A stretch of DNA of 56,903 nt, from the IMG/VR virus record IMGVR_UViG_3300035670_000254, positions 1-56,903 of that record; one strand, 5' to 3'. Of the stretch, positions 1 to 56,903 are shown piece after piece. The position numbers and the translations under genes were made by a program. The notes below the pieces were generated by a model. It was not told where the DNA came from and did no database searches. It saw nothing but the letters and a program-made list of their open reading frames with translations. Position 1 is the stretch's first letter; every line of letters begins with the position of its first letter. The DNA is from a virus (Duplodnaviria > Caudoviricetes).

Positions 1-127
1 AAGCGTAATGAATCTAATACTACGCGAGATTAAGGAACTATGGGAAAGGCCACGTTTGCTGATGCAATATGTGGTCTTAAACTTTTTCTTGGTTTCAGTT
101 GGTGTCGCCGCTGTTGTCTATGTCAAA
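1..127. repeat. Terminal direct repeat (identical to 56777-56903); probably an assembly circularisation overlap
   Basis: AAGCGTAATGAATC...GTCTATGTCAAA occurs at both ends; length 127 equals a common assembler k-mer. Confidence 0.9.
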
Positions 128-319
128 AAGGAGTTAGCAGTTCAACACACGATAAAGCAGAGCGAGCAGATACTAAAAGTAGGAGAAAAGCTTGAAAAGG
201 TTGATTTGCCACCTTCCGTTGAGAAAGACGTGAGGAAACTTCAGAAAAACGCCGAAAAGACGTTGGAGCAAGGTAATTCAACTTCTACCCCGCCAGAAAA
301 TCAAAGTTCTAAAAAGTAG
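8..319 (+). CDS. Single-TM membrane protein directly after the holin (possible lysis accessory/antiholin)
   Basis: Hydrophobic YVVLNFFLVSVGVAAVVYV segment; start overlaps the holin 3' end across the circular junction. Confidence 0.55.
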   Translation: MNLILREIKELWERPRLLMQYVVLNFFLVSVGVAAVVYVKKELAVQHTIKQSEQILKVGEKLEKVDLPPSVEKDVRKLQKNAEKTLEQGNSTSTPPENQSSKK

Positions 320-346
320 TAAAGGACGAGCTACTTCAGCAACCTC

Positions 347-375
347 TTGCGTTTAGCTCATACCGCCGTTATAGT
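347..375 (+). promoter_or_regulatory. Sigma70-type promoter for terminase genes
   Basis: TTGCGT-17 bp-TATAGT upstream of GGGAGG SD. Confidence 0.55.
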
Positions 376-398
376 TCAGGGAAACTACGGGAGGCGGT

Positions 399-971
399 AT
401 GAGCGACGCATCAAATATAAATCCTGACTGGACAGCCTACATGGAGTATTCGCGAACTCTGTCGCAAGCCGAAATGGCTATACGCGAGCAGGTGGTTCGT
501 GAGTATCTTTATGACTACAACTGGACTAATGCCTGCCTTCGTTGCGGTTTCCGTCCGGAGTTCGCTGAAGATAACGCCAGGCGTTTTGCACAAGACCCTT
601 ATTGCATTTGGCGTGTTAAAGAACTGGCCCGCGAGAAAGGTCTTAACCCTAATCCAGAACAACGTCAACAGCAAGTTGACACCGACAAAATTGACATCCT
701 TAATGCGCTACGCAAAGAGGCGCATTATTACGGCCCTGGCAGTTCCGCCGCAGCGCGCGTTAGTGCCCTGGGGAAACTGGCGCAGCTACTTGGCATGGAA
801 CCGCCGAAGCAGTCTAAAACGGAAACTAAGGTTCAGGGTGTTATGGTTGTTCCTGGTATAGCTGACACAAACTCTTGGGAAGCTATTGCTGAAGCAGAGC
901 AGGCCAAACTTCAGAGCGAGACAATGGACGCGATCACCCGAGGAATTTCAAATGATGGTGTCGTTCACTAA
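399..971 (+). CDS. terS: Terminase small subunit
   Basis: EYLYDYNWTNACLRCGF HTH-like motif, ARVSALGKLAQLLGM motif, position before TerL. Confidence 0.75.
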   Translation: MSDASNINPDWTAYMEYSRTLSQAEMAIREQVVREYLYDYNWTNACLRCGFRPEFAEDNARRFAQDPYCIWRVKELAREKGLNPNPEQRQQQVDTDKIDILNALRKEAHYYGPGSSAAARVSALGKLAQLLGMEPPKQSKTETKVQGVMVVPGIADTNSWEAIAEAEQAKLQSETMDAITRGISNDGVVH

Positions 972-2505
972 AAACGAAATTAAAGCACCTGAAAGAAAAG
1001 TAGTCTGGCGCCCCCACCCGGGATCGCAAACGTTAGCGCTTTCTTGTCCTGCTGATATTATTGTTTATCACGGAACACGTGGACCAGGTAAAACAGATGC
1101 CCAGCTCATGCGCTTTCGCCAGCGCGTGGGCTTGGGCTATGGCAAATATTGGAAAGGCATCATATTCGACCGTGAATATAAAAACCTTGATGACCTTGTA
1201 ACCAAATCCCAACGCTGGTTTCCTGAGTTCTATGACGGGGCGAAGTTCTTATCTTCAAAATCAGATTACAAGTGGGTATGGCCCACAGGTGAAGAGCTTC
1301 TGTTTCGTGTTGCAGCAAAGCCTGAAGACTATTGGTCATATCACGGTCACGAATATCCGTTCATTGGCTGGAACGAATTAACCAAATACCCGAACTCGCT
1401 GGTGTTTGATGCGATGATGTCTTGTAACCGCTCATCGTTCCTTCCTACTGATCACCCACAAAGAGATGATACCGGTAATGTCTTTTACTTGCCGAATATA
1501 CCTCTTGAAGTATTTGCTACTACCAACCCGTTTGGCGTAGGGCATAATTGGGTCAAAAAACGCTTTATTGATGTTGCTCCGATGGGTCGAATTGTCAAAA
1601 AGGATATCCAGGTATTTGACCCACGTACACAGAAAGATATTGTGGTCACAACTACACAGTGTCATATCTACGGGTCTTATCGTGAAAACAAAAATCTCGA
1701 CCCGAAATATATTGCTAAGTTGATGGAAGAAACTGACCCTAACAAAAGAGCTGCGTGGCTTGGTGGTTCTTGGGATATCACTTCCGGCGGTATGTTCGAT
1801 GACTTGTGGAGTTCGCGGCATCATATTGTTCAACCCTTTAACATTCCACATACCTGGAAGATTACACGTTCATTTGACTGGGGTTCATCCAAACCGTTTT
1901 CAGTGGGCTGGTGGGCTATTAGCGACGGCACTAGCTACGTGGACGCGCAAGGGCGCACCCGTAACACAATACGCGGCGATCTTTTCCGCATAGCGGAGTG
2001 GTACGGCACGAACGGAAAACCTAATGAAGGTTTACGTATGCTTGATAAAGCGATAGCCACAGGTATCGTGTTACGTGAATTAAATTTAGGCATTCGTGAT
2101 CGGGTTGTTCCTGGCCCGGCTGATAACAGTATTTGGGATTTGGAAAACGGAAACTCAATTGCCGCTAAGATGGCTGAGAAGATTGTAATTAATGGCGTGA
2201 CGCATAAAGGGGTATCTTGGAAGCGCTCTGACAAAACTCCAGGTTCTCGTAAACGAGGCTGGCAAAAGATGCGTGAATTTTTTGCCGGAAGCGTACCTGA
2301 TGCTGGCGTTCCTCGTGAAAACCCAGGTATATTTGTTTTTGATACTTGTAAATATTTTATCGACCTTGTACCGAGCTTACCTCGTGATGAAGTAGACCAG
2401 GACGATGTCGATACTGAATCCGAAGACCACCTTGGTGACGAAGTACGTTACTTGGTACTTGATCAAGCCGTCTACAGTGGCGTTAAAGCGACTAAAGGTA
2501 CATAA
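952..2505 (+). CDS. terL: Terminase large subunit (ATG at 952 preferred)
   Basis: Walker A GTRGPGKT, ATTNPFG, nuclease FDWG and EDHLGDEVRY motifs. Confidence 0.92.
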   Translation: MMVSFTKNEIKAPERKVVWRPHPGSQTLALSCPADIIVYHGTRGPGKTDAQLMRFRQRVGLGYGKYWKGIIFDREYKNLDDLVTKSQRWFPEFYDGAKFLSSKSDYKWVWPTGEELLFRVAAKPEDYWSYHGHEYPFIGWNELTKYPNSLVFDAMMSCNRSSFLPTDHPQRDDTGNVFYLPNIPLEVFATTNPFGVGHNWVKKRFIDVAPMGRIVKKDIQVFDPRTQKDIVVTTTQCHIYGSYRENKNLDPKYIAKLMEETDPNKRAAWLGGSWDITSGGMFDDLWSSRHHIVQPFNIPHTWKITRSFDWGSSKPFSVGWWAISDGTSYVDAQGRTRNTIRGDLFRIAEWYGTNGKPNEGLRMLDKAIATGIVLRELNLGIRDRVVPGPADNSIWDLENGNSIAAKMAEKIVINGVTHKGVSWKRSDKTPGSRKRGWQKMREFFAGSVPDAGVPRENPGIFVFDTCKYFIDLVPSLPRDEVDQDDVDTESEDHLGDEVRYLVLDQAVYSGVKATKGT

Positions 2506-2506
2506 A

Positions 2507-4045
2507 ATGTCAATTGAGTCAACGCATCCTCTATTTGATAAGTTTCTTCCTGTGTGGGAGAAACTTGAAGATGTTTACGAAGGTCAGGAAAAAATTAAGG
2601 AAGAAGGCCCGAAGTATTTGCCTCACCTTCCCTCAATGATTTTGGACGGTATTAAGTCAGAAAATGATCTGGGCTATCAGCGCTATAAACAGTATCTGCT
2701 TCGCGCTAACTTCCCGGACGACTATTCTGAAGCTGTTCGAAACAATCACGGTCTGCTGTGGAGTAAACCGCCGACGATTCAATTGCCTGCGGGTATGGAA
2801 TACATGATGGAGAAAGCTACGCGCGACGGTCAGTCTTTGCCCGCGCTGCTTTCCCTCGTGAACGAAATGCAACTTCGCAACGGTCGCGTTGGTCTGCTGC
2901 TGGATATGAGTTCTTCTCCTAGCGTTGATAACAAACCTTTTATCAGCGTCTACTATGCCAAGAATATCCGAAATTGGGATAAGTCAGACGGCGGTGATCA
3001 GGTTGAACGTGATTCGTTGAATTTGGTTGTTCTTGACGAATCGAAAGACGTCCGTAACGGCGATTTTGATTGGACCTTTGAAAAACGTTTCCGCGTACTT
3101 CAGCTGGGCTCTTTAGGTAACGAAGATGCCGAAGGTGAAGATGGTGTTGTTTATAAGCAAGGTCTTTTCGTTGAAGATGCTTATAGCGAAGAGAATATGC
3201 TGACACCTGTTTATCGTGGGAAATCGTTGGAAGAAATACCGTTCATTGCTATTAATGCATCAGACTGTATGATCGACCCTGACGTGCCTCCGCTTCTGGG
3301 CTTAGCTAATCTTTGCTTGTCAATGTACATTAGTGACGCTGACTATCGCCAACACCTGTACTTACAAGGTCAAGATACTTTAGTACGTATTGGGGCCTCA
3401 GGCGCAGGAACCGAAGACGGCGAAGCCCCGGCGCGTGTTGGTGCGGGCGCAGTGATGGACGTTGCTCTGGGCGGTGACGTTAAATACGTTGGTGTTGAAT
3501 CACGAGGCCTGGAAGAAGAACGTTTAGCCTTGCAGAACGACAAAGCTGAAGCGCAGCTTAAAGCTGGTCAGATGGTTAACAACACCAAAGGTAGTCAGGA
3601 GTCAGGGGAAGCCCTCCGGACCCGCATCGGCGCGCGCACTGCAAGCCTTGTACAGATCGCGAAAACCGGGGCCAACGGCTTAGAGATGCTTCTTAAGATC
3701 TGTGCTAAGTGGATGGGCGAAGACCCGGAAAAAGTTCGCATCATCCCGAATCTGGACTTTTCGAAAGCTCTGTTTAGCGGTCAGAACTTGGTTCAGACGA
3801 TGGCCGCGCGTAAACTCGGCGCACCTGTTTCGCTTCAAACTATCCATAAGTATCTGGTAGATCAGTCGTTAACCGATCTTACCTTCGAAGAAGAAATGAC
3901 TCTGATGAAGGAAGAATTTGACAAATATCCGTTCTTAATGGAAATGATGCAAGCCGGGGCCGCTGACCAAAATCCTCAGCAGCAAGCACAGAAGTCTGAT
4001 GTAAGTTCAACGGGCGTTCCGCAAGGAAAACAGTCTGGACAATAA
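2507..4045 (+). CDS. Portal protein (DUF4055-like)
   Basis: Follows TerL; YLP...YKQYLLRANF, PPLLGLANL, ESGEALRTR motifs. Confidence 0.85.
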   Translation: MSIESTHPLFDKFLPVWEKLEDVYEGQEKIKEEGPKYLPHLPSMILDGIKSENDLGYQRYKQYLLRANFPDDYSEAVRNNHGLLWSKPPTIQLPAGMEYMMEKATRDGQSLPALLSLVNEMQLRNGRVGLLLDMSSSPSVDNKPFISVYYAKNIRNWDKSDGGDQVERDSLNLVVLDESKDVRNGDFDWTFEKRFRVLQLGSLGNEDAEGEDGVVYKQGLFVEDAYSEENMLTPVYRGKSLEEIPFIAINASDCMIDPDVPPLLGLANLCLSMYISDADYRQHLYLQGQDTLVRIGASGAGTEDGEAPARVGAGAVMDVALGGDVKYVGVESRGLEEERLALQNDKAEAQLKAGQMVNNTKGSQESGEALRTRIGARTASLVQIAKTGANGLEMLLKICAKWMGEDPEKVRIIPNLDFSKALFSGQNLVQTMAARKLGAPVSLQTIHKYLVDQSLTDLTFEEEMTLMKEEFDKYPFLMEMMQAGAADQNPQQQAQKSDVSSTGVPQGKQSGQ

Positions 4046-4119
4046 AACCCCTGGTATAATATAGTGACTAGCGCCCAATGTCGGGCGCTTCTAATTGTTG
4101 CATGGCAACAGGAGAAAAC

Positions 4120-4995
4120 ATGAAACGCAATCTTATGACCGTCGGTATCCTCAAAGCTCTTATCCCGGTCCGTCCTGGTGACGGTACGCCTGAGCTGGAA
4201 CTGAGCTATGAAAGCCAGGATGATATCCCCGCAGGCTTCGAATCGCTGTATACCGAAAAAGATGGCAAGTTTACGCTCACTCGCGTAAAAGGCCTCAAAA
4301 CCACAGCCGACATCGAACGCCTCCAGACGGCTCTGAACAAAGAGCGTTCTGATCATAAAACTGTGAAGCAGCAACTCGCCGCTCTCGCATCCCACGGCAC
4401 CGTCGAGGATATCGTTGCACAGCTGGAGCGTATCCCCGAGCTCGAGGCTAAGCAGGGGAAAGGCGACCCGGCGGACGTTGAAAAACTGATTAGCGCGCGC
4501 TTAACGCCGCTCCAGCGCAAACTGGACGAAGCTACCAATCAGTTGAAAGAGCGCGATCAGGTGATCGAAAGCTTCAAAGGTAAAGAAGTGAAGGCGACGG
4601 TTGCTGACGCTGTACGTAAGGCCGCTAAATCCCTCAAAATTCGCGACAGCGCAATCGAAGATGCGATTATGTACGGTGAGCGCGTGCTGACGATCGATGA
4701 ATCCGGTAATGTGGTCACGAAAGAAGGTGTCGGTGTAACCCCTTACATCACTGCCGATGACTGGCTGCGCGACCTTCTCCCGAACCGTCAACACTGGCTG
4801 GAAGATTCTTTTGGCGGTGGTGCGCAGGGCGGTAAAGGCGGCAACGGTGCAACTGTTAACCCGTATTCTTACGAAGACTGGTCTGTCAGCAAACAGATGG
4901 AACTGTATCGCGCGAATCCGGAAAAAGCCAAAAAGATGGCAGCACGCCACGGCGTCGATCCGCTGAATCCGAAACGCCCCGCTAAAAAATCCTAA
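4120..4995 (+). CDS. Capsid scaffolding protein
   Basis: Coiled-coil, GGGAQGG linker and NPYS C-terminus; between portal and MCP; AGGAG SD before 4120. Confidence 0.75.
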   Translation: MKRNLMTVGILKALIPVRPGDGTPELELSYESQDDIPAGFESLYTEKDGKFTLTRVKGLKTTADIERLQTALNKERSDHKTVKQQLAALASHGTVEDIVAQLERIPELEAKQGKGDPADVEKLISARLTPLQRKLDEATNQLKERDQVIESFKGKEVKATVADAVRKAAKSLKIRDSAIEDAIMYGERVLTIDESGNVVTKEGVGVTPYITADDWLRDLLPNRQHWLEDSFGGGAQGGKGGNGATVNPYSYEDWSVSKQMELYRANPEKAKKMAARHGVDPLNPKRPAKKS

Positions 4996-5002
4996 AATGA
5001 TA

Positions 5003-5031
5003 TTGACCATGCTTTTTGAATACGCTAACTT
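5003..5031 (+). promoter_or_regulatory. Possible sigma70 promoter for the capsid gene
   Basis: TTGACC-17 bp-TAACTT. Confidence 0.4.
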
Positions 5032-5120
5032 TTGCCTCATGAAGCATGGTCTTCACTCATTTTAGGCCTTCCATGGGGAAAGGCTGATAAAAACACAACC
5101 TTTCCTTCATGGAGAAGAAT

Positions 5121-6191
5121 ATGTCACGCATTATCAGTCTCGCAGGTATGCGCCCCATCCGTCTGGGTGCCACCGACTTAACTCGCATTGCCGACGTTGT
5201 TGTTCCGGAAATCTTCGCTGGTTACGTTCAGACTCTTACCGCAGAAAAATCCCGTCTGATTCAATCAGGTGCGCTGGTTACTTCTGAAGTGCTGAGCAAT
5301 AACCTGAACGGCGGCGGTCTGACCTTCAACGAACCGTTCTATCACGATCTGCTTTCTACCGACGGTGACCACTCCGAAAACATCTCGACCGATAAAGGTC
5401 CTGATGCGATTCCGGACAACATCACGACCGGTACCGAAATCCAGATTCGTATGTCGCGTAACAAATCCTGGGGTTCAGCTGACCTGACTGCTGCTCTGGC
5501 GGGTAACGACCCGATGGATGCAATCGCTCGTCGTGTAGCTGACTGGCGCGAACGCCGCCTGCAAGCTGCCTGGCTGGCAACCATGAAAGGTGTTTTCGCA
5601 ACCAACGATGCCGCGCCTGCTGGCGGTTCCACTCACGTTGCAAAAGACCTGACGCTGGATATCTCCGGCAACACTGGCGCAGCGGCGAAGTTCAGCTCTT
5701 CTGCTTTCATTTCTGCAACCGGCCTGATGGGCGACAGCATGGGCCAGCTGACTATGGTTATGATGCACTCTATCGTATACCAGCAGCTTCAGCGCCTGAA
5801 CCTCATCGACTTCATTCCGGACGCCCGCGGTGAAGTTAACATCGCGTACTACATGGGCCGCGAAGTTATCGTCGATGACGGTATGCCGAACTCTGGCGGT
5901 GTGTTCCATACCTACCTGGTAGGTGCTGGCGCAACTGCTTTCGGTTCTGGTTCTCCGAAAGTTCCGGTTGAAATTGAACGTAAAGCAGCGGCCAACAACG
6001 GCGCTGGTGAAGAAGTTCTCCACAACCGTTGGGAGTGGATTATTCACCCGGTCGGTCACGCCTGGAAAGGCACTGCCGCTTCTAAAGGTGGCCCGAGCAA
6101 CGCCGAACTGGCTGTAACTGGCTCCTTCAACCGTGTATTCCGCGAACGTAAACAGATTCGCATCGCGCGTCTGATTACCAAAGAACTGTAA
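5121..6191 (+). CDS. Major capsid protein (HK97 fold)
   Basis: TRIADVVVPEIF start motif, GxDPMxAIA, MMHSxVY, GREVIVDDGMP; highly biased codons; GGAG SD before 5121. Confidence 0.9.
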   Translation: MSRIISLAGMRPIRLGATDLTRIADVVVPEIFAGYVQTLTAEKSRLIQSGALVTSEVLSNNLNGGGLTFNEPFYHDLLSTDGDHSENISTDKGPDAIPDNITTGTEIQIRMSRNKSWGSADLTAALAGNDPMDAIARRVADWRERRLQAAWLATMKGVFATNDAAPAGGSTHVAKDLTLDISGNTGAAAKFSSSAFISATGLMGDSMGQLTMVMMHSIVYQQLQRLNLIDFIPDARGEVNIAYYMGREVIVDDGMPNSGGVFHTYLVGAGATAFGSGSPKVPVEIERKAAANNGAGEEVLHNRWEWIIHPVGHAWKGTAASKGGPSNAELAVTGSFNRVFRERKQIRIARLITKEL

Positions 6192-6209
6192 TACATTCGG
6201 TTAACTAAG

Positions 6210-6233
6210 AAGGCGACTTAGGTCGCCTTTTTT
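6210..6233 (+). terminator. Rho-independent terminator after MCP
   Basis: AAGGCGAC-TTAG-GTCGCCTT followed by T-run. Confidence 0.85.
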
Positions 6234-6246
6234 AGGAGGGTAGAAA

Positions 6247-6426
6247 ATGCGTTACGCACGACATATCAGAAAGCGCGATTACATGCGCTATGAGCGTCAT
6301 GGCAGCGCAGTCAAAGACTGGCTCGACTCTCAGAATCCTACCACGCCAACGGTTCCTGAAAACACTGTTACCACAGGTGGCGAGCCGTTAACTATGAACG
6401 GTGAATATGTCACGATGGGAGGTTAA
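6247..6426 (+). CDS. 59-aa small virion protein (not in the ORF track)
   Basis: GGAGG SD; MRYARHIRKRDYMRYERHGSAVKDWLDSQNPTTPTVPENTVTTGGEPLTMNGEYVTMGG; stop is 2 nt before the next ATG. Confidence 0.7.
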   Translation: MRYARHIRKRDYMRYERHGSAVKDWLDSQNPTTPTVPENTVTTGGEPLTMNGEYVTMGG

Positions 6427-6428
6427 AA

Positions 6429-7502
6429 ATGGATTTAAGTCAAGCATTACGTTTTCAGAACGTTCCTCGCGCGCAAGAGCTGGCTAAGCTGGCAATGACA
6501 GCTATGCCGACCGTCACCCAGGCGCAGCAAACTACCACTACGATCACCGGTGGTGTTATGTCTGGTCGCGGTACGGGCAAATTTCGCTATACCTGCCCGA
6601 TGCCTGGTAACTGGAACAGCTCATTCTACGTTCCTGGCGCGGGTAATAGCGGTTCTCCTGACCTTGCTGCGCTGATGAAAGTCGACTTCGATACGGATGC
6701 ACGTTACGTCGAGCTGTACACCCTGAACTACAACACTAACCTTGACATTCGCGTCAATGGTGTTTTAGTTCAAAACGTTGTGCTGAACGCTTCCGGCTCT
6801 GCTCAGTGTATTAAACTCGACTTCGGCGCAGGTAGCGCGGGAACCATCAAGCGCATCGAGTTCGCTGGCTTTAACTTTGGCTTCGGTGGTGTCTTTACTG
6901 AAGCTGATGCTAGCGTATGGTATCCGCTTCACGACCGCCGCCCTCTGATGTACTTCTTTGGCGACAGCTATACGCAGGGTACGGGCGCAGCAGGTCCTGA
7001 CCAGGTTGCTGCTCGCGCTTGCGCTGACGCTCTCGGTTTCCGTTGCTATCAAGATGGTATTGGTGGAACGGGCTGGACTTCAAGCGCTGGTTCGCTGCCA
7101 GTCACCCGTGTAGGTAAGCGCCTGAATCTGATGACTGAAAAGCCGAAAATCATTGTAACTCTCCTGGGCTATAATGATGCCGGCGGTAACATGGATACGC
7201 TCAAAACCAACTTCGCTGCTTGGGTTGACGCTGCTCGTGCTGCCTCTCCGGACGCTCAGATCATTGTTGTAGGCCCGTGGACTCCGCTGGGGGCCACTGA
7301 CAACCTGACAACTGTTGAAACTACGCTTCAGGGCGCAGCTTTCGAAAAAGGTTTGTTCTTCGTAAGCGCCAAAGACTTCGTCACGGCGGCCAACAAAGCA
7401 CGCTATACCGGTGCTGATAACGTTCACCCGAACCAGGCGGGTCATGATTACCTGGGCGCACGTCTTGCTAGTGCGCTGCTGGCTAACACCGTATTCAACT
7501 GA
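6429..7502 (+). CDS. SGNH/GDSL hydrolase (esterase) with N-terminal beta domain
   Basis: Blocks GDSY, GIGGTG, GYND, DNVHP. Confidence 0.85.
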   Translation: MDLSQALRFQNVPRAQELAKLAMTAMPTVTQAQQTTTTITGGVMSGRGTGKFRYTCPMPGNWNSSFYVPGAGNSGSPDLAALMKVDFDTDARYVELYTLNYNTNLDIRVNGVLVQNVVLNASGSAQCIKLDFGAGSAGTIKRIEFAGFNFGFGGVFTEADASVWYPLHDRRPLMYFFGDSYTQGTGAAGPDQVAARACADALGFRCYQDGIGGTGWTSSAGSLPVTRVGKRLNLMTEKPKIIVTLLGYNDAGGNMDTLKTNFAAWVDAARAASPDAQIIVVGPWTPLGATDNLTTVETTLQGAAFEKGLFFVSAKDFVTAANKARYTGADNVHPNQAGHDYLGARLASALLANTVFN

Positions 7503-7607
7503 TTCTGTAGTAGGTTAGAGGGGGTGTTCGTCTAGGTTTCTTTATTTAGACGAAGGTGCTACACTCATTTTCTGTAGCACCTTTCTTTTCACGCACGAGG
7601 AACGATC

Positions 7608-8399
7608 ATGAAAGAGAAGATTCTGAAAGGCTTGCAGTCTTTGGACGTCAAAGCCGATAACTACTGGAACAAAGACGGTCAGGTCAACCTGAACGCTTTT
7701 AAATTCGTCGTTGGCGAAGATGTTAGCCGCGAACAGATCGACGAAGTGGCTCCTGAGTTCAACCGTGAATCTGCCGCGTCCTACTTCGACAAAAAAGAAG
7801 AAGGCAGCAACGGCACTGAAACCAATCAGGGTTCTGCAACCGGCGAAGAGAAAAAAGCTGGTGACGAACAGGCTGGCGTAACCGATAACGCTGGTAAACT
7901 GGTTGACAACGGTGAAGAAGAACCGCTCTATGAAATCGGTAACCTGCACGCGAGCGAAGCGCCGGGCAACGAGCGCCTGACTGAGCTGGCCGAAACCAAT
8001 CCGGAACTGCACAAAGAAACCCTCGAAGCTACCTCTAATGTGGCTAAACAGGCAGACTTTGATAACAGCGCCGACGGTCAGATCAAGCGCTTGCTTGGTA
8101 TGGGCAAAGAAATCGATCTGGACAGCATCTCTGATGAAGAACTTCAGAAACTGCGTGAGCAGATTCCGGAGCGTCGTAACAGCCTGATCGAAATCCGCGA
8201 AAAATTCGTTGCAGCGGTAGAGAACGAGTTCTACACTCTCGCCCGCATCGAAGAAGCCGCTACTCGTGCGCAGCCGCAGGAAAACCTGGCTGATATGGTT
8301 AAGCGCGCGCACGACGCAAACGTCAATGGCGGGTCCACCTTTGACATCGATCGCCCGCGTCAGCGTGTTGCCCAGCCTATTCCGCCGATGAAAAAATAA
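7608..8399 (+). CDS. Acidic hypothetical protein, head region
   Basis: Good SD (GAGG), phage-like codon bias; no recognisable motif. Confidence 0.6.
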   Translation: MKEKILKGLQSLDVKADNYWNKDGQVNLNAFKFVVGEDVSREQIDEVAPEFNRESAASYFDKKEEGSNGTETNQGSATGEEKKAGDEQAGVTDNAGKLVDNGEEEPLYEIGNLHASEAPGNERLTELAETNPELHKETLEATSNVAKQADFDNSADGQIKRLLGMGKEIDLDSISDEELQKLREQIPERRNSLIEIREKFVAAVENEFYTLARIEEAATRAQPQENLADMVKRAHDANVNGGSTFDIDRPRQRVAQPIPPMKK

Positions 8400-8408
8400 G
8401 GGATTGAA

Positions 8409-8744
8409 ATGAGACACGATCGAAATTACAAGTCTTGGCTTGTACAGCAAAATAGAAAAGTTCGTCAGAACGCTTCTAGCCCGGTGATTTTTGCCATTAT
8501 GGGTAACCTTGATTCCGACGTGTCTCCGTCCCTCGTTGCACCACCTGCACTTAACATCGAGGGCGGCACTAACTATGTCGCCCTTTCATGGTCCTCGTCA
8601 GATACTACTATTCTGGATATTGATACTTCAGGCTCTAGCCCTATGCTAAGTTTGAAGGCTCCGGGCGCTGTCACTTTGTCGGCTAAATTCACAAATGAAG
8701 ACGGTTCCGAATATACCACCTCAAAACAATTCACCATTAAATAG
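8409..8744 (+). CDS. Ig-like (Big_2-type) domain virion protein
   Basis: WSSSDTTILDID...GAVTLSA pattern. Confidence 0.55.
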   Translation: MRHDRNYKSWLVQQNRKVRQNASSPVIFAIMGNLDSDVSPSLVAPPALNIEGGTNYVALSWSSSDTTILDIDTSGSSPMLSLKAPGAVTLSAKFTNEDGSEYTTSKQFTIK

Positions 8745-8752
8745 GTGGCGTC

Positions 8753-9241
8753 ATGGCTATTCAGCTAATCATTGAAGATGGCACCGGTGTAGTCGATGCC
8801 AATTCTTATATCACAGTCGCGGAGGCTAAAGCCTATGCGTCAAATCGTGGTGTTGATTTGGGCTCAGATGATGCAATCGCAGCTAACCTGGTGTTGGCTG
8901 CTGACTACATGGAAACAAAAGGCCCGTACACAGATATCCCTTACAGCCAAACGCAAGGGCTTTCCTTCCCTCGTCGAGAAAGAATTGGCTCTCCATCGCT
9001 CGGCATTCCTGCCAATATCAAGAAAGCGCAAGCACAGCTTCTTCTGGATATTAAAGAGAGCGGCGCTCTGCTTACTACGTCCCGCCAGTACGCGCTCAAA
9101 AAGCGTAAACTGGAAGGCTTAGAGCAAGAGTGGGCTGTAGGCGCTAACGCTGTTTACAAGCCCTCTGCGAAGCACGAAATGTTTGATTATTATATGCGTG
9201 CTTTTCGTCAGTACGGTAATGGAGTGTACGTGATACGATGA
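8753..9241 (+). CDS. Head-tail adaptor (DnaT-like family)
   Basis: EDGTGVVDANSYITVAEA...QGLSFPR...IPANIKKAQ motif. Confidence 0.75.
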   Translation: MAIQLIIEDGTGVVDANSYITVAEAKAYASNRGVDLGSDDAIAANLVLAADYMETKGPYTDIPYSQTQGLSFPRRERIGSPSLGIPANIKKAQAQLLLDIKESGALLTTSRQYALKKRKLEGLEQEWAVGANAVYKPSAKHEMFDYYMRAFRQYGNGVYVIR

Positions 9242-9609
9242 GCGCCTATGATGAATTTTATGAGATGGCCCGCGAGATGCTAAGTGATCCTGAAATTTGC
9301 TCACACGCAAAGCTTCTGATCAAAGGCACAGGCCCTCAAAACCCCTCAAAGCCTTGGGAACCACCAAAGGTTGAAACCACTGTACATGATGTTACGTGCT
9401 TCTACTACAAGCCAAAAAACAACATGGTTAACGGTACGGTTATTGCTACTGGACAAAAGGCGGTTCTAGTACAAACCGAGGTTTCCGAGGCTTCCTTATT
9501 GTTAGCCACATGGAAGGATAACGCAGGTAAGGAATGGCTTATCAAGACTTATGAGAAAGTCGAGCTGAACGATAAGCCAATCTACTACAAACTTTTGATA
9601 GGTACTTAA
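9238..9609 (+). CDS. Head closure/stopper protein
   Basis: Position, size, NGTVIATG motif. Confidence 0.55.
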   Translation: MSAYDEFYEMAREMLSDPEICSHAKLLIKGTGPQNPSKPWEPPKVETTVHDVTCFYYKPKNNMVNGTVIATGQKAVLVQTEVSEASLLLATWKDNAGKEWLIKTYEKVELNDKPIYYKLLIGT

Positions 9610-9610
9610 C

Positions 9611-10024
9611 ATGGCCAGGCCTTCATTTCGTGATCAATTTGACGCAGCTACCCTGAAAGCTATGCAGGCGGTGTCACGCGAAGCGAAGGCCCGTCTTATG
9701 GGCTTCGTTGGTGCCGTTGTCGACGATACTCCTGTGCTGAACGGCTACCTGAAAGGTAGCTGGCAGATTGTTAAAACCGGGGCAGAGTTTATCGAGGGCC
9801 TCCCTCCCGATCCTTCAAGTCAAGCTACTAAGGCCCGGCTCATCCAGAAGATTAAATATCTTCCCATCCACATGGACTGGCAAATTCTGTTTGGTACGCC
9901 TGTGCCTTACGCGCACAAAGTCGAATATGAAGGCTGGTCAAAACAAGCGCCTTCGGGTATGGTGCGCAAGAATATAGTTCTGGGCGGTGAGCGCTTCAAA
10001 GGCATCTACATAGGAGAATTTTGA
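9611..10024 (+). CDS. Tail completion protein (HK97 gp10-like)
   Basis: TPVLNGYLKGSWQ, PYAHKVEYEGWSKQAPSGMVR. Confidence 0.75.
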   Translation: MARPSFRDQFDAATLKAMQAVSREAKARLMGFVGAVVDDTPVLNGYLKGSWQIVKTGAEFIEGLPPDPSSQATKARLIQKIKYLPIHMDWQILFGTPVPYAHKVEYEGWSKQAPSGMVRKNIVLGGERFKGIYIGEF

Positions 10025-10473
10025 TGGCTTTTGAATGGGTGAAAGATACAGTACAAGGATTTATCGCTGCTGGGTTAGGTGAGTTCGCTAAGGACACCAC
10101 TTGGAAAAATTTGCCGTTTGACCCGGCAGGACGTAAATTGTGGTTAAAGATCATCTATGTTCCCGTCACTGAAGATGCTGCGACGCTTGGTGTAAACGGC
10201 GAGAATGAACTCAAAGGATTCGTTCAAATCGGTGTTTACCAACAAGCTGGTACCGGCACTATGGAAAGTGATGAAGCATTAGACAAGATCAACGCGCTGT
10301 TAGCTATCCCTCAGCGTTTGAACGCTCCTGTTGGTTGTTTGCTCCGGCTGACATCCAAAACAAGCGGGCAAGGTGGCCAGACGTCAACTGCTGATACTTC
10401 AGCCGGAGGTACTGAAGGCTTATGGGATGCAAATTATGTCACCGTTTACTGGCTCGCACGTGAGCCGAGATAA
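10021..10473 (+). CDS. Tail terminator protein
   Basis: Position before tail tube; GFVQIGVY...GTG motif. Confidence 0.6.
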   Translation: MMAFEWVKDTVQGFIAAGLGEFAKDTTWKNLPFDPAGRKLWLKIIYVPVTEDAATLGVNGENELKGFVQIGVYQQAGTGTMESDEALDKINALLAIPQRLNAPVGCLLRLTSKTSGQGGQTSTADTSAGGTEGLWDANYVTVYWLAREPR

Positions 10474-10485
10474 GAGGATACAGCA

Positions 10486-11664
10486 ATGGCAGAAGGTTCA
10501 CGTTATGCCAGCTATTTCGCACCTGAGGCTTCGAGCGGCGTTACCCCATCTGCCGCAGCATTTAAAGTCTTTCGTGCGACTAAGTCTGGTTTGGATATCA
10601 GCATCGCAGCGCTTCAGTCCGAAGAAATTCGTAATGACGCTGAAGTAGCTGATTTTCGCCTGGGTGCGCGCCACGTAGAAGGTACTGCTTCGGCTGAGCT
10701 TTCCTACGGCACGTTTGACGACCTGATCGCAGCGGCGCTTCGTGGCAAGTGGGTCAACGATGTTGTTATGGGCGGTACTGAGCGACCGAGCTTCACTTTC
10801 ATCGATTATAACGCAGATATTCAAGATCTTCCGTATACCGTTTATCGCGGTTGCGAAATTAACTCTATGAGTTTAAAGATCTCTGCGTCTGCAATGGTGA
10901 CCGTTGAGTTTGGTATCGTAGGTCGTTCGATGGAACAGCTGGCGGAAAAACCTGCTGACTGGACTATCGGTGATCGTACCCTTACCAGCCCGATGGACGG
11001 TTTCTCCGGTGGTCTGTCAGCTAACGGTGTGAAGAACAACGTTATCACTGAACTGTCGATCGATGTTAACAACGGCATCGAGCCGCGCTTCGTGGTTGGT
11101 TCGAAGTATTCAATTCGCCCAGGTGCTAAGCGTCGCAACGTAACTGGTTCAATGACTGCGTACTTCGAAGACAACTCACTTCGTCTGGCTTACCTGAACG
11201 AACTGCCTCAGGCGATCGTTATGACGCTCTCTGATGGTGCGTCGGGTAATACTTACGAAATCACCCTGCCGCGCGTCAAGCTGACTGAAGCTCCGCGTCC
11301 GGTCGACGGTGAAGGCGATATCATGCAGAACATTTCTTATCGTGCTCTGCTGGACGGTACCGCCGCGACGTCTATCAAAATCACTCGCAAAGTGGTCGTA
11401 CCTGATGCCGAAGGCGTAATCGTAACACCGGCCTTTGTGCCTAACGTTGCTCCGGGTGCCAAACAGCAGTTCAGCGCGAATGTGCTGGGTACTACTGCGC
11501 AGGGTGTTACCTGGTCCGTCGACCCACCTGCTAACGGTACTATTACCGCGGGTGGCCTGTTTACCGCAGCAGCCGCTGACGCAACGGGCAAAACGACGAT
11601 CAAAGCAACTTCGAGCAAAACTAACACCGAAGTTGGTACCGCTCGAATCGATAGCATCGGCTAA
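10486..11664 (+). CDS. Major tail tube protein with C-terminal Ig-like domain
   Basis: SEEIR...DFRLG, YRGCEINSM, VTGSMTAYFED; C-terminal QFSANV...VTWSV...GTITAGGLFTA. Confidence 0.85.
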   Translation: MAEGSRYASYFAPEASSGVTPSAAAFKVFRATKSGLDISIAALQSEEIRNDAEVADFRLGARHVEGTASAELSYGTFDDLIAAALRGKWVNDVVMGGTERPSFTFIDYNADIQDLPYTVYRGCEINSMSLKISASAMVTVEFGIVGRSMEQLAEKPADWTIGDRTLTSPMDGFSGGLSANGVKNNVITELSIDVNNGIEPRFVVGSKYSIRPGAKRRNVTGSMTAYFEDNSLRLAYLNELPQAIVMTLSDGASGNTYEITLPRVKLTEAPRPVDGEGDIMQNISYRALLDGTAATSIKITRKVVVPDAEGVIVTPAFVPNVAPGAKQQFSANVLGTTAQGVTWSVDPPANGTITAGGLFTAAAADATGKTTIKATSSKTNTEVGTARIDSIG

Positions 11665-11670
11665 TCAACA

Positions 11671-11699
11671 AAGGCTCCTAACGGGGCCTTTTCTTTTTC
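11671..11699 (+). terminator. Rho-independent terminator after tail tube gene
   Basis: AAGGCTCC-TAAC-GGGGCCTT plus T-rich tail. Confidence 0.75.
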
Positions 11700-11751
11700 C
11701 TTCCTCCCTGCTATAGTCTGCTCGATCCCCAAACATTAACGGAGCATTACG

Positions 11752-12129
11752 ATGGGCAGTTTCAAAAAATATAATACCGTTCGTGACTTTGAAGAAGCAA
11801 TTATCGAAATTCCGGTGATCTATCCGGGCATCGGTGACACAGGCGAAATTATCAAAATTCGTAGTCGTTACAGCCGCGAGTTCCGTGAGGCATCGGCCAA
11901 AGCTGAACGTCAAATTTCCACCATGATGGTTGCCAATAAAGGCGAAATGCCGTCTGAAGATGTTTTGCAAGAGATCGAAAACGCTCAGTTCACAGCCCTT
12001 ATCGCCGAGTGGTCTTTTGACGAAGATCTGACCGCTGAAAACGTCGCGGAATTTATGAAAGCCAACCCGCAAATCCGCGATGAGATCAACCGTAAAGCCG
12101 CGCAGGACTCCCTTTTTTTAAACAAGTAA
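11752..12129 (+). CDS. Tail assembly chaperone (gpG-like)
   Basis: Between tail tube and TMP; ends at slippery TTTTTTA. Confidence 0.75.
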   Translation: MGSFKKYNTVRDFEEAIIEIPVIYPGIGDTGEIIKIRSRYSREFREASAKAERQISTMMVANKGEMPSEDVLQEIENAQFTALIAEWSFDEDLTAENVAEFMKANPQIRDEINRKAAQDSLFLNK

Positions 12130-12494
12130 GGGACGAAACAATTGAATATGCCTTGCTTCACTGGAAGATGGTTATTCCTCCCATTGGTAGCAAGGCATCT
12201 TTAGTTGATCAATTAAAGCACGTCCGTAAAGTAACTGGTAAAACCCCCGCCCAATTAGCTGAATACGAGAAGAAGAAATTACCTCGTGAAACCAGCTACG
12301 TGTACCTTTATTTCCAAGACTTTTACAACGGCGATCAGTTTAGTTATACTGAGCTTCAATCGTGGCAGCAGTTCATGGGCTTTCAACTCGCTTATTGGGA
12401 AGCTGAACTGATACGTCAATTGTGTCTTGAACGCCTTGCCTTCGACTACAAACGTCAACAAGAATTCGTCCAAAATGAGAAGGGTAAGAAATAA
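12114..12494 (+). CDS. Tail assembly chaperone frameshift extension (gpT-like)
   Basis: -1 frame is open from the T TTT TTA heptamer (12114-12120) to 12494. Confidence 0.7.
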   Translation, partial: FFKQVRDETIEYALLHWKMVIPPIGSKASLVDQLKHVRKVTGKTPAQLAEYEKKKLPRETSYVYLYFQDFYNGDQFSYTELQSWQQFMGFQLAYWEAELIRQLCLERLAFDYKRQQEFVQNEKGKK

Positions 12495-15400
12495 TGGCCG
12501 ATTCAGATATTCTGATAAGGGTAAGAACGGACGGTATAGCGGGCGCCGAAACGGCGCTTAATCGTTTGAGGGATGTAGGCGTTCGAACTGAGCTTGTCAC
12601 TGACAGCATGGCGCGAGCCTTTGAACGAAATAACCGCGCAGTACAAGCCAACCAAGTTGCGTTTCGTGCCATGCAAGGTATTGGCATTGTTTCCTTCCTT
12701 GGCGGTATGGCTGGCGCGGTTGCTATGCTTAATGACCAGTATACCAACCTTACTAACAAACTCATCAACGCAAACACAGCGAACGAACGTTTAGTTGATG
12801 TTCAGCAACGTGTCTTTGATATCGCGCAACGTTCACGCACCAGCTTAGAATCTACCGCTACGCTGTACGCCCGAATGGAGCGCTCGCTTAGCCAGTACGG
12901 GGCAACGGCCCAGCAAGTAGCGCGCGTTACTGAAACAGTCAGCAAAGCAATGATTGTTTCTGGTGCGACAACGGCTGAAGCCAACGCTGCGATCATACAG
13001 CTTTCCCAGGGCTTACAGTCTGGTACGTTGCGTGGCGATGAATTTAGATCTGTAATGGAACAGGCTCCGCGTCTTGCGAAAGCAATGGCGGATAGCTTGG
13101 GCGTAACCACAGGTGAACTTCGTGCCTTGTCAATGCAGGGTAAGCTCACCGCTGACGTAGTCGCTGGCGCTATTTACCGGGCTTCTGAAGTGATTGACAA
13201 GGAGTTCAACAATACTGTAGCTACGTTTGGTCAGAAGTTACAGATGGCGCAGAACAACCTGATTCGATTTGCAGGCACGAGCGAATCTGTATCCGGTACA
13301 ACGTCAGCGCTTGGCGATGGTATCCTCTTACTTTCTAACAACTTGGACGTGGTAGCAACAGCAGTCGGTGTTCTTGCTACGGCGTTCACAGGTCGTTTGA
13401 TCACGGCACTCGCAGCCAGCGCTGCCGCTTCTGTGCGTAATACGTTAGCCCAGCAGCAGGAGACACTAGCGGCCCGCGCGCTAACCAGCGCAAGGGTGCA
13501 GGATGCGGCGGCAGCGTATCAACAAGCGCAAGCTGCCCTGGCAACTGCCGCCGCGGAGCGTACTGCTATTCAGGCCGCTTTAGCTGCTAATCAACAGTAT
13601 TACAAAGGCATTGCAACGACCAACGCTTACATTCAGAACACGAGACTGGTAAGAACTGCAACTGCTGAAGTCGCTGTAGCGCAGACTGCCCTTAGTACCG
13701 CACTCAATGTGGCTACCACTCAAGCTCGTGTGGCCGCTGTAGCTATGACTGCTTTACGGACCACAATGGGTCTGCTAGGCGGTCCTGCTGGTATCATTAT
13801 GCTCGCGGTTGGTGCTCTGTATATGTGGAACCAGTCGCAAGAGCAAGCGGTGCAAAATGCGCGAGCCCTTGCAACAGACACTGACACTTTACGTGATCGC
13901 TTAGCCAAGTTAACGACAGAGCAGCAAAAAGCGCTTCAGGTTGAACTACAACGTGCGCAAGTCAAACTCGTTGACCAGTTACGCGAAGAACAGAATGAAC
14001 TCAATGAACTTCAAAACCGGTTATATAATGCTAACCAGGCAATGAAGAACTCAACTGAAGGCTCGTGGGCTTACAAAGACGCGCAGCAGGCAGTTAAAGA
14101 GATCACTGACGATATTACTGTTAAGACTGGCGATCTGTCAACTACACAGACTCAGCTTTCTAACACTCGCTCTAACCTTAAAACTGTCACAGACAATCTG
14201 GCAGAAGGTGAGCGTGGTTTACGCGCAGCGGTGCAAGAAACCAATGCCGCAATGAACCTGGCAACTAAAGCGGCGACTCAACGTTCAGATGATTTAACGA
14301 AAGCGTTACAGGCTCAACAGTCTGAAGCAGATGTTGCAACTCTGAAGTTGAATGGTAACGCTCGGGCTGCTTCTGTACTCGCTGACGTTCAAAGTCGTAT
14401 GCCTAAGGTATATGCGCAGAACAAGGCATTTATTGATGACTTAATTGCAGGTCATAGTGGATTAACGACCGTTATGACCAATGAGCAATTGGGCATTAAA
14501 GAGTTCATTGATCAGGCAGGTAAAGCCTACGACGCGCAGGAAAAACTGCGTCAGAATAAAAAGGATGATGCACAGAGCAAGCGTGACGCGGCTGCCGCAG
14601 TTCGCTATCAAGAGCAGTGGGATAAAGCCTACGAGCGAACTGAAGCGCGTGGGGCAACTGCTATTGACCGTTTGCGCATACAACAAGATGCCGAGGTGCG
14701 GGCTATACAGAACAAGGCGGAGCGGGCGGGCGCTACGCAGGAGCAACTTGGCGCAGCATTACGGGCTATTGATGAGAAATATGCTCGCGAACGTCAAAAG
14801 GTAGCCGATGAATATAACCCGGCGTCTAAGATTGCCACGAACTATCGTGAAGCGCTAGAAACTATTTCACAGCTTCAACGCGCTGGTTTACTGGACGATG
14901 AACAAACTAACCAGGCTAAGCTGCGGGCTGAAGCGACTTACCTTCAAGAGCGTATGCGCTTAGTTCAAGAACAAGCGGTCAGCGAACGTGATCAGCTTCG
15001 CGGCGAGTATGACCCTGTCATTGCAGCGCAAAATCAATACGCCGAAGAGTTAGCCCTTCTCACTGAAGCGCACGACCAGAAGCTAATGGAAGATAACCGC
15101 TTCTACGAACTGCGTCATGCTGCTTATACTCGCTTTTTACAAGAGCAAGGTGTTGCGCAGAATCAGGAAGTGCTTAGCTTTTTAGCTTCAACTAGTACAA
15201 TGGCAGATAGCATGGCCACAGTATTGGCAAGCATGGGTGCTAAGAACTCTGCTGCTTACAAAGCAATGTTTGCGCTGTCAAAGAGTTTTGCAATCGCAGA
15301 AGCGACTATCAAATTGACTCAAGCGACTGTGCAAGCAATGGCAGACCCGACAGCTATTACCCCGATGCAGAAGTTTGCTAACTATGCTGCTGTAGCTGCC

Positions 15401-15754
15401 GCAGGTGCATCTTTGATTAGTCAGATCACTAGCGCAACTATGACAGGTATGGCACATGATGGTATTACCGAGATACCTAAAGAAGGTACGTGGTTGCTTC
15501 AGAAAGGTGAACGTGTTCTGTCAGCACAACAGAACGCAGACTTTACTAACTTTATGCGCAACGGCGGTTCTGGTAATACTCCAACAGTGTCAGGCGGTAA
15601 CGTGACGCAATATATCACCGTTTCGGGTGCGGGTGATCAAGCTCTGGCTGATGCGGTCCAACGAGCTACTGCCGACGGCGCGGAACAGGGTTATAATCGC
15701 GTTCTCGTTGACGTCACTAACCGTGGCAATGTTAGCCGTAAAATTGGGAGATAA
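12494..15754 (+). CDS. Tape measure protein
   Basis: 1086 aa, Ala/Gln-rich; QLSQGLQSGTLRGDEFRSVME tape-measure domain; GMAHDG...EGTWLLQKGERV C-terminus. Confidence 0.92.
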   Translation: MADSDILIRVRTDGIAGAETALNRLRDVGVRTELVTDSMARAFERNNRAVQANQVAFRAMQGIGIVSFLGGMAGAVAMLNDQYTNLTNKLINANTANERLVDVQQRVFDIAQRSRTSLESTATLYARMERSLSQYGATAQQVARVTETVSKAMIVSGATTAEANAAIIQLSQGLQSGTLRGDEFRSVMEQAPRLAKAMADSLGVTTGELRALSMQGKLTADVVAGAIYRASEVIDKEFNNTVATFGQKLQMAQNNLIRFAGTSESVSGTTSALGDGILLLSNNLDVVATAVGVLATAFTGRLITALAASAAASVRNTLAQQQETLAARALTSARVQDAAAAYQQAQAALATAAAERTAIQAALAANQQYYKGIATTNAYIQNTRLVRTATAEVAVAQTALSTALNVATTQARVAAVAMTALRTTMGLLGGPAGIIMLAVGALYMWNQSQEQAVQNARALATDTDTLRDRLAKLTTEQQKALQVELQRAQVKLVDQLREEQNELNELQNRLYNANQAMKNSTEGSWAYKDAQQAVKEITDDITVKTGDLSTTQTQLSNTRSNLKTVTDNLAEGERGLRAAVQETNAAMNLATKAATQRSDDLTKALQAQQSEADVATLKLNGNARAASVLADVQSRMPKVYAQNKAFIDDLIAGHSGLTTVMTNEQLGIKEFIDQAGKAYDAQEKLRQNKKDDAQSKRDAAAAVRYQEQWDKAYERTEARGATAIDRLRIQQDAEVRAIQNKAERAGATQEQLGAALRAIDEKYARERQKVADEYNPASKIATNYREALETISQLQRAGLLDDEQTNQAKLRAEATYLQERMRLVQEQAVSERDQLRGEYDPVIAAQNQYAEELALLTEAHDQKLMEDNRFYELRHAAYTRFLQEQGVAQNQEVLSFLASTSTMADSMATVLASMGAKNSAAYKAMFALSKSFAIAEATIKLTQATVQAMADPTAITPMQKFANYAAVAAAGASLISQITSATMTGMAHDGITEIPKEGTWLLQKGERVLSAQQNADFTNFMRNGGSGNTPTVSGGNVTQYITVSGAGDQALADAVQRATADGAEQGYNRVLVDVTNRGNVSRKIGR

Positions 15755-15756
15755 TA

Positions 15757-16347
15757 ATGGCACTATTGATATGGCCGAGCGGAATATTACCGTCTAGCTT
15801 TGATTGGTCGCTAAAGTCAAACGGCTCGAGCTTTACCAGTCCTTGGACAGGGCAGACTCAAACCGTTCGCTATCCAGGGTCTGCTTGGCAGGCCCAATTA
15901 ACACTTTCCAACTTAGACGATTATGAGTCTCGTGAAGTAGAGGCTCTTATTTTTGAGCTGGACGGTTTAGCAGGTCGCATTAAGCTCTGGGATTTTGGTC
16001 GCTTTCCTGGTGCAGTAAAAGGTACGCCACGTATTGCCGGCGCGGGCCAAACAGGCTCACAGATTGTGACGGACGGCTGGACACCATCGACCAAAGTTTT
16101 ATCGCGCGGTGATTATATTACCGTTAATGATGAAATGAAAATGGTGCTTGCAGACGTTACAAGTAGCTCTACGGGCGCGGCAACTGTGCGCATAGCGCCG
16201 CAGCTTCGCAACAGCCCCGCAGATAACGCTGCAATTATTGTTGACAGACCTTATGCGATCTTTCGACTTGAAAAGGGTGAGAATGGTGTAAAACGTTCTC
16301 CGGCATTTAATAACGACTTTACTTTGAACTTTGTAGAGGTGTTCTGA
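15757..16347 (+). CDS. Distal tail protein
   Basis: Directly after TMP; FTSPWTGQTQ motif. Confidence 0.65.
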   Translation: MALLIWPSGILPSSFDWSLKSNGSSFTSPWTGQTQTVRYPGSAWQAQLTLSNLDDYESREVEALIFELDGLAGRIKLWDFGRFPGAVKGTPRIAGAGQTGSQIVTDGWTPSTKVLSRGDYITVNDEMKMVLADVTSSSTGAATVRIAPQLRNSPADNAAIIVDRPYAIFRLEKGENGVKRSPAFNNDFTLNFVEVF

Positions 16348-16934
16348 TGCTAGTAAATCCCTTTTCACTTAACGTTGCACAAGGTATGATGGATGAATCT
16401 GTCAACCTTATCTTAGCTGCTGAAATACTTTTCGACAGTGGCCCGACGCGAGTGCATACCGGTACTGGTAATGTGGTCATAGAAGGTAATAACTACGTTG
16501 GCGTGGGCTTCCTCGGTAAAGTTGACGCAGTGCGCGAACAGAATAACACCAGCGCAACTCAACTTAACTTAACACTTGGTGGCTTAGATACGTCAATGAT
16601 TGCCACTATCCTGAATGAAAACTGCGTAGGCCGCCGAGCTTCCATGTTTGTGGGTGTACTCAACGACAACTTCATACTTAATGATTATGATGTTGTTTTT
16701 CGCGGTAAGATCAGAAATACTGCTATCCTTACAGGTGAACAGGGCGCAGTAAACATAACTGTATCAAACGTGTTTGAAGAATGGGCACGCGCGAAAGCCT
16801 GGCGCTTCACTGACGAATCACAGCAACAACTTAATGGCGGCGATCGCATTTTCAGATACGTTTCGCAGATGGCCGAATACTCAATTTATTGGGGTTCGAA
16901 AAAGGATGCACCGCCTTTCAGGTATGTACCATGA
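16347..16934 (+). CDS. Minor tail/hub protein (gpL-like)
   Basis: YVGVGFLG, RFTDESQQ...GDRIF, IYWG. Confidence 0.65.
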   Translation: MLVNPFSLNVAQGMMDESVNLILAAEILFDSGPTRVHTGTGNVVIEGNNYVGVGFLGKVDAVREQNNTSATQLNLTLGGLDTSMIATILNENCVGRRASMFVGVLNDNFILNDYDVVFRGKIRNTAILTGEQGAVNITVSNVFEEWARAKAWRFTDESQQQLNGGDRIFRYVSQMAEYSIYWGSKKDAPPFRYVP

Positions 16935-17338
16935 AAAAACTAAACTGGCAAACTGATTTTCTGAAGTTAGTAGAAGAAAGAAAAGATACCCCTTTTGAAT
17001 GGGGTGTTAACGATTGCGTAATGTTCGCAGCAGACGCCGTTATTGTAATGGGCAATGAAGACCCGGCCAAAGCGTCACGTGGGAAGTACAAGACTGAAGC
17101 AGGTGCGAAACGTCACCTTGCATCGGCCTATGGTGATCTCTACAAAGCGTGGGACGGTAAACTTGAAAAAATTGAAAATGTCAACTTTGTTCAAAACGGT
17201 GATGTTGTTCTGTTTGATGGTGAGTTGGGCCTTACTAGTGCTATCTATTGGATGGGTGGTGTCTTCGTTCCTACTATGGACGGAGTAAGGTTTGCTGATG
17301 AACAGCATCATAAAATTTTAGCGGCGTGGAGGGTATAA
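16931..17338 (+). CDS. NlpC/P60-like tail tip protein (gpK-like)
   Basis: PFEWGVNDCVMFAAD, GDVVL, AWRV. Confidence 0.7.
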   Translation: MKKLNWQTDFLKLVEERKDTPFEWGVNDCVMFAADAVIVMGNEDPAKASRGKYKTEAGAKRHLASAYGDLYKAWDGKLEKIENVNFVQNGDVVLFDGELGLTSAIYWMGGVFVPTMDGVRFADEQHHKILAAWRV

Positions 17339-17339
17339 G

Positions 17340-20300
17340 ATGCCAGCAGCGGTCATAGTTGCAGCGGTAGCAATGGGTGCGGCTGGCGCAGCAGCGGCAG
17401 GTATTATCACAGCGACAGTGGCGATGGTAATTACTGTCGCTGCTACCGTTGCCGCTTCGCTTCTGATCAAACCAGCAATACCCTCCATCGGGGCCTACAC
17501 CTCTCAGCAGGAGCGCAAGCAAACGCTAAGGAGTGCCACAGCGCCCATGAACTTCATTTACGGGGCCACAGTGGTTTCCGGCTTGCTGTTCTTTGCTGAA
17601 GAGCAGAGCACAGGCGACGACATTAAAGAATGGGTCCATTTAGGCATTGCTATAGCGGGTCACCCGATTGATCGAGTAGGTCGTATTTGGCTCGGTGATG
17701 AGCTGTTAGGCGAATATGGTGACCTGGCTCGTTACGAGATTCATAACAACCGGTCAACGGTAGACCCGTTTATGAAAGCTAATTGTCGTTCATGGAAAGA
17801 CGACATGATTGGCAAGGGTATTACCTGGGCCCGCATATCCCTTAAGTTTGACGGTGATAAATTCCCGGCCGGTTTACCTAACGTCAAATTTGAGATTTTT
17901 GGTAAGAAAGTATACGACCCGCGAAACGGAACAACAGCATGGAGCGATAATGCCGCTCTCTGTATCTTGGATTTTTATCGCAGCTATTTAAAAGTACCTG
18001 ATAGCGATATTAACATGGAACAGTTTATACAAGCTGCCAACATTTGCGATCAGACTCTTAATGACGGCGGTGGGGTTCGCAAACGTTATACGCTGAACGG
18101 TACTTTTGATGCCTCCGAAACTCAAGCAGGTATTCTTGATGATATGCACTTAGCATGTGCCGGTGAACCAACCTTTATGGCTGGTAAACACGGTATTTTA
18201 GCGGGTGCTTATTATGGCCCCGCTACAATGGAAATTCGCCCGGGCCAGATTATTTCTAGCGTTAAGATTGTACCTGAAGCAGCTTATAACGATAAACTCA
18301 ACATCGTTACAGGTACTTTCCTGGACGCTAAGCAGCAATACAGCGAAGTTGATTATCCTGCGGTTAAAGTTCAGAAGTATATCGACGAAGATGGTGGCGA
18401 ATATACTTCAGACTTAAAACTTCGCTTCGTTGCTAACGAGTTTCAAGCCCAGCAGCTTGCGCAAATTAAAATGAACCGTACTCGTATTGGTCGAACCATT
18501 ACCTTTACGATGAACATGAGCGGCTATCAATACCGCCCGGGCTATTACGTGCGCTTGTACTTACCGCAACTTGGTATCAACGGGCAAGAGTTTAGAATCA
18601 CTGAATGGGCAATGTCAGCTGAAAACGGTGTTGACATTACTCTGAAGCAAGAAACAGCCGATGTGTGGAACGATGCGGTCGGTAAACCTATCGAGCGCCC
18701 AGAGATAACCGATTTCCCGAAAGCCACTGTAGCAATGCCAGTGAACCTGAAATACGATGTTCAAGAAATTGGGCAAGTCGTTCAGGGCGTTCTGTCTTGG
18801 GGTAACATTGGCGACATTGCCTACAATACTGTGGTTATCAGACGAGCAGGTAAAGTTATCCAGACTATTCAAGTACCTGGTCAAAGCGTTAACATTACAG
18901 GCCTTATTCGCGGTAGCTATCAGATGGGTGTTATGGCTGTCAACCGTTTCGGCCAACGTTCTGCTGAAGCTATGATTGTTGTTGAAATCAGGGCGCCGAG
19001 TAAACCTACTGGCTGCGACGTTACTCAAGAATTTTTTGCTGTAACACTACGCCCGCGTTCTCCAGACATTTTTACTGTATCCACACAATATGACTTCTGG
19101 ACTAGTTACGAACAGCGCTTACCTAATGCTGAACACGATACAGTCGTAACTAACGCGACACGTTTCACTATGGGTATGCAAGCGACGTCGAGCAACTTAC
19201 AGAACGATCATACTTACTGGTGGTATATCAGGGCAATTAACGCATTCGGTTATTCTGACTTCTTAGAAGTTGAAGTCTTGTGTTACACAGATATCACGGA
19301 GCTTATGCCTCAGATTGACGAGGCTATCAGAGATTCTGATGCTATGAAAAACGTGATAAATGGTGTTGATACTAACCTTGAAGGTATTCTACAAAACGCA
19401 TTAGCGAATAATGGTACAGTAGAACGTCAATTCCAGCAACTGGGTGAAGTAAATGCTGAGATCTTAACAGTTAGAACAACAATTGCCACGGTAGACAGTG
19501 CTCTTGCTCAGCTTACTACTAGTGTCAAGTCTCAGTTTGATGGAGTTAATTCTCAAATTCTTGAACAACAAACAGCTATTAGTGATAACAAGAACGCTAT
19601 CGCTTCGCTCAATACGTATGTTCAGGCTCAGTTTGGAGACGTGACAGCAGCGATTAACCAGAAGCTAGACGCTGAGGTGACAAACAACGGTACTGGGAAA
19701 GCATCATACACCCTGAACCTTGGTGTTATTCGCAATGGTGTGAAGTATAATACCGGCTTTGGAATGTCCATTGAGCCATCTGGCGGGTCCTACAAATCCA
19801 CAATAGTTTTTGCTGCTGACCAATTCGGCATTTACTCTGGGAGTGATCCTGGGAATTATCAAGCTGCTTTCTTCGTCTATAATGGTCAGGTGTTTATGAA
19901 CGAAGCCTTTATCCGTGATGGGAGTATCACTAATGCCAAAATCGGTAATTACATTCAGTCAAATAATTATGTGGCAGGAGCATCAGGTTGGCTCATCAAT
20001 AAGGCAGGTAATGCTGAGTTTAACCAGGTCACTGTAAGAGGAACGGTATATGCATCGGCAGGTTCATTTACCGGCGACGTCTACGCAAACAATGGGCGTT
20101 TCTCTGGTGTTGTAGAGGCTAAAAGCTTTATTGGTGATGTAGCCAATATGAACGTCTGGCCGGATGTGGTGCGTAGTAGTCCGGGCACAACAACGCTGAA
20201 GATGGGGTACACGGATTCATCAACATCAAACCTCGTGAAAAAGGTCATGGTTATGTGTGTGGCGGATTATGGCGGCAGGTTAACTATCAATATAAACGGG

Positions 20301-20468
20301 TCTGAAAAGACGTATGTCCTTTCTGGGGCGGCGTGTTCGGTAATGCATACGGCAGAAGTTAGCACGCCGACCGTTAATGCTTCTATCACCATATCTTCTG
20401 ACGGCACAGGCGGCAGGGCTTCATCTCCCACAATGATAATTGCCCGCGGAACCGGCAGATTCTATTAA
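17340..20468 (+). CDS. Central tail fibre/host-specificity protein (gpJ-like)
   Basis: YDPRNGTTAWSDNAALC, FN3-like region, C-terminal FFVYNGQVFMNEAFIRDGSITNAKIGNYIQS. Confidence 0.9.
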   Translation: MPAAVIVAAVAMGAAGAAAAGIITATVAMVITVAATVAASLLIKPAIPSIGAYTSQQERKQTLRSATAPMNFIYGATVVSGLLFFAEEQSTGDDIKEWVHLGIAIAGHPIDRVGRIWLGDELLGEYGDLARYEIHNNRSTVDPFMKANCRSWKDDMIGKGITWARISLKFDGDKFPAGLPNVKFEIFGKKVYDPRNGTTAWSDNAALCILDFYRSYLKVPDSDINMEQFIQAANICDQTLNDGGGVRKRYTLNGTFDASETQAGILDDMHLACAGEPTFMAGKHGILAGAYYGPATMEIRPGQIISSVKIVPEAAYNDKLNIVTGTFLDAKQQYSEVDYPAVKVQKYIDEDGGEYTSDLKLRFVANEFQAQQLAQIKMNRTRIGRTITFTMNMSGYQYRPGYYVRLYLPQLGINGQEFRITEWAMSAENGVDITLKQETADVWNDAVGKPIERPEITDFPKATVAMPVNLKYDVQEIGQVVQGVLSWGNIGDIAYNTVVIRRAGKVIQTIQVPGQSVNITGLIRGSYQMGVMAVNRFGQRSAEAMIVVEIRAPSKPTGCDVTQEFFAVTLRPRSPDIFTVSTQYDFWTSYEQRLPNAEHDTVVTNATRFTMGMQATSSNLQNDHTYWWYIRAINAFGYSDFLEVEVLCYTDITELMPQIDEAIRDSDAMKNVINGVDTNLEGILQNALANNGTVERQFQQLGEVNAEILTVRTTIATVDSALAQLTTSVKSQFDGVNSQILEQQTAISDNKNAIASLNTYVQAQFGDVTAAINQKLDAEVTNNGTGKASYTLNLGVIRNGVKYNTGFGMSIEPSGGSYKSTIVFAADQFGIYSGSDPGNYQAAFFVYNGQVFMNEAFIRDGSITNAKIGNYIQSNNYVAGASGWLINKAGNAEFNQVTVRGTVYASAGSFTGDVYANNGRFSGVVEAKSFIGDVANMNVWPDVVRSSPGTTTLKMGYTDSSTSNLVKKVMVMCVADYGGRLTININGSEKTYVLSGAACSVMHTAEVSTPTVNASITISSDGTGGRASSPTMIIARGTGRFY

Positions 20469-20486
20469 CACCTCACCTTTATAAAC

Positions 20487-20510
20487 AACCTCGCTCTGGC
20501 GGGGTTCTTA
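20487..20510 (+). terminator. Probable terminator/hairpin between J and side fibre
   Basis: AACCTCGC-TCTG-GCGGGGTT. Confidence 0.5.
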
Positions 20511-20529
20511 TTGCCCATAAGGAGCGCAT

Positions 20530-21420
20530 ATGTCTACAGGAACTATTAACCTGACAAATAAATCAGCAGCGGTTACTGGTAATGGAACATCATTCACAAC
20601 GGAATTAAAAGCTGGCGATCTCATTGTTGTTAAAATTGGTGGGACTCCTTACACCCTGCCTGTTAAAACAATTACAAGCAATACTCAGCTGACGCTTGTC
20701 AGTAATTACACGGGGCCAACTCAAAGCGGTGCCGCCTGGTTTGCCGTTCCTCAGGAAGCACAGAGTTTAATTACCGCGTCACTTGCCTCACAGACCGCCG
20801 AAGCCTTACGTGGACTTAACCTGGACAAAACAAACTGGCAGCAAATGTTTTCAGGCGCAGGTAATATCACCGTTACTCTACCAGACGGTAGCTCATGGAC
20901 TGGCCCATCATTGAATAGCATTAAAGATATGGTTGACGCTCTTTCACCTGTGGGGTCGATGTTAGTGTGGCCTTCTTTAAATCTTCCTGACAACTCAACT
21001 CTTGGAATTAAATACCTCAGGTTGAATGGGGCACCATTCGATAAAACGCTATACCCAAAATTAGCTTCTATTTATACGACAGGCGTTCTTCCCGATATGC
21101 GTGCTAACGTAGTCAGGGGATTTGATGATGGCAGGGGAGTAGATCAGGGGAGGGCAATGCTTTCGGAACAACTGGACGCAGCTCCTAATATTGTAGGGTC
21201 TTTTGCGCCATCGGTTGATTCCAGAGGATTTGGCACAGGCGCGATAACGTGCATAGGAGGCGTTGCAGCTGCGTACACAATAACGAGTGACACAACTTTC
21301 CTTCGTAGCGTGACTGCAACCATTGATGCATCAAAATCAAGTCCTTCTTATGGTCGTGGAAACTCAGCAGAAGTCAGAATGAGAAACATAGTCTGGAATA
21401 TGATAGTGAGGGCTTCGTAA
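20530..21420 (+). CDS. Side tail fibre with collar domain
   Basis: MSTGTINLTN...VTGNGTSF start; PVGS...LNGAPFDK.LYPKLA...LPDMR...RGFDDGRGVD; EVRMRNI. Confidence 0.85.
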   Translation: MSTGTINLTNKSAAVTGNGTSFTTELKAGDLIVVKIGGTPYTLPVKTITSNTQLTLVSNYTGPTQSGAAWFAVPQEAQSLITASLASQTAEALRGLNLDKTNWQQMFSGAGNITVTLPDGSSWTGPSLNSIKDMVDALSPVGSMLVWPSLNLPDNSTLGIKYLRLNGAPFDKTLYPKLASIYTTGVLPDMRANVVRGFDDGRGVDQGRAMLSEQLDAAPNIVGSFAPSVDSRGFGTGAITCIGGVAAAYTITSDTTFLRSVTATIDASKSSPSYGRGNSAEVRMRNIVWNMIVRAS

Positions 21421-22001
21421 TGGTATTCAATTCAAATGGTTTTGCTGAACAAGATTTCATCCAAAAAGTTTATATTGCAGACATCAGCGGGGAATACATA
21501 GGCACTTCCGAAGTCATGATTAGTAGAGGAACGGGACTTCCAGCTGGCGCATACCTCGACGCGCCGCCGCCTCTGCAAGAGGGAAAGGCGATAATCAGAA
21601 ATGCGAATGGATCTGCATGGATTATCACCTCAGATTATCGGGGCAAGACGGCCTATTCTACTGACAAAAGCAAGACCATGATTATTAATGAGCCTGGAGA
21701 CATTCCTGATGGGTTTACTTTGTCTGGTCCTCCCCGGGCATGGGAGTTTTGGGATGGAGAAAAGTGGCTACCCGACGATAAAGCACTCAAAGATATTCAG
21801 CAGAAAGAGGCAGTAGAAAGGAAAACGATGCTGATGAATGAAGCAAGCAACGAGATATCACTCCTTCAGGATGCTGTTGATCTTGGTATGGCAACAGAAG
21901 ATGAGACAACAAGACTTTTAGCCTTGAAAAAATTCAGAGTGTTATTAAGTCGTATAGACACGACTTCCGCTCCTGATATCTCATGGCCCATAGCGCCCTG
22001 A
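21420..22001 (+). CDS. tfa: Tail fibre assembly chaperone (Tfa)
   Basis: GTGLPA, DYRG, LQDAVDLGMATEDE...RVLLSRIDT.APDISWP. Confidence 0.88.
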   Translation: MVFNSNGFAEQDFIQKVYIADISGEYIGTSEVMISRGTGLPAGAYLDAPPPLQEGKAIIRNANGSAWIITSDYRGKTAYSTDKSKTMIINEPGDIPDGFTLSGPPRAWEFWDGEKWLPDDKALKDIQQKEAVERKTMLMNEASNEISLLQDAVDLGMATEDETTRLLALKKFRVLLSRIDTTSAPDISWPIAP

Positions 22002-22011
22002 TAGCAATCTA

Positions 22012-22210
22012 TGTGGCATGCATGGGGCAAAAAATTAGCGCAAAACAACTCAAAACCACGGAAGGTGTCGATTCGTCTTGCGCTTAGCTACAGGTGGGAC
22101 AGAAGTGAGACACGCAAGGCTTTGCACCGGTTTGCAGAGCTTTGCGTTCTCTGTGCCATATTTGTGACATGCACACAGAAACAAGATTCATCATCTTCCC
22201 TCTTGTGCCA
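22012..22210. repeat. Tandem arm-type integrase-site-like repeats (prophage att arm remnants)
   Basis: Three pairs with 11-bp period: TGTGGCA/TGGGGCA (22012, 22023), GTGGGACA/GTGAGACA (22094, 22105), TGTGCCAT/TGTGACAT (22152, 22163), plus TGTGCCA at 22204. Confidence 0.55.
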
Positions 22211-22274
22211 CTGACTTGATGGCTGTGAATGCGGTCAATGCCAGTAAAAACAGTTGGTTAAATGAGGTGCTTCA

Positions 22275-22321
22275 CATTCGTAATGCGAAGGTCGTAGGTT
22301 CGACTCCTATTATCGGCACCA
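22275..22321 (+). mobile_element. att core: 3' part of enterobacterial tRNA-Thr(CGT) thrW (P22-type attachment core); not a full tRNA
   Basis: CATTCGTAATGCGAAGGTCGTAGGTTCGACTCCTATTATCGGCACCA = anticodon arm, T-arm and CCA; the D-arm and 5' strand are absent. Confidence 0.88.
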
Positions 22322-22353
22322 CCCGCCGCCGTACTCCTTAGCACGCTGAATGA

Positions 22354-22601
22354 GCACCCACCTACCGGGCGGAACTGGTTATTCAACCGGCTCCTGGTGA
22401 ATCTGCTATAGGCTGGGCAAAGGTTACCAGTATGAATCCAGCAAGATGCACGGCACGTGACCCGTTCCCTAACCCGCCGTCGCAGGGGTATCCTCAGACT
22501 GTTAATATTAAGCCTGTAGCTGTTGATACGAATGGTACTGAAGTGAGGGTGGAAGCGTTTGGGCAGATGATTAGTATATTGGTCAAGACAACAGGAGCAT
22601 A
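22354..22601 (+). pseudogene. Startless 3' remnant of a gene (probably the displaced ancestral tail-end gene)
   Basis: 82-codon open frame APTYRAELVIQPAPGESAIGW...ILVKTTGA* with no initiator at its 5' end, ending just before the terminator. Confidence 0.4.
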
Positions 22602-22631
22602 AAAAGAAAGGGCGCTTCGGCGCCCTCTTTT
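22602..22631. terminator. Bidirectional terminator between convergent late and replication arms
   Basis: AAAGAAAGGGCGC-TTCG-GCGCCCTCTTTT. Confidence 0.85.
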
Positions 22632-22947
22632 ATTTGACCCAATTGTAAAAGTCTTTCACGTCAGGGTCGTCTTCGTATTCTTCACATCTTTCCTGAACTT
22701 CCAAATCTGTAGCCTTCCAGAGTGAGCAGCTCGTTTCAGAGATTCCTATGCTCCGCGAAAAGCGCATAAGCGCTATTGCCTGCTCATAGCATAGCTTTTG
22801 CTGGCCCTGGGGTTTATCCGCGCACAGCGAGGAAAGGATAGGGCTAATAACCCCGATCGGCTCCTGTTTAACAGGCGCAGCGTCCAGGTCTGCGGAAACT
22901 ACTAACCCGAACAAAAAAGCACAGAGAAAGTTCTTAAGATGTTTCAT
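22630..22947 (-). CDS. Secreted/periplasmic Cys-containing protein
   Basis: Signal-peptide-like MKHLKNFLCAFLFGLVVSADLDA; four Cys in the mature part. Confidence 0.55.
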   Translation of the reverse strand: MKHLKNFLCAFLFGLVVSADLDAAPVKQEPIGVISPILSSLCADKPQGQQKLCYEQAIALMRFSRSIGISETSCSLWKATDLEVQERCEEYEDDPDVKDFYNWVK

Positions 22948-23146
22948 CTTCTGGTTCCTTATAGTTGAAAGGTTTTTTCGGTACATCGGGAAGCTTGCCA
23001 AATTTACCGTGGTGCCCAGGCTTGCGCGCTACGTATAAGACACCTTGCGATTCAATAACGTTACCGCGATGATCGTAACGTTCTCTACGTTGAGTTTCAA
23101 GATTGTCATACCAACCTTTAGCCACCCAACGTTTCCTACTGCTCAT
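22934..23146 (-). CDS. Hypothetical protein
   Basis: Overlap-coupled ORF in operon. Confidence 0.5.
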   Translation of the reverse strand: MSSRKRWVAKGWYDNLETQRRERYDHRGNVIESQGVLYVARKPGHHGKFGKLPDVPKKPFNYKEPEDETS

Positions 23147-23400
23147 AGGCCCCACTCTTTACGTACAGTTTCTTCAATTGCGTAAAGAAATTCAAGGTAG
23201 TCAGAACATTCCTTAACGGTTCTAAACCAACCTAACCGTGAAACCATTCTTTTAGGTAAGCCTGCGGGATGATTATAATACAAATTAATTTCGGTGCCTT
23301 CCTGGCAAAGGGTAGGCTCAAGACCTTCCATTAGAAGTTCTTTGATGAGGGGGCGAAAAGCTTTTTTATGAATAGGCTGAAGATATTGTTTAACGATCAT
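23143..23400 (-). CDS. Hypothetical protein
   Basis: AAGGAG SD before ATG at 23400; upstream TTGACT...GATACT promoter-like site. Confidence 0.55.
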   Translation of the reverse strand: MIVKQYLQPIHKKAFRPLIKELLMEGLEPTLCQEGTEINLYYNHPAGLPKRMVSRLGWFRTVKECSDYLEFLYAIEETVRKEWGL

Positions 23401-23455
23401 AGATAGCTCCTTTGTCGGTATAAAGAGTATCGTCCCTGACACTCTTTCAAGTCAA

Positions 23456-25420
23456 CTACTGATAACCCATCATTTCCAAATATTTATTGGCCTTAGCGAT
23501 GTAAACATCATGGTTGAGGTTTTCGGGAAACTCATCAGGTAACTCCATCATAGGAACACCACCAGCTGAGTTGGTTACCTTGTTACCGGAAGCTGCATAG
23601 ACCATTTCAGGATAATCCTCGGGACCATAATACCAGCGTACAACTTTCCCTAAATAGTCACCGTTACACACAGCCCCGCCTTTAACGGCGCGTACAACCG
23701 CAAACTTGCGTATATCTTTACACTTAGTGATTGTTTCTTCTACTGGTATATTATCCTTCAACTTAGCCCGAACAGCTTCAATAATAATTTCCCCGCTTGG
23801 GTTTTTAGACAGACCTGAGTCTGCAAACCAACCCTTGCATTTGAGCTTACCTTTATCATCTATCGCTACGTAGTTGTTAACGTTCGCAGAATAGAGCGCA
23901 CGATAGAAGTTGGATTCCATTTCAAATCCTGTTTGTTTCTCCCACCATTTGATAATTTGTTCGACCAGTGGTTCCTGCTCTTCGGGATAGTCAATAACAA
24001 TACCATCAGTGTTGGCAGATATAACAGGTATTCCCATCAGCTCGAAAGCTTCAATTAACATCAGCAAGGAAAGCTGACCTGTAATTGTTACCTGAATGAG
24101 TAGTTGCGGCGCATACAAGACTGACCACATTGAACCCAGCTTACCGAATGAACCGTTGATAACGATCTTCAGTGTTTGTGCTGTTTTCTTGTCACCAGTA
24201 TGTTTCGCGCGAACACGTCGATCTACAATCTTCTTATAGACGCGAAGGAATACTTCACCCAAATGCTCGGGGAATAAGCGTTGGCCAAGTATCACGCTCG
24301 GGTAATAAGAGGTAACGTCGATATCACGCTTCTTCCGGCCTTTTACATAATGGTGGCAGGCTTTTTCTTCAGTTGAGTGCAAACCACCAATACCCATCTG
24401 ATAACTTGCGTTACCGATATTGATGCGCAAGTTTTTTAGCTGCCAGGGTAGTTCAACAGAACCTTTTTCGCTAATGACGAAGTCGCATTTCTTAATCAAG
24501 TCAATAACGCTATTCATCAGCGGTGTCTGGTAAACTAGGAAGCGAGGCACGTTATATTTATATCTACGCCCTGGCTCCACCTTAGCACGCTGTACGCGCT
24601 TCCTCGTTATGCGCTGTATTTCGTGGCGTATAACATCCTCTGCGATTTGGGCATCCGAACGGGAACGAAGGTCAACACCGTATTCTTGTGACATGATCTC
24701 CCGAAGATGTATTTCATCTTGAAGCGACAAGTAAAGCGCTTCGGTAGCATCCAGGTCGTTGATACAGTAATGAAGAACTATTACCATATGGTTCCGCGTT
24801 AGCATCATGTTAGGCGGGAATGGTAAATCCTGAAGTCTCTTACGATGCAGACGGCCCGCACGTTGTTTCAATGAACCGCCAGCGGGTGCAACTTCCATGA
24901 CGTCAATGTGGTTAAGCTTCAGACGTTCCAGTTCTGCGTTTTTGAGTATGTCGCTTGGCCGCCAGTCTTCGGTAATGATACGATCGCTGGCTTCTTTAAG
25001 CTCTGCGTTAGTTGCACCAGCAAGGGCCAGAGTGAGAATAGGTTCGTCGTATCCTAAACCGTTATAGCTGATTAAGAGTACGTTATGAGCTACCCAACTT
25101 AACCATTCAACATTTAGTTCGCATCCCAGATACTTTTCAAAGTAGATTACTTTTTGAGTCAGGATATTTCGGAAAGCTATCAAGAAATAGTTAGGGTAAC
25201 ACTCGATATCGAAAACATGGGGTTCACCATTTTTAACAGCTTTGACTAGTTCTTCTTGACTATAGCGGTTATAAACAGCGCGCAAAGCTACCTCAAGGCC
25301 TGGCAGATAGTCAGGCCTTTCCCAGGTGCGTTCTGGGGGAGTTCGTTTAATTTTTTCTTTCTTAACTTTTGGAGGAGGCGGCAAGTCTTGCCAGAATAAT
25401 CCAATAGCATCAGTTCTCAT
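23456..25420 (-). CDS. DNA polymerase, family B
   Basis: Exo FDIE, YNGLGYD, YCINDL; pol DVTSYYPS, KIVINGSFGK, SANTDG. Confidence 0.92.
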   Translation of the reverse strand: MRTDAIGLFWQDLPPPPKVKKEKIKRTPPERTWERPDYLPGLEVALRAVYNRYSQEELVKAVKNGEPHVFDIECYPNYFLIAFRNILTQKVIYFEKYLGCELNVEWLSWVAHNVLLISYNGLGYDEPILTLALAGATNAELKEASDRIITEDWRPSDILKNAELERLKLNHIDVMEVAPAGGSLKQRAGRLHRKRLQDLPFPPNMMLTRNHMVIVLHYCINDLDATEALYLSLQDEIHLREIMSQEYGVDLRSRSDAQIAEDVIRHEIQRITRKRVQRAKVEPGRRYKYNVPRFLVYQTPLMNSVIDLIKKCDFVISEKGSVELPWQLKNLRINIGNASYQMGIGGLHSTEEKACHHYVKGRKKRDIDVTSYYPSVILGQRLFPEHLGEVFLRVYKKIVDRRVRAKHTGDKKTAQTLKIVINGSFGKLGSMWSVLYAPQLLIQVTITGQLSLLMLIEAFELMGIPVISANTDGIVIDYPEEQEPLVEQIIKWWEKQTGFEMESNFYRALYSANVNNYVAIDDKGKLKCKGWFADSGLSKNPSGEIIIEAVRAKLKDNIPVEETITKCKDIRKFAVVRAVKGGAVCNGDYLGKVVRWYYGPEDYPEMVYAASGNKVTNSAGGVPMMELPDEFPENLNHDVYIAKANKYLEMMGYQ

Positions 25421-26373
25421 GGTCTTTGTCCTACCAGTATGCCACGAAAATTTTTACCAAAGAATGTACACGGATTCGGATACAAAGTTAAGTCTGCGGT
25501 ATCCACATTGTTCTTAAGCAACATCAACATTTCTAAAGCATAGATGCCATGAACAGTTTCAGATTGCATGTTGTATGACGCACCTTCTGTTTCGTCTGCG
25601 TGGGTGCGAACAACTCCATTTTCGATATATACGCGCCCGTTATCCGTTGCAAACGGCTTCAGCTTCTCCAGGGCGTCAAACAACGTCGGGTCGATAGTTT
25701 GCGGATTGCTTTCCTGGCTTAACATCTTTTCAACTTGAACAGGCCATCCGTTTTCCATCAAGGTGCTACGCATCCAACAGCCCGACTCATAATGGAAAGT
25801 GATAGAATTTTCGGTTACCTGCGCTCGAACTGGAGTTTCTTTAATCTTAACCAGCGCTTCGACAGCATCAGAAGACAATACAACATCAAGAGGGAATGGG
25901 CTTCCAAACCAATATTGAGCAAGGCAGACGTTGTTGGTTGCAAATGCTGAACCTCCCTTAATAAGGACAGACATACTAAATCGCCTACTAGCATCAGAGC
26001 CGATAAAAGGACCCACAGTTTTAAGAGCGGTGATAAGTTCTGCTCCGTTAATCTCATACATTTCCCCTTCAGGGTCAACGTGCGCGCCGATTTTATCCGT
26101 ACAGGGTATATTGGCTTTAAACGCACCAGATTTAATATTTAACTTACCGTTTGCCAGCATAGTTAGCTGTGTTGCGCTTTCGCAGTTTGCTATAGCCTTT
26201 AGCATTGGGATAGCTTGCGGGGCGCACTCTAAGCTCAACGGGATAGGCGCAGCCATAGCAATGACACCATTAGTGGCCCGGACCATTCCCTCTTTGATCA
26301 AAAAGTGCGTAGTGCCTTCAACAAAGGCTCGCTTACCTACCGCAGATGATGCGAACTTGAGAGCGTCAAGCAT
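25417..26373 (-). CDS. DNA polymerase processivity clamp (DnaN/beta-like)
   Basis: Repeated ATNG/ATNN beta-clamp-type motifs; adjacent to PolB. Confidence 0.7.
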   Translation of the reverse strand: MLDALKFASSAVGKRAFVEGTTHFLIKEGMVRATNGVIAMAAPIPLSLECAPQAIPMLKAIANCESATQLTMLANGKLNIKSGAFKANIPCTDKIGAHVDPEGEMYEINGAELITALKTVGPFIGSDASRRFSMSVLIKGGSAFATNNVCLAQYWFGSPFPLDVVLSSDAVEALVKIKETPVRAQVTENSITFHYESGCWMRSTLMENGWPVQVEKMLSQESNPQTIDPTLFDALEKLKPFATDNGRVYIENGVVRTHADETEGASYNMQSETVHGIYALEMLMLLKNNVDTADLTLYPNPCTFFGKNFRGILVGQRP

Positions 26374-26545
26374 GAGTGTCTTCTCTTATCAGATAGATTT
26401 CACTTTTCCAAGGTTCCTTGAAATCAATATGCTTAATTTCAATCCTTGTTCCCGGAAACTTCATAGCCTGTTCAATTTCATCTATCCGCCACATAGCAGG
26501 AGGAACATTAGCCATCTCCTGACAATTGCGAAGTATGTTAGCCAT
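26366..26545 (-). CDS. 59-aa hypothetical protein (not in the ORF track)
   Basis: MANILRNCQEMANVPPAMWRIDEIEQAMKFPGTRIEIKHIDFKEPWKSEIYLIREDTHA; start and stop overlap both neighbours. Confidence 0.55.
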   Translation of the reverse strand: MANILRNCQEMANVPPAMWRIDEIEQAMKFPGTRIEIKHIDFKEPWKSEIYLIREDTHA

Positions 26546-27141
26546 TATGGTAACTCCATCCGAGCATTATAAGCCTCATATGCTTGTTTGATTAGTGGGA
26601 GCATGTGGTCGTATCTACTTACCCCGGACCCGTCGCAAGTATGTGCGCCTAATACATGGTACAGCATAAACCTCGCAGGACCGTTAACACGACCAATGTG
26701 AACGTGCTTACCTTTAGCCAGGGCATCCAGCACAGCATCTTGAGCTTCTTCTGATTCTTTGAATTTGTCTGTTCCCCCAATAAATAAAGCTCCAGCCTCA
26801 TCGGGCATACCATTATATCCATCTTGCGCAACAAAAGCTTTAACATAACCATCAGCGAGATGGTTAAAATCATTCCACATTTGTTGTGTTGTGATATGGC
26901 AGCCAACTTTATCGGGTATGCAAACAAATAAACATTGAGTTCTTTGTTCCCATTCTCTCTTAAGGAGAGATATGAACTCTTTTTCTCTTAGGCCGCTAAA
27001 CGCCCCGTTGTCAATCGCATATACAGGTTCACCTCGGCGATAACGAGTTAAAGGCGTTAAGAGCTGACCCGCGATACCTTCAGCCCATTGCAATTTTCTA
27101 AATGCTACTCTATCCCTGTGCCCATCTATCAGAAATTGCAT
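26545..27141 (-). CDS. Second, minimal TGT/DpdA-fold protein
   Basis: YAIDNGAF, IPDKVG, VAQDG, LFIGG, HIGRVN, TCDGSG motifs parallel the TGT barrel motifs. Confidence 0.65.
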   Translation of the reverse strand: MQFLIDGHRDRVAFRKLQWAEGIAGQLLTPLTRYRRGEPVYAIDNGAFSGLREKEFISLLKREWEQRTQCLFVCIPDKVGCHITTQQMWNDFNHLADGYVKAFVAQDGYNGMPDEAGALFIGGTDKFKESEEAQDAVLDALAKGKHVHIGRVNGPARFMLYHVLGAHTCDGSGVSRYDHMLPLIKQAYEAYNARMELP

Positions 27142-27143
27142 CG

Positions 27144-28067
27144 TCAGAACAACTCCATTATTTTTGGTTCGAAAACACGCGAATGTTTATCCTTGTTGAT
27201 GCGCTCTGCTATTTGCCGATAGCTCCACATGTTGAAGGTTGCGCGTGTTTCGTAAATTGTGGTCAAACGTTGTAAATCGAACCCCGACTCTTCAATAACT
27301 TGGTCTATATAAGCCCGCTCGAGGGGGTTGAGAGTAAGAACGTGCCTTCCGGCTTCGTGAATGGTGCCAGCTTTCTCTGAAACTCGATAAGGTACTCCGG
27401 TCGGGATGAACATCGATCCATAAGCTCCGAACTGAATCCAGGATGAAGAATCAACGGAATACCACGGGTATCTTTCCATGACTCGGACAGATGTGATACC
27501 GAAAGCATGGAACTTAGCTTTTGGACGTCCTGCACCGTCAATGATGTATTTTTCCCAGATACGATCGAGCCAGATGATAAGTTGCTCAACAGTTTTTCCG
27601 ACCATGCCGCCGAGTGTGATGTAGGGATATTTAGACATGTAATATTCAAGATATCTCTCATCCTCGCCGAAGTGAAAACAGGGTAGTGGAGTAACTCCTC
27701 TGGCTTCCATTTCATTTTGATTGCGCCAAGTCTGTAAGGGGTCGCCAATCCCATCAAGGACTGAAGCCATGATGACGCCGTCGTCTTTTCTGATGATATC
27801 TTCGTTTTCTTGAATGTAGCGACAATAGCCAGGTAGGCTGATCGTTGCTCCCATGTTCCAAGCAGAGAAAGCCCCTGAGTCAAGAAACACTTGAGCTCCG
27901 TCGGCTCGCATTTCATCAACGTATTTTTGGCGATTAACATAGTGATAGGATTCCAATATGTTGGGGATGGTATCCACAATTTCAGCTTCGCGTTCGTTCA
28001 GCTTCGGATACGTCGACTGACCCTTGCGAAAGCTGTTAGTATAAACCGCAGCAAGGTATAGATTCAT
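27144..28067 (-). CDS. dpdA: 7-deazaguanine DNA transglycosylase
   Basis: FLDSGAFSAW, LDGIGD, PCFHFGE, LGGMV, HAFG, SVDSSSW; adjacent to folE/que genes. Confidence 0.85.
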   Translation of the reverse strand: MNLYLAAVYTNSFRKGQSTYPKLNEREAEIVDTIPNILESYHYVNRQKYVDEMRADGAQVFLDSGAFSAWNMGATISLPGYCRYIQENEDIIRKDDGVIMASVLDGIGDPLQTWRNQNEMEARGVTPLPCFHFGEDERYLEYYMSKYPYITLGGMVGKTVEQLIIWLDRIWEKYIIDGAGRPKAKFHAFGITSVRVMERYPWYSVDSSSWIQFGAYGSMFIPTGVPYRVSEKAGTIHEAGRHVLTLNPLERAYIDQVIEESGFDLQRLTTIYETRATFNMWSYRQIAERINKDKHSRVFEPKIMELF

Positions 28068-28300
28068 GATTGCTCCACTAACTTAAACCAGGTTTCTACA
28101 CGCTCTTCAACAATGCGCTGGGCATTCTCAAACGTTTTGTAGGTATTACCCGTTTTCGGGAGTCCTGGCAACAGCATCGAAATGTTGAACTGAGTCTCGC
28201 CCGAAGCTTGCCAGCTAATTGCAGCTACTTTGATATTATTAATGTACGCCAGGCGAGCGTCACGAAATTTATGTTTACCTTCACGCCAAGTTAGCTTCAT
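28064..28300 (-). CDS. Hypothetical protein
   Basis: GGAG SD; coupled to dpdA start. Confidence 0.55.
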   Translation of the reverse strand: MKLTWREGKHKFRDARLAYINNIKVAAISWQASGETQFNISMLLPGLPKTGNTYKTFENAQRIVEERVETWFKLVEQS

Positions 28301-28314
28301 TTATTATCTCCAAT

Positions 28315-28336
28315 AAAAAAGGCCCCGTAGGGCCTT
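28315..28336 (-). terminator. Terminator after folE
   Basis: Minus strand AAGGCCC-TACG-GGGCCTTTTTT. Confidence 0.75.
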
Positions 28337-28357
28337 AGTATAACATACGACTTTATA

Positions 28358-29005
28358 TCATTTACAGGCTTCAAGAAACTCGCGACGCCATGTATCTGCT
28401 TCAAGGTAATGCTCAATGGTGCTAATATCCGTAGCTCCCCGGAAAGCTTTGGTAATCGTGCTGGAGCCGCAGGACTGTTTAACTCCGCGCGACTCCATGC
28501 ACATATGGCGAGCGTCGATGTAGACGCATACGGCCTTCGGTTGCAGGTGTTCGTTAATTGCATCTGCGATCTGGTTAGTCAGACGTTCCTGAACCTGGAG
28601 GCGGCGGGCAAAAGCGTCAACCACACGGCTCAATTTACTGAGCCCGACAATTTTACCGTTGGGCACATAACCCACTACCGCGCGACCGATGATGGGGGCC
28701 ATGTGATGTTCGCAATGGCTATAAACCGGGATATCACGAACGATAACCATTTCGTTGGTACCTTCTGCACCGTCTTCGAACACTTTGAACAGATCGGCGA
28801 TTTCAACTTTATAACCGCCGAACCAGGTTTCATAAGCTTTCGCGACACGATCAGGGGTTTCAATGAGGCCCGGGCGCAGAAGCATACCTTCAGAACCGCC
28901 TTCGATGATGTTCAGGATACCGCTGATATAATAAGCGATTTCGTCACGTTGAGGATTTTCGGAATCTGATTCTGCTTTAATACCGTTCAGTTTTAACTGT
29001 TCCAT
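28358..29005 (-). CDS. folE: GTP cyclohydrolase I
   Basis: GLIETPDRVAK, SHCEHHMAP, GLSKLSR, RRLQVQERLT, HMCMESRGV. Confidence 0.95.
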   Translation of the reverse strand: MEQLKLNGIKAESDSENPQRDEIAYYISGILNIIEGGSEGMLLRPGLIETPDRVAKAYETWFGGYKVEIADLFKVFEDGAEGTNEMVIVRDIPVYSHCEHHMAPIIGRAVVGYVPNGKIVGLSKLSRVVDAFARRLQVQERLTNQIADAINEHLQPKAVCVYIDARHMCMESRGVKQSCGSSTITKAFRGATDISTIEHYLEADTWRREFLEACK

Positions 29006-29577
29006 TATTTGCTGTACTCCACATGGCATTTAGAAGTTTCTTCGATGACGCATTTTACCAGCTCAACGCCATGTTCGGCAAGCAACATCGGGCCAATAAC
29101 GTCGACCATATGAGCGGCCAGGTTTTCAGCGGTAGGGTTGAAAGGCAGCGATACCAGCGAATTGAAGAAATGATTTTGATCATTTTCTGAGATGTACTCT
29201 GCCATTTCCTCTTCAAATTCCACCAGGGTTTTCAAACCATTGATCAGATCATCCTTTTCCCAATGCAGGAATTTATGATCCCAATTATCTTCCAGCCACT
29301 GGCAGAGTGTAGTCTTAACAACACTGAAGTCGATAACGCGACCAACATCGTCCAGCTTGGTACGATCGTTAACCGTCATGTTGCGGTAAGTCGGTTTAAA
29401 TCCTTGGCCCGGAATATGGGCAGCTTTACCCGTTGCGACCGCCACAGTTTTCATTTTCGGCGCGACGTGGAAGTGAAACACGTAATTGTGGCCATGCAGG
29501 TGGCGGCATTTGCTTTCGTGACCTACAACACGATGGCCCGCGCAAATTTCATGTGAACGAATAACTTTGTAAGACAT
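29005..29577 (-). CDS. queD: 6-carboxytetrahydropterin synthase
   Basis: AGHRV...CRHLHGHNY, IDFS, DHKFL, PTAENLA, EET. Confidence 0.9.
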   Translation of the reverse strand: MSYKVIRSHEICAGHRVVGHESKCRHLHGHNYVFHFHVAPKMKTVAVATGKAAHIPGQGFKPTYRNMTVNDRTKLDDVGRVIDFSVVKTTLCQWLEDNWDHKFLHWEKDDLINGLKTLVEFEEEMAEYISENDQNHFFNSLVSLPFNPTAENLAAHMVDVIGPMLLAEHGVELVKCVIEETSKCHVEYSK

Positions 29578-29617
29578 TTTATTTCTCCAGTTGAAGCCAT
29601 CCTTGGCTAGCCCGACA

Positions 29618-30103
29618 TTAGGCGACTGTTAAGCCGTTCCGTTTTCTGTTTTCGTAGATGACGTATAATAACGCCGAAGCAAAGAATTTGGAAAGGCTCA
29701 TTGCAAGGATAGATCCCCAGCTGGCATAGCCTATCATATGCAGGAAGATGAAGGAGTCTACCGGGACTGCGATCATAGAGCTGAACACGACCCGTTCATG
29801 GAACGGTTTTTTAGTGATCGTGAATATTGCATAGTCCAGCAGCTCGCTAACCGCGAAAGATGTCACAGACGCGACAACGACAACCGGGTCGCCCAGCCAG
29901 TAGCTAATTAAACAGGCCAGCGCTATAGCCCATAGGACGTGGTGGCCTGCGCTACGTTGCGCGTAGTCGCGTAGCACGAACACACAGCCCACGAAGAAAG
30001 CCATAAGCGGCACAGCGCCCAACGGCGTGGGCACGATTGGCAGGTAGCTGAAGCCCAGGTTTACGAACACAACCATTAAGAGGTAAGCGAAAATGAACTT
30101 CAT
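29618..30103 (-). CDS. yhhQ: PreQ0/preQ1 transporter (VUT/YhhQ family)
   Basis: Multi-TM; FVLRDYAQ, ASVTSFAVSELLD, PVDSFIF; within the que cluster. Confidence 0.75.
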   Translation of the reverse strand: MKFIFAYLLMVVFVNLGFSYLPIVPTPLGAVPLMAFFVGCVFVLRDYAQRSAGHHVLWAIALACLISYWLGDPVVVVASVTSFAVSELLDYAIFTITKKPFHERVVFSSMIAVPVDSFIFLHMIGYASWGSILAMSLSKFFASALLYVIYENRKRNGLTVA

Positions 30104-30780
30104 TTGTTTTTCTCCTGATGTTGGAAGAGAGCGCGTTCAACCGACGAAAGTATATCGATTAAATCTTGCTCGTAGGTTTTGTGACCGCGCTGACCAGGAG
30201 CTAAGATCTTTTTCAAAGCATGTTGCAGCGGGCCGGAGGTCACTTCATAACAATCAATCACGTCGTAAACATCAATGAAAACGCCGGGTTTGATTTCGCG
30301 CTTATATTTGTCGTTAGAGTAAAAAGGGCCAACGTCAGGCTCTAAGCCAGCCTTTTCAAGTTCTTCGCGGGTAAGAGGTTCTTTGCTAAAAACTTGATGG
30401 AATACTTCGTCAGCTTTCCACGGAGCATTGTCTGGATTAATTTTAATATCGGTCGCCCCGCTTGTGCTAACCCCAGGGCGAGAAGGAAATTCGCTAGCCA
30501 GTCGCCAGCGTTTAATCCCGTTCGGAGGTAAAGTTTCCAGTTCAGGAGAAGTATTATAAGTCGCTTTAATCTTAGCGTCGTTAATTTCAACATTCTCAAG
30601 AATGCTACCATTGACAGTTAAGATATCGAAGTTAAAACCCGCATCCCGCATAAGAGCAATGCACTCGTTGGATAGCTGCTGGCTCTGAACTCCACCGTTA
30701 TGAATAGAAACCCAACCTTCTACATCAACAATACCCTGTAAGCGGTCGCAATATCGAAGTAATGTTTCACGTCTACCCAT
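30100..30780 (-). CDS. Protein with C-terminal DUF3310-like domain
   Basis: IDVYDVIDCYEV...QHALKKILAPGQRGHK...QDL motif. Confidence 0.55.
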   Translation of the reverse strand: MGRRETLLRYCDRLQGIVDVEGWVSIHNGGVQSQQLSNECIALMRDAGFNFDILTVNGSILENVEINDAKIKATYNTSPELETLPPNGIKRWRLASEFPSRPGVSTSGATDIKINPDNAPWKADEVFHQVFSKEPLTREELEKAGLEPDVGPFYSNDKYKREIKPGVFIDVYDVIDCYEVTSGPLQHALKKILAPGQRGHKTYEQDLIDILSSVERALFQHQEKNK

Positions 30781-30817
30781 GATAATCTCCTAGGCGCATC
30801 CTTGCGCCCGCCAGTAA

Positions 30818-31558
30818 TTAGAATTTAAAAGGGTTATTTTCTACAAAGGCTGAAAAGCCTTTTTCACGAAGTTGGCAAGCAGGGCACTCGCCGCAGCCAT
30901 AGCCCCACACGTTGTCAGTAGTGTGGTCACCATTATAGCAGGTATGACTATCTTCCAGCACAACTGTCAGAAAATCGACTGCTTTAGCCAGTGCGAACGT
31001 TTCAGCTTTATTTAACCACATTAACGGCGTGGCAATCTCGATATTGGTCTGATAGCCGACGTTTAATGCTGTTTGAAGCAAACGAATAAACTCGTCGCGG
31101 CAATCAGGATAACCGCTGTAGTCGGTTTCGCAGACGCCAGTAATGAGCGTATCTGCACCAACTTTTTGAGCGTATGCGTGAGCTGTAGTTAAGAACAGCG
31201 CATTGCGGTTCGGTACAAAAGAGGCCGGAAGGTTGGAGTTCTGCGCGTGTTTAGCGCTAACGTCTTTTTGTTCGGTGCCGCGAATGAGCGCGCTATTGCC
31301 GATAGATTGCAGCGCAGGAATCGAAAACACGGTGAAGGGTACGTTGTGTTCTTCACAGATGCGCGCGGCGCAGTGGATTTCAACTTCGTGCTTTTGTCCG
31401 TAGACAAAACCAACAGCGTGAACAGTTTCAAAGTTGCGAAGGGCAAGGCCCAGGCAAGTTACGGAGTCCTGACCGCCAGACAGGACAACAACGGCGGATT
31501 TGCCCTTCACACTTTCAACAACGTTGTACACTTTTTCAGATGATACGTTCATAGTCAA
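30818..31558 (-). CDS. queC: 7-cyano-7-deazaguanine (preQ0) synthase
   Basis: SGGQDS, YGQKH, VPNRN, YPDCR, TCY...CGECPAC. Confidence 0.95.
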   Translation of the reverse strand: MTMNVSSEKVYNVVESVKGKSAVVVLSGGQDSVTCLGLALRNFETVHAVGFVYGQKHEVEIHCAARICEEHNVPFTVFSIPALQSIGNSALIRGTEQKDVSAKHAQNSNLPASFVPNRNALFLTTAHAYAQKVGADTLITGVCETDYSGYPDCRDEFIRLLQTALNVGYQTNIEIATPLMWLNKAETFALAKAVDFLTVVLEDSHTCYNGDHTTDNVWGYGCGECPACQLREKGFSAFVENNPFKF

Positions 31559-31562
31559 TACC

Positions 31563-31823
31563 TTATAAATGATCAGCGTATTTACGGCTCATTTCCGCAG
31601 CTTCATCAGCGGTGCGGTACGGGTTGCTAAATTGTTCAGCTTCATCAGTGAACACATAGCATACTTCTTCAGTACAAGGATCGCGGAGTTTATAAACCGG
31701 ACCGGCTTTTTCAACATCGCGCTCTTTAGTACAAACCAGGGCATCCTGACAACATGCTTCCTGAAGATCGTTCCAGGTCATGCCGCCAATTGCGCGGTTT
31801 TCGAACATATATTTTTCGCTCAC
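31563..31823 (-). CDS. Hypothetical protein in que cluster
   Basis: GGAG SD, fills the queE-queC gap. Confidence 0.55.
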   Translation of the reverse strand: MSEKYMFENRAIGGMTWNDLQEACCQDALVCTKERDVEKAGPVYKLRDPCTEEVCYVFTDEAEQFSNPYRTADEAAEMSRKYADHL

Positions 31824-31825
31824 GG

Positions 31826-32527
31826 TTACTCCACATTTAACAGTTTATGAATCTGAAGTTGAACGGTATAGTTAAACTTCATTGCACTTTCCAGGACCGC
31901 TGCAACGTTGTCGGCGTTATAGCCAGCGTCTTGCTCGTCCATCGGTTGCAGGTAGATTTTACCCTTAAATGACTTTGGAGGCCTCGCAATAAATGGCGTA
32001 GCTCGGTGATCAAGAGCTTGCAAGGGTAAACCGTCCTCCTGTCGCACGCTGTTAGCTTTTAAAACGTACTTAAAGGCGTTGGCCCGATGCAGGGCGCTCG
32101 GATGCAACTTAGCGGTTTTCGGCGAGCATACAACCGTGACCAACTGCGACAGCTCGAGAGGAATAGCCATGCTGCCGTTGGTTTCGATTTGCACGTCGAA
32201 ATCGTTTTCAATCAGGAAATCGCAGAAAGGAGTGATGTTCTGACGGAAAGGTTCGCCGCCGGAAATGACGATCAGGTTTGCGTTGCTGCGCGTTTCCATT
32301 TTCTGGTGATACACGTGGTCAAGAATATCGCCGTAGGTCATACGTTCGCGACCTTCAGTATATTCAGTATCACAACCAGGGCACTGGAGATTGCAGCCAG
32401 CAAGACGAACGAAAACAGCAGGGCGACCGCAGAAAGGGCCTTCACCTTGAATAGTGCTGAAAATGGAATGAACTTCGAGGGTAGATTGATAATCTTTCTT
32501 TTCGGGGGTCTGAGAGTTCAGCTTCAT
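31826..32527 (-). CDS. queE: 7-carboxy-7-deazaguanine synthase (radical SAM)
   Basis: IFSTIQGEG, RLAGCNLQCPGCDT, SGGEP, IETNG, SPK, QIHK. Confidence 0.95.
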   Translation of the reverse strand: MKLNSQTPEKKDYQSTLEVHSIFSTIQGEGPFCGRPAVFVRLAGCNLQCPGCDTEYTEGRERMTYGDILDHVYHQKMETRSNANLIVISGGEPFRQNITPFCDFLIENDFDVQIETNGSMAIPLELSQLVTVVCSPKTAKLHPSALHRANAFKYVLKANSVRQEDGLPLQALDHRATPFIARPPKSFKGKIYLQPMDEQDAGYNADNVAAVLESAMKFNYTVQLQIHKLLNVE

Positions 32528-32570
32528 GGTTTTATCCCTGTTTCCTAGGCGAGTGAGCCAGATTTTAGTC

Positions 32571-32601
32571 AAAAATAAAGCGCCCGAAGTGGGGCGCTTT
32601 T
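32571..32601 (-). terminator. Terminator
   Basis: AAAGCGCCC...GGGCGCTTT stem with flanking A/T runs. Confidence 0.7.
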
Positions 32602-32623
32602 ATTATAGTAGATTACTGGATGA

Positions 32624-33379
32624 TCAGTCCAGCAGACCTGTCGGCAGAGGCATCTGAACACGGCCTTCAATGCCGTTGAACTTCTTCCAGCGCGCGTACT
32701 GCGTTTTAACAGTATCGTGGTTCAGTTCACGCTTTTCAGCGGCTTGCAGAAGCAGAGCGATCGGAACCGGCTGTTTCAGTTTTTCGCTCAGTTCATCCAT
32801 CAGCGCCCAGGCGTTACCGCAAGCGGTATCCGGGCGCGGGCGGGTAATGCCGTTCTGGTTCGGCATCGCGTTCGCCGCTTTCTGCTCGTCTTTCAGACGT
32901 TTTGCTTCAGCTTTTTCGGCATCTTTCTTAGCTTTCTTAGCTTCAGAAACTTTGCCTTTGACAGACTTAACAGCGCTGTCGAGCGTTTCGACCATGGTTT
33001 CGGCCTGTTCCAGCGCGACTTTCAGGTCGCCCGGCTCTTTCAGTTTTTTGACGCTCTTTTTGATAGAGGTCAGAGACGCCTTGGCAGACTTCAGGGTTTC
33101 ACCGGCTTGTTTGCCAGCTTCTTCGATCTGCTCAACGGTCGACTCAGCGGTCAGGTTCGCGATCAGCGTGTTACCGTTGTCAACATAACCTTTCAGGTTG
33201 TTGAAGTCGGTCGTAACCGCGGCGGTCGCTTCCTGCAATTTGCGCGCTTCGTCAGCTGCTTTCTGATCAGCTTTGGTCTGATCGTTAGCGTTCTCAGTCT
33301 GCGCGGCGTTTTTGGCAGCGGCTTCCTGCTGTGCGAGGCGAGCCTTTTCTTTTTTCTGTTCAGTAGTCAGTTCGGTCAT
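32624..33379 (-). CDS. Ala/Lys-rich coiled-coil protein with small C-terminal putative DNA-binding domain
   Basis: Highly biased codons; C-terminal NGITRP...W...TQYARWKKFNG. Confidence 0.6.
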   Translation of the reverse strand: MTELTTEQKKEKARLAQQEAAAKNAAQTENANDQTKADQKAADEARKLQEATAAVTTDFNNLKGYVDNGNTLIANLTAESTVEQIEEAGKQAGETLKSAKASLTSIKKSVKKLKEPGDLKVALEQAETMVETLDSAVKSVKGKVSEAKKAKKDAEKAEAKRLKDEQKAANAMPNQNGITRPRPDTACGNAWALMDELSEKLKQPVPIALLLQAAEKRELNHDTVKTQYARWKKFNGIEGRVQMPLPTGLLD

Positions 33380-33521
33380 TTCTTTTACTCCACTCAGTAT
33401 TGTTGATCTGTATTAGTTTAGGGGTTATACCACAAGACAGAATGAAACTTAACAGAGCTCTTTAGATCGTGCAAGCATTATTTTCGTATTGTGGTTATCA
33501 CTTTTACAACTATTAAGCCTG

Positions 33522-34004
33522 CTAAGGTTTAAACGCTAATTGCATTGGATGTTTAAATTCGATAGCGCGCTTGGTGATTAACAGTTTAGCCGCATCCTCG
33601 GTACTAATGTCAATAGTCAAATTATCCCATAATCCTTCATCAAGGGATGGAACTTTCGCGCCGACTACAAAAGAACATAGACCTTGAATATCCCATTCAA
33701 TTGCATATTCAGCTTGAGCGGCAGCTTCGTTGAAGTTGAGTAAAGTCTCTTTAGCTTCATTCATCAAGTGAATAAGAATATACTCAAGATCAGAATATTC
33801 CCATTCGTCGGGAGGAGTTTCCAAGGTGATACCAATATAAAGCATCACCAGTTCATATTTCTGCCAGCCTTTAAACATACCAAATTCAAGAGGTAGTACC
33901 TCCTGGCATTCAGGGCAATTGATAATTCCCAGATGATGCAACGTCAAGAAATTGGGATGTTTGGCGATCAAATCATATTTGTCGCGATTAATTAACACGT
34001 ACAT
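33522..34004 (-). CDS. Hypothetical protein
   Basis: 160-aa ORF with AAGGTG SD. Confidence 0.55.
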   Translation of the reverse strand: MYVLINRDKYDLIAKHPNFLTLHHLGIINCPECQEVLPLEFGMFKGWQKYELVMLYIGITLETPPDEWEYSDLEYILIHLMNEAKETLLNFNEAAAQAEYAIEWDIQGLCSFVVGAKVPSLDEGLWDNLTIDISTEDAAKLLITKRAIEFKHPMQLAFKP

Positions 34005-34013
34005 AGTTTCACC

Positions 34014-35957
34014 TTAGAAAGGAATATCTTCATCAAAAGGCATATTAGCAGCAGGTGTCAAAACTTGGTAGCCATCAGTGCTAGCTGCGGATACTTCCTC
34101 ATGGTTATCTTGATCGTATACGTTTTGATAAGTTTCAGTCGAGCTAGATGACATGATGTTATCTTTCGTATAAACCTGAATACCGATATCAGGAACTACC
34201 GACTCAATAGTACCGAAACAAGTACCATCATAGCAAGAACGTAATACTTCGTAGAACTTACCATTTTTACGCGCCTTGATATGCGTTGGCACTTTTAACG
34301 ACGCGACTATTTCTAAAGCATCGTCAATAGTTGCAGGTAACGGTAAATTCGTCCTGTTCTTCCACCAGGTGTACGCCTTACGCCCTGCCCAATCGCTGTG
34401 CATTAAGCAGACAAATTCAGATATCGTTGTGTGACCACAATGATATGTTACTTTCAGCGTCGGCGGTTTAGTTGGGTCGTTGCGGTTAATGTTCTTCTGA
34501 TAAATTACGTTTTCTACTGTGAAGTCTTTAACTAAGGTTTTATCTTCCAGAGATTCTTTGATAAGCTTTTCGCTACTTGATGCAACTTTTAGCTTTTCTT
34601 TGAACTTAAAAGCAGCCCCGCAGAATCCATGTGGCACTTTTCCTTCAGCTGGGTCAACACCACCGCAGAAGCGCCAGGCAGGATATTGACCATCAGTTCC
34701 GCAAACTTCACATTCTTTATAAATACCAGGGCCGGAGCCTTTACGCCCAGGGCGACGCGGTACAGCAGGGTCGTTAATGGGTCCTAAGCGGCGGCTATTG
34801 CCGGAGAAGTCCAACACCAGGCAATCGTGTTTCGTGCTTGCTTGTATAGCCTCCAAGCGCTGTTCCCGCACGCTAATATCATACCCTGGCGCATAGTCCG
34901 GGCGCGTACCGCGGCCCAGCATTTGCACCCACAGGACAGTTGATTGAGTTGGGCGTAACATGATGATCATATCGATGCCCGGATAATCAAATCCCGTTGT
35001 CAGAACGTTATTGTTAGTAACAGCTCTGATGCGTCCTGCTTTGAAGTCAGCAATTATTCGGTCACGCTCCGCATCGGTCGTTTTACTATGAACAGCAGCC
35101 GCGCTGATTCCTTTTTCGTTGAGCATGTTGGCAACGTCAATGGCATGTTCAACGCCTGCACAGAACACCAGCCAGCTTTTACGGTCGGCACCTACTTCTA
35201 AAGCTTCGTTTAATGCGGCTTCGTTTGCTTCACGCTTGTTAACAGCGGTTTGAAGTTCAGCAGCAACAAACTCACCACCACGCTTTTTAACGCCATTAAC
35301 ATCAAGTTGAAAGCTGGTGCGTTTAGGCACAACGGGCAGGAGATAGCCTTCACTTATGAACCAGTTAAAGAAAGCTACTGAAGAGCCATCAAATACAATG
35401 TGGTCAAACATTGCATCAATACCCTCTTCAAGGTCTCCTTCCATGCGGGTAATAGGTCCGAAGCCTAAGCGATATGGAGTGGCTGTTAAGCCTATCACTT
35501 TTAAATAAGGGTTAACCTTTTTTAGTTCTTTGAAAAAGAGATTATATGATGTCGCTTCTTTTGGGCTTATCATATGACATTCGTCGACCATGACAATATC
35601 GACTTTACCAAAGAGCTGTGCCTTTTTAGCTACAGACTGGATGCCTGCAAAGATAATTTGATGATTGGTATTTTTCTTCTTTAAGCCTGAGCTATAAATG
35701 CCAGCAGGTGCTTCAGGCCAAAGATTCATCATTTTTTCATGGTTCTGTGCGATCAGTTCTTTAACGTGCGTTAACAGCATCGCTTTCTGGCCAGGATACC
35801 ATTCCAGAAGCAAACGAAAGAACTCCGCGATAACAAGGCTTTTACCAGTGCCAGTAGGCAACACCACCACAGGGTCGCCGGAGGCTGACTTGTATTTATC
35901 AAAATAGCGAAAAATGCTGTAAACCGCTTCAGTTTGATAGTCACGAAGTTTGTACAT
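34014..35957 (-). CDS. SF2 helicase (RadD/UvsW-like) with Zn-binding Cys and SSB-like acidic tail
   Basis: LRDYQ, PTGTGKS, DECH, TATP, LTTGFD, QMLGRGTR; C-terminus PFDEDIPF. Confidence 0.9.
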   Translation of the reverse strand: MYKLRDYQTEAVYSIFRYFDKYKSASGDPVVVLPTGTGKSLVIAEFFRLLLEWYPGQKAMLLTHVKELIAQNHEKMMNLWPEAPAGIYSSGLKKKNTNHQIIFAGIQSVAKKAQLFGKVDIVMVDECHMISPKEATSYNLFFKELKKVNPYLKVIGLTATPYRLGFGPITRMEGDLEEGIDAMFDHIVFDGSSVAFFNWFISEGYLLPVVPKRTSFQLDVNGVKKRGGEFVAAELQTAVNKREANEAALNEALEVGADRKSWLVFCAGVEHAIDVANMLNEKGISAAAVHSKTTDAERDRIIADFKAGRIRAVTNNNVLTTGFDYPGIDMIIMLRPTQSTVLWVQMLGRGTRPDYAPGYDISVREQRLEAIQASTKHDCLVLDFSGNSRRLGPINDPAVPRRPGRKGSGPGIYKECEVCGTDGQYPAWRFCGGVDPAEGKVPHGFCGAAFKFKEKLKVASSSEKLIKESLEDKTLVKDFTVENVIYQKNINRNDPTKPPTLKVTYHCGHTTISEFVCLMHSDWAGRKAYTWWKNRTNLPLPATIDDALEIVASLKVPTHIKARKNGKFYEVLRSCYDGTCFGTIESVVPDIGIQVYTKDNIMSSSSTETYQNVYDQDNHEEVSAASTDGYQVLTPAANMPFDEDIPF

Positions 35958-35958
35958 G

Positions 35959-36879
35959 TTATTTACCGTAGTAATTAGCCATCGTATAGTTCGGGCAAGC
36001 CGCTATCTGCTCGTCAGTGGTTAGTGTAGCATTTACGGCAGCATTACGACAGAACCAAGTGCCATCCTCACGGGCAATAGAATAAGCGCAAGTTCGGCAA
36101 CTTACAGCGGGTATTTCTTTTCTGTAACAGAAGTCAGCATAGTCGCACCATTTGCATTCATACCAACCAGCACCTTTCTCGCTCAAGCCAACAGGCGGCT
36201 CATCAGCTAATACAATCTTAACGCCCCGGTGAATAAATTGATCTGCCACCACGCTATCTAAAGGAATGAGTTCTAAATAAAGCTCATCATTATTTTTGTT
36301 GACAGCGATGTAGAGGCATACACTAAAACCCATTTTGCGCATGTAGACTTGAACTTGCGCGTAGTGCATAGGTTTAGATTCTCTCACACCACTCTTAAGT
36401 AGCTTTTGAAAGCTTTTATCAGCGTGAGTTTTCATTTCAGCCAGAATAGGCATTGAAGGGTCTTGAAGATCAGGACAGCCTATAACTACCCCATCGATAG
36501 CAGAACCAAAATGACCGCCCAGCTCTGAAATACGATATTGGTTTCCGTTTGCATCTTGTTGATAAACAGTCAGACCTGCTGCAAGCAAGGCGGCAATGAA
36601 GCGACCTTCTTCCATGTGCCCGCGATTGAATAGACGTAACAGCTGAGCATTGTGACGCGGTTTACTAACCCATCGGAAGTTGAAGAAAAGTTTACGTGCG
36701 CAAGGGTCACCAATAGTGGATACGCCAAGATGAGAACGTCTACCGGTGCGAGGGTCAAAGGCATCGCTAATAGTTGGTATAACACGACCCAACCATTCAC
36801 GGTATTTAGATCCCTGATCTTCTTCAATCTTATCGTTGATCAGTTGTTTTGTTTTTGTAGCAAGGTAAACAGGCATCAT
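35959..36879 (-). CDS. Cas4-like PD-(D/E)xK exonuclease
   Basis: S.IGDPC.R, IDG, EMKT, QVQVYM, CKWC..C, CRTC. Confidence 0.8.
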   Translation of the reverse strand: MMPVYLATKTKQLINDKIEEDQGSKYREWLGRVIPTISDAFDPRTGRRSHLGVSTIGDPCARKLFFNFRWVSKPRHNAQLLRLFNRGHMEEGRFIAALLAAGLTVYQQDANGNQYRISELGGHFGSAIDGVVIGCPDLQDPSMPILAEMKTHADKSFQKLLKSGVRESKPMHYAQVQVYMRKMGFSVCLYIAVNKNNDELYLELIPLDSVVADQFIHRGVKIVLADEPPVGLSEKGAGWYECKWCDYADFCYRKEIPAVSCRTCAYSIAREDGTWFCRNAAVNATLTTDEQIAACPNYTMANYYGK

Positions 36880-36893
36880 ATCTCCTTAAAGTA

Positions 36894-36917
36894 AAAATAG
36901 CGCCCGAAGGCGCTATT
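36894..36917 (-). terminator. Terminator (UUCG loop)
   Basis: Minus strand AATAGCGCC-TTCG-GGCGCTATTTT. Confidence 0.75.
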
Positions 36918-36935
36918 AATTGACGGGCTTTTACT

Positions 36936-37874
36936 TTACTGCTGCCACGGCGGCAGTTGTGCCTGTGCCGGGTGAGGAGGTTCCGCCGCCGGTTGTTCCT
37001 GCTGCGGCGCCTGAAGTTGTTGCGGTGCCGGGGTAGCAGTCTGCTGAGCCCACGGCGGTGGAATAGCTGCGCCAGCGGCAGGTGCCGTTTGTTCAACCGG
37101 GGCTTGCGGCTGTTGCGGCTGTTCTACCGGAGCGGGCTGCTGTACCTGCTGGACCGGAGGCTGGACAGGCTGTTGAACCGGAGCCTGTGGCTGCTGTACA
37201 GGCGCTTGCGGCTGCTGTTGTGCGGAAGTGTCCCACGGCTGAGCGCCGCCCCAGGGTTGTTGAACCGGCTGCTGTACAGGTTGCTGAACCGGCGGCTGTT
37301 GAACCGGAGGAGTCATCGGCTGTACCGGAGCCTGAGGTTGAACAGGCGGTTGCATCGGCGGCTGCTGGACCGGAGCTTGCATCGGAGGTTGCATCGGAGC
37401 GCCAGGGAAAGCGCCACCAGGAACCGCACCAGCACCGGGAACAGTAGGCTGAACAGCCAGCGCACGCTGAACGTTGATAGAGTCATAACCGTTCGGCTGG
37501 TTACGATCTTCATAGTCAGAACCTTCCGGCGCTTTTTCGACTTTCAGTTTGACGTGAAAAGGTTTTTCGTGAAGTTGTTCAGTTGCGTTCCAACGCGGGA
37601 CGCCGACAGCCATAGACAGCGCTGCGAGTTGTTCGTGACCGATGCGCACTGCATCTTCGCTGGTCGGGTGAACGACGTTATAGCTCAGGAAAATTTTGCG
37701 GCCTTTAGCAAAAGCCGGCTCGAGGATTTCACCGACGAAGGCTAACATCTGGCCTTTATTGGCGGTAGTTTTTGCTTCAGATTCAATCAGCTTCGCCTTA
37801 TACCAACCTTTAGGCAGAGCGTCCATGTTCATGGTTGACGCATGTTGACTGGCGTCGAAGTTAAATTGTGCCAT
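36936..37874 (-). CDS. Single-stranded DNA-binding protein (DUF669-like) with long Pro/Gln tail
   Basis: ALPKGWYKA...GRKIF N-domain; next to Sak4; PPWQQ end. Confidence 0.7.
   Translation of the reverse strand: MAQFNFDASQHASTMNMDALPKGWYKAKLIESEAKTTANKGQMLAFVGEILEPAFAKGRKIFLSYNVVHPTSEDAVRIGHEQLAALSMAVGVPRWNATEQLHEKPFHVKLKVEKAPEGSDYEDRNQPNGYDSINVQRALAVQPTVPGAGAVPGGAFPGAPMQPPMQAPVQQPPMQPPVQPQAPVQPMTPPVQQPPVQQPVQQPVQQPWGGAQPWDTSAQQQPQAPVQQPQAPVQQPVQPPVQQVQQPAPVEQPQQPQAPVEQTAPAAGAAIPPPWAQQTATPAPQQLQAPQQEQPAAEPPHPAQAQLPPWQQ
36945..37440 (-). repeat. Low-complexity QPPVQQ/QAPVQQ coding repeats
   Basis: Recurrent TTGAACCGG / CTGTAC / GGCTG units on the + strand. Confidence 0.7.
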
Positions 37875-38608
37875 TATTGATTACCTTTTGCCTTGATCTT
37901 GTTGATGATATAACCCAGGTGGGGAAACTCAAACTCATTGAGTACACCCGACCGATCTTTTGCACTGTCGTTCAAACCAGGCTGCGTTTGCAACATACGT
38001 GTCTTAGCGCCGTCTTGACCAGTTACGATCTGATAACGGAAAACTTCATCAAACAAGTACGGCAATTGCGGCCCCAGCTTCTGGCCGGGCATTGAAGGCC
38101 CCCACAGTAACTGGCCAGTAAGTTCGTCTTTATCTTTACCCATTTTGGCAGACATGTAAACATGTTTACCTTTGATGTCACGGAATTTTTTAATTAAGTC
38201 CATGACCTCATCCTGCATTTCACCATACGCCTTACGCGGGTCTTTGTTCAGCGGTTTAAAGTGAGCCAGTATTTTTTCAGCCATCTCAGACAAGGAGTCA
38301 AGAGCTACTGAGTCGAAATATTGCTGACTGTCAGGATGAACAACCCACTGGTAGGCTTCACGAAGCTGTTCCAATGTGGTTACCTGAATAGTCAGAATAT
38401 TATCGCTAAAGGGCAAACCAGTCGGACCGAAAATCCGTTCAACGTTTTCTTTACGCAGGGAGAGCAAGCCTGATTCAGCGCTAATTAATACCGGGCGAGG
38501 AAGCGTAGCGACCAGGACAGTCTTACCAACACCAGCATCGGAGTAAGTAAGAATTTTAACGCCCGAGTCTTCAACGATCTGCTGTGTGTACATCAGCTCG
38601 ATAGCCAT
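37874..38608 (-). CDS. Sak4-like ssDNA annealing ATPase (AAA_24)
   Basis: YSDAGVGKT, ISAESGL, VALDSLSE, FDEVF, AKDRSG. Confidence 0.85.
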   Translation of the reverse strand: MAIELMYTQQIVEDSGVKILTYSDAGVGKTVLVATLPRPVLISAESGLLSLRKENVERIFGPTGLPFSDNILTIQVTTLEQLREAYQWVVHPDSQQYFDSVALDSLSEMAEKILAHFKPLNKDPRKAYGEMQDEVMDLIKKFRDIKGKHVYMSAKMGKDKDELTGQLLWGPSMPGQKLGPQLPYLFDEVFRYQIVTGQDGAKTRMLQTQPGLNDSAKDRSGVLNEFEFPHLGYIINKIKAKGNQ

Positions 38609-38710
38609 ATTGTTACCTATTGTCTTGGGGTGCTTAGTTTAGCGATTACGTTTTAGATCTGCAAGCCGTTTTATTTGGTCCAGTTCATGTTATGTAACCA
38701 CAATATCTGG

Positions 38711-39046
38711 CTACATAGCCTTTAGCGCTTCCAAGTCTTGTTGAGTGATCGTCTTACCCTTCAGCTCTTTCGCAAGCTCATCGCGCATCTTAGTATAACA
38801 GATAATAAGATTAGCAAGCTCGAGATTAGGCTCAGGTGAAACCGACATTTCTTGCAACGTGCGCCGTAGGTGCTTATTCACAGCACGCTTAAGGCACTCG
38901 CGGGCACAATGACGCATAGTCAGTGAATCATCGCGAAAATCTTTCTTCGCAAAATGCTTAGCAAGCTGAATAGTAGCAATGATATCAGGAAACTCGCTAT
39001 AAGCAGAGTTATAGATAATCTTTTCAGCCATCGCTTGACTACTCAT
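38711..39046 (-). CDS. Hypothetical protein
   Basis: GGAGG SD within the ligase 3' end. Confidence 0.55.
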   Translation of the reverse strand: MSSQAMAEKIIYNSAYSEFPDIIATIQLAKHFAKKDFRDDSLTMRHCARECLKRAVNKHLRRTLQEMSVSPEPNLELANLIICYTKMRDELAKELKGKTITQQDLEALKAM

Positions 39047-39980
39047 CGTCGTCCTCCGGAGGAAGAATATCATTGATATCGCGCCACGATAAGAAACGGG
39101 CTTGACGCGGTTTATCTTTCACACCTTTAGGGAAGTGACGAAACTTGACAATCATTTCATTTTCGATTGCCTCGTGACGTGTTTCCCAGAGATGGATACG
39201 TTCTGCGTGAGTTAGCTTACCAGGTCCGATACGCGCATACTCGCCATTATCAAGACGACGCACCATAAGAGGGCCAGCCATTCCTTTGCCGACTTTATTT
39301 TCTTTATGCGTGCTGCGTTTGGTGAGACCCTGGGCATCGGTAAAAGCCTCATTTAAATTCTCCTCTGCTTCAAATACATCAATGAGAACGCCTTCCGTAT
39401 CTTCATACGGTTTACGTCGAGTATATCCCGATTCACGGGCGGTACTGCGGCCCCATTTATAAACCGCTTTCAGGTCGCGCTGGATTAAACCTTCGTAACC
39501 CATCTCAAGCCAGCGTTCTTCCCACTCGAGAAGTTCTTCCTCGTTGTTAACGATTTCCAGGGGAACAACTTTTAGATCGAGAAGCTTACCTAAGCCGTGT
39601 TGAAACTCTATCCAGTTCTTTAACATGGCATAGCGTTCTTCATACGGCTTATTTGAAACGTTCGGTTCGCACAAATCGAAAACGTGCCATACCACTGTAG
39701 GTTCACCTTCGTGACTCATTACAGCAGAAACTGTTTTGCGGCAAAGATCATCGTCAGTTTCAATACCGCAAGCTAACTCACCGTCAAAACCCCGATAAGC
39801 TTCACCACTGAAGTTTTCACGGGTAAAACGGTTCGGCATGAACGCTAGCGTTCGCGTTAGCAATGTGCCATAAGGATTAAGAGCGCGAACGCCGTCAATC
39901 TTAGGCATAACCCCGCAAGGATATTTCACCTTTGACAAATCAGTGTCACAGGCCCGGTAAGCCCGGAATTGTTTACCCAT
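39039..39980 (-). CDS. ATP-dependent DNA ligase
   Basis: KIDGVR, FDGEL, VFD, GYEGL motifs. Confidence 0.9.
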   Translation of the reverse strand: MGKQFRAYRACDTDLSKVKYPCGVMPKIDGVRALNPYGTLLTRTLAFMPNRFTRENFSGEAYRGFDGELACGIETDDDLCRKTVSAVMSHEGEPTVVWHVFDLCEPNVSNKPYEERYAMLKNWIEFQHGLGKLLDLKVVPLEIVNNEEELLEWEERWLEMGYEGLIQRDLKAVYKWGRSTARESGYTRRKPYEDTEGVLIDVFEAEENLNEAFTDAQGLTKRSTHKENKVGKGMAGPLMVRRLDNGEYARIGPGKLTHAERIHLWETRHEAIENEMIVKFRHFPKGVKDKPRQARFLSWRDINDILPPEDDDE

Positions 39981-40512
39981 GAACTTTACCTCGTTTAGTT
40001 GATCGCAAATAGTTTGTTTTACGCCTAAAAGGTTTAGGCATTTCTGATGTAGTGCTTAAGATGGTATCCCGCTTTAAACGCATTTGGCGCAGAGCTGCTA
40101 AATCGCAAAGGTTTTGCGCCCGGGTGCGCCTGTCCGTCCCCTTTGTATGCCCTGGTACGTGCTTATACGTTGCAACGTATCCGCCGCTTTTAAGCAGCCC
40201 GAGAATGTACTCGCAAGCGTTTTGAATTTGATCGCAATAAGGCTTCTTTTCACCGCTGAGGATTTTAATTGCCGTATCGCTGTCAGACTGAATTAATAGT
40301 CTGTCTCCTTCAACAATAAGATTATGACGAATACCATGATAGAGAGCGTTACCGATAGCCATAAGTTCTGCGACATTATTATCGGAAGGGTCACGCAAAG
40401 GACCTTCGAAGGATTTAGAGCCATTAGACCCTGCTATCCAGATTCCGTAGCCTGCGGCTTTAGTTTGGTTGCAGTAAGAAGCATCGGCAATGATAGTGAC
40501 TAAGTTACGCAT
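39973..40512 (-). CDS. Ribonuclease HI
   Basis: IADAS, NNVAELMA, QSDS, HVPGH, NxxCD. Confidence 0.85.
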   Translation of the reverse strand: MRNLVTIIADASYCNQTKAAGYGIWIAGSNGSKSFEGPLRDPSDNNVAELMAIGNALYHGIRHNLIVEGDRLLIQSDSDTAIKILSGEKKPYCDQIQNACEYILGLLKSGGYVATYKHVPGHTKGTDRRTRAQNLCDLAALRQMRLKRDTILSTTSEMPKPFRRKTNYLRSTKRGKVHG

Positions 40513-40542
40513 ATTTTATCCATAGGGCCCGAAGGCCCTTTA

Positions 40543-40977
40543 TTATTCTGCGCCTTTAGGTTTCACAAATTCAAGTGAACCAGTGGCAGGTTTAGTGGTT
40601 ACACACTGGTCGAAAATTTGGTGCTGTTCCGGCGTAAGGTCGCGCCAAGCTTTGACCTTTAGAACCGGTTTACGCTCAACGACTTCTTCAACGTTAACAC
40701 CTTTTTTGACCAATTCGGGCAGAAGGTTAGTCAGCATCGCTTCATCGACGTCGCGGGTCAGCTTGTGAACATATTTCAGCTTATAACCGTTGCCGAGCTC
40801 GTGGGTGTTAGTACCCTCTTTTGCAGCTCTGAAAAAAGTACGAGAGATTTTATCACGAAGAAGAATCTCTTTAGCTTTCAGACGAGAAAGTTCTTCTCGC
40901 GCATTGAGCCATTGAAGAATATCTTCGCTGGTAGCTTGCTCCGACTCATAAGCGTCGAAATCGAAATCAGGGATCAT
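40543..40977 (-). CDS. Conserved phage hypothetical protein
   Basis: AAGGAG SD; own promoter (TTGCCT-16-TATAAT) and downstream UUCG hairpin. Confidence 0.6.
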   Translation of the reverse strand: MIPDFDFDAYESEQATSEDILQWLNAREELSRLKAKEILLRDKISRTFFRAAKEGTNTHELGNGYKLKYVHKLTRDVDEAMLTNLLPELVKKGVNVEEVVERKPVLKVKAWRDLTPEQHQIFDQCVTTKPATGSLEFVKPKGAE

Positions 40978-41041
40978 AGTAGTCTCCTTTGTTGCCTACA
41001 CCTTTATTATATACAGACTAAAGATGCAGGCAAGACTCAAA

Positions 41042-41515
41042 TCACTTGAGATGCGGTGACGGCACCATAGGCAGGATTTTGGCATCAGTAGACCCGAAAC
41101 CATTGGCGCCGCGCTCGCCCTGTACGTTAGCCCGTTCAACTTCTTCAATAGTAGTGAACGGACGATAGATCAGCATAGCCTGGGCGATAGCTTTACCGTA
41201 CGGCTGGTAATAAGTTTCTTCGCCGTCGTTACGCAGACCAACCATAATAACGCCGCCGTAGTCTTGGTCAATGACACCAGTACCGTTCACCAGCGTTACC
41301 TGGCTGTTGAAGCCCTGACCGCTACGGCTGAAAACCAGCAGAACGTGGTCGTTAGGGATTTCAGCAACCAGCCCGGTGCTGACACGAAGCCATTGGCCCG
41401 GTTTAATTTCAACGTCTTTAACTGCAAAAAGATCAAAGCACGCAGAATCTTTTGTGCCTCGCGTAGGCATAATCGCGCGCTGATCTGTTCTTTGAATCTT
41501 TAAAGTTGGCATCAT
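41042..41515 (-). CDS. dut: dUTPase (trimeric)
   Basis: ACFDL, RSG, GVIDQDYGG, IAQ, RGANGFGST. Confidence 0.93.
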   Translation of the reverse strand: MMPTLKIQRTDQRAIMPTRGTKDSACFDLFAVKDVEIKPGQWLRVSTGLVAEIPNDHVLLVFSRSGQGFNSQVTLVNGTGVIDQDYGGVIMVGLRNDGEETYYQPYGKAIAQAMLIYRPFTTIEEVERANVQGERGANGFGSTDAKILPMVPSPHLK

Positions 41516-41979
41516 GTATAACTCCCGGTTGTGAGGATGAAGTCAGTCACGTGCGCGCGGAATATATCTTTGAAATCATCCAAAGTAATAATAGCGCGAA
41601 TGGGTGACTTATTGTGGTAATAATTAAATTCTTCCGGTTGATGCACCCAGGGATTGACAAAAAGCATCACCGACCATTTACGTTTATCTTTGTAAATAAG
41701 AACAGGTCGCTTTTTAGTCTCATGGGCCGATGTGACGCATTGATTCCACCAGGTGTTCAGGTTTAGCTGTTCCTGGTTCTTAATTTCAAAGGCATAACCG
41801 CAAGTATTATCGATATCCATACCGCCAACAGCGGATTGATTCTGGCGGCGCTGGGCAATAGGTTTAGGAGGTAAAGGGATACCAAGAATACTATGCACCT
41901 CAGCGTAGATTTCATTACACCAGTTAACGATATCTCTTTCACCACGCTGCCCTTTTGCACGAATGTTGATACCTGCCAT
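41512..41979 (-). CDS. Holliday junction resolvase (Hjc-like PD-(D/E)xK)
   Basis: RAKGQRGERD, GGMD, FEIK, WWNQ, PVLIYK. Confidence 0.75.
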   Translation of the reverse strand: MAGINIRAKGQRGERDIVNWCNEIYAEVHSILGIPLPPKPIAQRRQNQSAVGGMDIDNTCGYAFEIKNQEQLNLNTWWNQCVTSAHETKKRPVLIYKDKRKWSVMLFVNPWVHQPEEFNYYHNKSPIRAIITLDDFKDIFRAHVTDFILTTGSYT

Positions 41980-41981
41980 GC

Positions 41982-42266
41982 TTAGTTTCCAGGATAAGGC
42001 TTGAAGATTGCTGTGCGAGAAGGTACGAATTTAAAATCATCGTTGATCTTCTCATTAAAGATAATGGCTTGACCAAACAGCCAGGCCTTCGGGTTACGAC
42101 CGCCCTTTTCGAGCCAGTAGGCCCCGTCAAGAGAAGTAATGTCAAAAAGAAGCGAGTTATAGAACTCACGCTTCATATGAATTTCTAAAGCCTGTGTGTC
42201 AGGAATGTTGTTCAGCGCTCTGTATTGATAATGAGCGTCGCGGATACGTTCTAAAGGACTAGACAT
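41982..42266 (-). CDS. Hypothetical protein
   Basis: GGAGG SD. Confidence 0.55.
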   Translation of the reverse strand: MSSPLERIRDAHYQYRALNNIPDTQALEIHMKREFYNSLLFDITSLDGAYWLEKGGRNPKAWLFGQAIIFNEKINDDFKFVPSRTAIFKPYPGN

Positions 42267-42269
42267 TTT

Positions 42270-42350
42270 TCAGCCTCCAAAAAATACACTTCGGATAGCA
42301 TCAAAGGCAAGTAAGGCGCCGATGATTATTACGATTGGCATAGGAAACAT
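42270..42350 (-). CDS. 26-aa hydrophobic peptide (not in the ORF track)
   Basis: AAGGAGG SD; MFPMPIVIIIGALLAFDAIRSVFFGG. Confidence 0.55.
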   Translation of the reverse strand: MFPMPIVIIIGALLAFDAIRSVFFGG

Positions 42351-42378
42351 TTTCAACCCTCCTTGTATAAACAAGAAA

Positions 42379-42408
42379 AGTATAGTGGTCTCCATAAATT
42401 CAAGTCAA
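42379..42408 (-). promoter_or_regulatory. Sigma70-type promoter
   Basis: Minus strand TTGACT-18 bp-TATACT. Confidence 0.6.
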
Positions 42409-42429
42409 TAAGAAACCGCCCGAAGGCGG

Positions 42430-44865
42430 TTATTGATTTACGATACGCTCTAACATTTCCATGTCAGGTACGCGCCAGGCGTGCGCGTCTTTACTGATCT
42501 TAATTGGCGTCACCTTATCATCTTTAGGGTCTGCCAGTGCAGCTTTCTGACCGTCGGTAAGTAACTCGATCAATCCTTCTTGAACGAAGTCCGTAAGAGT
42601 GCGGCGTAAGACATCAGCAGGCCCTGAATTACGTCTTGCCTGTTCCACCCTTGCAAGTTGAGTGCTACAGCGCGCGAGGATAGGGCCTCGTAAAAATATG
42701 CTGAGTTTCTGATGTGGCATGTAACGCATTTCGGTCTTGCTATCTGACAAGTCAGCAGTAAGGTAACGAAGGATAGCGTTCGCAACAGTACGACGAATTT
42801 TTGATTCATTGACTTCACCAATTTCACCAGTCTTGTAGCGGTCCAGCATCATACGAACTGACGACATAATATAGGAATAGGACCATTCAACATGGTGTAG
42901 ACGAACAACAGGATCATCAGGCCTTTCGAATACTGCAAACGTGCCCGCCATACGTTCAGTTTTTTCCTGAATACGGTTATAGATCTGACGAAGCGTTTCA
43001 TCATTGATCTTAGCTTCGTTGCCTAACTTACTTTCCAGAAAATCCTGTATTTCCCCAAGCTTGGCACGAGCCGCTTCATCTTCAGGAATGTTGTGGGCGT
43101 AGCCGTTGCTTTTATAAGAGGCCTGGGTGCTGTAAATATAATGAATCAGTTGAACAAGTTCGTTCGGAAATTCCAGCTGAGTATCAAGATTTCGTTTAGT
43201 TGTGTAGCCTTCGTAAACGCCGTAATTAAAACGTGACATAAAACCATCAGCAGCCAGCTTACCTGTCAGGTTTTTAAACAGCGTGTCAAGAGTAGTTTCA
43301 CCAATAACAGTTAAAGTCACTTCAGTGTTTTTGGCTTCAATATTGTTCTCTTTGTTTGAATACTCCGCACCACCCGTCAATGCGCCTTCATGTGCGGCGG
43401 AATAAGCATTCAGTAAGAAGTTTTTCTTTTCCGCAGCCGCAGGGTTAGCCGCATTGTTTAGATCTTCTAACAGGCCACCGATTTCCGGCATGATCGTACA
43501 AAGGTTGACCTGTTCCAACAGCTTCTTACGCCACGCAATAGTCGAACGCATATCGGCAGCGGTAAAAATATGATCAAGGTCGTCGCCTAGTTCAATCATC
43601 TTCTTAACAATACGCCCGATACCCTGGTGCATGGTGTTTTTACCAGTACCAGAACGAGCCGCAATGATGTAGTAAGCGTTAAGATGTTTGTCGCGGTAAC
43701 GCCAGCCTTTAGCGGTTAGGGCAGACGCAAAGGCCAATGCTGTGGTTATAGCAATTACAGGAACAGGCATCGTGGACGTCTGGAAAATCCACTTCGCTAT
43801 TTCACCAATAGGCCCTGGCGGAAAACCGTATTCGACTTTCTCAACTTCGAACTCAGCATCACGGACCGCTAGCGCTTGCTTCACTTGCACCTTTTGAGCT
43901 TCTGCTTGTTCGCTGTTTTGCATCCATGCCGACACGTTGTTACGCGACATAGCGATAAGCGCTTCCCGCTCTGCTTCCTTACGTTGTTGCTCGACCTGCA
44001 AATAAGAGCGCATATTGTTGATAGTACGCAGCAGATATTTATCATCTGCCATGATCTTATCTTTCTGGCCAGGTTTAGGCCCGCGGTTAGCCAGCGGTGT
44101 TTTACGGAAGATGCGCATAACCTGCGCGTTATTTGGCGACGCTTTAATCAAGAAGTTAATAAGCGCAGCATCAGCTTCTGACCCTGACGGATACTGGTTA
44201 GGGATTAAGCGATCAATAGGTGAGTAGAACAACACCTGAAAGAAGTCGGCGTTTTCCCAAGTGAGAATATCATTAACAACTTCTTCATCCGTACGAACTT
44301 GAGGGCCGTCTTCGACTTTGATAATAACTTTAGCTTTCTCATCAAGCATAGGTGCCAGGTATTCGCAAACACCGTTGCCGTTTGAAAGCGGGCGATTGAT
44401 AACCACATTACCTGTGCAAATAATGAATCGCTCTTGACTATAGCGTTCGATGCCGTAGTCAGAGGAACGACGACCTTCTCCGTGGTTACCGTAAATCCAG
44501 ACGTGCAGACCCTTTCCGCTGGCAGAGCTTTCTACGTAGCTGTTAGAGCCTTGCGCAATGGACCAGAACCAGTTCATGTGTTCAACCGGCGTGTCTGCGT
44601 GTACGTCCATATCAATTACAGTGAACGGGTCGTCGGGAGTTAGAACAAAGCCAGGTAACAGACCCTCGTTAAGTTCGCAAAGATGTTCAGCCGTAGCGAA
44701 TGACATCCAAGTCTTAGGGTCGGTGGGGGAAGCTTTTTCGAGAGGCTTTTGATAGCCCGGGGAGTACATGGGAATCTTGTCGGCGTAACTGACAACCCAC
44801 TGTGGAACAGCTTTTATTTCTTGAGGGAAGCTGTAGCCATCAAATTCAGTTTCAAATTTCTTCAT
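42430..44865 (-). CDS. Primase-polymerase/helicase fusion (NrS-1-like prim-pol plus DUF3987-type ATPase)
   Basis: QWVV, IDMD, SASGKGLH, ERYSQERF; SEAD; Walker A ARSGTGKN; DGFMSRF. Confidence 0.82.
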   Translation of the reverse strand: MKKFETEFDGYSFPQEIKAVPQWVVSYADKIPMYSPGYQKPLEKASPTDPKTWMSFATAEHLCELNEGLLPGFVLTPDDPFTVIDMDVHADTPVEHMNWFWSIAQGSNSYVESSASGKGLHVWIYGNHGEGRRSSDYGIERYSQERFIICTGNVVINRPLSNGNGVCEYLAPMLDEKAKVIIKVEDGPQVRTDEEVVNDILTWENADFFQVLFYSPIDRLIPNQYPSGSEADAALINFLIKASPNNAQVMRIFRKTPLANRGPKPGQKDKIMADDKYLLRTINNMRSYLQVEQQRKEAEREALIAMSRNNVSAWMQNSEQAEAQKVQVKQALAVRDAEFEVEKVEYGFPPGPIGEIAKWIFQTSTMPVPVIAITTALAFASALTAKGWRYRDKHLNAYYIIAARSGTGKNTMHQGIGRIVKKMIELGDDLDHIFTAADMRSTIAWRKKLLEQVNLCTIMPEIGGLLEDLNNAANPAAAEKKNFLLNAYSAAHEGALTGGAEYSNKENNIEAKNTEVTLTVIGETTLDTLFKNLTGKLAADGFMSRFNYGVYEGYTTKRNLDTQLEFPNELVQLIHYIYSTQASYKSNGYAHNIPEDEAARAKLGEIQDFLESKLGNEAKINDETLRQIYNRIQEKTERMAGTFAVFERPDDPVVRLHHVEWSYSYIMSSVRMMLDRYKTGEIGEVNESKIRRTVANAILRYLTADLSDSKTEMRYMPHQKLSIFLRGPILARCSTQLARVEQARRNSGPADVLRRTLTDFVQEGLIELLTDGQKAALADPKDDKVTPIKISKDAHAWRVPDMEMLERIVNQ

Positions 44866-44921
44866 GAGGTGGCTGTCCTTTGGACGTAACTAGGGCGCCT
44901 ATATTAGCGCCCTATAAAGAA

Positions 44922-45110
44922 TCAATGCAACGTAACAATATTAACAGTCACTACTTTGTAGGGATCGAGGTTAAATTTGCGCGCCATTACACGTTCTTGA
45001 TTGATAATGAACTCCTGAGTGAGTCCGTTATCTTCAATTTCGTAGAACTCGCGCTCTTTGTGCGTTCGACCGTCACGCGCGGTAATTAAGAACACCATCA
45101 TTATCTTCAT
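44922..45110 (-). CDS. Hypothetical protein
   Basis: ATGA overlap with upstream ORF. Confidence 0.5.
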   Translation of the reverse strand: MKIMMVFLITARDGRTHKEREFYEIEDNGLTQEFIINQERVMARKFNLDPYKVVTVNIVTLH

Positions 45111-45250
45111 GCGGTCAACCAATCAATGAAGTAATACAGCGCAGTAGCGAAACCGCCCATAATAATGAGGGCACCAATCCAGGCGGGTATTTCAACGGCC
45201 CAATCAATACCAGGGTTTACAAACTCATCATCGAGCTCATTATGTTCCAT
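45107..45250 (-). CDS. 47-aa single-TM membrane protein (not in the ORF track)
   Basis: MEHNELDDEFVNPGIDWAVEIPAWIGALIIMGGFATALYYFIDWLTA; coupled at both ends. Confidence 0.55.
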   Translation of the reverse strand: MEHNELDDEFVNPGIDWAVEIPAWIGALIIMGGFATALYYFIDWLTA

Positions 45251-46080
45251 TAGTATTCATCTCCGTAGTTCTTGAATGCTTTTTCAATTACACCTTCAAA
45301 GCTTTGATCGTATTCTTCCCAGGTTGTTTTGGAAACGTTACCCGCTTTGATATGGTAGGTCATAGTGGCATCGTCCTGGAATATGCGCAGGACAGTATCG
45401 CTACCATTCTGCACGTATCCCATCAGATTGCGGATATTATCAAACAACTTTGCCTTTCTGACAATATCCTCAGACACAACCGGCGCGGGTGGTTCAGCGA
45501 GCGAAACAGGCTCATCCGGTAACGCCATCCAGTGCGTAACAGAGCTGGCGCCGGAGTCTACGAAAGCTTGCGTGCGCTGCCAGTAGCCACCCATGGCTGA
45601 CAGTTTAAAGACGTCACCCAGATTACTGAGAGCGACAACTTCTTTAGACCATAACCCAGGTTCGTTATGGGGCATTGCTACCGAACACGGTATCCAGCCT
45701 GATTTTTGATTTTTCGCAATCTCATATACGAGCTGACTAAAAGCGGGGCCGAACATGCCAGCAGAGATATCGCAGCCTTCTGAGATTTCATCTGACAATA
45801 CAGACTTAGCAATTTTGTCAGCCAGCTCGGATACTTCTTTATCCATCACGGGAAGAGGAGTGGGACCATCCACGCGGCGTTCGATTGCTTGCCAAACCGG
45901 CTCATATTCCGGCCAGTCGCTTTCAACCACAATGACTGTCAGATCACCTTTCCCTTCTTTGATTCTGCCCATTCTTACAGCGTGGCGAACCTTCTGAAGT
46001 TCTTCCCAATTTTGACCGGAAAGATGTTTGTTGCAATCAGTCAACTTTAAAACAATATAACGATCAAATTCGCGTTTCAT
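45250..46080 (-). CDS. Mosaic protein with DUF551-like domain
   Basis: WIPCSVAMP...VTHWMALPDEP; N-terminal VVESDWPEYEPVW motif. Confidence 0.65.
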   Translation of the reverse strand: MKREFDRYIVLKLTDCNKHLSGQNWEELQKVRHAVRMGRIKEGKGDLTVIVVESDWPEYEPVWQAIERRVDGPTPLPVMDKEVSELADKIAKSVLSDEISEGCDISAGMFGPAFSQLVYEIAKNQKSGWIPCSVAMPHNEPGLWSKEVVALSNLGDVFKLSAMGGYWQRTQAFVDSGASSVTHWMALPDEPVSLAEPPAPVVSEDIVRKAKLFDNIRNLMGYVQNGSDTVLRIFQDDATMTYHIKAGNVSKTTWEEYDQSFEGVIEKAFKNYGDEY

Positions 46081-46082
46081 TT

Positions 46083-46640
46083 TTATACCCCGTAGACAGA
46101 GCAGATGTAATCATTCATCGCCCACCACTTGTAAGGTTCAGTGGTAGACCCGTAATCTATTATATGGATGTTAAGCATCTTGGCAAGACGTAACGCCTGA
46201 CCAGTACCGCCACCGCCTAAGCCACCTTCCGTCCAGCATACAACAAACTGAACTGGTGTATTCAGGTCCGTCCCTAAGATCTGATAAGTGTTACGCGCGT
46301 GCAACTCAAGCGCATCAGGTGACAGATTCTTTCCGTTAGGATGCAGAAGGCGCGCAATGACTTTACAAGCCACTACAGATCCTTTATGTTCATCCATGTA
46401 GGATACTTCAGGTTTAGCTGAGCCGTTCCCGACAAAACGCGGCCTGCCCTCCGGGAGAAAGATCTCACACGGCCCTAGAACTGCCCGAGCGCCATTCTCA
46501 AATGCCTGATCAGCACGTATAGCGCGACCGCTCCGCAACGTCCAGCCCGCGCGCCCTAAGCGCCCCGCAAGGTGAGCAAAGGCCTCGCAACATTCCGGAG
46601 GTGTTTCGCGGGAACCAATACCAGCGTAGATTTTATTCAC
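46083..46640 (-). CDS. SLOG/DprA-like nucleotide-binding protein
   Basis: YAGIGSRETP, LRSG.A..AD, RN.YQILG, GGTGQA. Confidence 0.7.
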   Translation of the reverse strand: MNKIYAGIGSRETPPECCEAFAHLAGRLGRAGWTLRSGRAIRADQAFENGARAVLGPCEIFLPEGRPRFVGNGSAKPEVSYMDEHKGSVVACKVIARLLHPNGKNLSPDALELHARNTYQILGTDLNTPVQFVVCWTEGGLGGGGTGQALRLAKMLNIHIIDYGSTTEPYKWWAMNDYICSVYGV

Positions 46641-47164
46641 CAGTCTAACTCCTTGCCTTCTGACATACCTTTACGGCTAAAATGAATCATAGTGAACCAG
46701 ACTGGTGATACAAATCGGTTTAAATGATCTTTTCGCCACCCGTTACTTAATAATATTTCAACTACTTCAGGAAACTTAAACGCCAAGGCTTCTGAGTTTT
46801 TTCTACTCATATGTTGAAGAGGTTTATAGCTAAACTCGCCTTCTTTTCTTATCAGAAGCCCTAATAATCTTAAGCGGTAAAGTATACCGTTATCGGTTCT
46901 GTTAAACTTTCGACAGAAGTCTGCGAGCAGTACCTCAGTGCGTTTCTTACCTTTAGTTTGAGCTATCAGTTCTTGAATTAAACTGATAGTTTCTGGCTTA
47001 GTCCAGCGCGCACCTACTAAGCAGCCATGACAGTCAGCAGGTAGGTTTTTATCATGCTTCATGCGCTTCTTAGCTTTTGCTTGCTCCAGACGGCGCCAAC
47101 GGGATTCCTCCACCTGCGCGGGAGTCATATTAGACTCGTCAATCCACGGAATAGATTTCATCAA
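46637..47164 (-). CDS. Hypothetical basic protein (possible HTH)
   Basis: GARWT...NRTDNGILYRLRLLGL. Confidence 0.5.
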   Translation of the reverse strand: MMKSIPWIDESNMTPAQVEESRWRRLEQAKAKKRMKHDKNLPADCHGCLVGARWTKPETISLIQELIAQTKGKKRTEVLLADFCRKFNRTDNGILYRLRLLGLLIRKEGEFSYKPLQHMSRKNSEALAFKFPEVVEILLSNGWRKDHLNRFVSPVWFTMIHFSRKGMSEGKELDW

Positions 47165-47484
47165 AATGTTCCTCGGTTGATGGGCTCAGCAGTGTAATGT
47201 TTCAGGTTGCGACGGCGGATAAGAACAGCCATGAAGGCGACGTTATAATCAGACATATAACGCCCAGGACGCTTACGACTGTGAAGCACGCAGTTCATTT
47301 CAGAGAGCTCATAATGAACTTCTTCAAACTGATCTGCGGTAAGGTGGGCGAAACGCCTTTTAACTAGAACCTCCATAGCTTCAGGAGTGGCGCCCATGTT
47401 TATGCCGTTTAAGATCATACGGTGGAGAACTTCAACTTCTTCGAATAAGCGTTTCGCAGCTTCTTCAGCGGTTTTAACGTTCAT
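47161..47484 (-). CDS. Hypothetical protein
   Basis: Overlap-coupled ORF. Confidence 0.5.
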   Translation of the reverse strand: MNVKTAEEAAKRLFEEVEVLHRMILNGINMGATPEAMEVLVKRRFAHLTADQFEEVHYELSEMNCVLHSRKRPGRYMSDYNVAFMAVLIRRRNLKHYTAEPINRGTF

Positions 47485-47705
47485 TAGAATTTCCAGAGCC
47501 AGCGGATTAATAAGCCTAAGGCGAGAGAGCCGCTAAACAGCAGCGCGCCAAACACCATCTCTTGAAGTATAGCCAACATCGTTGATGTCTTGATCATAAG
47601 AATTAAACTCCAGCCGTATTCCAAAATCACACCTACACCGAAAGACAATGTACCTATTATAACACAGACTAACACCCGACCGGCCCTAGATATAAGAGGT
47701 TTCAT
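47484..47705 (-). CDS. Two-TM membrane protein
   Basis: Two hydrophobic helices. Confidence 0.5.
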   Translation of the reverse strand: MKPLISRAGRVLVCVIIGTLSFGVGVILEYGWSLILMIKTSTMLAILQEMVFGALLFSGSLALGLLIRWLWKF

Positions 47706-48262
47706 TTTGATTTGCCAGAAGCAGATTTCTTGTCGCTATACTTCAGCTTGCGAAAGGTATCTTCAATGTGACTCATGGCCCGACTGAGCTCAACAGGTTG
47801 GTAGGGCAGAAGCTCTACAATACAACCTTTGGCTTTCCCGCCTTTGTAATATTGTGGATACTGAGAAGCGATATAATCCTTCCATTTATCCCACACAACT
47901 TCTAACGGCTCGTTTGACGTGTACTCGGTGCCGAACAGGGTATAGGTGAACTCGCCCTTAGATTTCTTAGGACGACCGGCTTTCTTCTCGTTCTTAGCCA
48001 GCTTGGTAGAAATGCGGGCTTGCTGCGACGCGACGTACTGCCCGAACCACCATAACGCAAAATCCCGCGGGTAGAGTACACGCTGTGCGGATTTAACCAC
48101 AATAAGCTTACCTGCACGTATAAGCTGTGTTTGACGTGACATTGATACTTTGAACTTTTCTTCTACTTCTTTAGCAGTCATGTAATGCTGAACAAATTCA
48201 GCTTCTGCTTGGTCGGTATAGAGCTTTACTTGCTCCGGTGTGAGATCAAATGAAGTGGTCAT
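47702..48262 (-). CDS. Putative DNA-binding protein (excisionase-like winged HTH plus AT-hook-like GRPKK)
   Basis: YMTAKEVEEKFKVS..R..QLIRAGKL; KKAGRPKK; first gene of the leftward arm. Confidence 0.5.
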   Translation of the reverse strand: MTTSFDLTPEQVKLYTDQAEAEFVQHYMTAKEVEEKFKVSMSRQTQLIRAGKLIVVKSAQRVLYPRDFALWWFGQYVASQQARISTKLAKNEKKAGRPKKSKGEFTYTLFGTEYTSNEPLEVVWDKWKDYIASQYPQYYKGGKAKGCIVELLPYQPVELSRAMSHIEDTFRKLKYSDKKSASGKSK

Positions 48263-48285
48263 AGCAGCTCCTCATGCTTTATGCA

Positions 48286-48314
48286 CATTATACAGGCAAC
48301 AACTATGATCTGCT
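48286..48314 (-). promoter_or_regulatory. Leftward sigma70-type promoter
   Basis: Minus strand TAGCAG-17 bp-TATAAT. Confidence 0.45.
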
Positions 48315-48319
48315 ACGGA

Positions 48320-48910
48320 TATTTAATTACTTTACTTCTGCATCGACTTATTCCGTGAATAGCTATAGTTACTTTAACAGGATGCGATAGTAACTTTACT
48401 TTATGTGCTTAAATTGCGAGTAACTTTGCTTTAGTAACTTTCCCTATAGCTACTTAAGGACTAACTGCTTACTAAAGTTACTTTAGCATTGGTTGCTGTA
48501 AACTACGCGCTAGCCCTTGCAGCTACTAGCTTTAGCGTAATTGTACGAGTTACTTTAGGACAACGTTACTTTGCACGCTTTACGCTTTCCTATATATACC
48601 TTGGGAAAATACACCTATAGAAACTAGTTATTAAAGTGCAATTAATTGTTTTAGATTAACTGTAAAGTATAAAAAGTATAAGTAATATATATTAGATATA
48701 CTGTATTTACTGGGTTTCTCCTACTTTCTTGAGTATAAAGTATCGTTAAACAGACGAATCTTCTATCTTACATCGAATTAAGTGGTTACAGATACACCTG
48801 ACCGGCATATATTTGATCAATATAAATTTCAAAATTTCCAATTCAGATTTTCAAATTTCCTTTTTCGATTTCTTATTTTTCATTCCTAGATTTCAAGTCA
48901 CTTTACTGTT
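48320..48910. repeat. AT-rich non-coding region with GT(T/A)ACTTT iteron-like repeats; candidate replication origin
   Basis: GTTACTTT/GTAACTTT at about 48368, 48390, 48420, 48434, 48477, 48548, 48565; opposing AAAGTAT units at 48663-48743; TTTC-rich tract at 48825-48895. Confidence 0.55.
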
Positions 48911-49051
48911 AGAATGTTCTTAGAGTCATTGAGAGCCGAAGTATGCAAGTCCGTTAGGACCGTTAGTAGGTGCGGTGACGTATTGTGGACACAAGAAACG
49001 CCTCGTGAATGCCGTGGCGTGAAAAGAGATCAAGCTGGGAGGAGTGGAAAT

Positions 49052-49360
49052 ATGAAGATCGAAGGTCAGACCGAGAATTATATCTGTGCGGATGGTAAGT
49101 TCTTCACGCTCTATGATTATGATGAGAAGGGCGCTGCGCTCTACCGTCAGATCGAGTGTTACCTTCCCGCCGCAGAGGGCACGTATGGCGAGCCGCTGGC
49201 TGTTACTATGCAGCGCAAGCTCAACGCATTTGAGCAAGGAAAGGACTGGCGCTGGGCCATTGGTTCAACAGGGTCGCTCCTTACGGCGCGCTACCAGGTG
49301 CGGGAAAGCGACGGCGAGCTGGTTTCGCTGCTGACGTTGAGCGGAGGCATGAAGAAGTGA
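49052..49360 (+). CDS. Hypothetical protein
   Basis: GGAGGAG SD before ATG at 49052. Confidence 0.5.
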   Translation: MKIEGQTENYICADGKFFTLYDYDEKGAALYRQIECYLPAAEGTYGEPLAVTMQRKLNAFEQGKDWRWAIGSTGSLLTARYQVRESDGELVSLLTLSGGMKK

Positions 49361-49673
49361 GCGCCAAGGGCCCAGGGACGGGCCTGGATTTATTCCTGTC
49401 AATTTCAAATTTTGTAGATGAGTCGCGTTTAGCGAATTTTCAGCTACCTCCAGAAAGCCCATCCTTCCGTTACTAATACTTCGTTGCCTAATGATAGGAA
49501 GCTCATCATTCGTTGGCTCAGGATATTATGAGTTGACTACTGGTATGTCAGACGCCTGCTAATTATTTCTTTTTAAAGAGCGTGCGAATAGTTAGCCAGT
49601 CTGTCGGCGCTGTGCTATCCGTACAGCTATTATAATTTGAACTCGTAATAATTCATAACGGAAACTATCTGAT

Positions 49674-50066
49674 AGCATTTCTTGCCACACCAACTTCAAA
49701 GTTGTGTGTTACACGCGCACGCATTCCTTATAGATGCACATCACTTCAGAAACAGCACGATTGGCCACACCAAGTATCATAGCTGATGTATAATTACTTC
49801 AACGCCGCAATACTGCGGGACTGAATAGGAGTAATATCGTGACTAAACGTTACCCGGTGGAAAACATCAACGAAGTAGTTTCTAACGGAACTGTTGAAGG
49901 TCGAGTAGTTAAGGCAGGTAATAAATACGCCATCGAAGTTCGTAGCGACAAGTGCCGCAACTGGAGCATTGACAGTTACCACGCTACCGCTTGCGATGCC
50001 TGCGAAGTGTTAGAGTCCATACTCGAATTTTTTGATTTCGGGGAATAGCACAAACGGCCACACCAA
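49674..50066 (+). promoter_or_regulatory. Three copies of AGCA-N6-GCCACACCAA in early promoter regions
   Basis: Copies start at 49674, 49754, 50047; the second is followed by TATAAT (49789). Confidence 0.6.
49839..50048 (+). CDS. Early hypothetical protein
   Basis: AGGAG SD, GTG start. Confidence 0.55.
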   Translation: MTKRYPVENINEVVSNGTVEGRVVKAGNKYAIEVRSDKCRNWSIDSYHATACDACEVLESILEFFDFGE

Positions 50067-50149
50067 GCTTCAAACGTTGTTAGATACTACTTACATCGGG
50101 CAAGCAATAGGGCTTGTCCACTAAAACAAAATTAATAAAGGATACGACC

Positions 50150-50740
50150 ATGTTTAACTTCACTAAAGTCTACAAAACCAAAGCTCAGGCCATCAACGCA
50201 ATCCGTATGAAGGCGCCGAGCCTGAACGTCGAACAGCTCGACACTGTTAAAGCCGCTGAGTTCGTATGGCCGCAGGCTGAAGGTTTCGTTGTTAACAATG
50301 CCCAGCTGAACGAGCATTACGGTTTCGCTTCTGTTGAGCAGCGTGTTGACGCAAACGCCATTGTGGACGGTAAGACCCTGGAAGCGGTAAGCGACGCCCT
50401 GGCAGAGCAGCGCGCTAAAGATGCTAAAGCTCCGAAGCTCCAGGCTCCGAGCAAGCTGGAACAGGACAAGGCAGCGGTTAAGGCTGCGAAGAAGGCCGCT
50501 AAGGCTTCCGCAGAGCCTAAAGCTCCGACCCGCTGCGAAACTAAAAACGGTGCGCGTCGCCCGCTGCGCGGCAAGACTCTGCTGGTTTGGGAAACTACCG
50601 AGCGCATGGCCGCCAACGGCGAAGTGCCTACGCTGAAGCAGGTACACGAAGAGCTCTGCAAGCTGGAGCCGGGCTTCAACAAGACTACTGCGGGCATCCA
50701 GTATTACGCTTGCAAAGCCTACAACGGCTGGACTAAGTAA
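50150..50740 (+). CDS. Ala/Lys-rich early protein; C-domain paralogous to 32624-33379
   Basis: AAGGA SD; NGARRP...VW...IQYYACKAYNG. Confidence 0.6.
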   Translation: MFNFTKVYKTKAQAINAIRMKAPSLNVEQLDTVKAAEFVWPQAEGFVVNNAQLNEHYGFASVEQRVDANAIVDGKTLEAVSDALAEQRAKDAKAPKLQAPSKLEQDKAAVKAAKKAAKASAEPKAPTRCETKNGARRPLRGKTLLVWETTERMAANGEVPTLKQVHEELCKLEPGFNKTTAGIQYYACKAYNGWTK

Positions 50741-50741
50741 G

Positions 50742-50769
50742 TTGATATTAACTGCTGTCGGTGTATAAT
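50742..50769 (+). promoter_or_regulatory. Sigma70 promoter
   Basis: TTGATA-16 bp-TATAAT. Confidence 0.6.
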
Positions 50770-50800
50770 AACTACATCGACAGCTAACTGGAGTTATGTC

Positions 50801-51082
50801 ATGGATATTAAAACTTTTATCATCTTCGCCGCCGAAGTGATTTCCGAAAACATGAACTATTTGGCGGACGCCGAAGGTTCGGAAATCCAAACTACCTTGG
50901 AACAAAACCAAGAGCTGATGGATGCCGTTAAACGTGCTGTAACGCTCGGAATGGAAAGCGCTGAGCTCATCAGCTTAACTGAGCAGCTGATGCACTGGAA
51001 CGTTGTAGCGTGGGCCGACAGCGCAGAGTTTAAACTCCACATTATGGCAACTGATTATTTCAATGAAGTGGAAGGTGTATAA
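50801..51082 (+). CDS. Acidic early hypothetical protein
   Basis: GGAG SD; Glu-rich. Confidence 0.6.
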   Translation: MDIKTFIIFAAEVISENMNYLADAEGSEIQTTLEQNQELMDAVKRAVTLGMESAELISLTEQLMHWNVVAWADSAEFKLHIMATDYFNEVEGV

Positions 51083-51345
51083 TGAGCAGAGTCATACTTA
51101 CCAAGGTGATGGCTGCATCAGCTACTAAACCAGTGCGTGTTAAAGCGCAGTCAGTTAGCGCGCAAGCTGAAGTGAAGTGGAATCACGATTTAACTGATGC
51201 TGCTAACTATCGCTATGCTGCTAATCACCTGGTGCAACAGATTAATGCAGAGCCGTACAATGCGCGCAATGGTATCAAGTGGGAAATAGTAGCAGGCGGA
51301 TTGATGCCGGACGGTAATACATACGCATTCATCATCTCCGACTGA
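51082..51345 (+). CDS. Early hypothetical protein
   Basis: Coupled to the previous stop. Confidence 0.6.
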   Translation: MSRVILTKVMAASATKPVRVKAQSVSAQAEVKWNHDLTDAANYRYAANHLVQQINAEPYNARNGIKWEIVAGGLMPDGNTYAFIISD

Positions 51346-51361
51346 AACAATCAAATCAGAA

Positions 51362-51530
51362 ATGGTTAGCTGGGCGGTCATTGCTCGGCTAACCATAAGC
51401 AAGGCAACGATACCATCGGTCATAGTACCCGACCGCAATCATTTCGGGCCTCATAGTGTACCGGGTCCGGTGTCAATCGGGATAGTATCTTGGTCCTAAA
51501 ATATCAGCAGTCAGTACCCGTCCACCCTTA
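51362..51530 (+). ncRNA. Candidate structured non-coding RNA
   Basis: Multiple GU-containing hairpins and a repeated TCATAGT(GT)ACC loop motif in a gene-free gap. Confidence 0.4.
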
Positions 51531-51663
51531 TTTTGTGCCACCTGTTTTCATTCAGACTGTATATAGGGTTTTTAGAGTTAAAATCTAGACTGATCACATT
51601 TACTCCTGTATACTGTTTTTATTGTAAGTAACCCCGCTTACATCAATCCACCACCCAATACTA

Positions 51664-51876
51664 GTGGAGCATCAAATGAAACAGAAAGTCTTTACCCCTT
51701 CCTACAAGGTTTCGCGTCACGGTAACGGTTTGTACTCCGTTTACATGTCGGGCTATAACCCCATCTATATCACTCGCGTAGAACATGGCTCTCGTAACCT
51801 CTATCACGTGAACTCAAAGTGTCCGTTGTTCCCTACGCTGCGCGATGCTGTCATGCACATTGTGTTTGGAGGATAA
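51664..51876 (+). CDS. Hypothetical protein
   Basis: GGAG SD before the internal ATG. Confidence 0.5.
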   Translation: MEHQMKQKVFTPSYKVSRHGNGLYSVYMSGYNPIYITRVEHGSRNLYHVNSKCPLFPTLRDAVMHIVFGG

Positions 51877-51877
51877 T

Positions 51878-52153
51878 GTGGATACCAAATTAACCGATGT
51901 AATGGATGCCAATAAAGGCTTCATCTTTGTTAACTCTAAAGGTCAGTATGCAGTTACTAGTCTGTCGGGCGGTTTCGGTCCTACCCGCGAAATTATCAAT
52001 TGGACGGTAGATATCAACTCCGCGACTGTTTTCCCGCACGAAGCTATGGCATGTCGTAAATTTGAGGTGCTGGCGAAATGCCAGAGTCTTAAAGTGGTCG
52101 TTAAACGCGAAGTTCTAGTGCATAACTGGAACAATGAAATGGAAGGTTCCTAA
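51878..52153 (+). CDS. Hypothetical protein
   Basis: GGAGG SD before GTG. Confidence 0.5.
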   Translation: MDTKLTDVMDANKGFIFVNSKGQYAVTSLSGGFGPTREIINWTVDINSATVFPHEAMACRKFEVLAKCQSLKVVVKREVLVHNWNNEMEGS

Positions 52154-52560
52154 TGACTTTTAAAGCTAAACGTGATCACCGCCCGCTTGAAGAGCGCCCG
52201 GCGTACATACAATTCGAAGCAAAATTCCATCAAGCGCTGTGTAAAGCGCTTCTTCAGTGCTCAAATATGGGCAACAAAAAGCGTCAGGGTTATGTTATGG
52301 GCGCTTTCCGTGAAGTTATGGCCGAATTTCACGTTTCCACTAAACAAAAGGCCAATATGTGTGTCGAATTGACGGAGGAAGAGGCCAATTTTGCTTATGC
52401 TCTGGCTAACGACCTCACAAAAGCTTATCAGGATGCCTTAATCACACTTACATCTGACGCTGAGCGCGAGCGTTACGTAAATGCGGCCCGGGTTATGTCG
52501 GGTTTGAAGGTGAAATTCATGGTCCGACGTCTTATGGGGATAGATAATGAAGTATCTTGA
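52153..52560 (+). CDS. Hypothetical protein
   Basis: Coupled ORF. Confidence 0.55.
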   Translation: MTFKAKRDHRPLEERPAYIQFEAKFHQALCKALLQCSNMGNKKRQGYVMGAFREVMAEFHVSTKQKANMCVELTEEEANFAYALANDLTKAYQDALITLTSDAERERYVNAARVMSGLKVKFMVRRLMGIDNEVS

Positions 52561-52846
52561 CTATAAAGCTCACCTTCAGTCGCAGGGCTGGGTTGTTGCC
52601 GCGCGTTATGTCGGGACAGGCGAAGAGAGTATGTGCGATATGACGCACCCTGACTGCAAATATTGGATAACTGTTAGCGTCAAAGGCGGCGAAGTAGTTG
52701 CCAGCGCCAGCATTACTCTCCGCGGCTTTATTAACATTATCTCTACGGGCGATTTTGGTTCACCCTGGAACAATAAAGCCTTCTTTACTCAAGTTCAAAG
52801 GCTTGAGAAAATCAAACTCGTAATGGGAGACTCGTTAATATTATGA
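52547..52846 (+). CDS. Hypothetical protein
   Basis: Coupled ORF. Confidence 0.55.
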   Translation: MKYLDYKAHLQSQGWVVAARYVGTGEESMCDMTHPDCKYWITVSVKGGEVVASASITLRGFINIISTGDFGSPWNNKAFFTQVQRLEKIKLVMGDSLIL

Positions 52847-53367
52847 GTAAACTGACTGATTGGATTGAAGCGCACCGGGACAACCCGGACGACGAGCTGG
52901 CTGTTCGCAACTATACGCTCAATGCTGAAATGTATGAGCGCGAATTTGCCGAAGCTGAAGCTAAAGGCATTGTTGTTGAGTGCAGCGTCTGCGGTTATCC
53001 GGAGAATCCGGAAAGCAGCTTAAACGGCGACGAGTATATCAAGCATAAGGTCTGCTTTATGTGCTGGTTCTGGTTGCATCATGTAGGGCTTAAGAACGGC
53101 CCTACCGCGCGTTCAATTATCGTTAAAGGCGTACACTACGTCGACGCTGGTAATAAGCCTAATGAACGTCATCGTTCTTTCCTGGGCTTTGGCGGCTCGA
53201 AGTGGTGGTATCGTAAGATTGGTGAAACAGACTATGTTGAAACCAATAACATGTGGCATCAGGGCACGATCCCCAAACGGTTCAACATCCCTGACACCCA
53301 CGAGTTCAAACCGTACGAACGTAAAGAGGTAAAACATGGCGGAACGAATCGCCCATTTGAAGGTTAA
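52843..53367 (+). CDS. Hypothetical protein with CxxC...CxxC (Zn-finger-like)
   Basis: CSVCG...CFMCWFW, GFGG, TNNMWHQGTIP. Confidence 0.6.
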   Translation: MSKLTDWIEAHRDNPDDELAVRNYTLNAEMYEREFAEAEAKGIVVECSVCGYPENPESSLNGDEYIKHKVCFMCWFWLHHVGLKNGPTARSIIVKGVHYVDAGNKPNERHRSFLGFGGSKWWYRKIGETDYVETNNMWHQGTIPKRFNIPDTHEFKPYERKEVKHGGTNRPFEG

Positions 53368-53542
53368 TATTGACCCGGGAGCGATGAACGATATCAAGAA
53401 GTCTTTGATGAAAGATATTGCTAGCGTCATTGAAGATGCTTACAGCGAGGGATGGGTTGACGGAATTGGTGGCGAGGATATCGACCGCGACTGGAAGAAC
53501 AGCGAAACTAAGAAAAAGCTCGACGAATTTATCAAGAGCTGA
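53336..53542 (+). CDS. Hypothetical protein
   Basis: GAGG SD. Confidence 0.5.
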   Translation: MAERIAHLKVNIDPGAMNDIKKSLMKDIASVIEDAYSEGWVDGIGGEDIDRDWKNSETKKKLDEFIKS

Positions 53543-53549
53543 CTGATTA

Positions 53550-53576
53550 AAGGGTAGACTTCGGTCTGCCCTTTTT
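53550..53576 (+). terminator. Terminator overlapping an extended -10 (TGCTATACT)
   Basis: AAGGGTAGAC-TTCG-GTCTGCCCTTTTT. Confidence 0.8.
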
Positions 53577-53611
53577 GCTATACTGTTTTCAGTCAATAAA
53601 GGAGATTGGAA

Positions 53612-54088
53612 ATGAAAGTTGTCAAAAAGAACGACATTATCGAAGGCTTGCGCAAACTCGGCTTATACGTCGAAGTAGCTAAAACCAAAGTTAAAGAATG
53701 GGAACGTATTCACGTTCACGTCGTGGTTCGCGAGACCACAAAGGAAGGCTGTCCTCTGATGCGTTACATCTGCAAAATCAGCCTTCACCATGGTTTGCTT
53801 AACACCTACACCTTCAAAGGTCTGCCTGACTATTACTGCTATGCAATTCGCCTGATGTTAGAAAAGGCCGTGATACTTAACCACATTAACTATCTGGCAC
53901 TCGGCGTGAAAGCTTACAACAATACGCTTGAGCTGAAAGAACGCGCTGACGCAGAGACCGACAAAAAGCTCAAGCACAAGGCAACACTTCATTATCATTG
54001 GGAGAAGAAAAAGAGATTTACTTCGTTGTTCACCGAGCGCTATTATGGCGGCGTCACTCCTAAAGGGAATACCCGATATGATATCTAA
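53612..54088 (+). CDS. Hypothetical basic protein
   Basis: AAGGAG SD. Confidence 0.55.
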   Translation: MKVVKKNDIIEGLRKLGLYVEVAKTKVKEWERIHVHVVVRETTKEGCPLMRYICKISLHHGLLNTYTFKGLPDYYCYAIRLMLEKAVILNHINYLALGVKAYNNTLELKERADAETDKKLKHKATLHYHWEKKKRFTSLFTERYYGGVTPKGNTRYDI

Positions 54089-54521
54089 AGAACTGAAGCA
54101 TCAGACGCAGCCCACGCCGATGAGCTGCGTTTGCACCTGCCTGGCTATGCTGATGGACTGTCCTGCACAAGAAGTGATCGATAAGTATCATCGCGATTAC
54201 TTTGAATTGCAGGTGACAGAAGTTCATCACATCCTCTCGCATGAGGGTTTCATTTACAAACAGGGCATGGCGGGCCAGGTTTTGCCGCTCCTTCCCGGGG
54301 CGCTGTATCTGCTCACTGTAGCTAGCCTTAACATCCCCGGTGGCTTGCACCAAGTGCTGGTCGATTATCGCGACGAGGCCCTCCCTGTAGTGCTGGACCC
54401 GGCGAAAGGCTATAAGGGCCGCAAGTATTACACGTTCGACACGATCGAAGCCGACAGCGTAGAGCAAGCTTTCGTGCTTTCCAGCTGGATTATTGACTAC
54501 ACTATCACTGACAGAGGTTAA
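54078..54521 (+). CDS. Peptidase C39-like cysteine protease
   Basis: HQTQPTPMSCVCTCLAM (Q...C), LHQVLVD (H), VLDP (D). Confidence 0.65.
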   Translation: MISKELKHQTQPTPMSCVCTCLAMLMDCPAQEVIDKYHRDYFELQVTEVHHILSHEGFIYKQGMAGQVLPLLPGALYLLTVASLNIPGGLHQVLVDYRDEALPVVLDPAKGYKGRKYYTFDTIEADSVEQAFVLSSWIIDYTITDRG

Positions 54522-54522
54522 T

Positions 54523-55017
54523 ATGACTGCATTGGCATGGGATGGAAAGGTATTAGCTGCTGATACACAGTACGACCAGGGCGGCCACAGAGGTCACAGC
54601 TCTAAACTGAGCGTCATCAATCACCCGATCATTGGTAAAATGATGGTCGCGCTGTGCGGTAGCGTTCGTGGCTCCAGTCTGATGATTGATCAGCTGGAAA
54701 GCAATACGGTTGCGAAAGTGAACGATTATGATGTTACTTGCGTTTACGGTATCGGCGTTGATTCCGGAAAGAATGTTTATAACATCTACGGCGATGGCTA
54801 TTGCGTAATTGAAGATAGACGCAATCGATTCATGGCGAGCGGGTCGTGCTACGAATTTCTTTATGGTGCAATGTTTGCAGGTCTCTCCGCTGGTGAAGCA
54901 ATTGAGCTCGCGATTGAACACCGTACGGACGCAGGCAACATCTGTGAAACGCTGGTTTGGTCTGAAGTCTTCAAAGGCTACGAAAATGAAAGATATCACG
55001 AAGATCCTCCCTACTAA
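54523..55017 (+). CDS. Ntn-hydrolase (HslV/proteasome-beta-like) peptidase
   Basis: N-terminal M-T-ALAWDG..LAADTQ, SKL, ASGS, GAM..G.SA.EAI..A. Confidence 0.7.
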   Translation: MTALAWDGKVLAADTQYDQGGHRGHSSKLSVINHPIIGKMMVALCGSVRGSSLMIDQLESNTVAKVNDYDVTCVYGIGVDSGKNVYNIYGDGYCVIEDRRNRFMASGSCYEFLYGAMFAGLSAGEAIELAIEHRTDAGNICETLVWSEVFKGYENERYHEDPPY

Positions 55018-55261
55018 GTTTAAAGAAAGGGCCGAGTTCAACCCTGCTGGCTATTGGAAGCTACCTGGCGAAGTTTACATTACGGATAATGATTCTATCG
55101 TCATATCTATCATTGACAGCGCAATGGACGAAACTCTCGTCATCTTTTGGGATGAAGAGCATCAGAAATGGTTCCATTACACCAACTGCTTTGGTTTGGG
55201 AGTGGGCGATGATATCGATACTGAGCGTGTTCTCCGTGAGTGGCTTGAAGCTTATCCTTAG
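54986..55261 (+). CDS. Hypothetical protein
   Basis: Coupled ORF, ATG at 54986. Confidence 0.5.
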   Translation: MKDITKILPTKFKERAEFNPAGYWKLPGEVYITDNDSIVISIIDSAMDETLVIFWDEEHQKWFHYTNCFGLGVGDDIDTERVLREWLEAYP

Positions 55262-55802
55262 GAAGGCTTGGCCGTACCTGTTAGCTATTGTGGTCACATT
55301 ACTTGCTGTGTTTTATGTCAAACATCTGTGGCATGAATCAATGCAAGAACGCTACAATGCTGGTGTTAAAGACGGCAAAGAAGCAGTGGCTGACGAATAT
55401 GCCAATAAAGCTGCTCAACTCCGTAATAATTGGGCAATTGACAAAGGTAGGCTCGAATATGAAGCGCAACAACGTATTAACGCGGCAAAAGCTGATGCTG
55501 ATAAGTCTCGTGAGTCTGCTCGCGGCTTGCAGCGAACCCTCGATCAAGTACGAAGCATCGCTGATCGAGCCGGAGTCTCTGTCGGCCCTGGCACGTCAAC
55601 CGCAAAAGCCATCAATCTGCTTGCCGACTTGCTCGAGCAATCAAACGATCGCTCAAGACAATATGCAGAGTTCGCTGATGCAGCTTATGAAGCCGGAAGA
55701 ACCTGTGAAATCCAATACGACGAAATGAGGAATCGAGTCCTTGAACAAACCAATGAACGACGCGCAAATCTTCGCGCAGGTACAGAAAGCCGGAATCAAT
55801 GA
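55209..55802 (+). CDS. i-spanin (Rz-like, DUF2514-type)
   Basis: N-terminal TM, coiled coil, LLADLL...AEFAD.A..AG.TCE.QYD. Confidence 0.8.
   Translation: MISILSVFSVSGLKLILRKAWPYLLAIVVTLLAVFYVKHLWHESMQERYNAGVKDGKEAVADEYANKAAQLRNNWAIDKGRLEYEAQQRINAAKADADKSRESARGLQRTLDQVRSIADRAGVSVGPGTSTAKAINLLADLLEQSNDRSRQYAEFADAAYEAGRTCEIQYDEMRNRVLEQTNERRANLRAGTESRNQ
55459..55728 (+). CDS. o-spanin lipoprotein (Rz1-like) embedded in the +1 frame of Rz
   Basis: MKRNN...LISLVSLLAAC lipobox; Pro-rich; CLPTCS. Confidence 0.75.
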   Translation: MKRNNVLTRQKLMLISLVSLLAACSEPSIKYEASLIEPESLSALARQPQKPSICLPTCSSNQTIAQDNMQSSLMQLMKPEEPVKSNTTK

Positions 55803-55950
55803 TCAGTACAAACGTCATCTCGAAACGCTCATCGGAATGCTTGATGACGCGCAAGATAAAGGTGATTCCGAGCTGGCAGGTTTTCTCTTCGCTTTTGCAG
55901 CGACAGCTAACGAGGTTCAAAGAAGGCGCGGTAAAGTTAAGCCACGTTAA
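55753..55950 (+). CDS. Hypothetical protein
   Basis: ORF between spanins and endolysin. Confidence 0.45.
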   Translation: MNDAQIFAQVQKAGINDQYKRHLETLIGMLDDAQDKGDSELAGFLFAFAATANEVQRRRGKVKPR

Positions 55951-56011
55951 TTGACCACCTCTTCAAAAGCCTGTAGCCTTACCCTTGTCATTCACGAGAA
56001 GGAGTAGGGCT

Positions 56012-56449
56012 ATGGCTCAATTACCTCGCGGTATCCGCAACAATAACCCTGGTAACATTCGTTGGTCTAACGACCAGTGGAAGGGATTAATTCCTAAAGA
56101 TCAAGCCAGCGATAAATCGTTCTGTGTTTTTCGCTCACCTGAATATGGCATTCGTGCCATGGTTCGCATCATCCGCAATTATACCAAATATGCGGGCATC
56201 CCTGGCGTCGGTAACTCGAAAATCGATACCGTTCGTGAAGTGATTTCACGTTGGGCACCGCCGAACGAGAACAACACCGAAGCCTATATCCAAAGTGTCG
56301 CTAACAAATTGGGTGTTTCGGCTAACGCTCCCATAGATGTTTTCGATAATGCCACTATGGTTGTACTACTGAAGGCAATTATCGCGCATGAGAATGGACA
56401 GCAGCCTTATACTGACGCCCAACTGATGGCTGGCATCAATTTAGCATAA
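56012..56449 (+). CDS. Endolysin (lysozyme-like, RGIRNNNPGN family)
   Basis: RGIRNNNPGNIR, F.SPEYGIRA, RWAPPNENNT..Y, IIAHENG. Confidence 0.85.
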   Translation: MAQLPRGIRNNNPGNIRWSNDQWKGLIPKDQASDKSFCVFRSPEYGIRAMVRIIRNYTKYAGIPGVGNSKIDTVREVISRWAPPNENNTEAYIQSVANKLGVSANAPIDVFDNATMVVLLKAIIAHENGQQPYTDAQLMAGINLA

Positions 56450-56461
56450 GGAAAAATCCAG

Positions 56462-56809
56462 ATGCTTTTTACGCCGGACCCAAAGTGGGATTGGTTGAAG
56501 ATTCTCTTCGTAACCATCCTGGCATTCTTAGGCGGTTCTCTGGGCTACACGATGCGAACGCTTGATGCGAACGAGAAGCTCGTATGGTGGCGAGTTTTTC
56601 TTGAAGGCCTCAGTGCGGTATTTTTCGCGGTCATCACCGGAATGATCTGCATGGAACGCGGCATCTCATTCGGATGGGCAAGCGCCTTAATTGGCGCTAG
56701 TTCATGGATTGGGTCTAGAGCAACATTCATTTTGATCCGGGCGGTGGCATTTAAGAAGTTAGGTATCGATCCGGAGAAGCGTAATGAATCTAATACTACG
56801 CGAGATTAA
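56462..56809 (+). CDS. Holin (LydA-like, three TM)
   Basis: Three hydrophobic segments, charged C-terminus, follows the endolysin. Confidence 0.7.
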   Translation: MLFTPDPKWDWLKILFVTILAFLGGSLGYTMRTLDANEKLVWWRVFLEGLSAVFFAVITGMICMERGISFGWASALIGASSWIGSRATFILIRAVAFKKLGIDPEKRNESNTTRD

Positions 56810-56903
56810 GGAACTATGGGAAAGGCCACGTTTGCTGATGCAATATGTGGTCTTAAACTTTTTCTTGGTTTCAGTTGGTGTCGCCGCTGTTGTCTATGTC
56901 AAA
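56777..56903. repeat. Second copy of the 127-bp terminal overlap
   Basis: Exact match to 1-127. Confidence 0.9.

Follow-up and report, generated by a model that had tools for sequence, protein, structure and literature searches.

Introduction

Viral enzymes that insert 7-deazaguanines into DNA have been sorted into four groups, DpdA1 to DpdA4. The underlying survey argues that each virus with synthesis genes has one of them, and states that a DpdA is required for every viral 7-deazaguanine modification of DNA known so far (PMC10516641). DpdA1 is represented by the proteins of phages CAjan and 9g. CAjan carries dPreQ0 at GA and GGC motifs and loses all modification upon deletion of dpdA (PMC6884629, PMC7544227); its DpdA is experimentally essential. 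DpdA3, found in phiST (CGPG_00065) and Campylobacter phages, is a small protein of 258-259 aa distantly related to tRNA-guanine transglycosylase, TGT (Cui et al. 2023, PMC10516641). DpdA2 is known from Vibrio phage nt-1 (YP_008125322, 464 aa), and DpdA4 corresponds to DUF6610 (PF20314), a model of 198 positions. TGT enzymes act as dimers, whereby the eukaryotic enzyme consists of a catalytic and a non-catalytic paralogue, and a C-terminal zinc subdomain is a trait of the class.

A short gene directly follows a canonical dpdA

The window, i.e. the whole stretch of viral DNA analysed (56,903 nt), contains a dpdA gene of the DpdA1 type (protein P0002) followed by a 198-aa ORF (protein P0001). The surrounding features are given in Table 1.

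Table 1. Features of the dpdA locus (positions refer to the window)
Feature	Position	Strand	Evidence or remark
Clamp gene	25417-26373		
59-aa ORF	26366-26545	-	resident small gene, outside the enzyme pair; no Pfam match
198-aa minimal DpdA-like TIM-barrel gene (P0001)	26545-27141	-	phrog_15826, E 1.3e-20; AF2 model; hhalign to DpdA1
dpdA, DpdA1 type, 307 aa (P0002)	27144-28067	-	phrog_887, E 7.5e-81
78-aa ORF, upstream of dpdA	28064-28300	-	no Pfam family
FolE (GTP cyclohydrolase I)	28358-29029	-	PF01227, E 6.3e-61
QueD (PTPS family)	29005-29577	-	PF01242, E 2.7e-18
YhhQ-like (Vut_1), putative preQ0 transporter	29618-30103	-	PF02592, E 1.9e-5
QueC, 246 aa, plain	30818-31558	-	PF06508, E 2e-74; without amidotransferase domain
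QueE-like radical SAM enzyme	31826-32572	-	PF13353 and PF04055

A preliminary description of the sequence had called dpdA canonical, which is confirmed by 61% identity to CAjan DpdA over residues 1-307 and by the PDB matches of the model (pLDDT 82), the top 50 of which in Foldseek are all TGT or DpdA. P0002 shows the motifs FLDSGAF and SVDSSSW. Invariant residues of DpdA1 are D63, S64, F67, D105, H132, G153, G154, F189 and D206, and the same residue numbers are named for CAjan DpdA together with residue roles (PMC7544227). Since QueC is devoid of an amidotransferase domain, preQ0 is the expected end product of the pathway. The YhhQ-like gene scores 25.5 bits against PF02592, slightly below the cut-off of 27.2 bits; in phage EC151 the gene at this position is annotated as putative PreQ0 transporter and the one at the QueE-like position as QueE.

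The 198-aa ORF is a real gene. It is separated from dpdA by 2 nt (TGA-CG-ATG), a GGAG precedes its ATG by ~10 nt, and it shares the minus-strand array of the que genes in the window. The location between dpdA and the clamp gene, as described before, holds for the gene order, but the 59-aa ORF intervenes before the clamp gene. The start of this small ORF overlaps the stop of the 198-aa ORF, and it is weakly similar to a 54-aa ORF at the equivalent site of Klebsiella phage K4PH164 (E 5e-5). The short gene is only weakly more AT-rich than dpdA (43.9% versus 46.0% GC, window 47.3%), as 13% of all 597-nt windows have a GC content equally low or lower. The difference in GC3 amounts to 35% versus 48%.

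P0001 is predicted to be a bare TIM barrel

The motifs which had been noted as parallel to those of DpdA were indeed found directly behind dpdA, namely AIDNGAF (D44), FIGG (G122, G123), HIGRVN (H148, R151, N153) and CDGSG (D170). A further motif is IPDKVG (D77). Among 108 diverse members of the corresponding protein family (hereafter short family), D77, T85, Q106, G122, G123 and D170 are invariant (108/108); 105 members have D44 and 101 have N45. R151, R157 and K128 are near-invariant, basic and adjoin the active-site motifs.

The AF2 model of P0001 (pLDDT 97.8, pTM 0.92) has eight strands arranged in a (beta/alpha)8 TIM barrel. Nothing follows helix 8, the chain being complete with residue 198, and TIM-barrel structural matches span residues 1-198. 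Foldseek against the PDB retrieves TGT with E 1.0e-4 and TM 0.53-0.55, which is comparable to the value of a bona fide DpdA1 against TGT (1.7e-4). When viral models are searched, five of the ten best matches either carry the annotation queuine tRNA-ribosyltransferase or are the 259-aa protein of phiST (TM 0.57, E 1.6e-3). Of the TGT-like fold proposed earlier the TIM barrel thus stands, but the structural scores are alike for TGT, pyruvate kinase and transaldolase barrels, and re-ranking with VIA-align does not set TGT apart from pyruvate kinase. According to the model the 198-aa ORF is a TIM barrel, and the fold by itself cannot tell TGT from other TIM barrels.

The protein might instead be an unrelated TIM-barrel enzyme of the phosphodiesterase, aldolase or kinase kind, with motif parallels owing to convergence or chance. 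Apart from the equal structural scores, GP-PDE proteins among the viral fold matches and weak EAL matches in 8 of the 108 members (best E 0.0054) fit such an origin. It appears hardly credible, however, given five motifs collinear with DpdA1, a match of the DpdA1 PHROG to a family member (see below) and DUF6610, the DpdA4 family, as the nearest named cluster in the ESM Atlas (0.91). Moreover 18 of 40 dereplicated clusters of the family lie in or beside preQ0 operons, compared to a base rate of QueC of 0.65% (328 of 50,697 phage records).

Profile comparison supports remote homology to DpdA

Comparison of P0001 and P0002 by BLASTP is not significant (best E 0.24). Pfam and NCBIfam searches return no family for P0001; PF01702 (TGT) matches neither P0001 nor any of the 108 members at E<=1, NF041059 (NCBIfam DpdA) does not match P0001, and PDB sequences yield no meaningful match to P0001 or to the profiles of the short family and of DpdA1. 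Across the 108 members Pfam yields scattered weak matches, i.e. EAL as mentioned and DUF6610 in a single member. In the PHROGs P0001 is assigned to phrog_15826 ("unknown function") only and shows no match to phrog_887, the DpdA1 PHROG, at E<=0.01; phrog_887 does match the short gene of another viral record (G005) at E 2.6e-9.

The profile of the 108 members aligns with the DpdA1 profile in hhalign at E 4.1e-5 and a probability of 70%, pairing DNGAF with DSGAF, PDKVG with LDGIGD and FIGG with LGGMV. With loose extension the alignment has a probability of 76% over 178 columns (E 2.4e-5), and the pairs H148/H187 and D170/D206 are added at low posterior confidence. Against Rosebush DpdA the E-value is 1.3e-4. 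Probabilities versus TGT and DpdA proteins are moderate (54-76%). Retention of both catalytic aspartates, as originally suggested, is hence borne out at good confidence for D44, which aligns with D63 of DpdA1, while D170 meets D206 in the low-confidence extension only. Taken together, remote homology of the short family to TGT/DpdA with both aspartates aligned is supported by the profiles, the part concerning the nucleophile at low confidence.

The short family differs from the described DpdA groups

With DpdA1 the short family shares the TIM-barrel core, the collinear motifs D-S/N-G-A-F, D-x-x-G-D/x-x-x-x-T, G-G, H-x-G and D-S/G-S, and the location within or beside folE, queD, queE and queC. 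P0001 is ~110 residues shorter, though, and has nothing that matches DpdA1 residues 215-307. S64 of DpdA1 is replaced by N45, and H132 is without clear counterpart, with Q106 nearby. P0001 was rejected as a DpdA1 based on the sole phrog_15826 assignment, the BLASTP result and the CAjan record, in which the family profile finds nothing. Membership in DpdA2 was rejected as well (hhalign against the nt-1 protein E 0.29, probability 0.2%), and the family profile has no match in the nt-1 and Dp-1 records.

DpdA3 shares the motifs DN..F and PD..GD...T with the short family. The similarity to CPT_0056 of phage CP220 covers merely ~73 columns (hhalign E 2.4e-5, probability 75%), and the family profile gives a weak, local match of 19.8 bits in CP220 (E 3.4e-5). 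Here the identity of CPT_0056 and M4SLA5 with the published DpdA3 proteins is presumed. DpdA3 belongs to CDG-stage pathways with complete replacement of G, whereas the loci of the short family mostly include QueC. The Pfam model of DpdA4 is of similar size and has an S-x-D-G motif close to the C-terminus as well. The short family was nevertheless rejected as DpdA4, as PF20314 is significant in 0 of the 108 members (one at E 0.048) and hhalign gives E 0.09. At a cut-off of 27 bits PF20314 detects gp69 of Halovirus HVTV-1 (192 bits) and has no match in the records G001 and G004 or in StevieRay and Sonali; conversely the short-family profile finds nothing in HVTV-1. The comparison with DpdA1-4, which had been proposed as a check, leaves a remote similarity to DpdA1 (E 2-4e-5), besides the weak local one to DpdA3. 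The sequence profiles set the short family apart from DpdA1, DpdA2 and DpdA4, and its resemblance to DpdA3 is only remote.

Compared to TGT (PF01702) and bacterial DpdA (PDB 7ui4), P0001 is about half the size and has no C-terminal domains, including the zinc subdomain of TGT. Two genes named "DpdA-like tRNA-guanine transglycosylase" by SEA-PHAGES, gp81 of Arthrobacter phage Sonali and gp54 of Mycobacterium phage StevieRay, are members of the short family (profile E 4e-63 each, 33-36% identity to P0001), the name being a database label only. In the literature searched we found no paper which characterises the short proteins or sets them apart from DpdA1-4, and no biochemical or genetic study of any member; the DpdA lists of PMC6884629 and PMC10516641 may include them, or phages with two DpdA proteins.

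The short gene is associated with preQ0 genes in many phages

A single search retrieved 435 homologues of P0001, and the family comprises 1472 cluster representatives (50% identity, E<=1e-3) with a median length of 208 aa. In the ESM Atlas it is ~80% viral, and when 185,579 genomes of bacteria and archaea were scanned with a sequence pattern, only two loci emerged, one of them split. The short family is thus large, mostly viral and has neither a name nor a Pfam model. The closest homologues of the 198-aa ORF sit on long metagenome contigs of 55-60 kb. Fused forms of at least 348 aa were not found, which is weak evidence, and the extra parts of the longer members P0143, P0212, P0238, P0139 and P0221 have no Pfam domain. 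Fusions with QueD, considered for loci L034, L035 and L066, were rejected, as Pfam detects no PTPS in these frames and the abutting QueD has an ORF of its own.

The gene context was surveyed in 80 viral loci from IMG/VR, found by a narrow family alignment; a search for related loci with P0001 as sole query had found none. At least one of QueC, QueD, QueE and FolE is present in 53 of the 80 loci, mostly abutting the short gene (e.g. QueD-short-QueE-QueC-FolE in L011). Three further loci contain only an abutting Vut_1/YhhQ gene and 24 neither que nor yhhQ genes. Pfam confirmed all 10 QueD candidates checked as well as the genes of L011, L013, L036 and L073. Clustering at 70% identity results in the 40 clusters mentioned above, the 18 with a que gene being accompanied by 3 with yhhQ only. 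In the family tree que-linked members appear on every major branch. A DpdA1-type gene in turn is found in a single locus (L008), although many of the 80 are on short contigs, where its absence is weak evidence. In five whole records (completeness 86, 25, 34, 100 and 96%) phrog_887, phrog_7068, PF01702 and NF041059 match nothing besides the short gene.

The survey of co-occurrence, which had been proposed earlier, shows que genes in most loci and a DpdA1-type gene in one. The ORF is neither peculiar to this phage nor a supplement to DpdA: it belongs to a large family whose members elsewhere are the sole DpdA/TGT-like genes accompanying those for preQ0. Context, as the strongest evidence, supports a tie of the short gene to 7-deazaguanine metabolism in many phages. 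Because of this context, the rarity of DpdA1 and the lack of another DpdA/TGT-like gene, the most likely function of the short family is that of a minimal DNA 7-deazaguanine transglycosylase working on its own.

Predicted function of the short protein

For the phage studied here we conclude, with a probability of roughly 0.6, that P0001 is a minimal enzyme of a remote TGT/DpdA branch and acts as a second insertase beside DpdA1. As members of its family are the only DpdA-like enzymes encoded in the 7-deazaguanine synthesis operons of many other phages, the protein is likely to be a second enzyme for base exchange in DNA. The predicted base-exchange constellation would follow the order of TGT, with D44 after strand 3, PD-x-x-G-x-x-x-x-T (D77, T85), Q106, the Gly-Gly pair after strand 6 (G122, G123), H148, R151, N153 and finally D170 after strand 8. 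D170 would attack C1' of a deoxyguanosine flipped out of double-stranded DNA, whereby guanine is released. PreQ0 supplied by the co-transcribed FolE, QueD, QueE and QueC could then enter the same pocket and be deprotonated by D44, and resolution of the covalent intermediate would lead to dPreQ0. In many other phages insertion would fall to the short protein alone among the products of the preQ0 operon. Here the gene was presumably acquired into the variable slot that separates dpdA from the clamp gene and is co-transcribed with the pathway, and its most likely role would be to serve guanines in contexts outside the reach of DpdA1 or otherwise to provide redundant capacity.

A bare catalytic barrel also raises the question of a different substrate. 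The protein may bind guanine or 7-deazaguanine and not act on DNA, performing exchange or release on tRNA, nucleosides or nucleotides for salvage or precursor supply. P0001 is without the ~100-residue C-terminal region of DpdA1, has no evident DNA-binding module and is not basic (pI 6.4). A Vut_1/YhhQ-type transporter adjoins the short gene in StevieRay, L069, L071 and L072, which fits salvage, and members are present in phages without que genes, e.g. alone in Synechococcus phage Ssp-JY42. Still we regard this function as unlikely: in records with preQ0 genes the pathway would be left without a route into DNA if its sole DpdA/TGT-like gene served elsewhere, the dependence of viral modifications on DpdA argues likewise, and R151, R157 and K128 place basic residues beside the active-site motifs.

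As two TGT-fold paralogues lie in tandem, P0001 could furthermore be the regulatory or catalytically inactive subunit of a heterodimer with DpdA1, like eukaryotic QTRT1/QTRT2. This is very improbable. The putative catalytic residues are invariant in the family, unlike in a degenerate subunit, 79 of the 80 loci (many of them on short contigs) are without a DpdA1-type gene, and the position relative to dpdA varies.

Returning to the second-insertase reading, a farther-reaching version can be put forward tentatively. The short proteins would constitute a fifth, minimal and barrel-only DpdA subfamily, the sole insertase in many uncultured phages, and the two insertases of this phage would split the work, each placing preQ0, or one of them another deazaguanine, at motifs of its own, resulting in a denser or two-layered pattern than in any phage with a single DpdA. 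The short family is missed by the Pfam TGT, DUF6610 and NCBIfam DpdA models, yet in many uncultured phages with seemingly no other insertase it resides inside the preQ0 operon. Should it be active, no smaller nucleic-acid transglycosylase would be known, and it could serve as a model for DNA recognition and motif choice by a bare barrel and as a compact tool for site-specific DNA base exchange. In that case, sorting of nucleic-acid versus secondary-metabolite pathways by dpdA (e.g. bioRxiv 10.64898/2026.04.15.718813) would misclassify such loci, and phages with two enzymes would represent a natural test of whether a pair of insertases widens the protection from restriction and from other defences directed at DNA.

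The short gene occupies a variable slot

The 198-aa gene is absent from the nearest relatives of the phage. In EC151 and K4PH164 similarity ends at the boundary of dpdA and the short gene, and other genes fill the slot. This comparison suggests an accessory gene that was inserted at a site of variable gene content. A Queuovirinae phage does not need it, because CAjan modifies its DNA without a homologue.

The gene could therefore encode a functional 7-deazaguanine DNA insertase which is nevertheless a redundant passenger, making the product of DpdA1 at overlapping targets and prone to decay. Its distribution is patchy, as 25 of the 50,697 phage records match the 198-aa protein and only 3 of these are enterobacterial or vibrio phages, compared to the 328 with QueC. 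Its position differs among lineages, with the order dpdA-short-clamp here versus clamp-short-pol in SHIN8, phiG7 and R29Z. In the Seuratviruses SHIN8 and phiG7 the short gene is frameshifted by an identical 1-nt deletion. Moreover its GC3 is below that of its neighbours, and in CAjan DpdA alone suffices (PMC6884629). We consider a mere passenger rather doubtful, since the gene is tightly coupled to dpdA and is intact in this phage, R29Z and L008 with all family-invariant residues present. Furthermore there were at least two origins of the pairing with a DpdA1-type gene, in Sonali and in the enterobacterial clade; on the family tree this label requires four changes, at least three of which are forced by well-supported branches.

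The dpdA gene of the window and its surroundings

The window (56.9 kb) comes from a Queuovirinae-type siphophage. At the DNA level it is closest to Enterobacter phage EC151, matching at 81% along part of its length, and to Klebsiella phage K4PH164. A gap of 2 nt separates dpdA from the short gene, whose stop overlaps the start of the next ORF. The gene content of this array predicts dPreQ0 in the DNA of the window phage, as in phage CAjan.

Genes of the minus-strand array, in order of transcription
Feature	Position	Strand	Remark
QueE-like radical SAM enzyme	31826-32572	-	
QueC	30818-31558	-	plain, without amidotransferase domain
226-aa ORF inside the que cluster	30100-30780	-	without Pfam family
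YhhQ/Vut_1-like transporter	29618-30103	-	
QueD	29005-29577	-	
FolE	28358-29029	-	
78-aa ORF	between FolE and dpdA	-	
dpdA	27144-28067	-	
198-aa ORF (short gene)	26545-27141	-	
59-aa ORF	between the 198-aa ORF and the sliding clamp	-	
Sliding clamp	25417-26373	-	
DNA polymerase	23456-25420	-	

The dpdA gene is canonical as preliminarily described (phrog_887, E 7.5e-81) and its product is 61% identical to CAjan DpdA over the full length. Deletion of dpdA in CAjan is reported to abolish all modification (PMC6884629). All nine residues that PMC7544227 names in the CAjan enzyme (D63, S64, F67, D105, H132, G153, G154, F189 and D206) are invariant, with identical numbering, in an alignment of 24 dpdA homologues. 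For its AF2 model (pLDDT 82) the 50 best PDB matches are without exception TGT or DpdA structures, with E values from 1.7e-4 (2.0e-4 for bacterial DpdA 7ui4).

The 226-aa ORF has a homologue at the matching place in phage SHIN8 (E 3e-13), while EC151 and K4PH164 carry unknown genes there. The transporter gene shows a GC3 of 65% versus 35-53% in its neighbours, a composition unusual for the window phage.

The short gene belongs to a mostly viral family with remote homology to DpdA

Every motif quoted in the preliminary description, for dpdA and the short gene alike, was found in the window. The short protein shows no significant similarity to DpdA by BLASTP (E 0.24), no Pfam match and no useful NCBIfam match; its PHROG is 15826, annotated 'unknown function'. 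One search returned 435 homologues, and 1472 matches at E ≤ 1e-3 were obtained among 50%-identity cluster representatives. Nearly all members are ~190-225 aa long, the nearest ESM Atlas clusters are ~80% viral, and only two loci turned up when 185,579 prokaryote genomes were scanned with a sequence pattern. At one of these, on a Pirellulaceae MAG contig (L104:7887-8682), the gene is divided between two overlapping frames, and que genes are absent within 8 kb. Across 108 diverse members D77, T85, Q106, G122, G123 and D170 are invariant; D44, N45, P76, K128, H148, G150, R151, N153 and R157 are each conserved in 101-107 of the 108.

AlphaFold2, supplied with the 108-member alignment, predicted an eight-stranded barrel (pLDDT 97.8, pTM 0.92). 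Foldseek against the PDB matched this model to transaldolase (8.5e-5) and to many TGT entries (from 1.0e-4, TM about 0.53-0.55). The prediction therefore supports a TIM barrel, but the fold taken alone is not specific to TGT. Against predicted viral structures, the leading matches are rich in DpdA-type proteins, namely those of Mycobacterium phage Bella96, a Sulfolobales virus and Arthrobacter phages Mufasa8 and Sonali, and a 259-aa phiST protein. The best viral match is BFVD entry A0A0F7L9Z1 (TM 0.78, E 4e-10, 22% identity). This protein is 499 aa long, comes from an uncultured marine virus and represents a longer form containing the domain.

The remote homology to DpdA is carried by profile-profile comparison. 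In the alignment of the short family with DpdA1 (E 4.1e-5, probability 70%), DNGAF lies opposite DSGAF, PDKVG....T opposite LDGIGD...T and FIGG opposite LGGMV. When the alignment is extended loosely to 178 columns (E 2.4e-5, probability 76%), H148 also falls opposite H187 and D170 opposite D206, both at low confidence. Of the two aspartates proposed to correspond to the TGT catalytic pair, D44 is well placed by its motif, D170 at low confidence only. By profile comparison the family is also weakly linked, at comparable strength, to Rosebush DpdA (E 1.3e-4) and CP220 CPT_0056 (E 2.4e-5). Independently, one family member, the short gene in viral record G005, is matched by the DpdA1 PHROG profile (E 2.6e-9). 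Judging from the DpdA1 alignment and the TGT mechanism as summarised in PMC7544227, Asp170 would be the nucleophile and Asp44 the general base, with D77, Q106 and G122-G123 forming the base pocket.

Short genes are linked to que genes across viral loci

Gene context is the decisive line of evidence for the role of the family. Scanning IMG/VR with a sequence pattern yielded 104 confirmed relatives. The ORFs of the best 80 of these loci were searched with phmmer and small HMMs, samples being checked with Pfam (10/10 QueD candidates were PTPS above cut-off). At least one of QueC, QueD, QueE and FolE is present in 53 of these 80 loci, usually abutting the short gene. Three further loci have only an abutting Vut_1/YhhQ-type transporter, 24 have neither, and a DpdA1-type gene is present in just one (L008). 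Many loci are near-copies; after clustering at 70% identity 18 of 40 clusters have a que gene and 3 yhhQ only. For rough comparison, 328 of 50,697 phage records have a detectable QueC. Examples of the gene order are QueD-short-QueE-QueC-FolE (L011), QueD-short-QueC-QueE (L013), QueD-QueC-short-terminase (L073) and PolA-QueC-short-clamp loader (L036). The family-A DNA polymerase of the latter carries a LAGLIDADG homing-endonuclease-like insert (L036:6754-9369).

Que-linked members occur in every major branch of a maximum-likelihood tree with 46 rows. This tree comprises 41 sequences representing the 40 clusters, together with Sonali, StevieRay, R29Z, Ssp-JY42 and the window; it omits the other 39 loci as well as the frameshifted genes of SHIN8 and phiG7. 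Five whole records (CheckV completeness 86, 25, 34, 100 and 96%) gave no phrog_887, phrog_7068, PF01702 or NF041059 match besides the short gene itself. Mycobacterium phage StevieRay has a Vut_1/YhhQ-type transporter gene (gp53, L003:4364-4894; 47.9 bits) just upstream of its short gene. As M. smegmatis is reported in PMC6884629 to lack the whole queuosine pathway, this suggests import of a deazaguanine or related base by the phage.

The best-supported reading is that the short family represents a putative self-sufficient minimal DNA guanine/7-deazaguanine transglycosylase, which the window phage carries as a putative second insertase beside DpdA1. The preliminary observation of the two tandem genes is confirmed. 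The earlier two-enzyme proposal is partly supported, as to a second TGT/DpdA-like enzyme next to dpdA, and sharpened to a putative self-sufficient family. The second enzyme may widen the set of modified motifs, insert another base or be redundant.

Relation to published DpdA subfamilies

The family profile found no match in CAjan (DpdA1), nt-1 and Dp-1 (DpdA2), Orion (singleton DpdA) or HVTV-1, and only 17-20 bits in Rosebush and CP220. Identity with DpdA2 was rejected by a null hhalign comparison with nt-1 DpdA2. By language-model features DUF6610, the DpdA4 family, is the nearest named cluster (0.91). Identity with DpdA4 was likewise rejected: DUF6610 scores 192 bits in HVTV-1 and has no match in four short-family records, and hhalign of the family against it was not significant. 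Given these null or weak comparisons with DpdA1, DpdA2 and DpdA4, the short family is best placed, on sequence grounds, as a separate branch. GenBank records (SEA-PHAGES) already label members 'DpdA-like tRNA-guanine transglycosylase', e.g. Sonali gp81 and StevieRay gp54. A search of the literature on phage DpdA and its subfamilies, with supplementary tables outside its scope, found no paper characterising the short proteins or naming a further subfamily.

Two-enzyme phages and a variable slot

An intact short gene accompanies a DpdA1-type gene in the window, Vibrio phage R29Z, L008 and the distant Arthrobacter phage Sonali. Explaining this combination on the tree takes four changes, and well-supported branches force at least three of these, so the pairing arose more than once. 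The window protein belongs to a well-supported clade of seven (99/95). Its other members are R29Z and L008, the loci L004 and L005, in which the order is QueD-QueC-QueE-short and DpdA1 is missing within 6 kb, and a further two loci that have neither.

In the Seuratviruses SHIN8 (L001:6001-6596) and phiG7 (L103:3001-3596), independently sequenced, the short gene lies between clamp and polymerase. An identical 1-nt deletion near codon 91 disrupts it in both genomes, and each half can still be recognised (E 1.5e-28 and 3.3e-37). CAjan, which according to PMC7544227 modifies both GA and GGC motifs, has no homologue by the family profile and manages with DpdA alone. Together with the frameshifted copies this argues that the short gene is dispensable. 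However, its intactness in the window, its tight coupling to dpdA and the repeated independent pairing argue that it is in use.

The short gene is absent from the nearest relatives EC151 and K4PH164, and the similarity of the window to both stops exactly at the dpdA/short boundary. We compared the slots between dpdA and the clamp (window 26366-27141; L108:3586-4005 in EC151; L109:3840-4004 in K4PH164). EC151 holds an unrelated 139-aa protein annotated 'swarming motility protein', K4PH164 only a 54-aa ORF weakly like the 59-aa ORF of the window. The slot is a variable cargo space, filled in the window by the short gene and the 59-aa ORF. The short gene had been described as more AT-rich than dpdA, which holds weakly (GC 43.9% vs 46.0%; GC3 35% vs 48%), 13% of equal-length windows being as low. 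The variable slot, the absence from near relatives and CAjan and the low GC3 mark the short gene in Queuovirinae as a putative accessory, horizontally moving gene.

Follow-up and report, generated by a model that had tools for sequence, protein, structure and literature searches.

A bacterial SSB-type C-terminal tip on a phage RadD-family helicase, with apparently interchangeable carriers in related recombination modules

In bacterial genome maintenance, the C-terminal tip of the single-strand DNA-binding protein (SSB) serves as the central address label, recognised by considerably more than twelve enzymes. Among phage proteins, the tails of T7 gp2.5 and gp4 are interchangeable. E. coli RadD is reported to bind the SSB C-terminus (SSB-Ct) in a pocket of its RD1 domain framed by Arg21, Arg49 and Arg145; neither Arg21 nor Arg49 is dispensable, and the ATPase is stimulated about 3-fold by SSB or by the peptide alone (PMC10238739). 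The same report includes RNase HI in its list of SSB-Ct binders, and the RadD zinc ribbon is described elsewhere (PMC9049331). In S. mutans, SsbA ends in DDDLPF (PMC5143411).

For two phages, HK620 (Hutinet et al. 2018, PMC5928155) and Pseudomonas phage Phi47 (PMC13687109), the DUF669 protein has been demonstrated to act as an SSB. HK620 encodes its DUF669 SSB beside a Sak4 protein that requires the last six residues of this SSB, NDYPPF, so that a tip with a proline-aromatic ending is essential to the activity of the partner (PMC5928155). The Phi47 ‘Healer’ system consists of the DUF669 protein Gp63 and the AAA protein Gp64, and when the DUF669 SSB served as bait in affinity purification-mass spectrometry, the helicase, Cas4 exonuclease and AAA protein encoded next to it were enriched; prophage DUF669 proteins are described there as carrying DDDIPF, and phage ones as having P/Q-rich tails (PMC13687109).

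The stretch of DNA analysed here (the window, 56,903 bp) is a complete virus record with direct terminal repeats, and no match to the PF00436 SSB family was found anywhere in it. The helicase gene of interest comprises the following features.

34014–35957, minus strand: RadD-family SF2 helicase open reading frame, 647 aa, stop codon 34014–34016 (open reading frame listing, Pfam, phrog, phmmer, Foldseek)
34788–35957, minus strand: RecA-like motor domains RD1 and RD2, about aa 1–390 (aligned to RadD 3–359; pLDDT 90–98)
34128–34787, minus strand: Zn-ribbon and C-terminal domains, about aa 391–610 (invariant cysteines; AlphaFold2 secondary structure and pLDDT)
34044–34127, minus strand: acidic low-complexity linker, about aa 611–638, SSSSTETYQNVYDQDNHEEVSAASTDGYQVLTPAAN (translation; pLDDT)
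34017–34043, minus strand: SSB-Ct-type tip MPFDEDIPF, aa 639–647 (sequence; conservation in homologues)

The helicase is an SF2 enzyme of the RadD family in its motor domains, its Zn ribbon and its overall architecture, the C-terminal domain included. The open reading frame matches ResIII, Helicase_C and DEAD in Pfam and phrog_16 DNA helicase, and residues 2–387 aligned with residues 3–359 of E. coli RadD (PDB 6jde, chain 6jde_B) at an E-value of 1.9e-64 in phmmer, with a further weak match between residues 538–577 and RadD 533–573. A Foldseek search with the predicted model returned RadD chains at all of ranks 1 to 8 (E-values of 5e-36 to 2e-34 over 628–648 alignment columns) and the first non-RadD match at 1e-15; UvsW structures were absent from the best 50 matches. 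These searches bear out the RadD part of the ‘RadD/UvsW-like’ label of the first-pass annotation. The TM-scores to the RadD chains were just 0.45–0.53, with an rmsd of about 19 Å, values consistent with differing domain orientations. Residues Cys416, Cys419, Cys431 and Cys446 are invariant in the helicase alignment (A1, 113 sequences), corresponding to the four-Cys Zn ribbon of RadD. E. coli RadD (586 aa) is a full-length homologue; however, it ends about 13 residues past the last aligned position without linker or tip, whereas the phage protein continues through a short additional β-hairpin (aa 591–606) into its tail.

The reverse complement of window positions 34014–34046 reads AAT ATG CCT TTT GAT GAA GAT ATT CCT TTC TAA, encoding N-M-P-F-D-E-D-I-P-F-stop, and together with the translated open reading frame confirms the earlier description of a low-complexity linker followed by NMPFDEDIPF. 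The tip is identical to the E. coli SSB tip MDFDDDIPF at 7 of 9 positions. It shares with bacterial SSB-Ct the acidic run, the [ILV]-P-F ending with its free carboxylate and the disordered linker, but the bacterial tip sits on an OB-fold SSB tetramer, whereas this one sits on a monomer-type SF2 helicase lacking an OB-fold SSB domain of the PF00436 type, and its docking is a prediction. Because it is on the helicase rather than an SSB tetramer, the tip would not be displayed on arrays of SSB bound to ssDNA. Within the window, the helicase is the sole protein with an acidic x-P-F C-terminus among 268 six-frame open reading frames of at least 50 aa. In the AlphaFold2 model, built from the 113-row alignment, the folded body was predicted with confidence (mean pLDDT 88), with pLDDT below 50 for residues 617–647.

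The possibility that the tail was recently acquired from the ssb gene of a host was also considered and was rejected, as the only match, which lies in an ssb gene, had a non-significant E-value of 0.3. This match, obtained with the last 105 nt of the related L003 helicase against 5,426 E. coli genomes, spans 46 nt at 80.4% identity in 4 genomes and is explicable by the same peptide being encoded in similar codons.

The tip is conserved among close homologues of the window helicase. A terminal [ILVM]PF was found in 115 of the 120 closest homologues listed, with DIPF in 79 and DDDIPF in 46, and over their last 10 positions these proteins average 3.7 acidic residues but just 0.2 basic ones; conservation of the tail among homologues, proposed at first pass as a check, therefore held. 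Conservation reaches at least 90% at both P646 and F647 (A1, 113 rows), and the linker before the tip differs between homologues in both length and sequence. Three homologues (P0052, P0084 and P0103) carry a doubled tip of the form DDDIPFD...DDDIPF. The closest cultured relatives of the window phage infect enterobacteria; DFDDDIPF ends 13 of the 120 closest homologues listed, and the same ending in phage 9g equals the last 8 residues of E. coli SSB (8/8). Judged by its sequence conservation, and by being the only such ending in the window, the tip is more than a chance C-terminus. In a literature search, no description of an SSB-type tip on a helicase from a phage was found among the papers listed.

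In the wider family the distribution is patchy, with the tip present in 24 of the best 150 representatives, and farther out, Rosebush (a Mycobacterium phage; gp50) and Dragolir (a Paenibacillus phage) had no tip, either on their helicases or on the adjoining open reading frames examined. On a FastTree phylogeny of 217 helicases (71 tip-bearing and 146 tip-less; 520 columns), the presence or absence of the tip changed at least 17 times, a minimum count on an uncertain topology, compared with a mean of 59.9 and a minimum of 45 changes in 500 shuffles.

The remainder of the module, and other genes of the window that bear on the role of the tip, are as follows.

35959–36879, minus strand: Cas4-domain (PD-(D/E)XK) exonuclease, 306 aa, directly upstream of the helicase (phrog_1990, E 6e-107)
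36936–37874, minus strand: DUF669 single-strand DNA-binding protein, 312 aa, domain about aa 1–125 and the rest a P/Q-rich tail (Pfam PF05037, E 8e-11; phrog_13350, phrog_6015)
36945–36953, minus strand: P-P-W motif of the DUF669 tail, aa 308–310, followed by QQ and the stop (motif counts in IMG/VR)
37874–38608, minus strand: Sak4-like AAA_24 ssDNA-annealing ATPase, 244 aa (Pfam PF13479; phrog_124)
39973–40512, minus strand: RNase H, 179 aa, a candidate tip reader (Pfam PF00075; phrog_531)
25417–26373, minus strand: clamp-like DNA polymerase processivity factor, 318 aa, tip-less, ending in GILVGQRP (phrog_947; C-terminus)
23456–25420, minus strand: phage DNA polymerase, 654 aa, a candidate tip reader by analogy with T7 (phrog_1252, E 4e-216)

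The DUF669 SSB of the window ends in ...AQLPPWQQ. The earlier claim that this protein lacks an SSB-Ct tip stands insofar as the acidic tip is absent, but its C-terminus is not without a motif of its own. A P-x0-1-W motif is present in the last 20 aa of 63 of 63 DUF669 open reading frames from IMG/VR loci, with 2–14 residues following the tryptophan, and the exact sequence PPW occurs in 56 of 65. The window shares its module with HK620, with the difference that the tip of HK620 is on the SSB and the acidic tip here is on the helicase. Phi47 likewise has the same module, in which helicase and Cas4 exonuclease co-purify with the DUF669 SSB, yet in the available text of the Phi47 report no tip is mentioned on the helicase or on other carriers (PMC13687109).

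Where the helicase lacks the tip, another protein of the locus often has one. Counting same-strand open reading frames of at least 50 aa, with the flanks of the helicase limited to 8 kb, a second open reading frame with an acidic-[ILVM]PF ending was found in 0 of 33 IMG/VR loci with a tip-bearing helicase versus 22 of 41 with a tip-less one (Fisher p = 7e-8). Restricting the comparison to loci with at least 1.5 kb of downstream sequence gave 0 of 29 versus 21 of 37. The 22 alternative carriers comprise 17 small CxxC...C...C proteins (phrog_23504), 4 clamp-like factors (phrog_947) and one 55-aa open reading frame that is probably spurious. The genes of the small Zn-ribbon proteins start at or next to the helicase stop codon, and 16 of the 22 carriers start within about 85 nt of it. 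Relatives in which the clamp-like factor bears the tip are L047, L049, L069, L079 and FtMidnight (gp24), the last having a helicase without tip and a processivity factor ending in DPDKDIPF. In two Firmicute phages, CHPC577 of Streptococcus and LP-P111 of Listeria, the helicase is likewise tip-less and it is the DUF669 SSB that ends in EIDLPF and ENDLPF, respectively; with S. mutans SsbA ending in DDDLPF, the choice between I and L follows the host group in these few cases.

This pattern suggests one SSB-type tip per replication-recombination module, placed on interchangeable carriers, and the tip looks like a portable docking tag. The complementary placement on helicase, small protein, clamp-like factor or DUF669 SSB supports the proposal of the first-pass annotation that the interaction hub has moved onto the helicase. 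No alternative carrier was found in the locus sequence of 19 of the 41 tip-less IMG/VR loci, nor in 13.6 kb from Acinetobacter phage D0; one tip per module is either not universal, or the carriers lie farther off.

The reading we favour, at somewhat better than even confidence, is that the helicase tip is a docking peptide acting in trans. The analysis shows the motif, its disordered setting, its conservation and its mutually exclusive occurrence on different carriers; docking in trans and the choice of partner are inferred. The helicase belongs to a recombination/replication module of Sak4, DUF669 SSB, Cas4 exonuclease and helicase, and its folded body is extended by a disordered acidic linker of about 30 residues and the tip D-E-D-I-P-F with a free carboxylate. 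The DUF669 SSB has a P/Q-rich tail with P-P-W instead of the acidic tip, and as it lacks the latter, the acidic tip is supplied by another member of the module. Through this portable peptide the helicase, and hence the whole module, could be plugged into pockets that read the bacterial SSB C-terminus. The likeliest readers would be host SSB-interacting proteins, with the phage Sak4, RNase H and polymerase as further candidates; RNase H is a candidate because it is a homologue of a known host reader. A complex prediction between the Sak4-like ATPase (A2, 53 rows) and helicase residues 598–647 (A1) gave two scores of 0.00, the mark being 0.32, in runs without controls, and weighs neither for nor against binding. 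Some E. coli phages have tips that drifted away from the host sequence (DDPDYVPF in Seurat, PDPDVPF in L004), which would be less expected were host pockets the target. The phage also has genes of its own for polymerase, primase, ligase, RNase H and exonuclease, so that the host partner it would require is not obvious.

The tight linkage between the small tip gene and the helicase gene would fit a role directed at the helicase equally well. The tip may be a ligand for the RadD-type SSB-Ct pocket in RD1 of the helicase itself, docking in cis or between molecules, so that the ATPase would be switched on without a tip-bearing SSB; in tip-less relatives the small neighbouring protein, the clamp or the DUF669 SSB would supply the ligand in trans. 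We regard this as possible but rather unlikely. It draws on the clear homology to RadD, whose RD1 pocket is the precedent for SSB-Ct binding (PMC10238739), on the short distance between helicase stop and most alternative carriers, and on retention of the hydrophobic pocket positions (I15, F16, F19, F46, I121 and I155); K153, equivalent to Arg145, and K58, beside the Arg49 position, are lysine or arginine in nearly all 217 helicases, with or without the tip. However, by alignment the Arg21/Arg49/Arg145 trio through which RadD reads SSB-Ct becomes Asp20, Leu51 and Lys153, and neither of the first two positions is conserved as basic among the 217 relatives, although nearby residues could stand in for the missing arginines. 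AlphaFold2 left residues 617–647 undocked with pLDDT below 50, which is weak evidence, and with this disorder and two of the three pocket arginines not conserved, the docking in cis raised at first pass finds no support here. Covariation of pocket residues with the tip was looked for and rejected, the RadD-pocket positions being alike in helicases with the tip (71) and without it (146); elsewhere, lysine or arginine is enriched in tip-bearing helicases at positions 226, 457, 526, 389 and 112, an enrichment confounded by relatedness. A pair internal to the phage would also have no need of near-identity to the host tip, such as the DFDDDIPF of 13 in 120 closest homologues listed, and the HK620 pair uses NDYPPF.

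Coupling of the T7 type, in which the acidic Phe-terminated tail docks on the phage polymerase or a polymerase/clamp complex at the fork, is improbable. The T7 helicase-primase gp4 is likewise a phage helicase with an acidic, Phe-ended docking tail, of which the peptide DTDF is bound to the polymerase in PDB 6P7E (PMC12339929); genes for a polymerase and a clamp-like factor lie in the window some 8.6 kb downstream, and the clamp-like factor bears the tip in some relatives. But gp4 is hexameric and DnaB-like with a tail unlike host SSB-Ct, whereas the window protein is a RadD-type SF2 helicase in a recombination module whose tip copies the bacterial consensus, and the small Zn-ribbon protein, or the DUF669 SSB in phages that replicate by other systems, would be an unexpected place for a polymerase handle. 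That the tip is a decoy competing with host SSB, sequestering or inhibiting partners such as exonucleases and restart proteins, would account for its near-identity to the host sequence, and the two copies in P0052, P0084 and P0103 would increase avidity; we nevertheless consider it very improbable, since a stoichiometric decoy must be abundant and a 647-aa enzyme is a costly carrier, and the alternative carriers all belong to the module's own replication or recombination machinery, which fits recruitment to a DNA-bound complex better. Scarcely credible is a tail with no docking function, serving as a C-terminal degradation tag or as an acidic DNA mimic that shields the DNA-binding surface of the helicase. 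The C-terminal LPF of S. mutans SsbA suffices for ClpXP-dependent degradation in some strains, but E. coli ClpXP did not degrade GFP-DDDLPF (PMC5143411), and enterobacteria are the hosts of the closest cultured relatives. Acidic tails of phage SSBs do fold back on DNA-binding grooves (PMC12339929, on gp2.5); for such mimicry acidity would suffice, yet the [ILVM]-P-F end is strictly kept (115 of the 120 closest homologues listed), and no fold-back of the tail is present in the AlphaFold2 model.

Docking in trans and pocket activation could also be combined. In this tentative and rather doubtful extension, two tail codes would coexist: the P-P-W of the DUF669 SSB would address partners internal to the module, and a single SSB-Ct cassette, hopping repeatedly among helicase, Zn-ribbon protein, clamp-like factor and SSB, would be both a built-in activator of the RadD-type pocket and a plug into the host SSB interactome. 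If so, a phage with a non-canonical SSB could still use, or blind, host SSB-dependent enzymes.

The comparison points to conservation of the SSB-Ct tip on phage proteins other than SSBs, in a single copy per module and with the carrier free to change. The family is a natural experiment for asking whether an SSB-Ct peptide turns on helicases of the RadD type. For the DUF669/Sak4 ‘Healer’ recombination system, which is in use for phage genome editing, it means that the co-purifying helicase carries a putative docking peptide so far left out of account. More broadly, the tip on non-SSB phage proteins would provide a handle on how phages with non-canonical SSBs join or disturb the host SSB interactome.

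The window represents a Queuovirinae-type phage, with the closest tblastn matches to its helicase found in Klebsiella phage vB_Ko_K4PH164 (74.0% identity) and Enterobacter phage EC151 (73.4%), and lower identity in Seuratvirus (about 56%) and Nonagvirus (about 48%). The minus-strand gene order of Sak4-like AAA_24 ATPase, DUF669 SSB, Cas4-domain exonuclease and helicase is the same in K4PH164. The phage also encodes RNase H, an ATP-dependent ligase, RusA, a large primase, a polymerase and a clamp-like processivity factor. The virus record that makes up the window is complete and has terminal repeats, and a PF00436 SSB is absent from it. The relevant features are:

25417-26373, minus strand: clamp-like processivity factor, window copy, without an SSB-Ct-type tip
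28358-32572, minus strand: FolE, QueD, QueC and a radical-SAM QueE-like gene (Pfam)
34014..35957, minus strand: helicase ORF, 647 aa; Pfam ResIII, Helicase_C and DEAD; phrog_16 "DNA helicase"
35959-36879, minus strand: Cas4-domain exonuclease
36936..37874, minus strand: DUF669 SSB ORF, 312 aa, ending ...AQLPPWQQ
36945-36953, minus strand: P-P-W motif of the DUF669 tail (LPPWQQ)
37874-38608, minus strand: Sak4-like AAA_24 ATPase

The stretch 27144-32572 (minus strand) holds a 7-deazaguanine DNA-modification gene set. A 307-aa ORF at 27144-28067 (minus strand) has no Pfam match, and the same position in K4PH164 is annotated 'queuine tRNA-ribosyltransferase'.

The helicase is clearly homologous to E. 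coli RadD. Residues 2-387 matched RadD chain 6jde_B with an E value of 1.9e-64 (phmmer against PDB chains), and when the AlphaFold2 model was searched with Foldseek, ranks 1-8 were RadD chains (E about 5e-36 over about 630 aligned columns), with the first non-RadD entry following at 1e-15. Cysteines 416, 419, 431 and 446, which correspond to the RadD zinc ribbon, are invariant across 113 helicase relatives. The C-terminal codons (reverse complement, window 34014-34046) read N-M-P-F-D-E-D-I-P-F-stop, bearing out the first-pass annotation of an SSB-Ct-like MPFDEDIPF. This peptide is identical to the E. coli SSB-Ct at 7 of 9 positions.

Conservation of this tip was assessed in the best 120 homologues from a 90%-clustered protein collection, in which 7,710 proteins scored E 1e-20 or better among 8,000 candidates scored. 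The tip was retained widely: [ILVM]-P-F ended 115 of the 120, DIPF 79, DDDIPF 46 and DFDDDIPF 13, with a mean of 3.7 acidic and 0.2 basic residues in the last ten. The five exceptions were P0033 (…DEAPW), P0075 (…DNIPM), P0049, P0107 and P0119. The residues preceding the tip vary in length and sequence among relatives, and in the AlphaFold2 model (113-row alignment, mean pLDDT 88.1) the body is confident to about residue 610 while residues 617-647 fall below pLDDT 50. Because a conserved tip follows a variable stretch predicted to be disordered, the tail, as judged from sequence and model, has the anatomy of an SSB tail. No other ORF in the window ends in acidic x-P-F among 268 six-frame ORFs of at least 50 aa.

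A second, internal tip copy lies about 20-30 residues upstream of the terminal tip in homologues P0052 and P0084 (DDDIPFD) and P0103 (DDDIPFG), with similar copies in P0044, P0055, P0078 and P0124. The next residue is always Asp or Gly, the Asp appearing as if it substituted for the terminal carboxylate.

Across the wider family, 50%-identity representatives were searched exhaustively (29,216 matches with E values up to 0.001). Of the 150 highest-ranking representatives (38-54% identity), only 24 end in [ILVM]PF, and most of the remaining 126 terminate directly after the conserved C-terminal domain (…RVWVNKKYPE…). A FastTree phylogeny of 217 helicases was built from their first 520 residues, thereby excluding the tip columns. 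It comprised the complete helicases from the loci, the representatives with lengths of 500-700 aa and every sixth homologue among P0001-P0120; sequences shorter than 500 or longer than 700 aa (intein-bearing, fused or truncated) were removed. The 71 tip-bearing leaves require at least 17 state changes, compared with 59.9 on average, and never fewer than 45, when the labels were shuffled 500 times. On this tree the tip appears to be inherited, yet gained or lost many times. Among the over-long homologues, P0020 (995 aa) has Hom_end/LAGLIDADG Pfam domains and likely contains an intein, while P0124-P0128, P0133, P0153, P0178 and P0246 are 800-1583 aa long, some with about 340-380 additional N-terminal residues or multiple matched stretches.

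An IMG/VR scan yielded 579 relatives, of which the best 80 loci were analysed. These contained 74 complete helicase ORFs of 450 aa or more; the tip was present in 33 and absent from 41 (35 and 41 once the window and K4PH164 are included). An alternative carrier, defined as another same-strand ORF of at least 50 aa ending in acidic [ILVM]PF, was present at 0/33 tip-bearing loci compared with 22/41 tip-less loci (Fisher p 7e-8), and at 0/29 compared with 21/37 when at least 1.5 kb of downstream sequence was available (Fisher p 1.5e-7). The remaining 19/41 tip-less loci had no carrier in the available DNA. This complementarity supports the earlier proposal that the interaction hub has moved.

Of the 22 carriers, 17 are small proteins of 65-114 aa that show the pattern CxxC…C…PP…C and end in …EW..[DE]IPF. 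As stop-to-stop frames, the small carriers of all 18 loci listed below measure 62-114 aa, and they end in acidic IPF or VPF. Fourteen of the 17 start no more than about 85 nt before, or exactly at, the helicase stop, several overlapping it by 13-82 nt in a different frame; the other three start 349-626 nt past it. All four scanned (L029, L050, L070 and L081) match phrog_23504, annotated as function unknown. An eighteenth, at L048, adjoins a split helicase ORF and was therefore not counted. Four further carriers, 355-384 aa long when counted from their first start codon, end in DDIPF or DEIPF; the three scanned (L047, L049 and L069) match phrog_947, "DNA polymerase processivity factor". The last is a 55-aa ORF 6 kb from the helicase and is probably spurious.

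Small four-Cys carriers (18 loci): L012, L018, L029, L032, L035, L048, L050, L051, L054, L058, L062, L063, L064, L066, L070, L071, L078, L081
Tip-bearing clamp-like factors: L047:4733-5887; L069:9623-10774; L079:3081-4247; L049:6945-8012; FtMidnight gp24, L086:8046-9116

In the window, the ORF directly after the helicase (33522-34004, minus strand, 160 aa; phrog_7864, annotated as unknown function) has a CPEC motif and lacks a tip, although it occupies the slot of the small tip-bearing proteins of relatives.

The complementary pattern recurs in named phages. The helicase ends in …PPDFDDDIPF in phage 9g and …DDPDYVPF in Seurat, whereas FtMidnight has a helicase without a tip and a processivity factor, gp24, ending …DPDKDIPF. 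Streptococcus phage CHPC577 and Listeria phage LP-P111 have shorter, tip-less helicases and DUF669 SSBs ending …EIDLPF and …ENDLPF, respectively. No tip was present in the stretch examined of Acinetobacter phage D0, Rosebush or Dragolir. The C-terminus of S. mutans SsbA is reported as DDDLPF (PMC5143411), and in these few cases the I/L choice of the phage tip seems to follow host group.

The phage SSB was described earlier as lacking an SSB-Ct tip, which holds for its LPPWQQ end; the protein is not bare, however, as it carries a conserved motif of its own. P-x0-1-W occurs in the last 20 residues, with 2-14 residues past the Trp, in 63/63 DUF669 ORFs of the IMG/VR loci (L003-L080), and exact PPW in 56/65 with the window and K4PH164 included. 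Being internal and non-acidic, PPW differs from the SSB-Ct tip. The HK620 SSB is also a DUF669 protein, and its last six residues, NDYPPF, are reported to be essential both for Sak4 to bind SSB-coated ssDNA and for annealing to be stimulated (PMC5928155). By analogy, PPW may be this lineage's version of that Sak4-directed motif. Phage DUF669 C-termini are described as P/Q-rich, with DDDIPF on prophage DUF669 proteins; in Pseudomonas phage Phi47, the DUF669 protein Gp63 is an SSB, promotes the recombination carried out by Gp64, an AAA protein, and, as bait, enriches the adjoining helicase Gp60, Cas4 exonuclease Gp61 and Gp64 (PMC13687109). An HslV-family peptidase in the window (54493-55017, plus strand, 174 aa, phrog_1040) ends ...ERYHEDPPY, an acidic P-P-aromatic C-terminus that recalls the HK620 SSB tip.

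Known SSB-Ct readers include exonuclease I, RecO, RecQ, chi, PriA, PriC, RNase HI and RadD, the last through a pocket on RD1 framed by Arg21, Arg49 and Arg145, where charge reversal at any one abolishes SSB stimulation, as described in PMC10238739. Activation of the helicase by its own tip is a less likely reading: the small tip-bearing gene of relatives is tightly linked to the helicase gene and the hydrophobic pocket positions are kept, but the equivalents of the three arginines are Asp20, Leu51 and Lys153 (phmmer alignment), so that two are replaced, and AlphaFold2, the check proposed for intramolecular docking, leaves the tail undocked. Across 217 relatives only Lys153 and the nearby Lys58 stay basic, with no difference between tip-bearing and tip-less proteins. 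We somewhat favour a tip that would act in trans as a module-level docking tag; the modest remainder is shared by a decoy function, coupling as in T7 and roles other than docking.

For such a tag, host SSB partners and phage proteins are both candidate readers. Host readers would fit the near-identity of the tip to that of the host (DFDDDIPF in 13/120 and PMDFDDDIPF in several homologues) and the few cases of I/L tracking, but the tip has drifted in some E. coli phages, to DPDYVPF in Seurat for instance, and most replication enzymes are encoded by the phage itself. Phage readers would have precedents in HK620 Sak4 (PMC5928155) and in the T7 gp4 tail peptide DTDF bound to gp5 (PDB 6P7E, as reported in PMC12339929), and a candidate in the RNase H that the window encodes, which is homologous to a known SSB-Ct reader.

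Motif and display are those of the bacterial SSB-Ct, while the carrier differs. HK620 and prophages carry tips on DUF669 SSBs, and T7 gp4 is a precedent for a phage helicase whose acidic tail ends in Phe; our literature search found no description of a phage RadD-type helicase bearing an SSB-Ct tip, nor of carrier exchange. What is new is the carrier, here a RadD-type helicase and among relatives alternatively a Zn-ribbon protein or clamp-like factor, and the comparative sequence evidence points to a tip that is modular.
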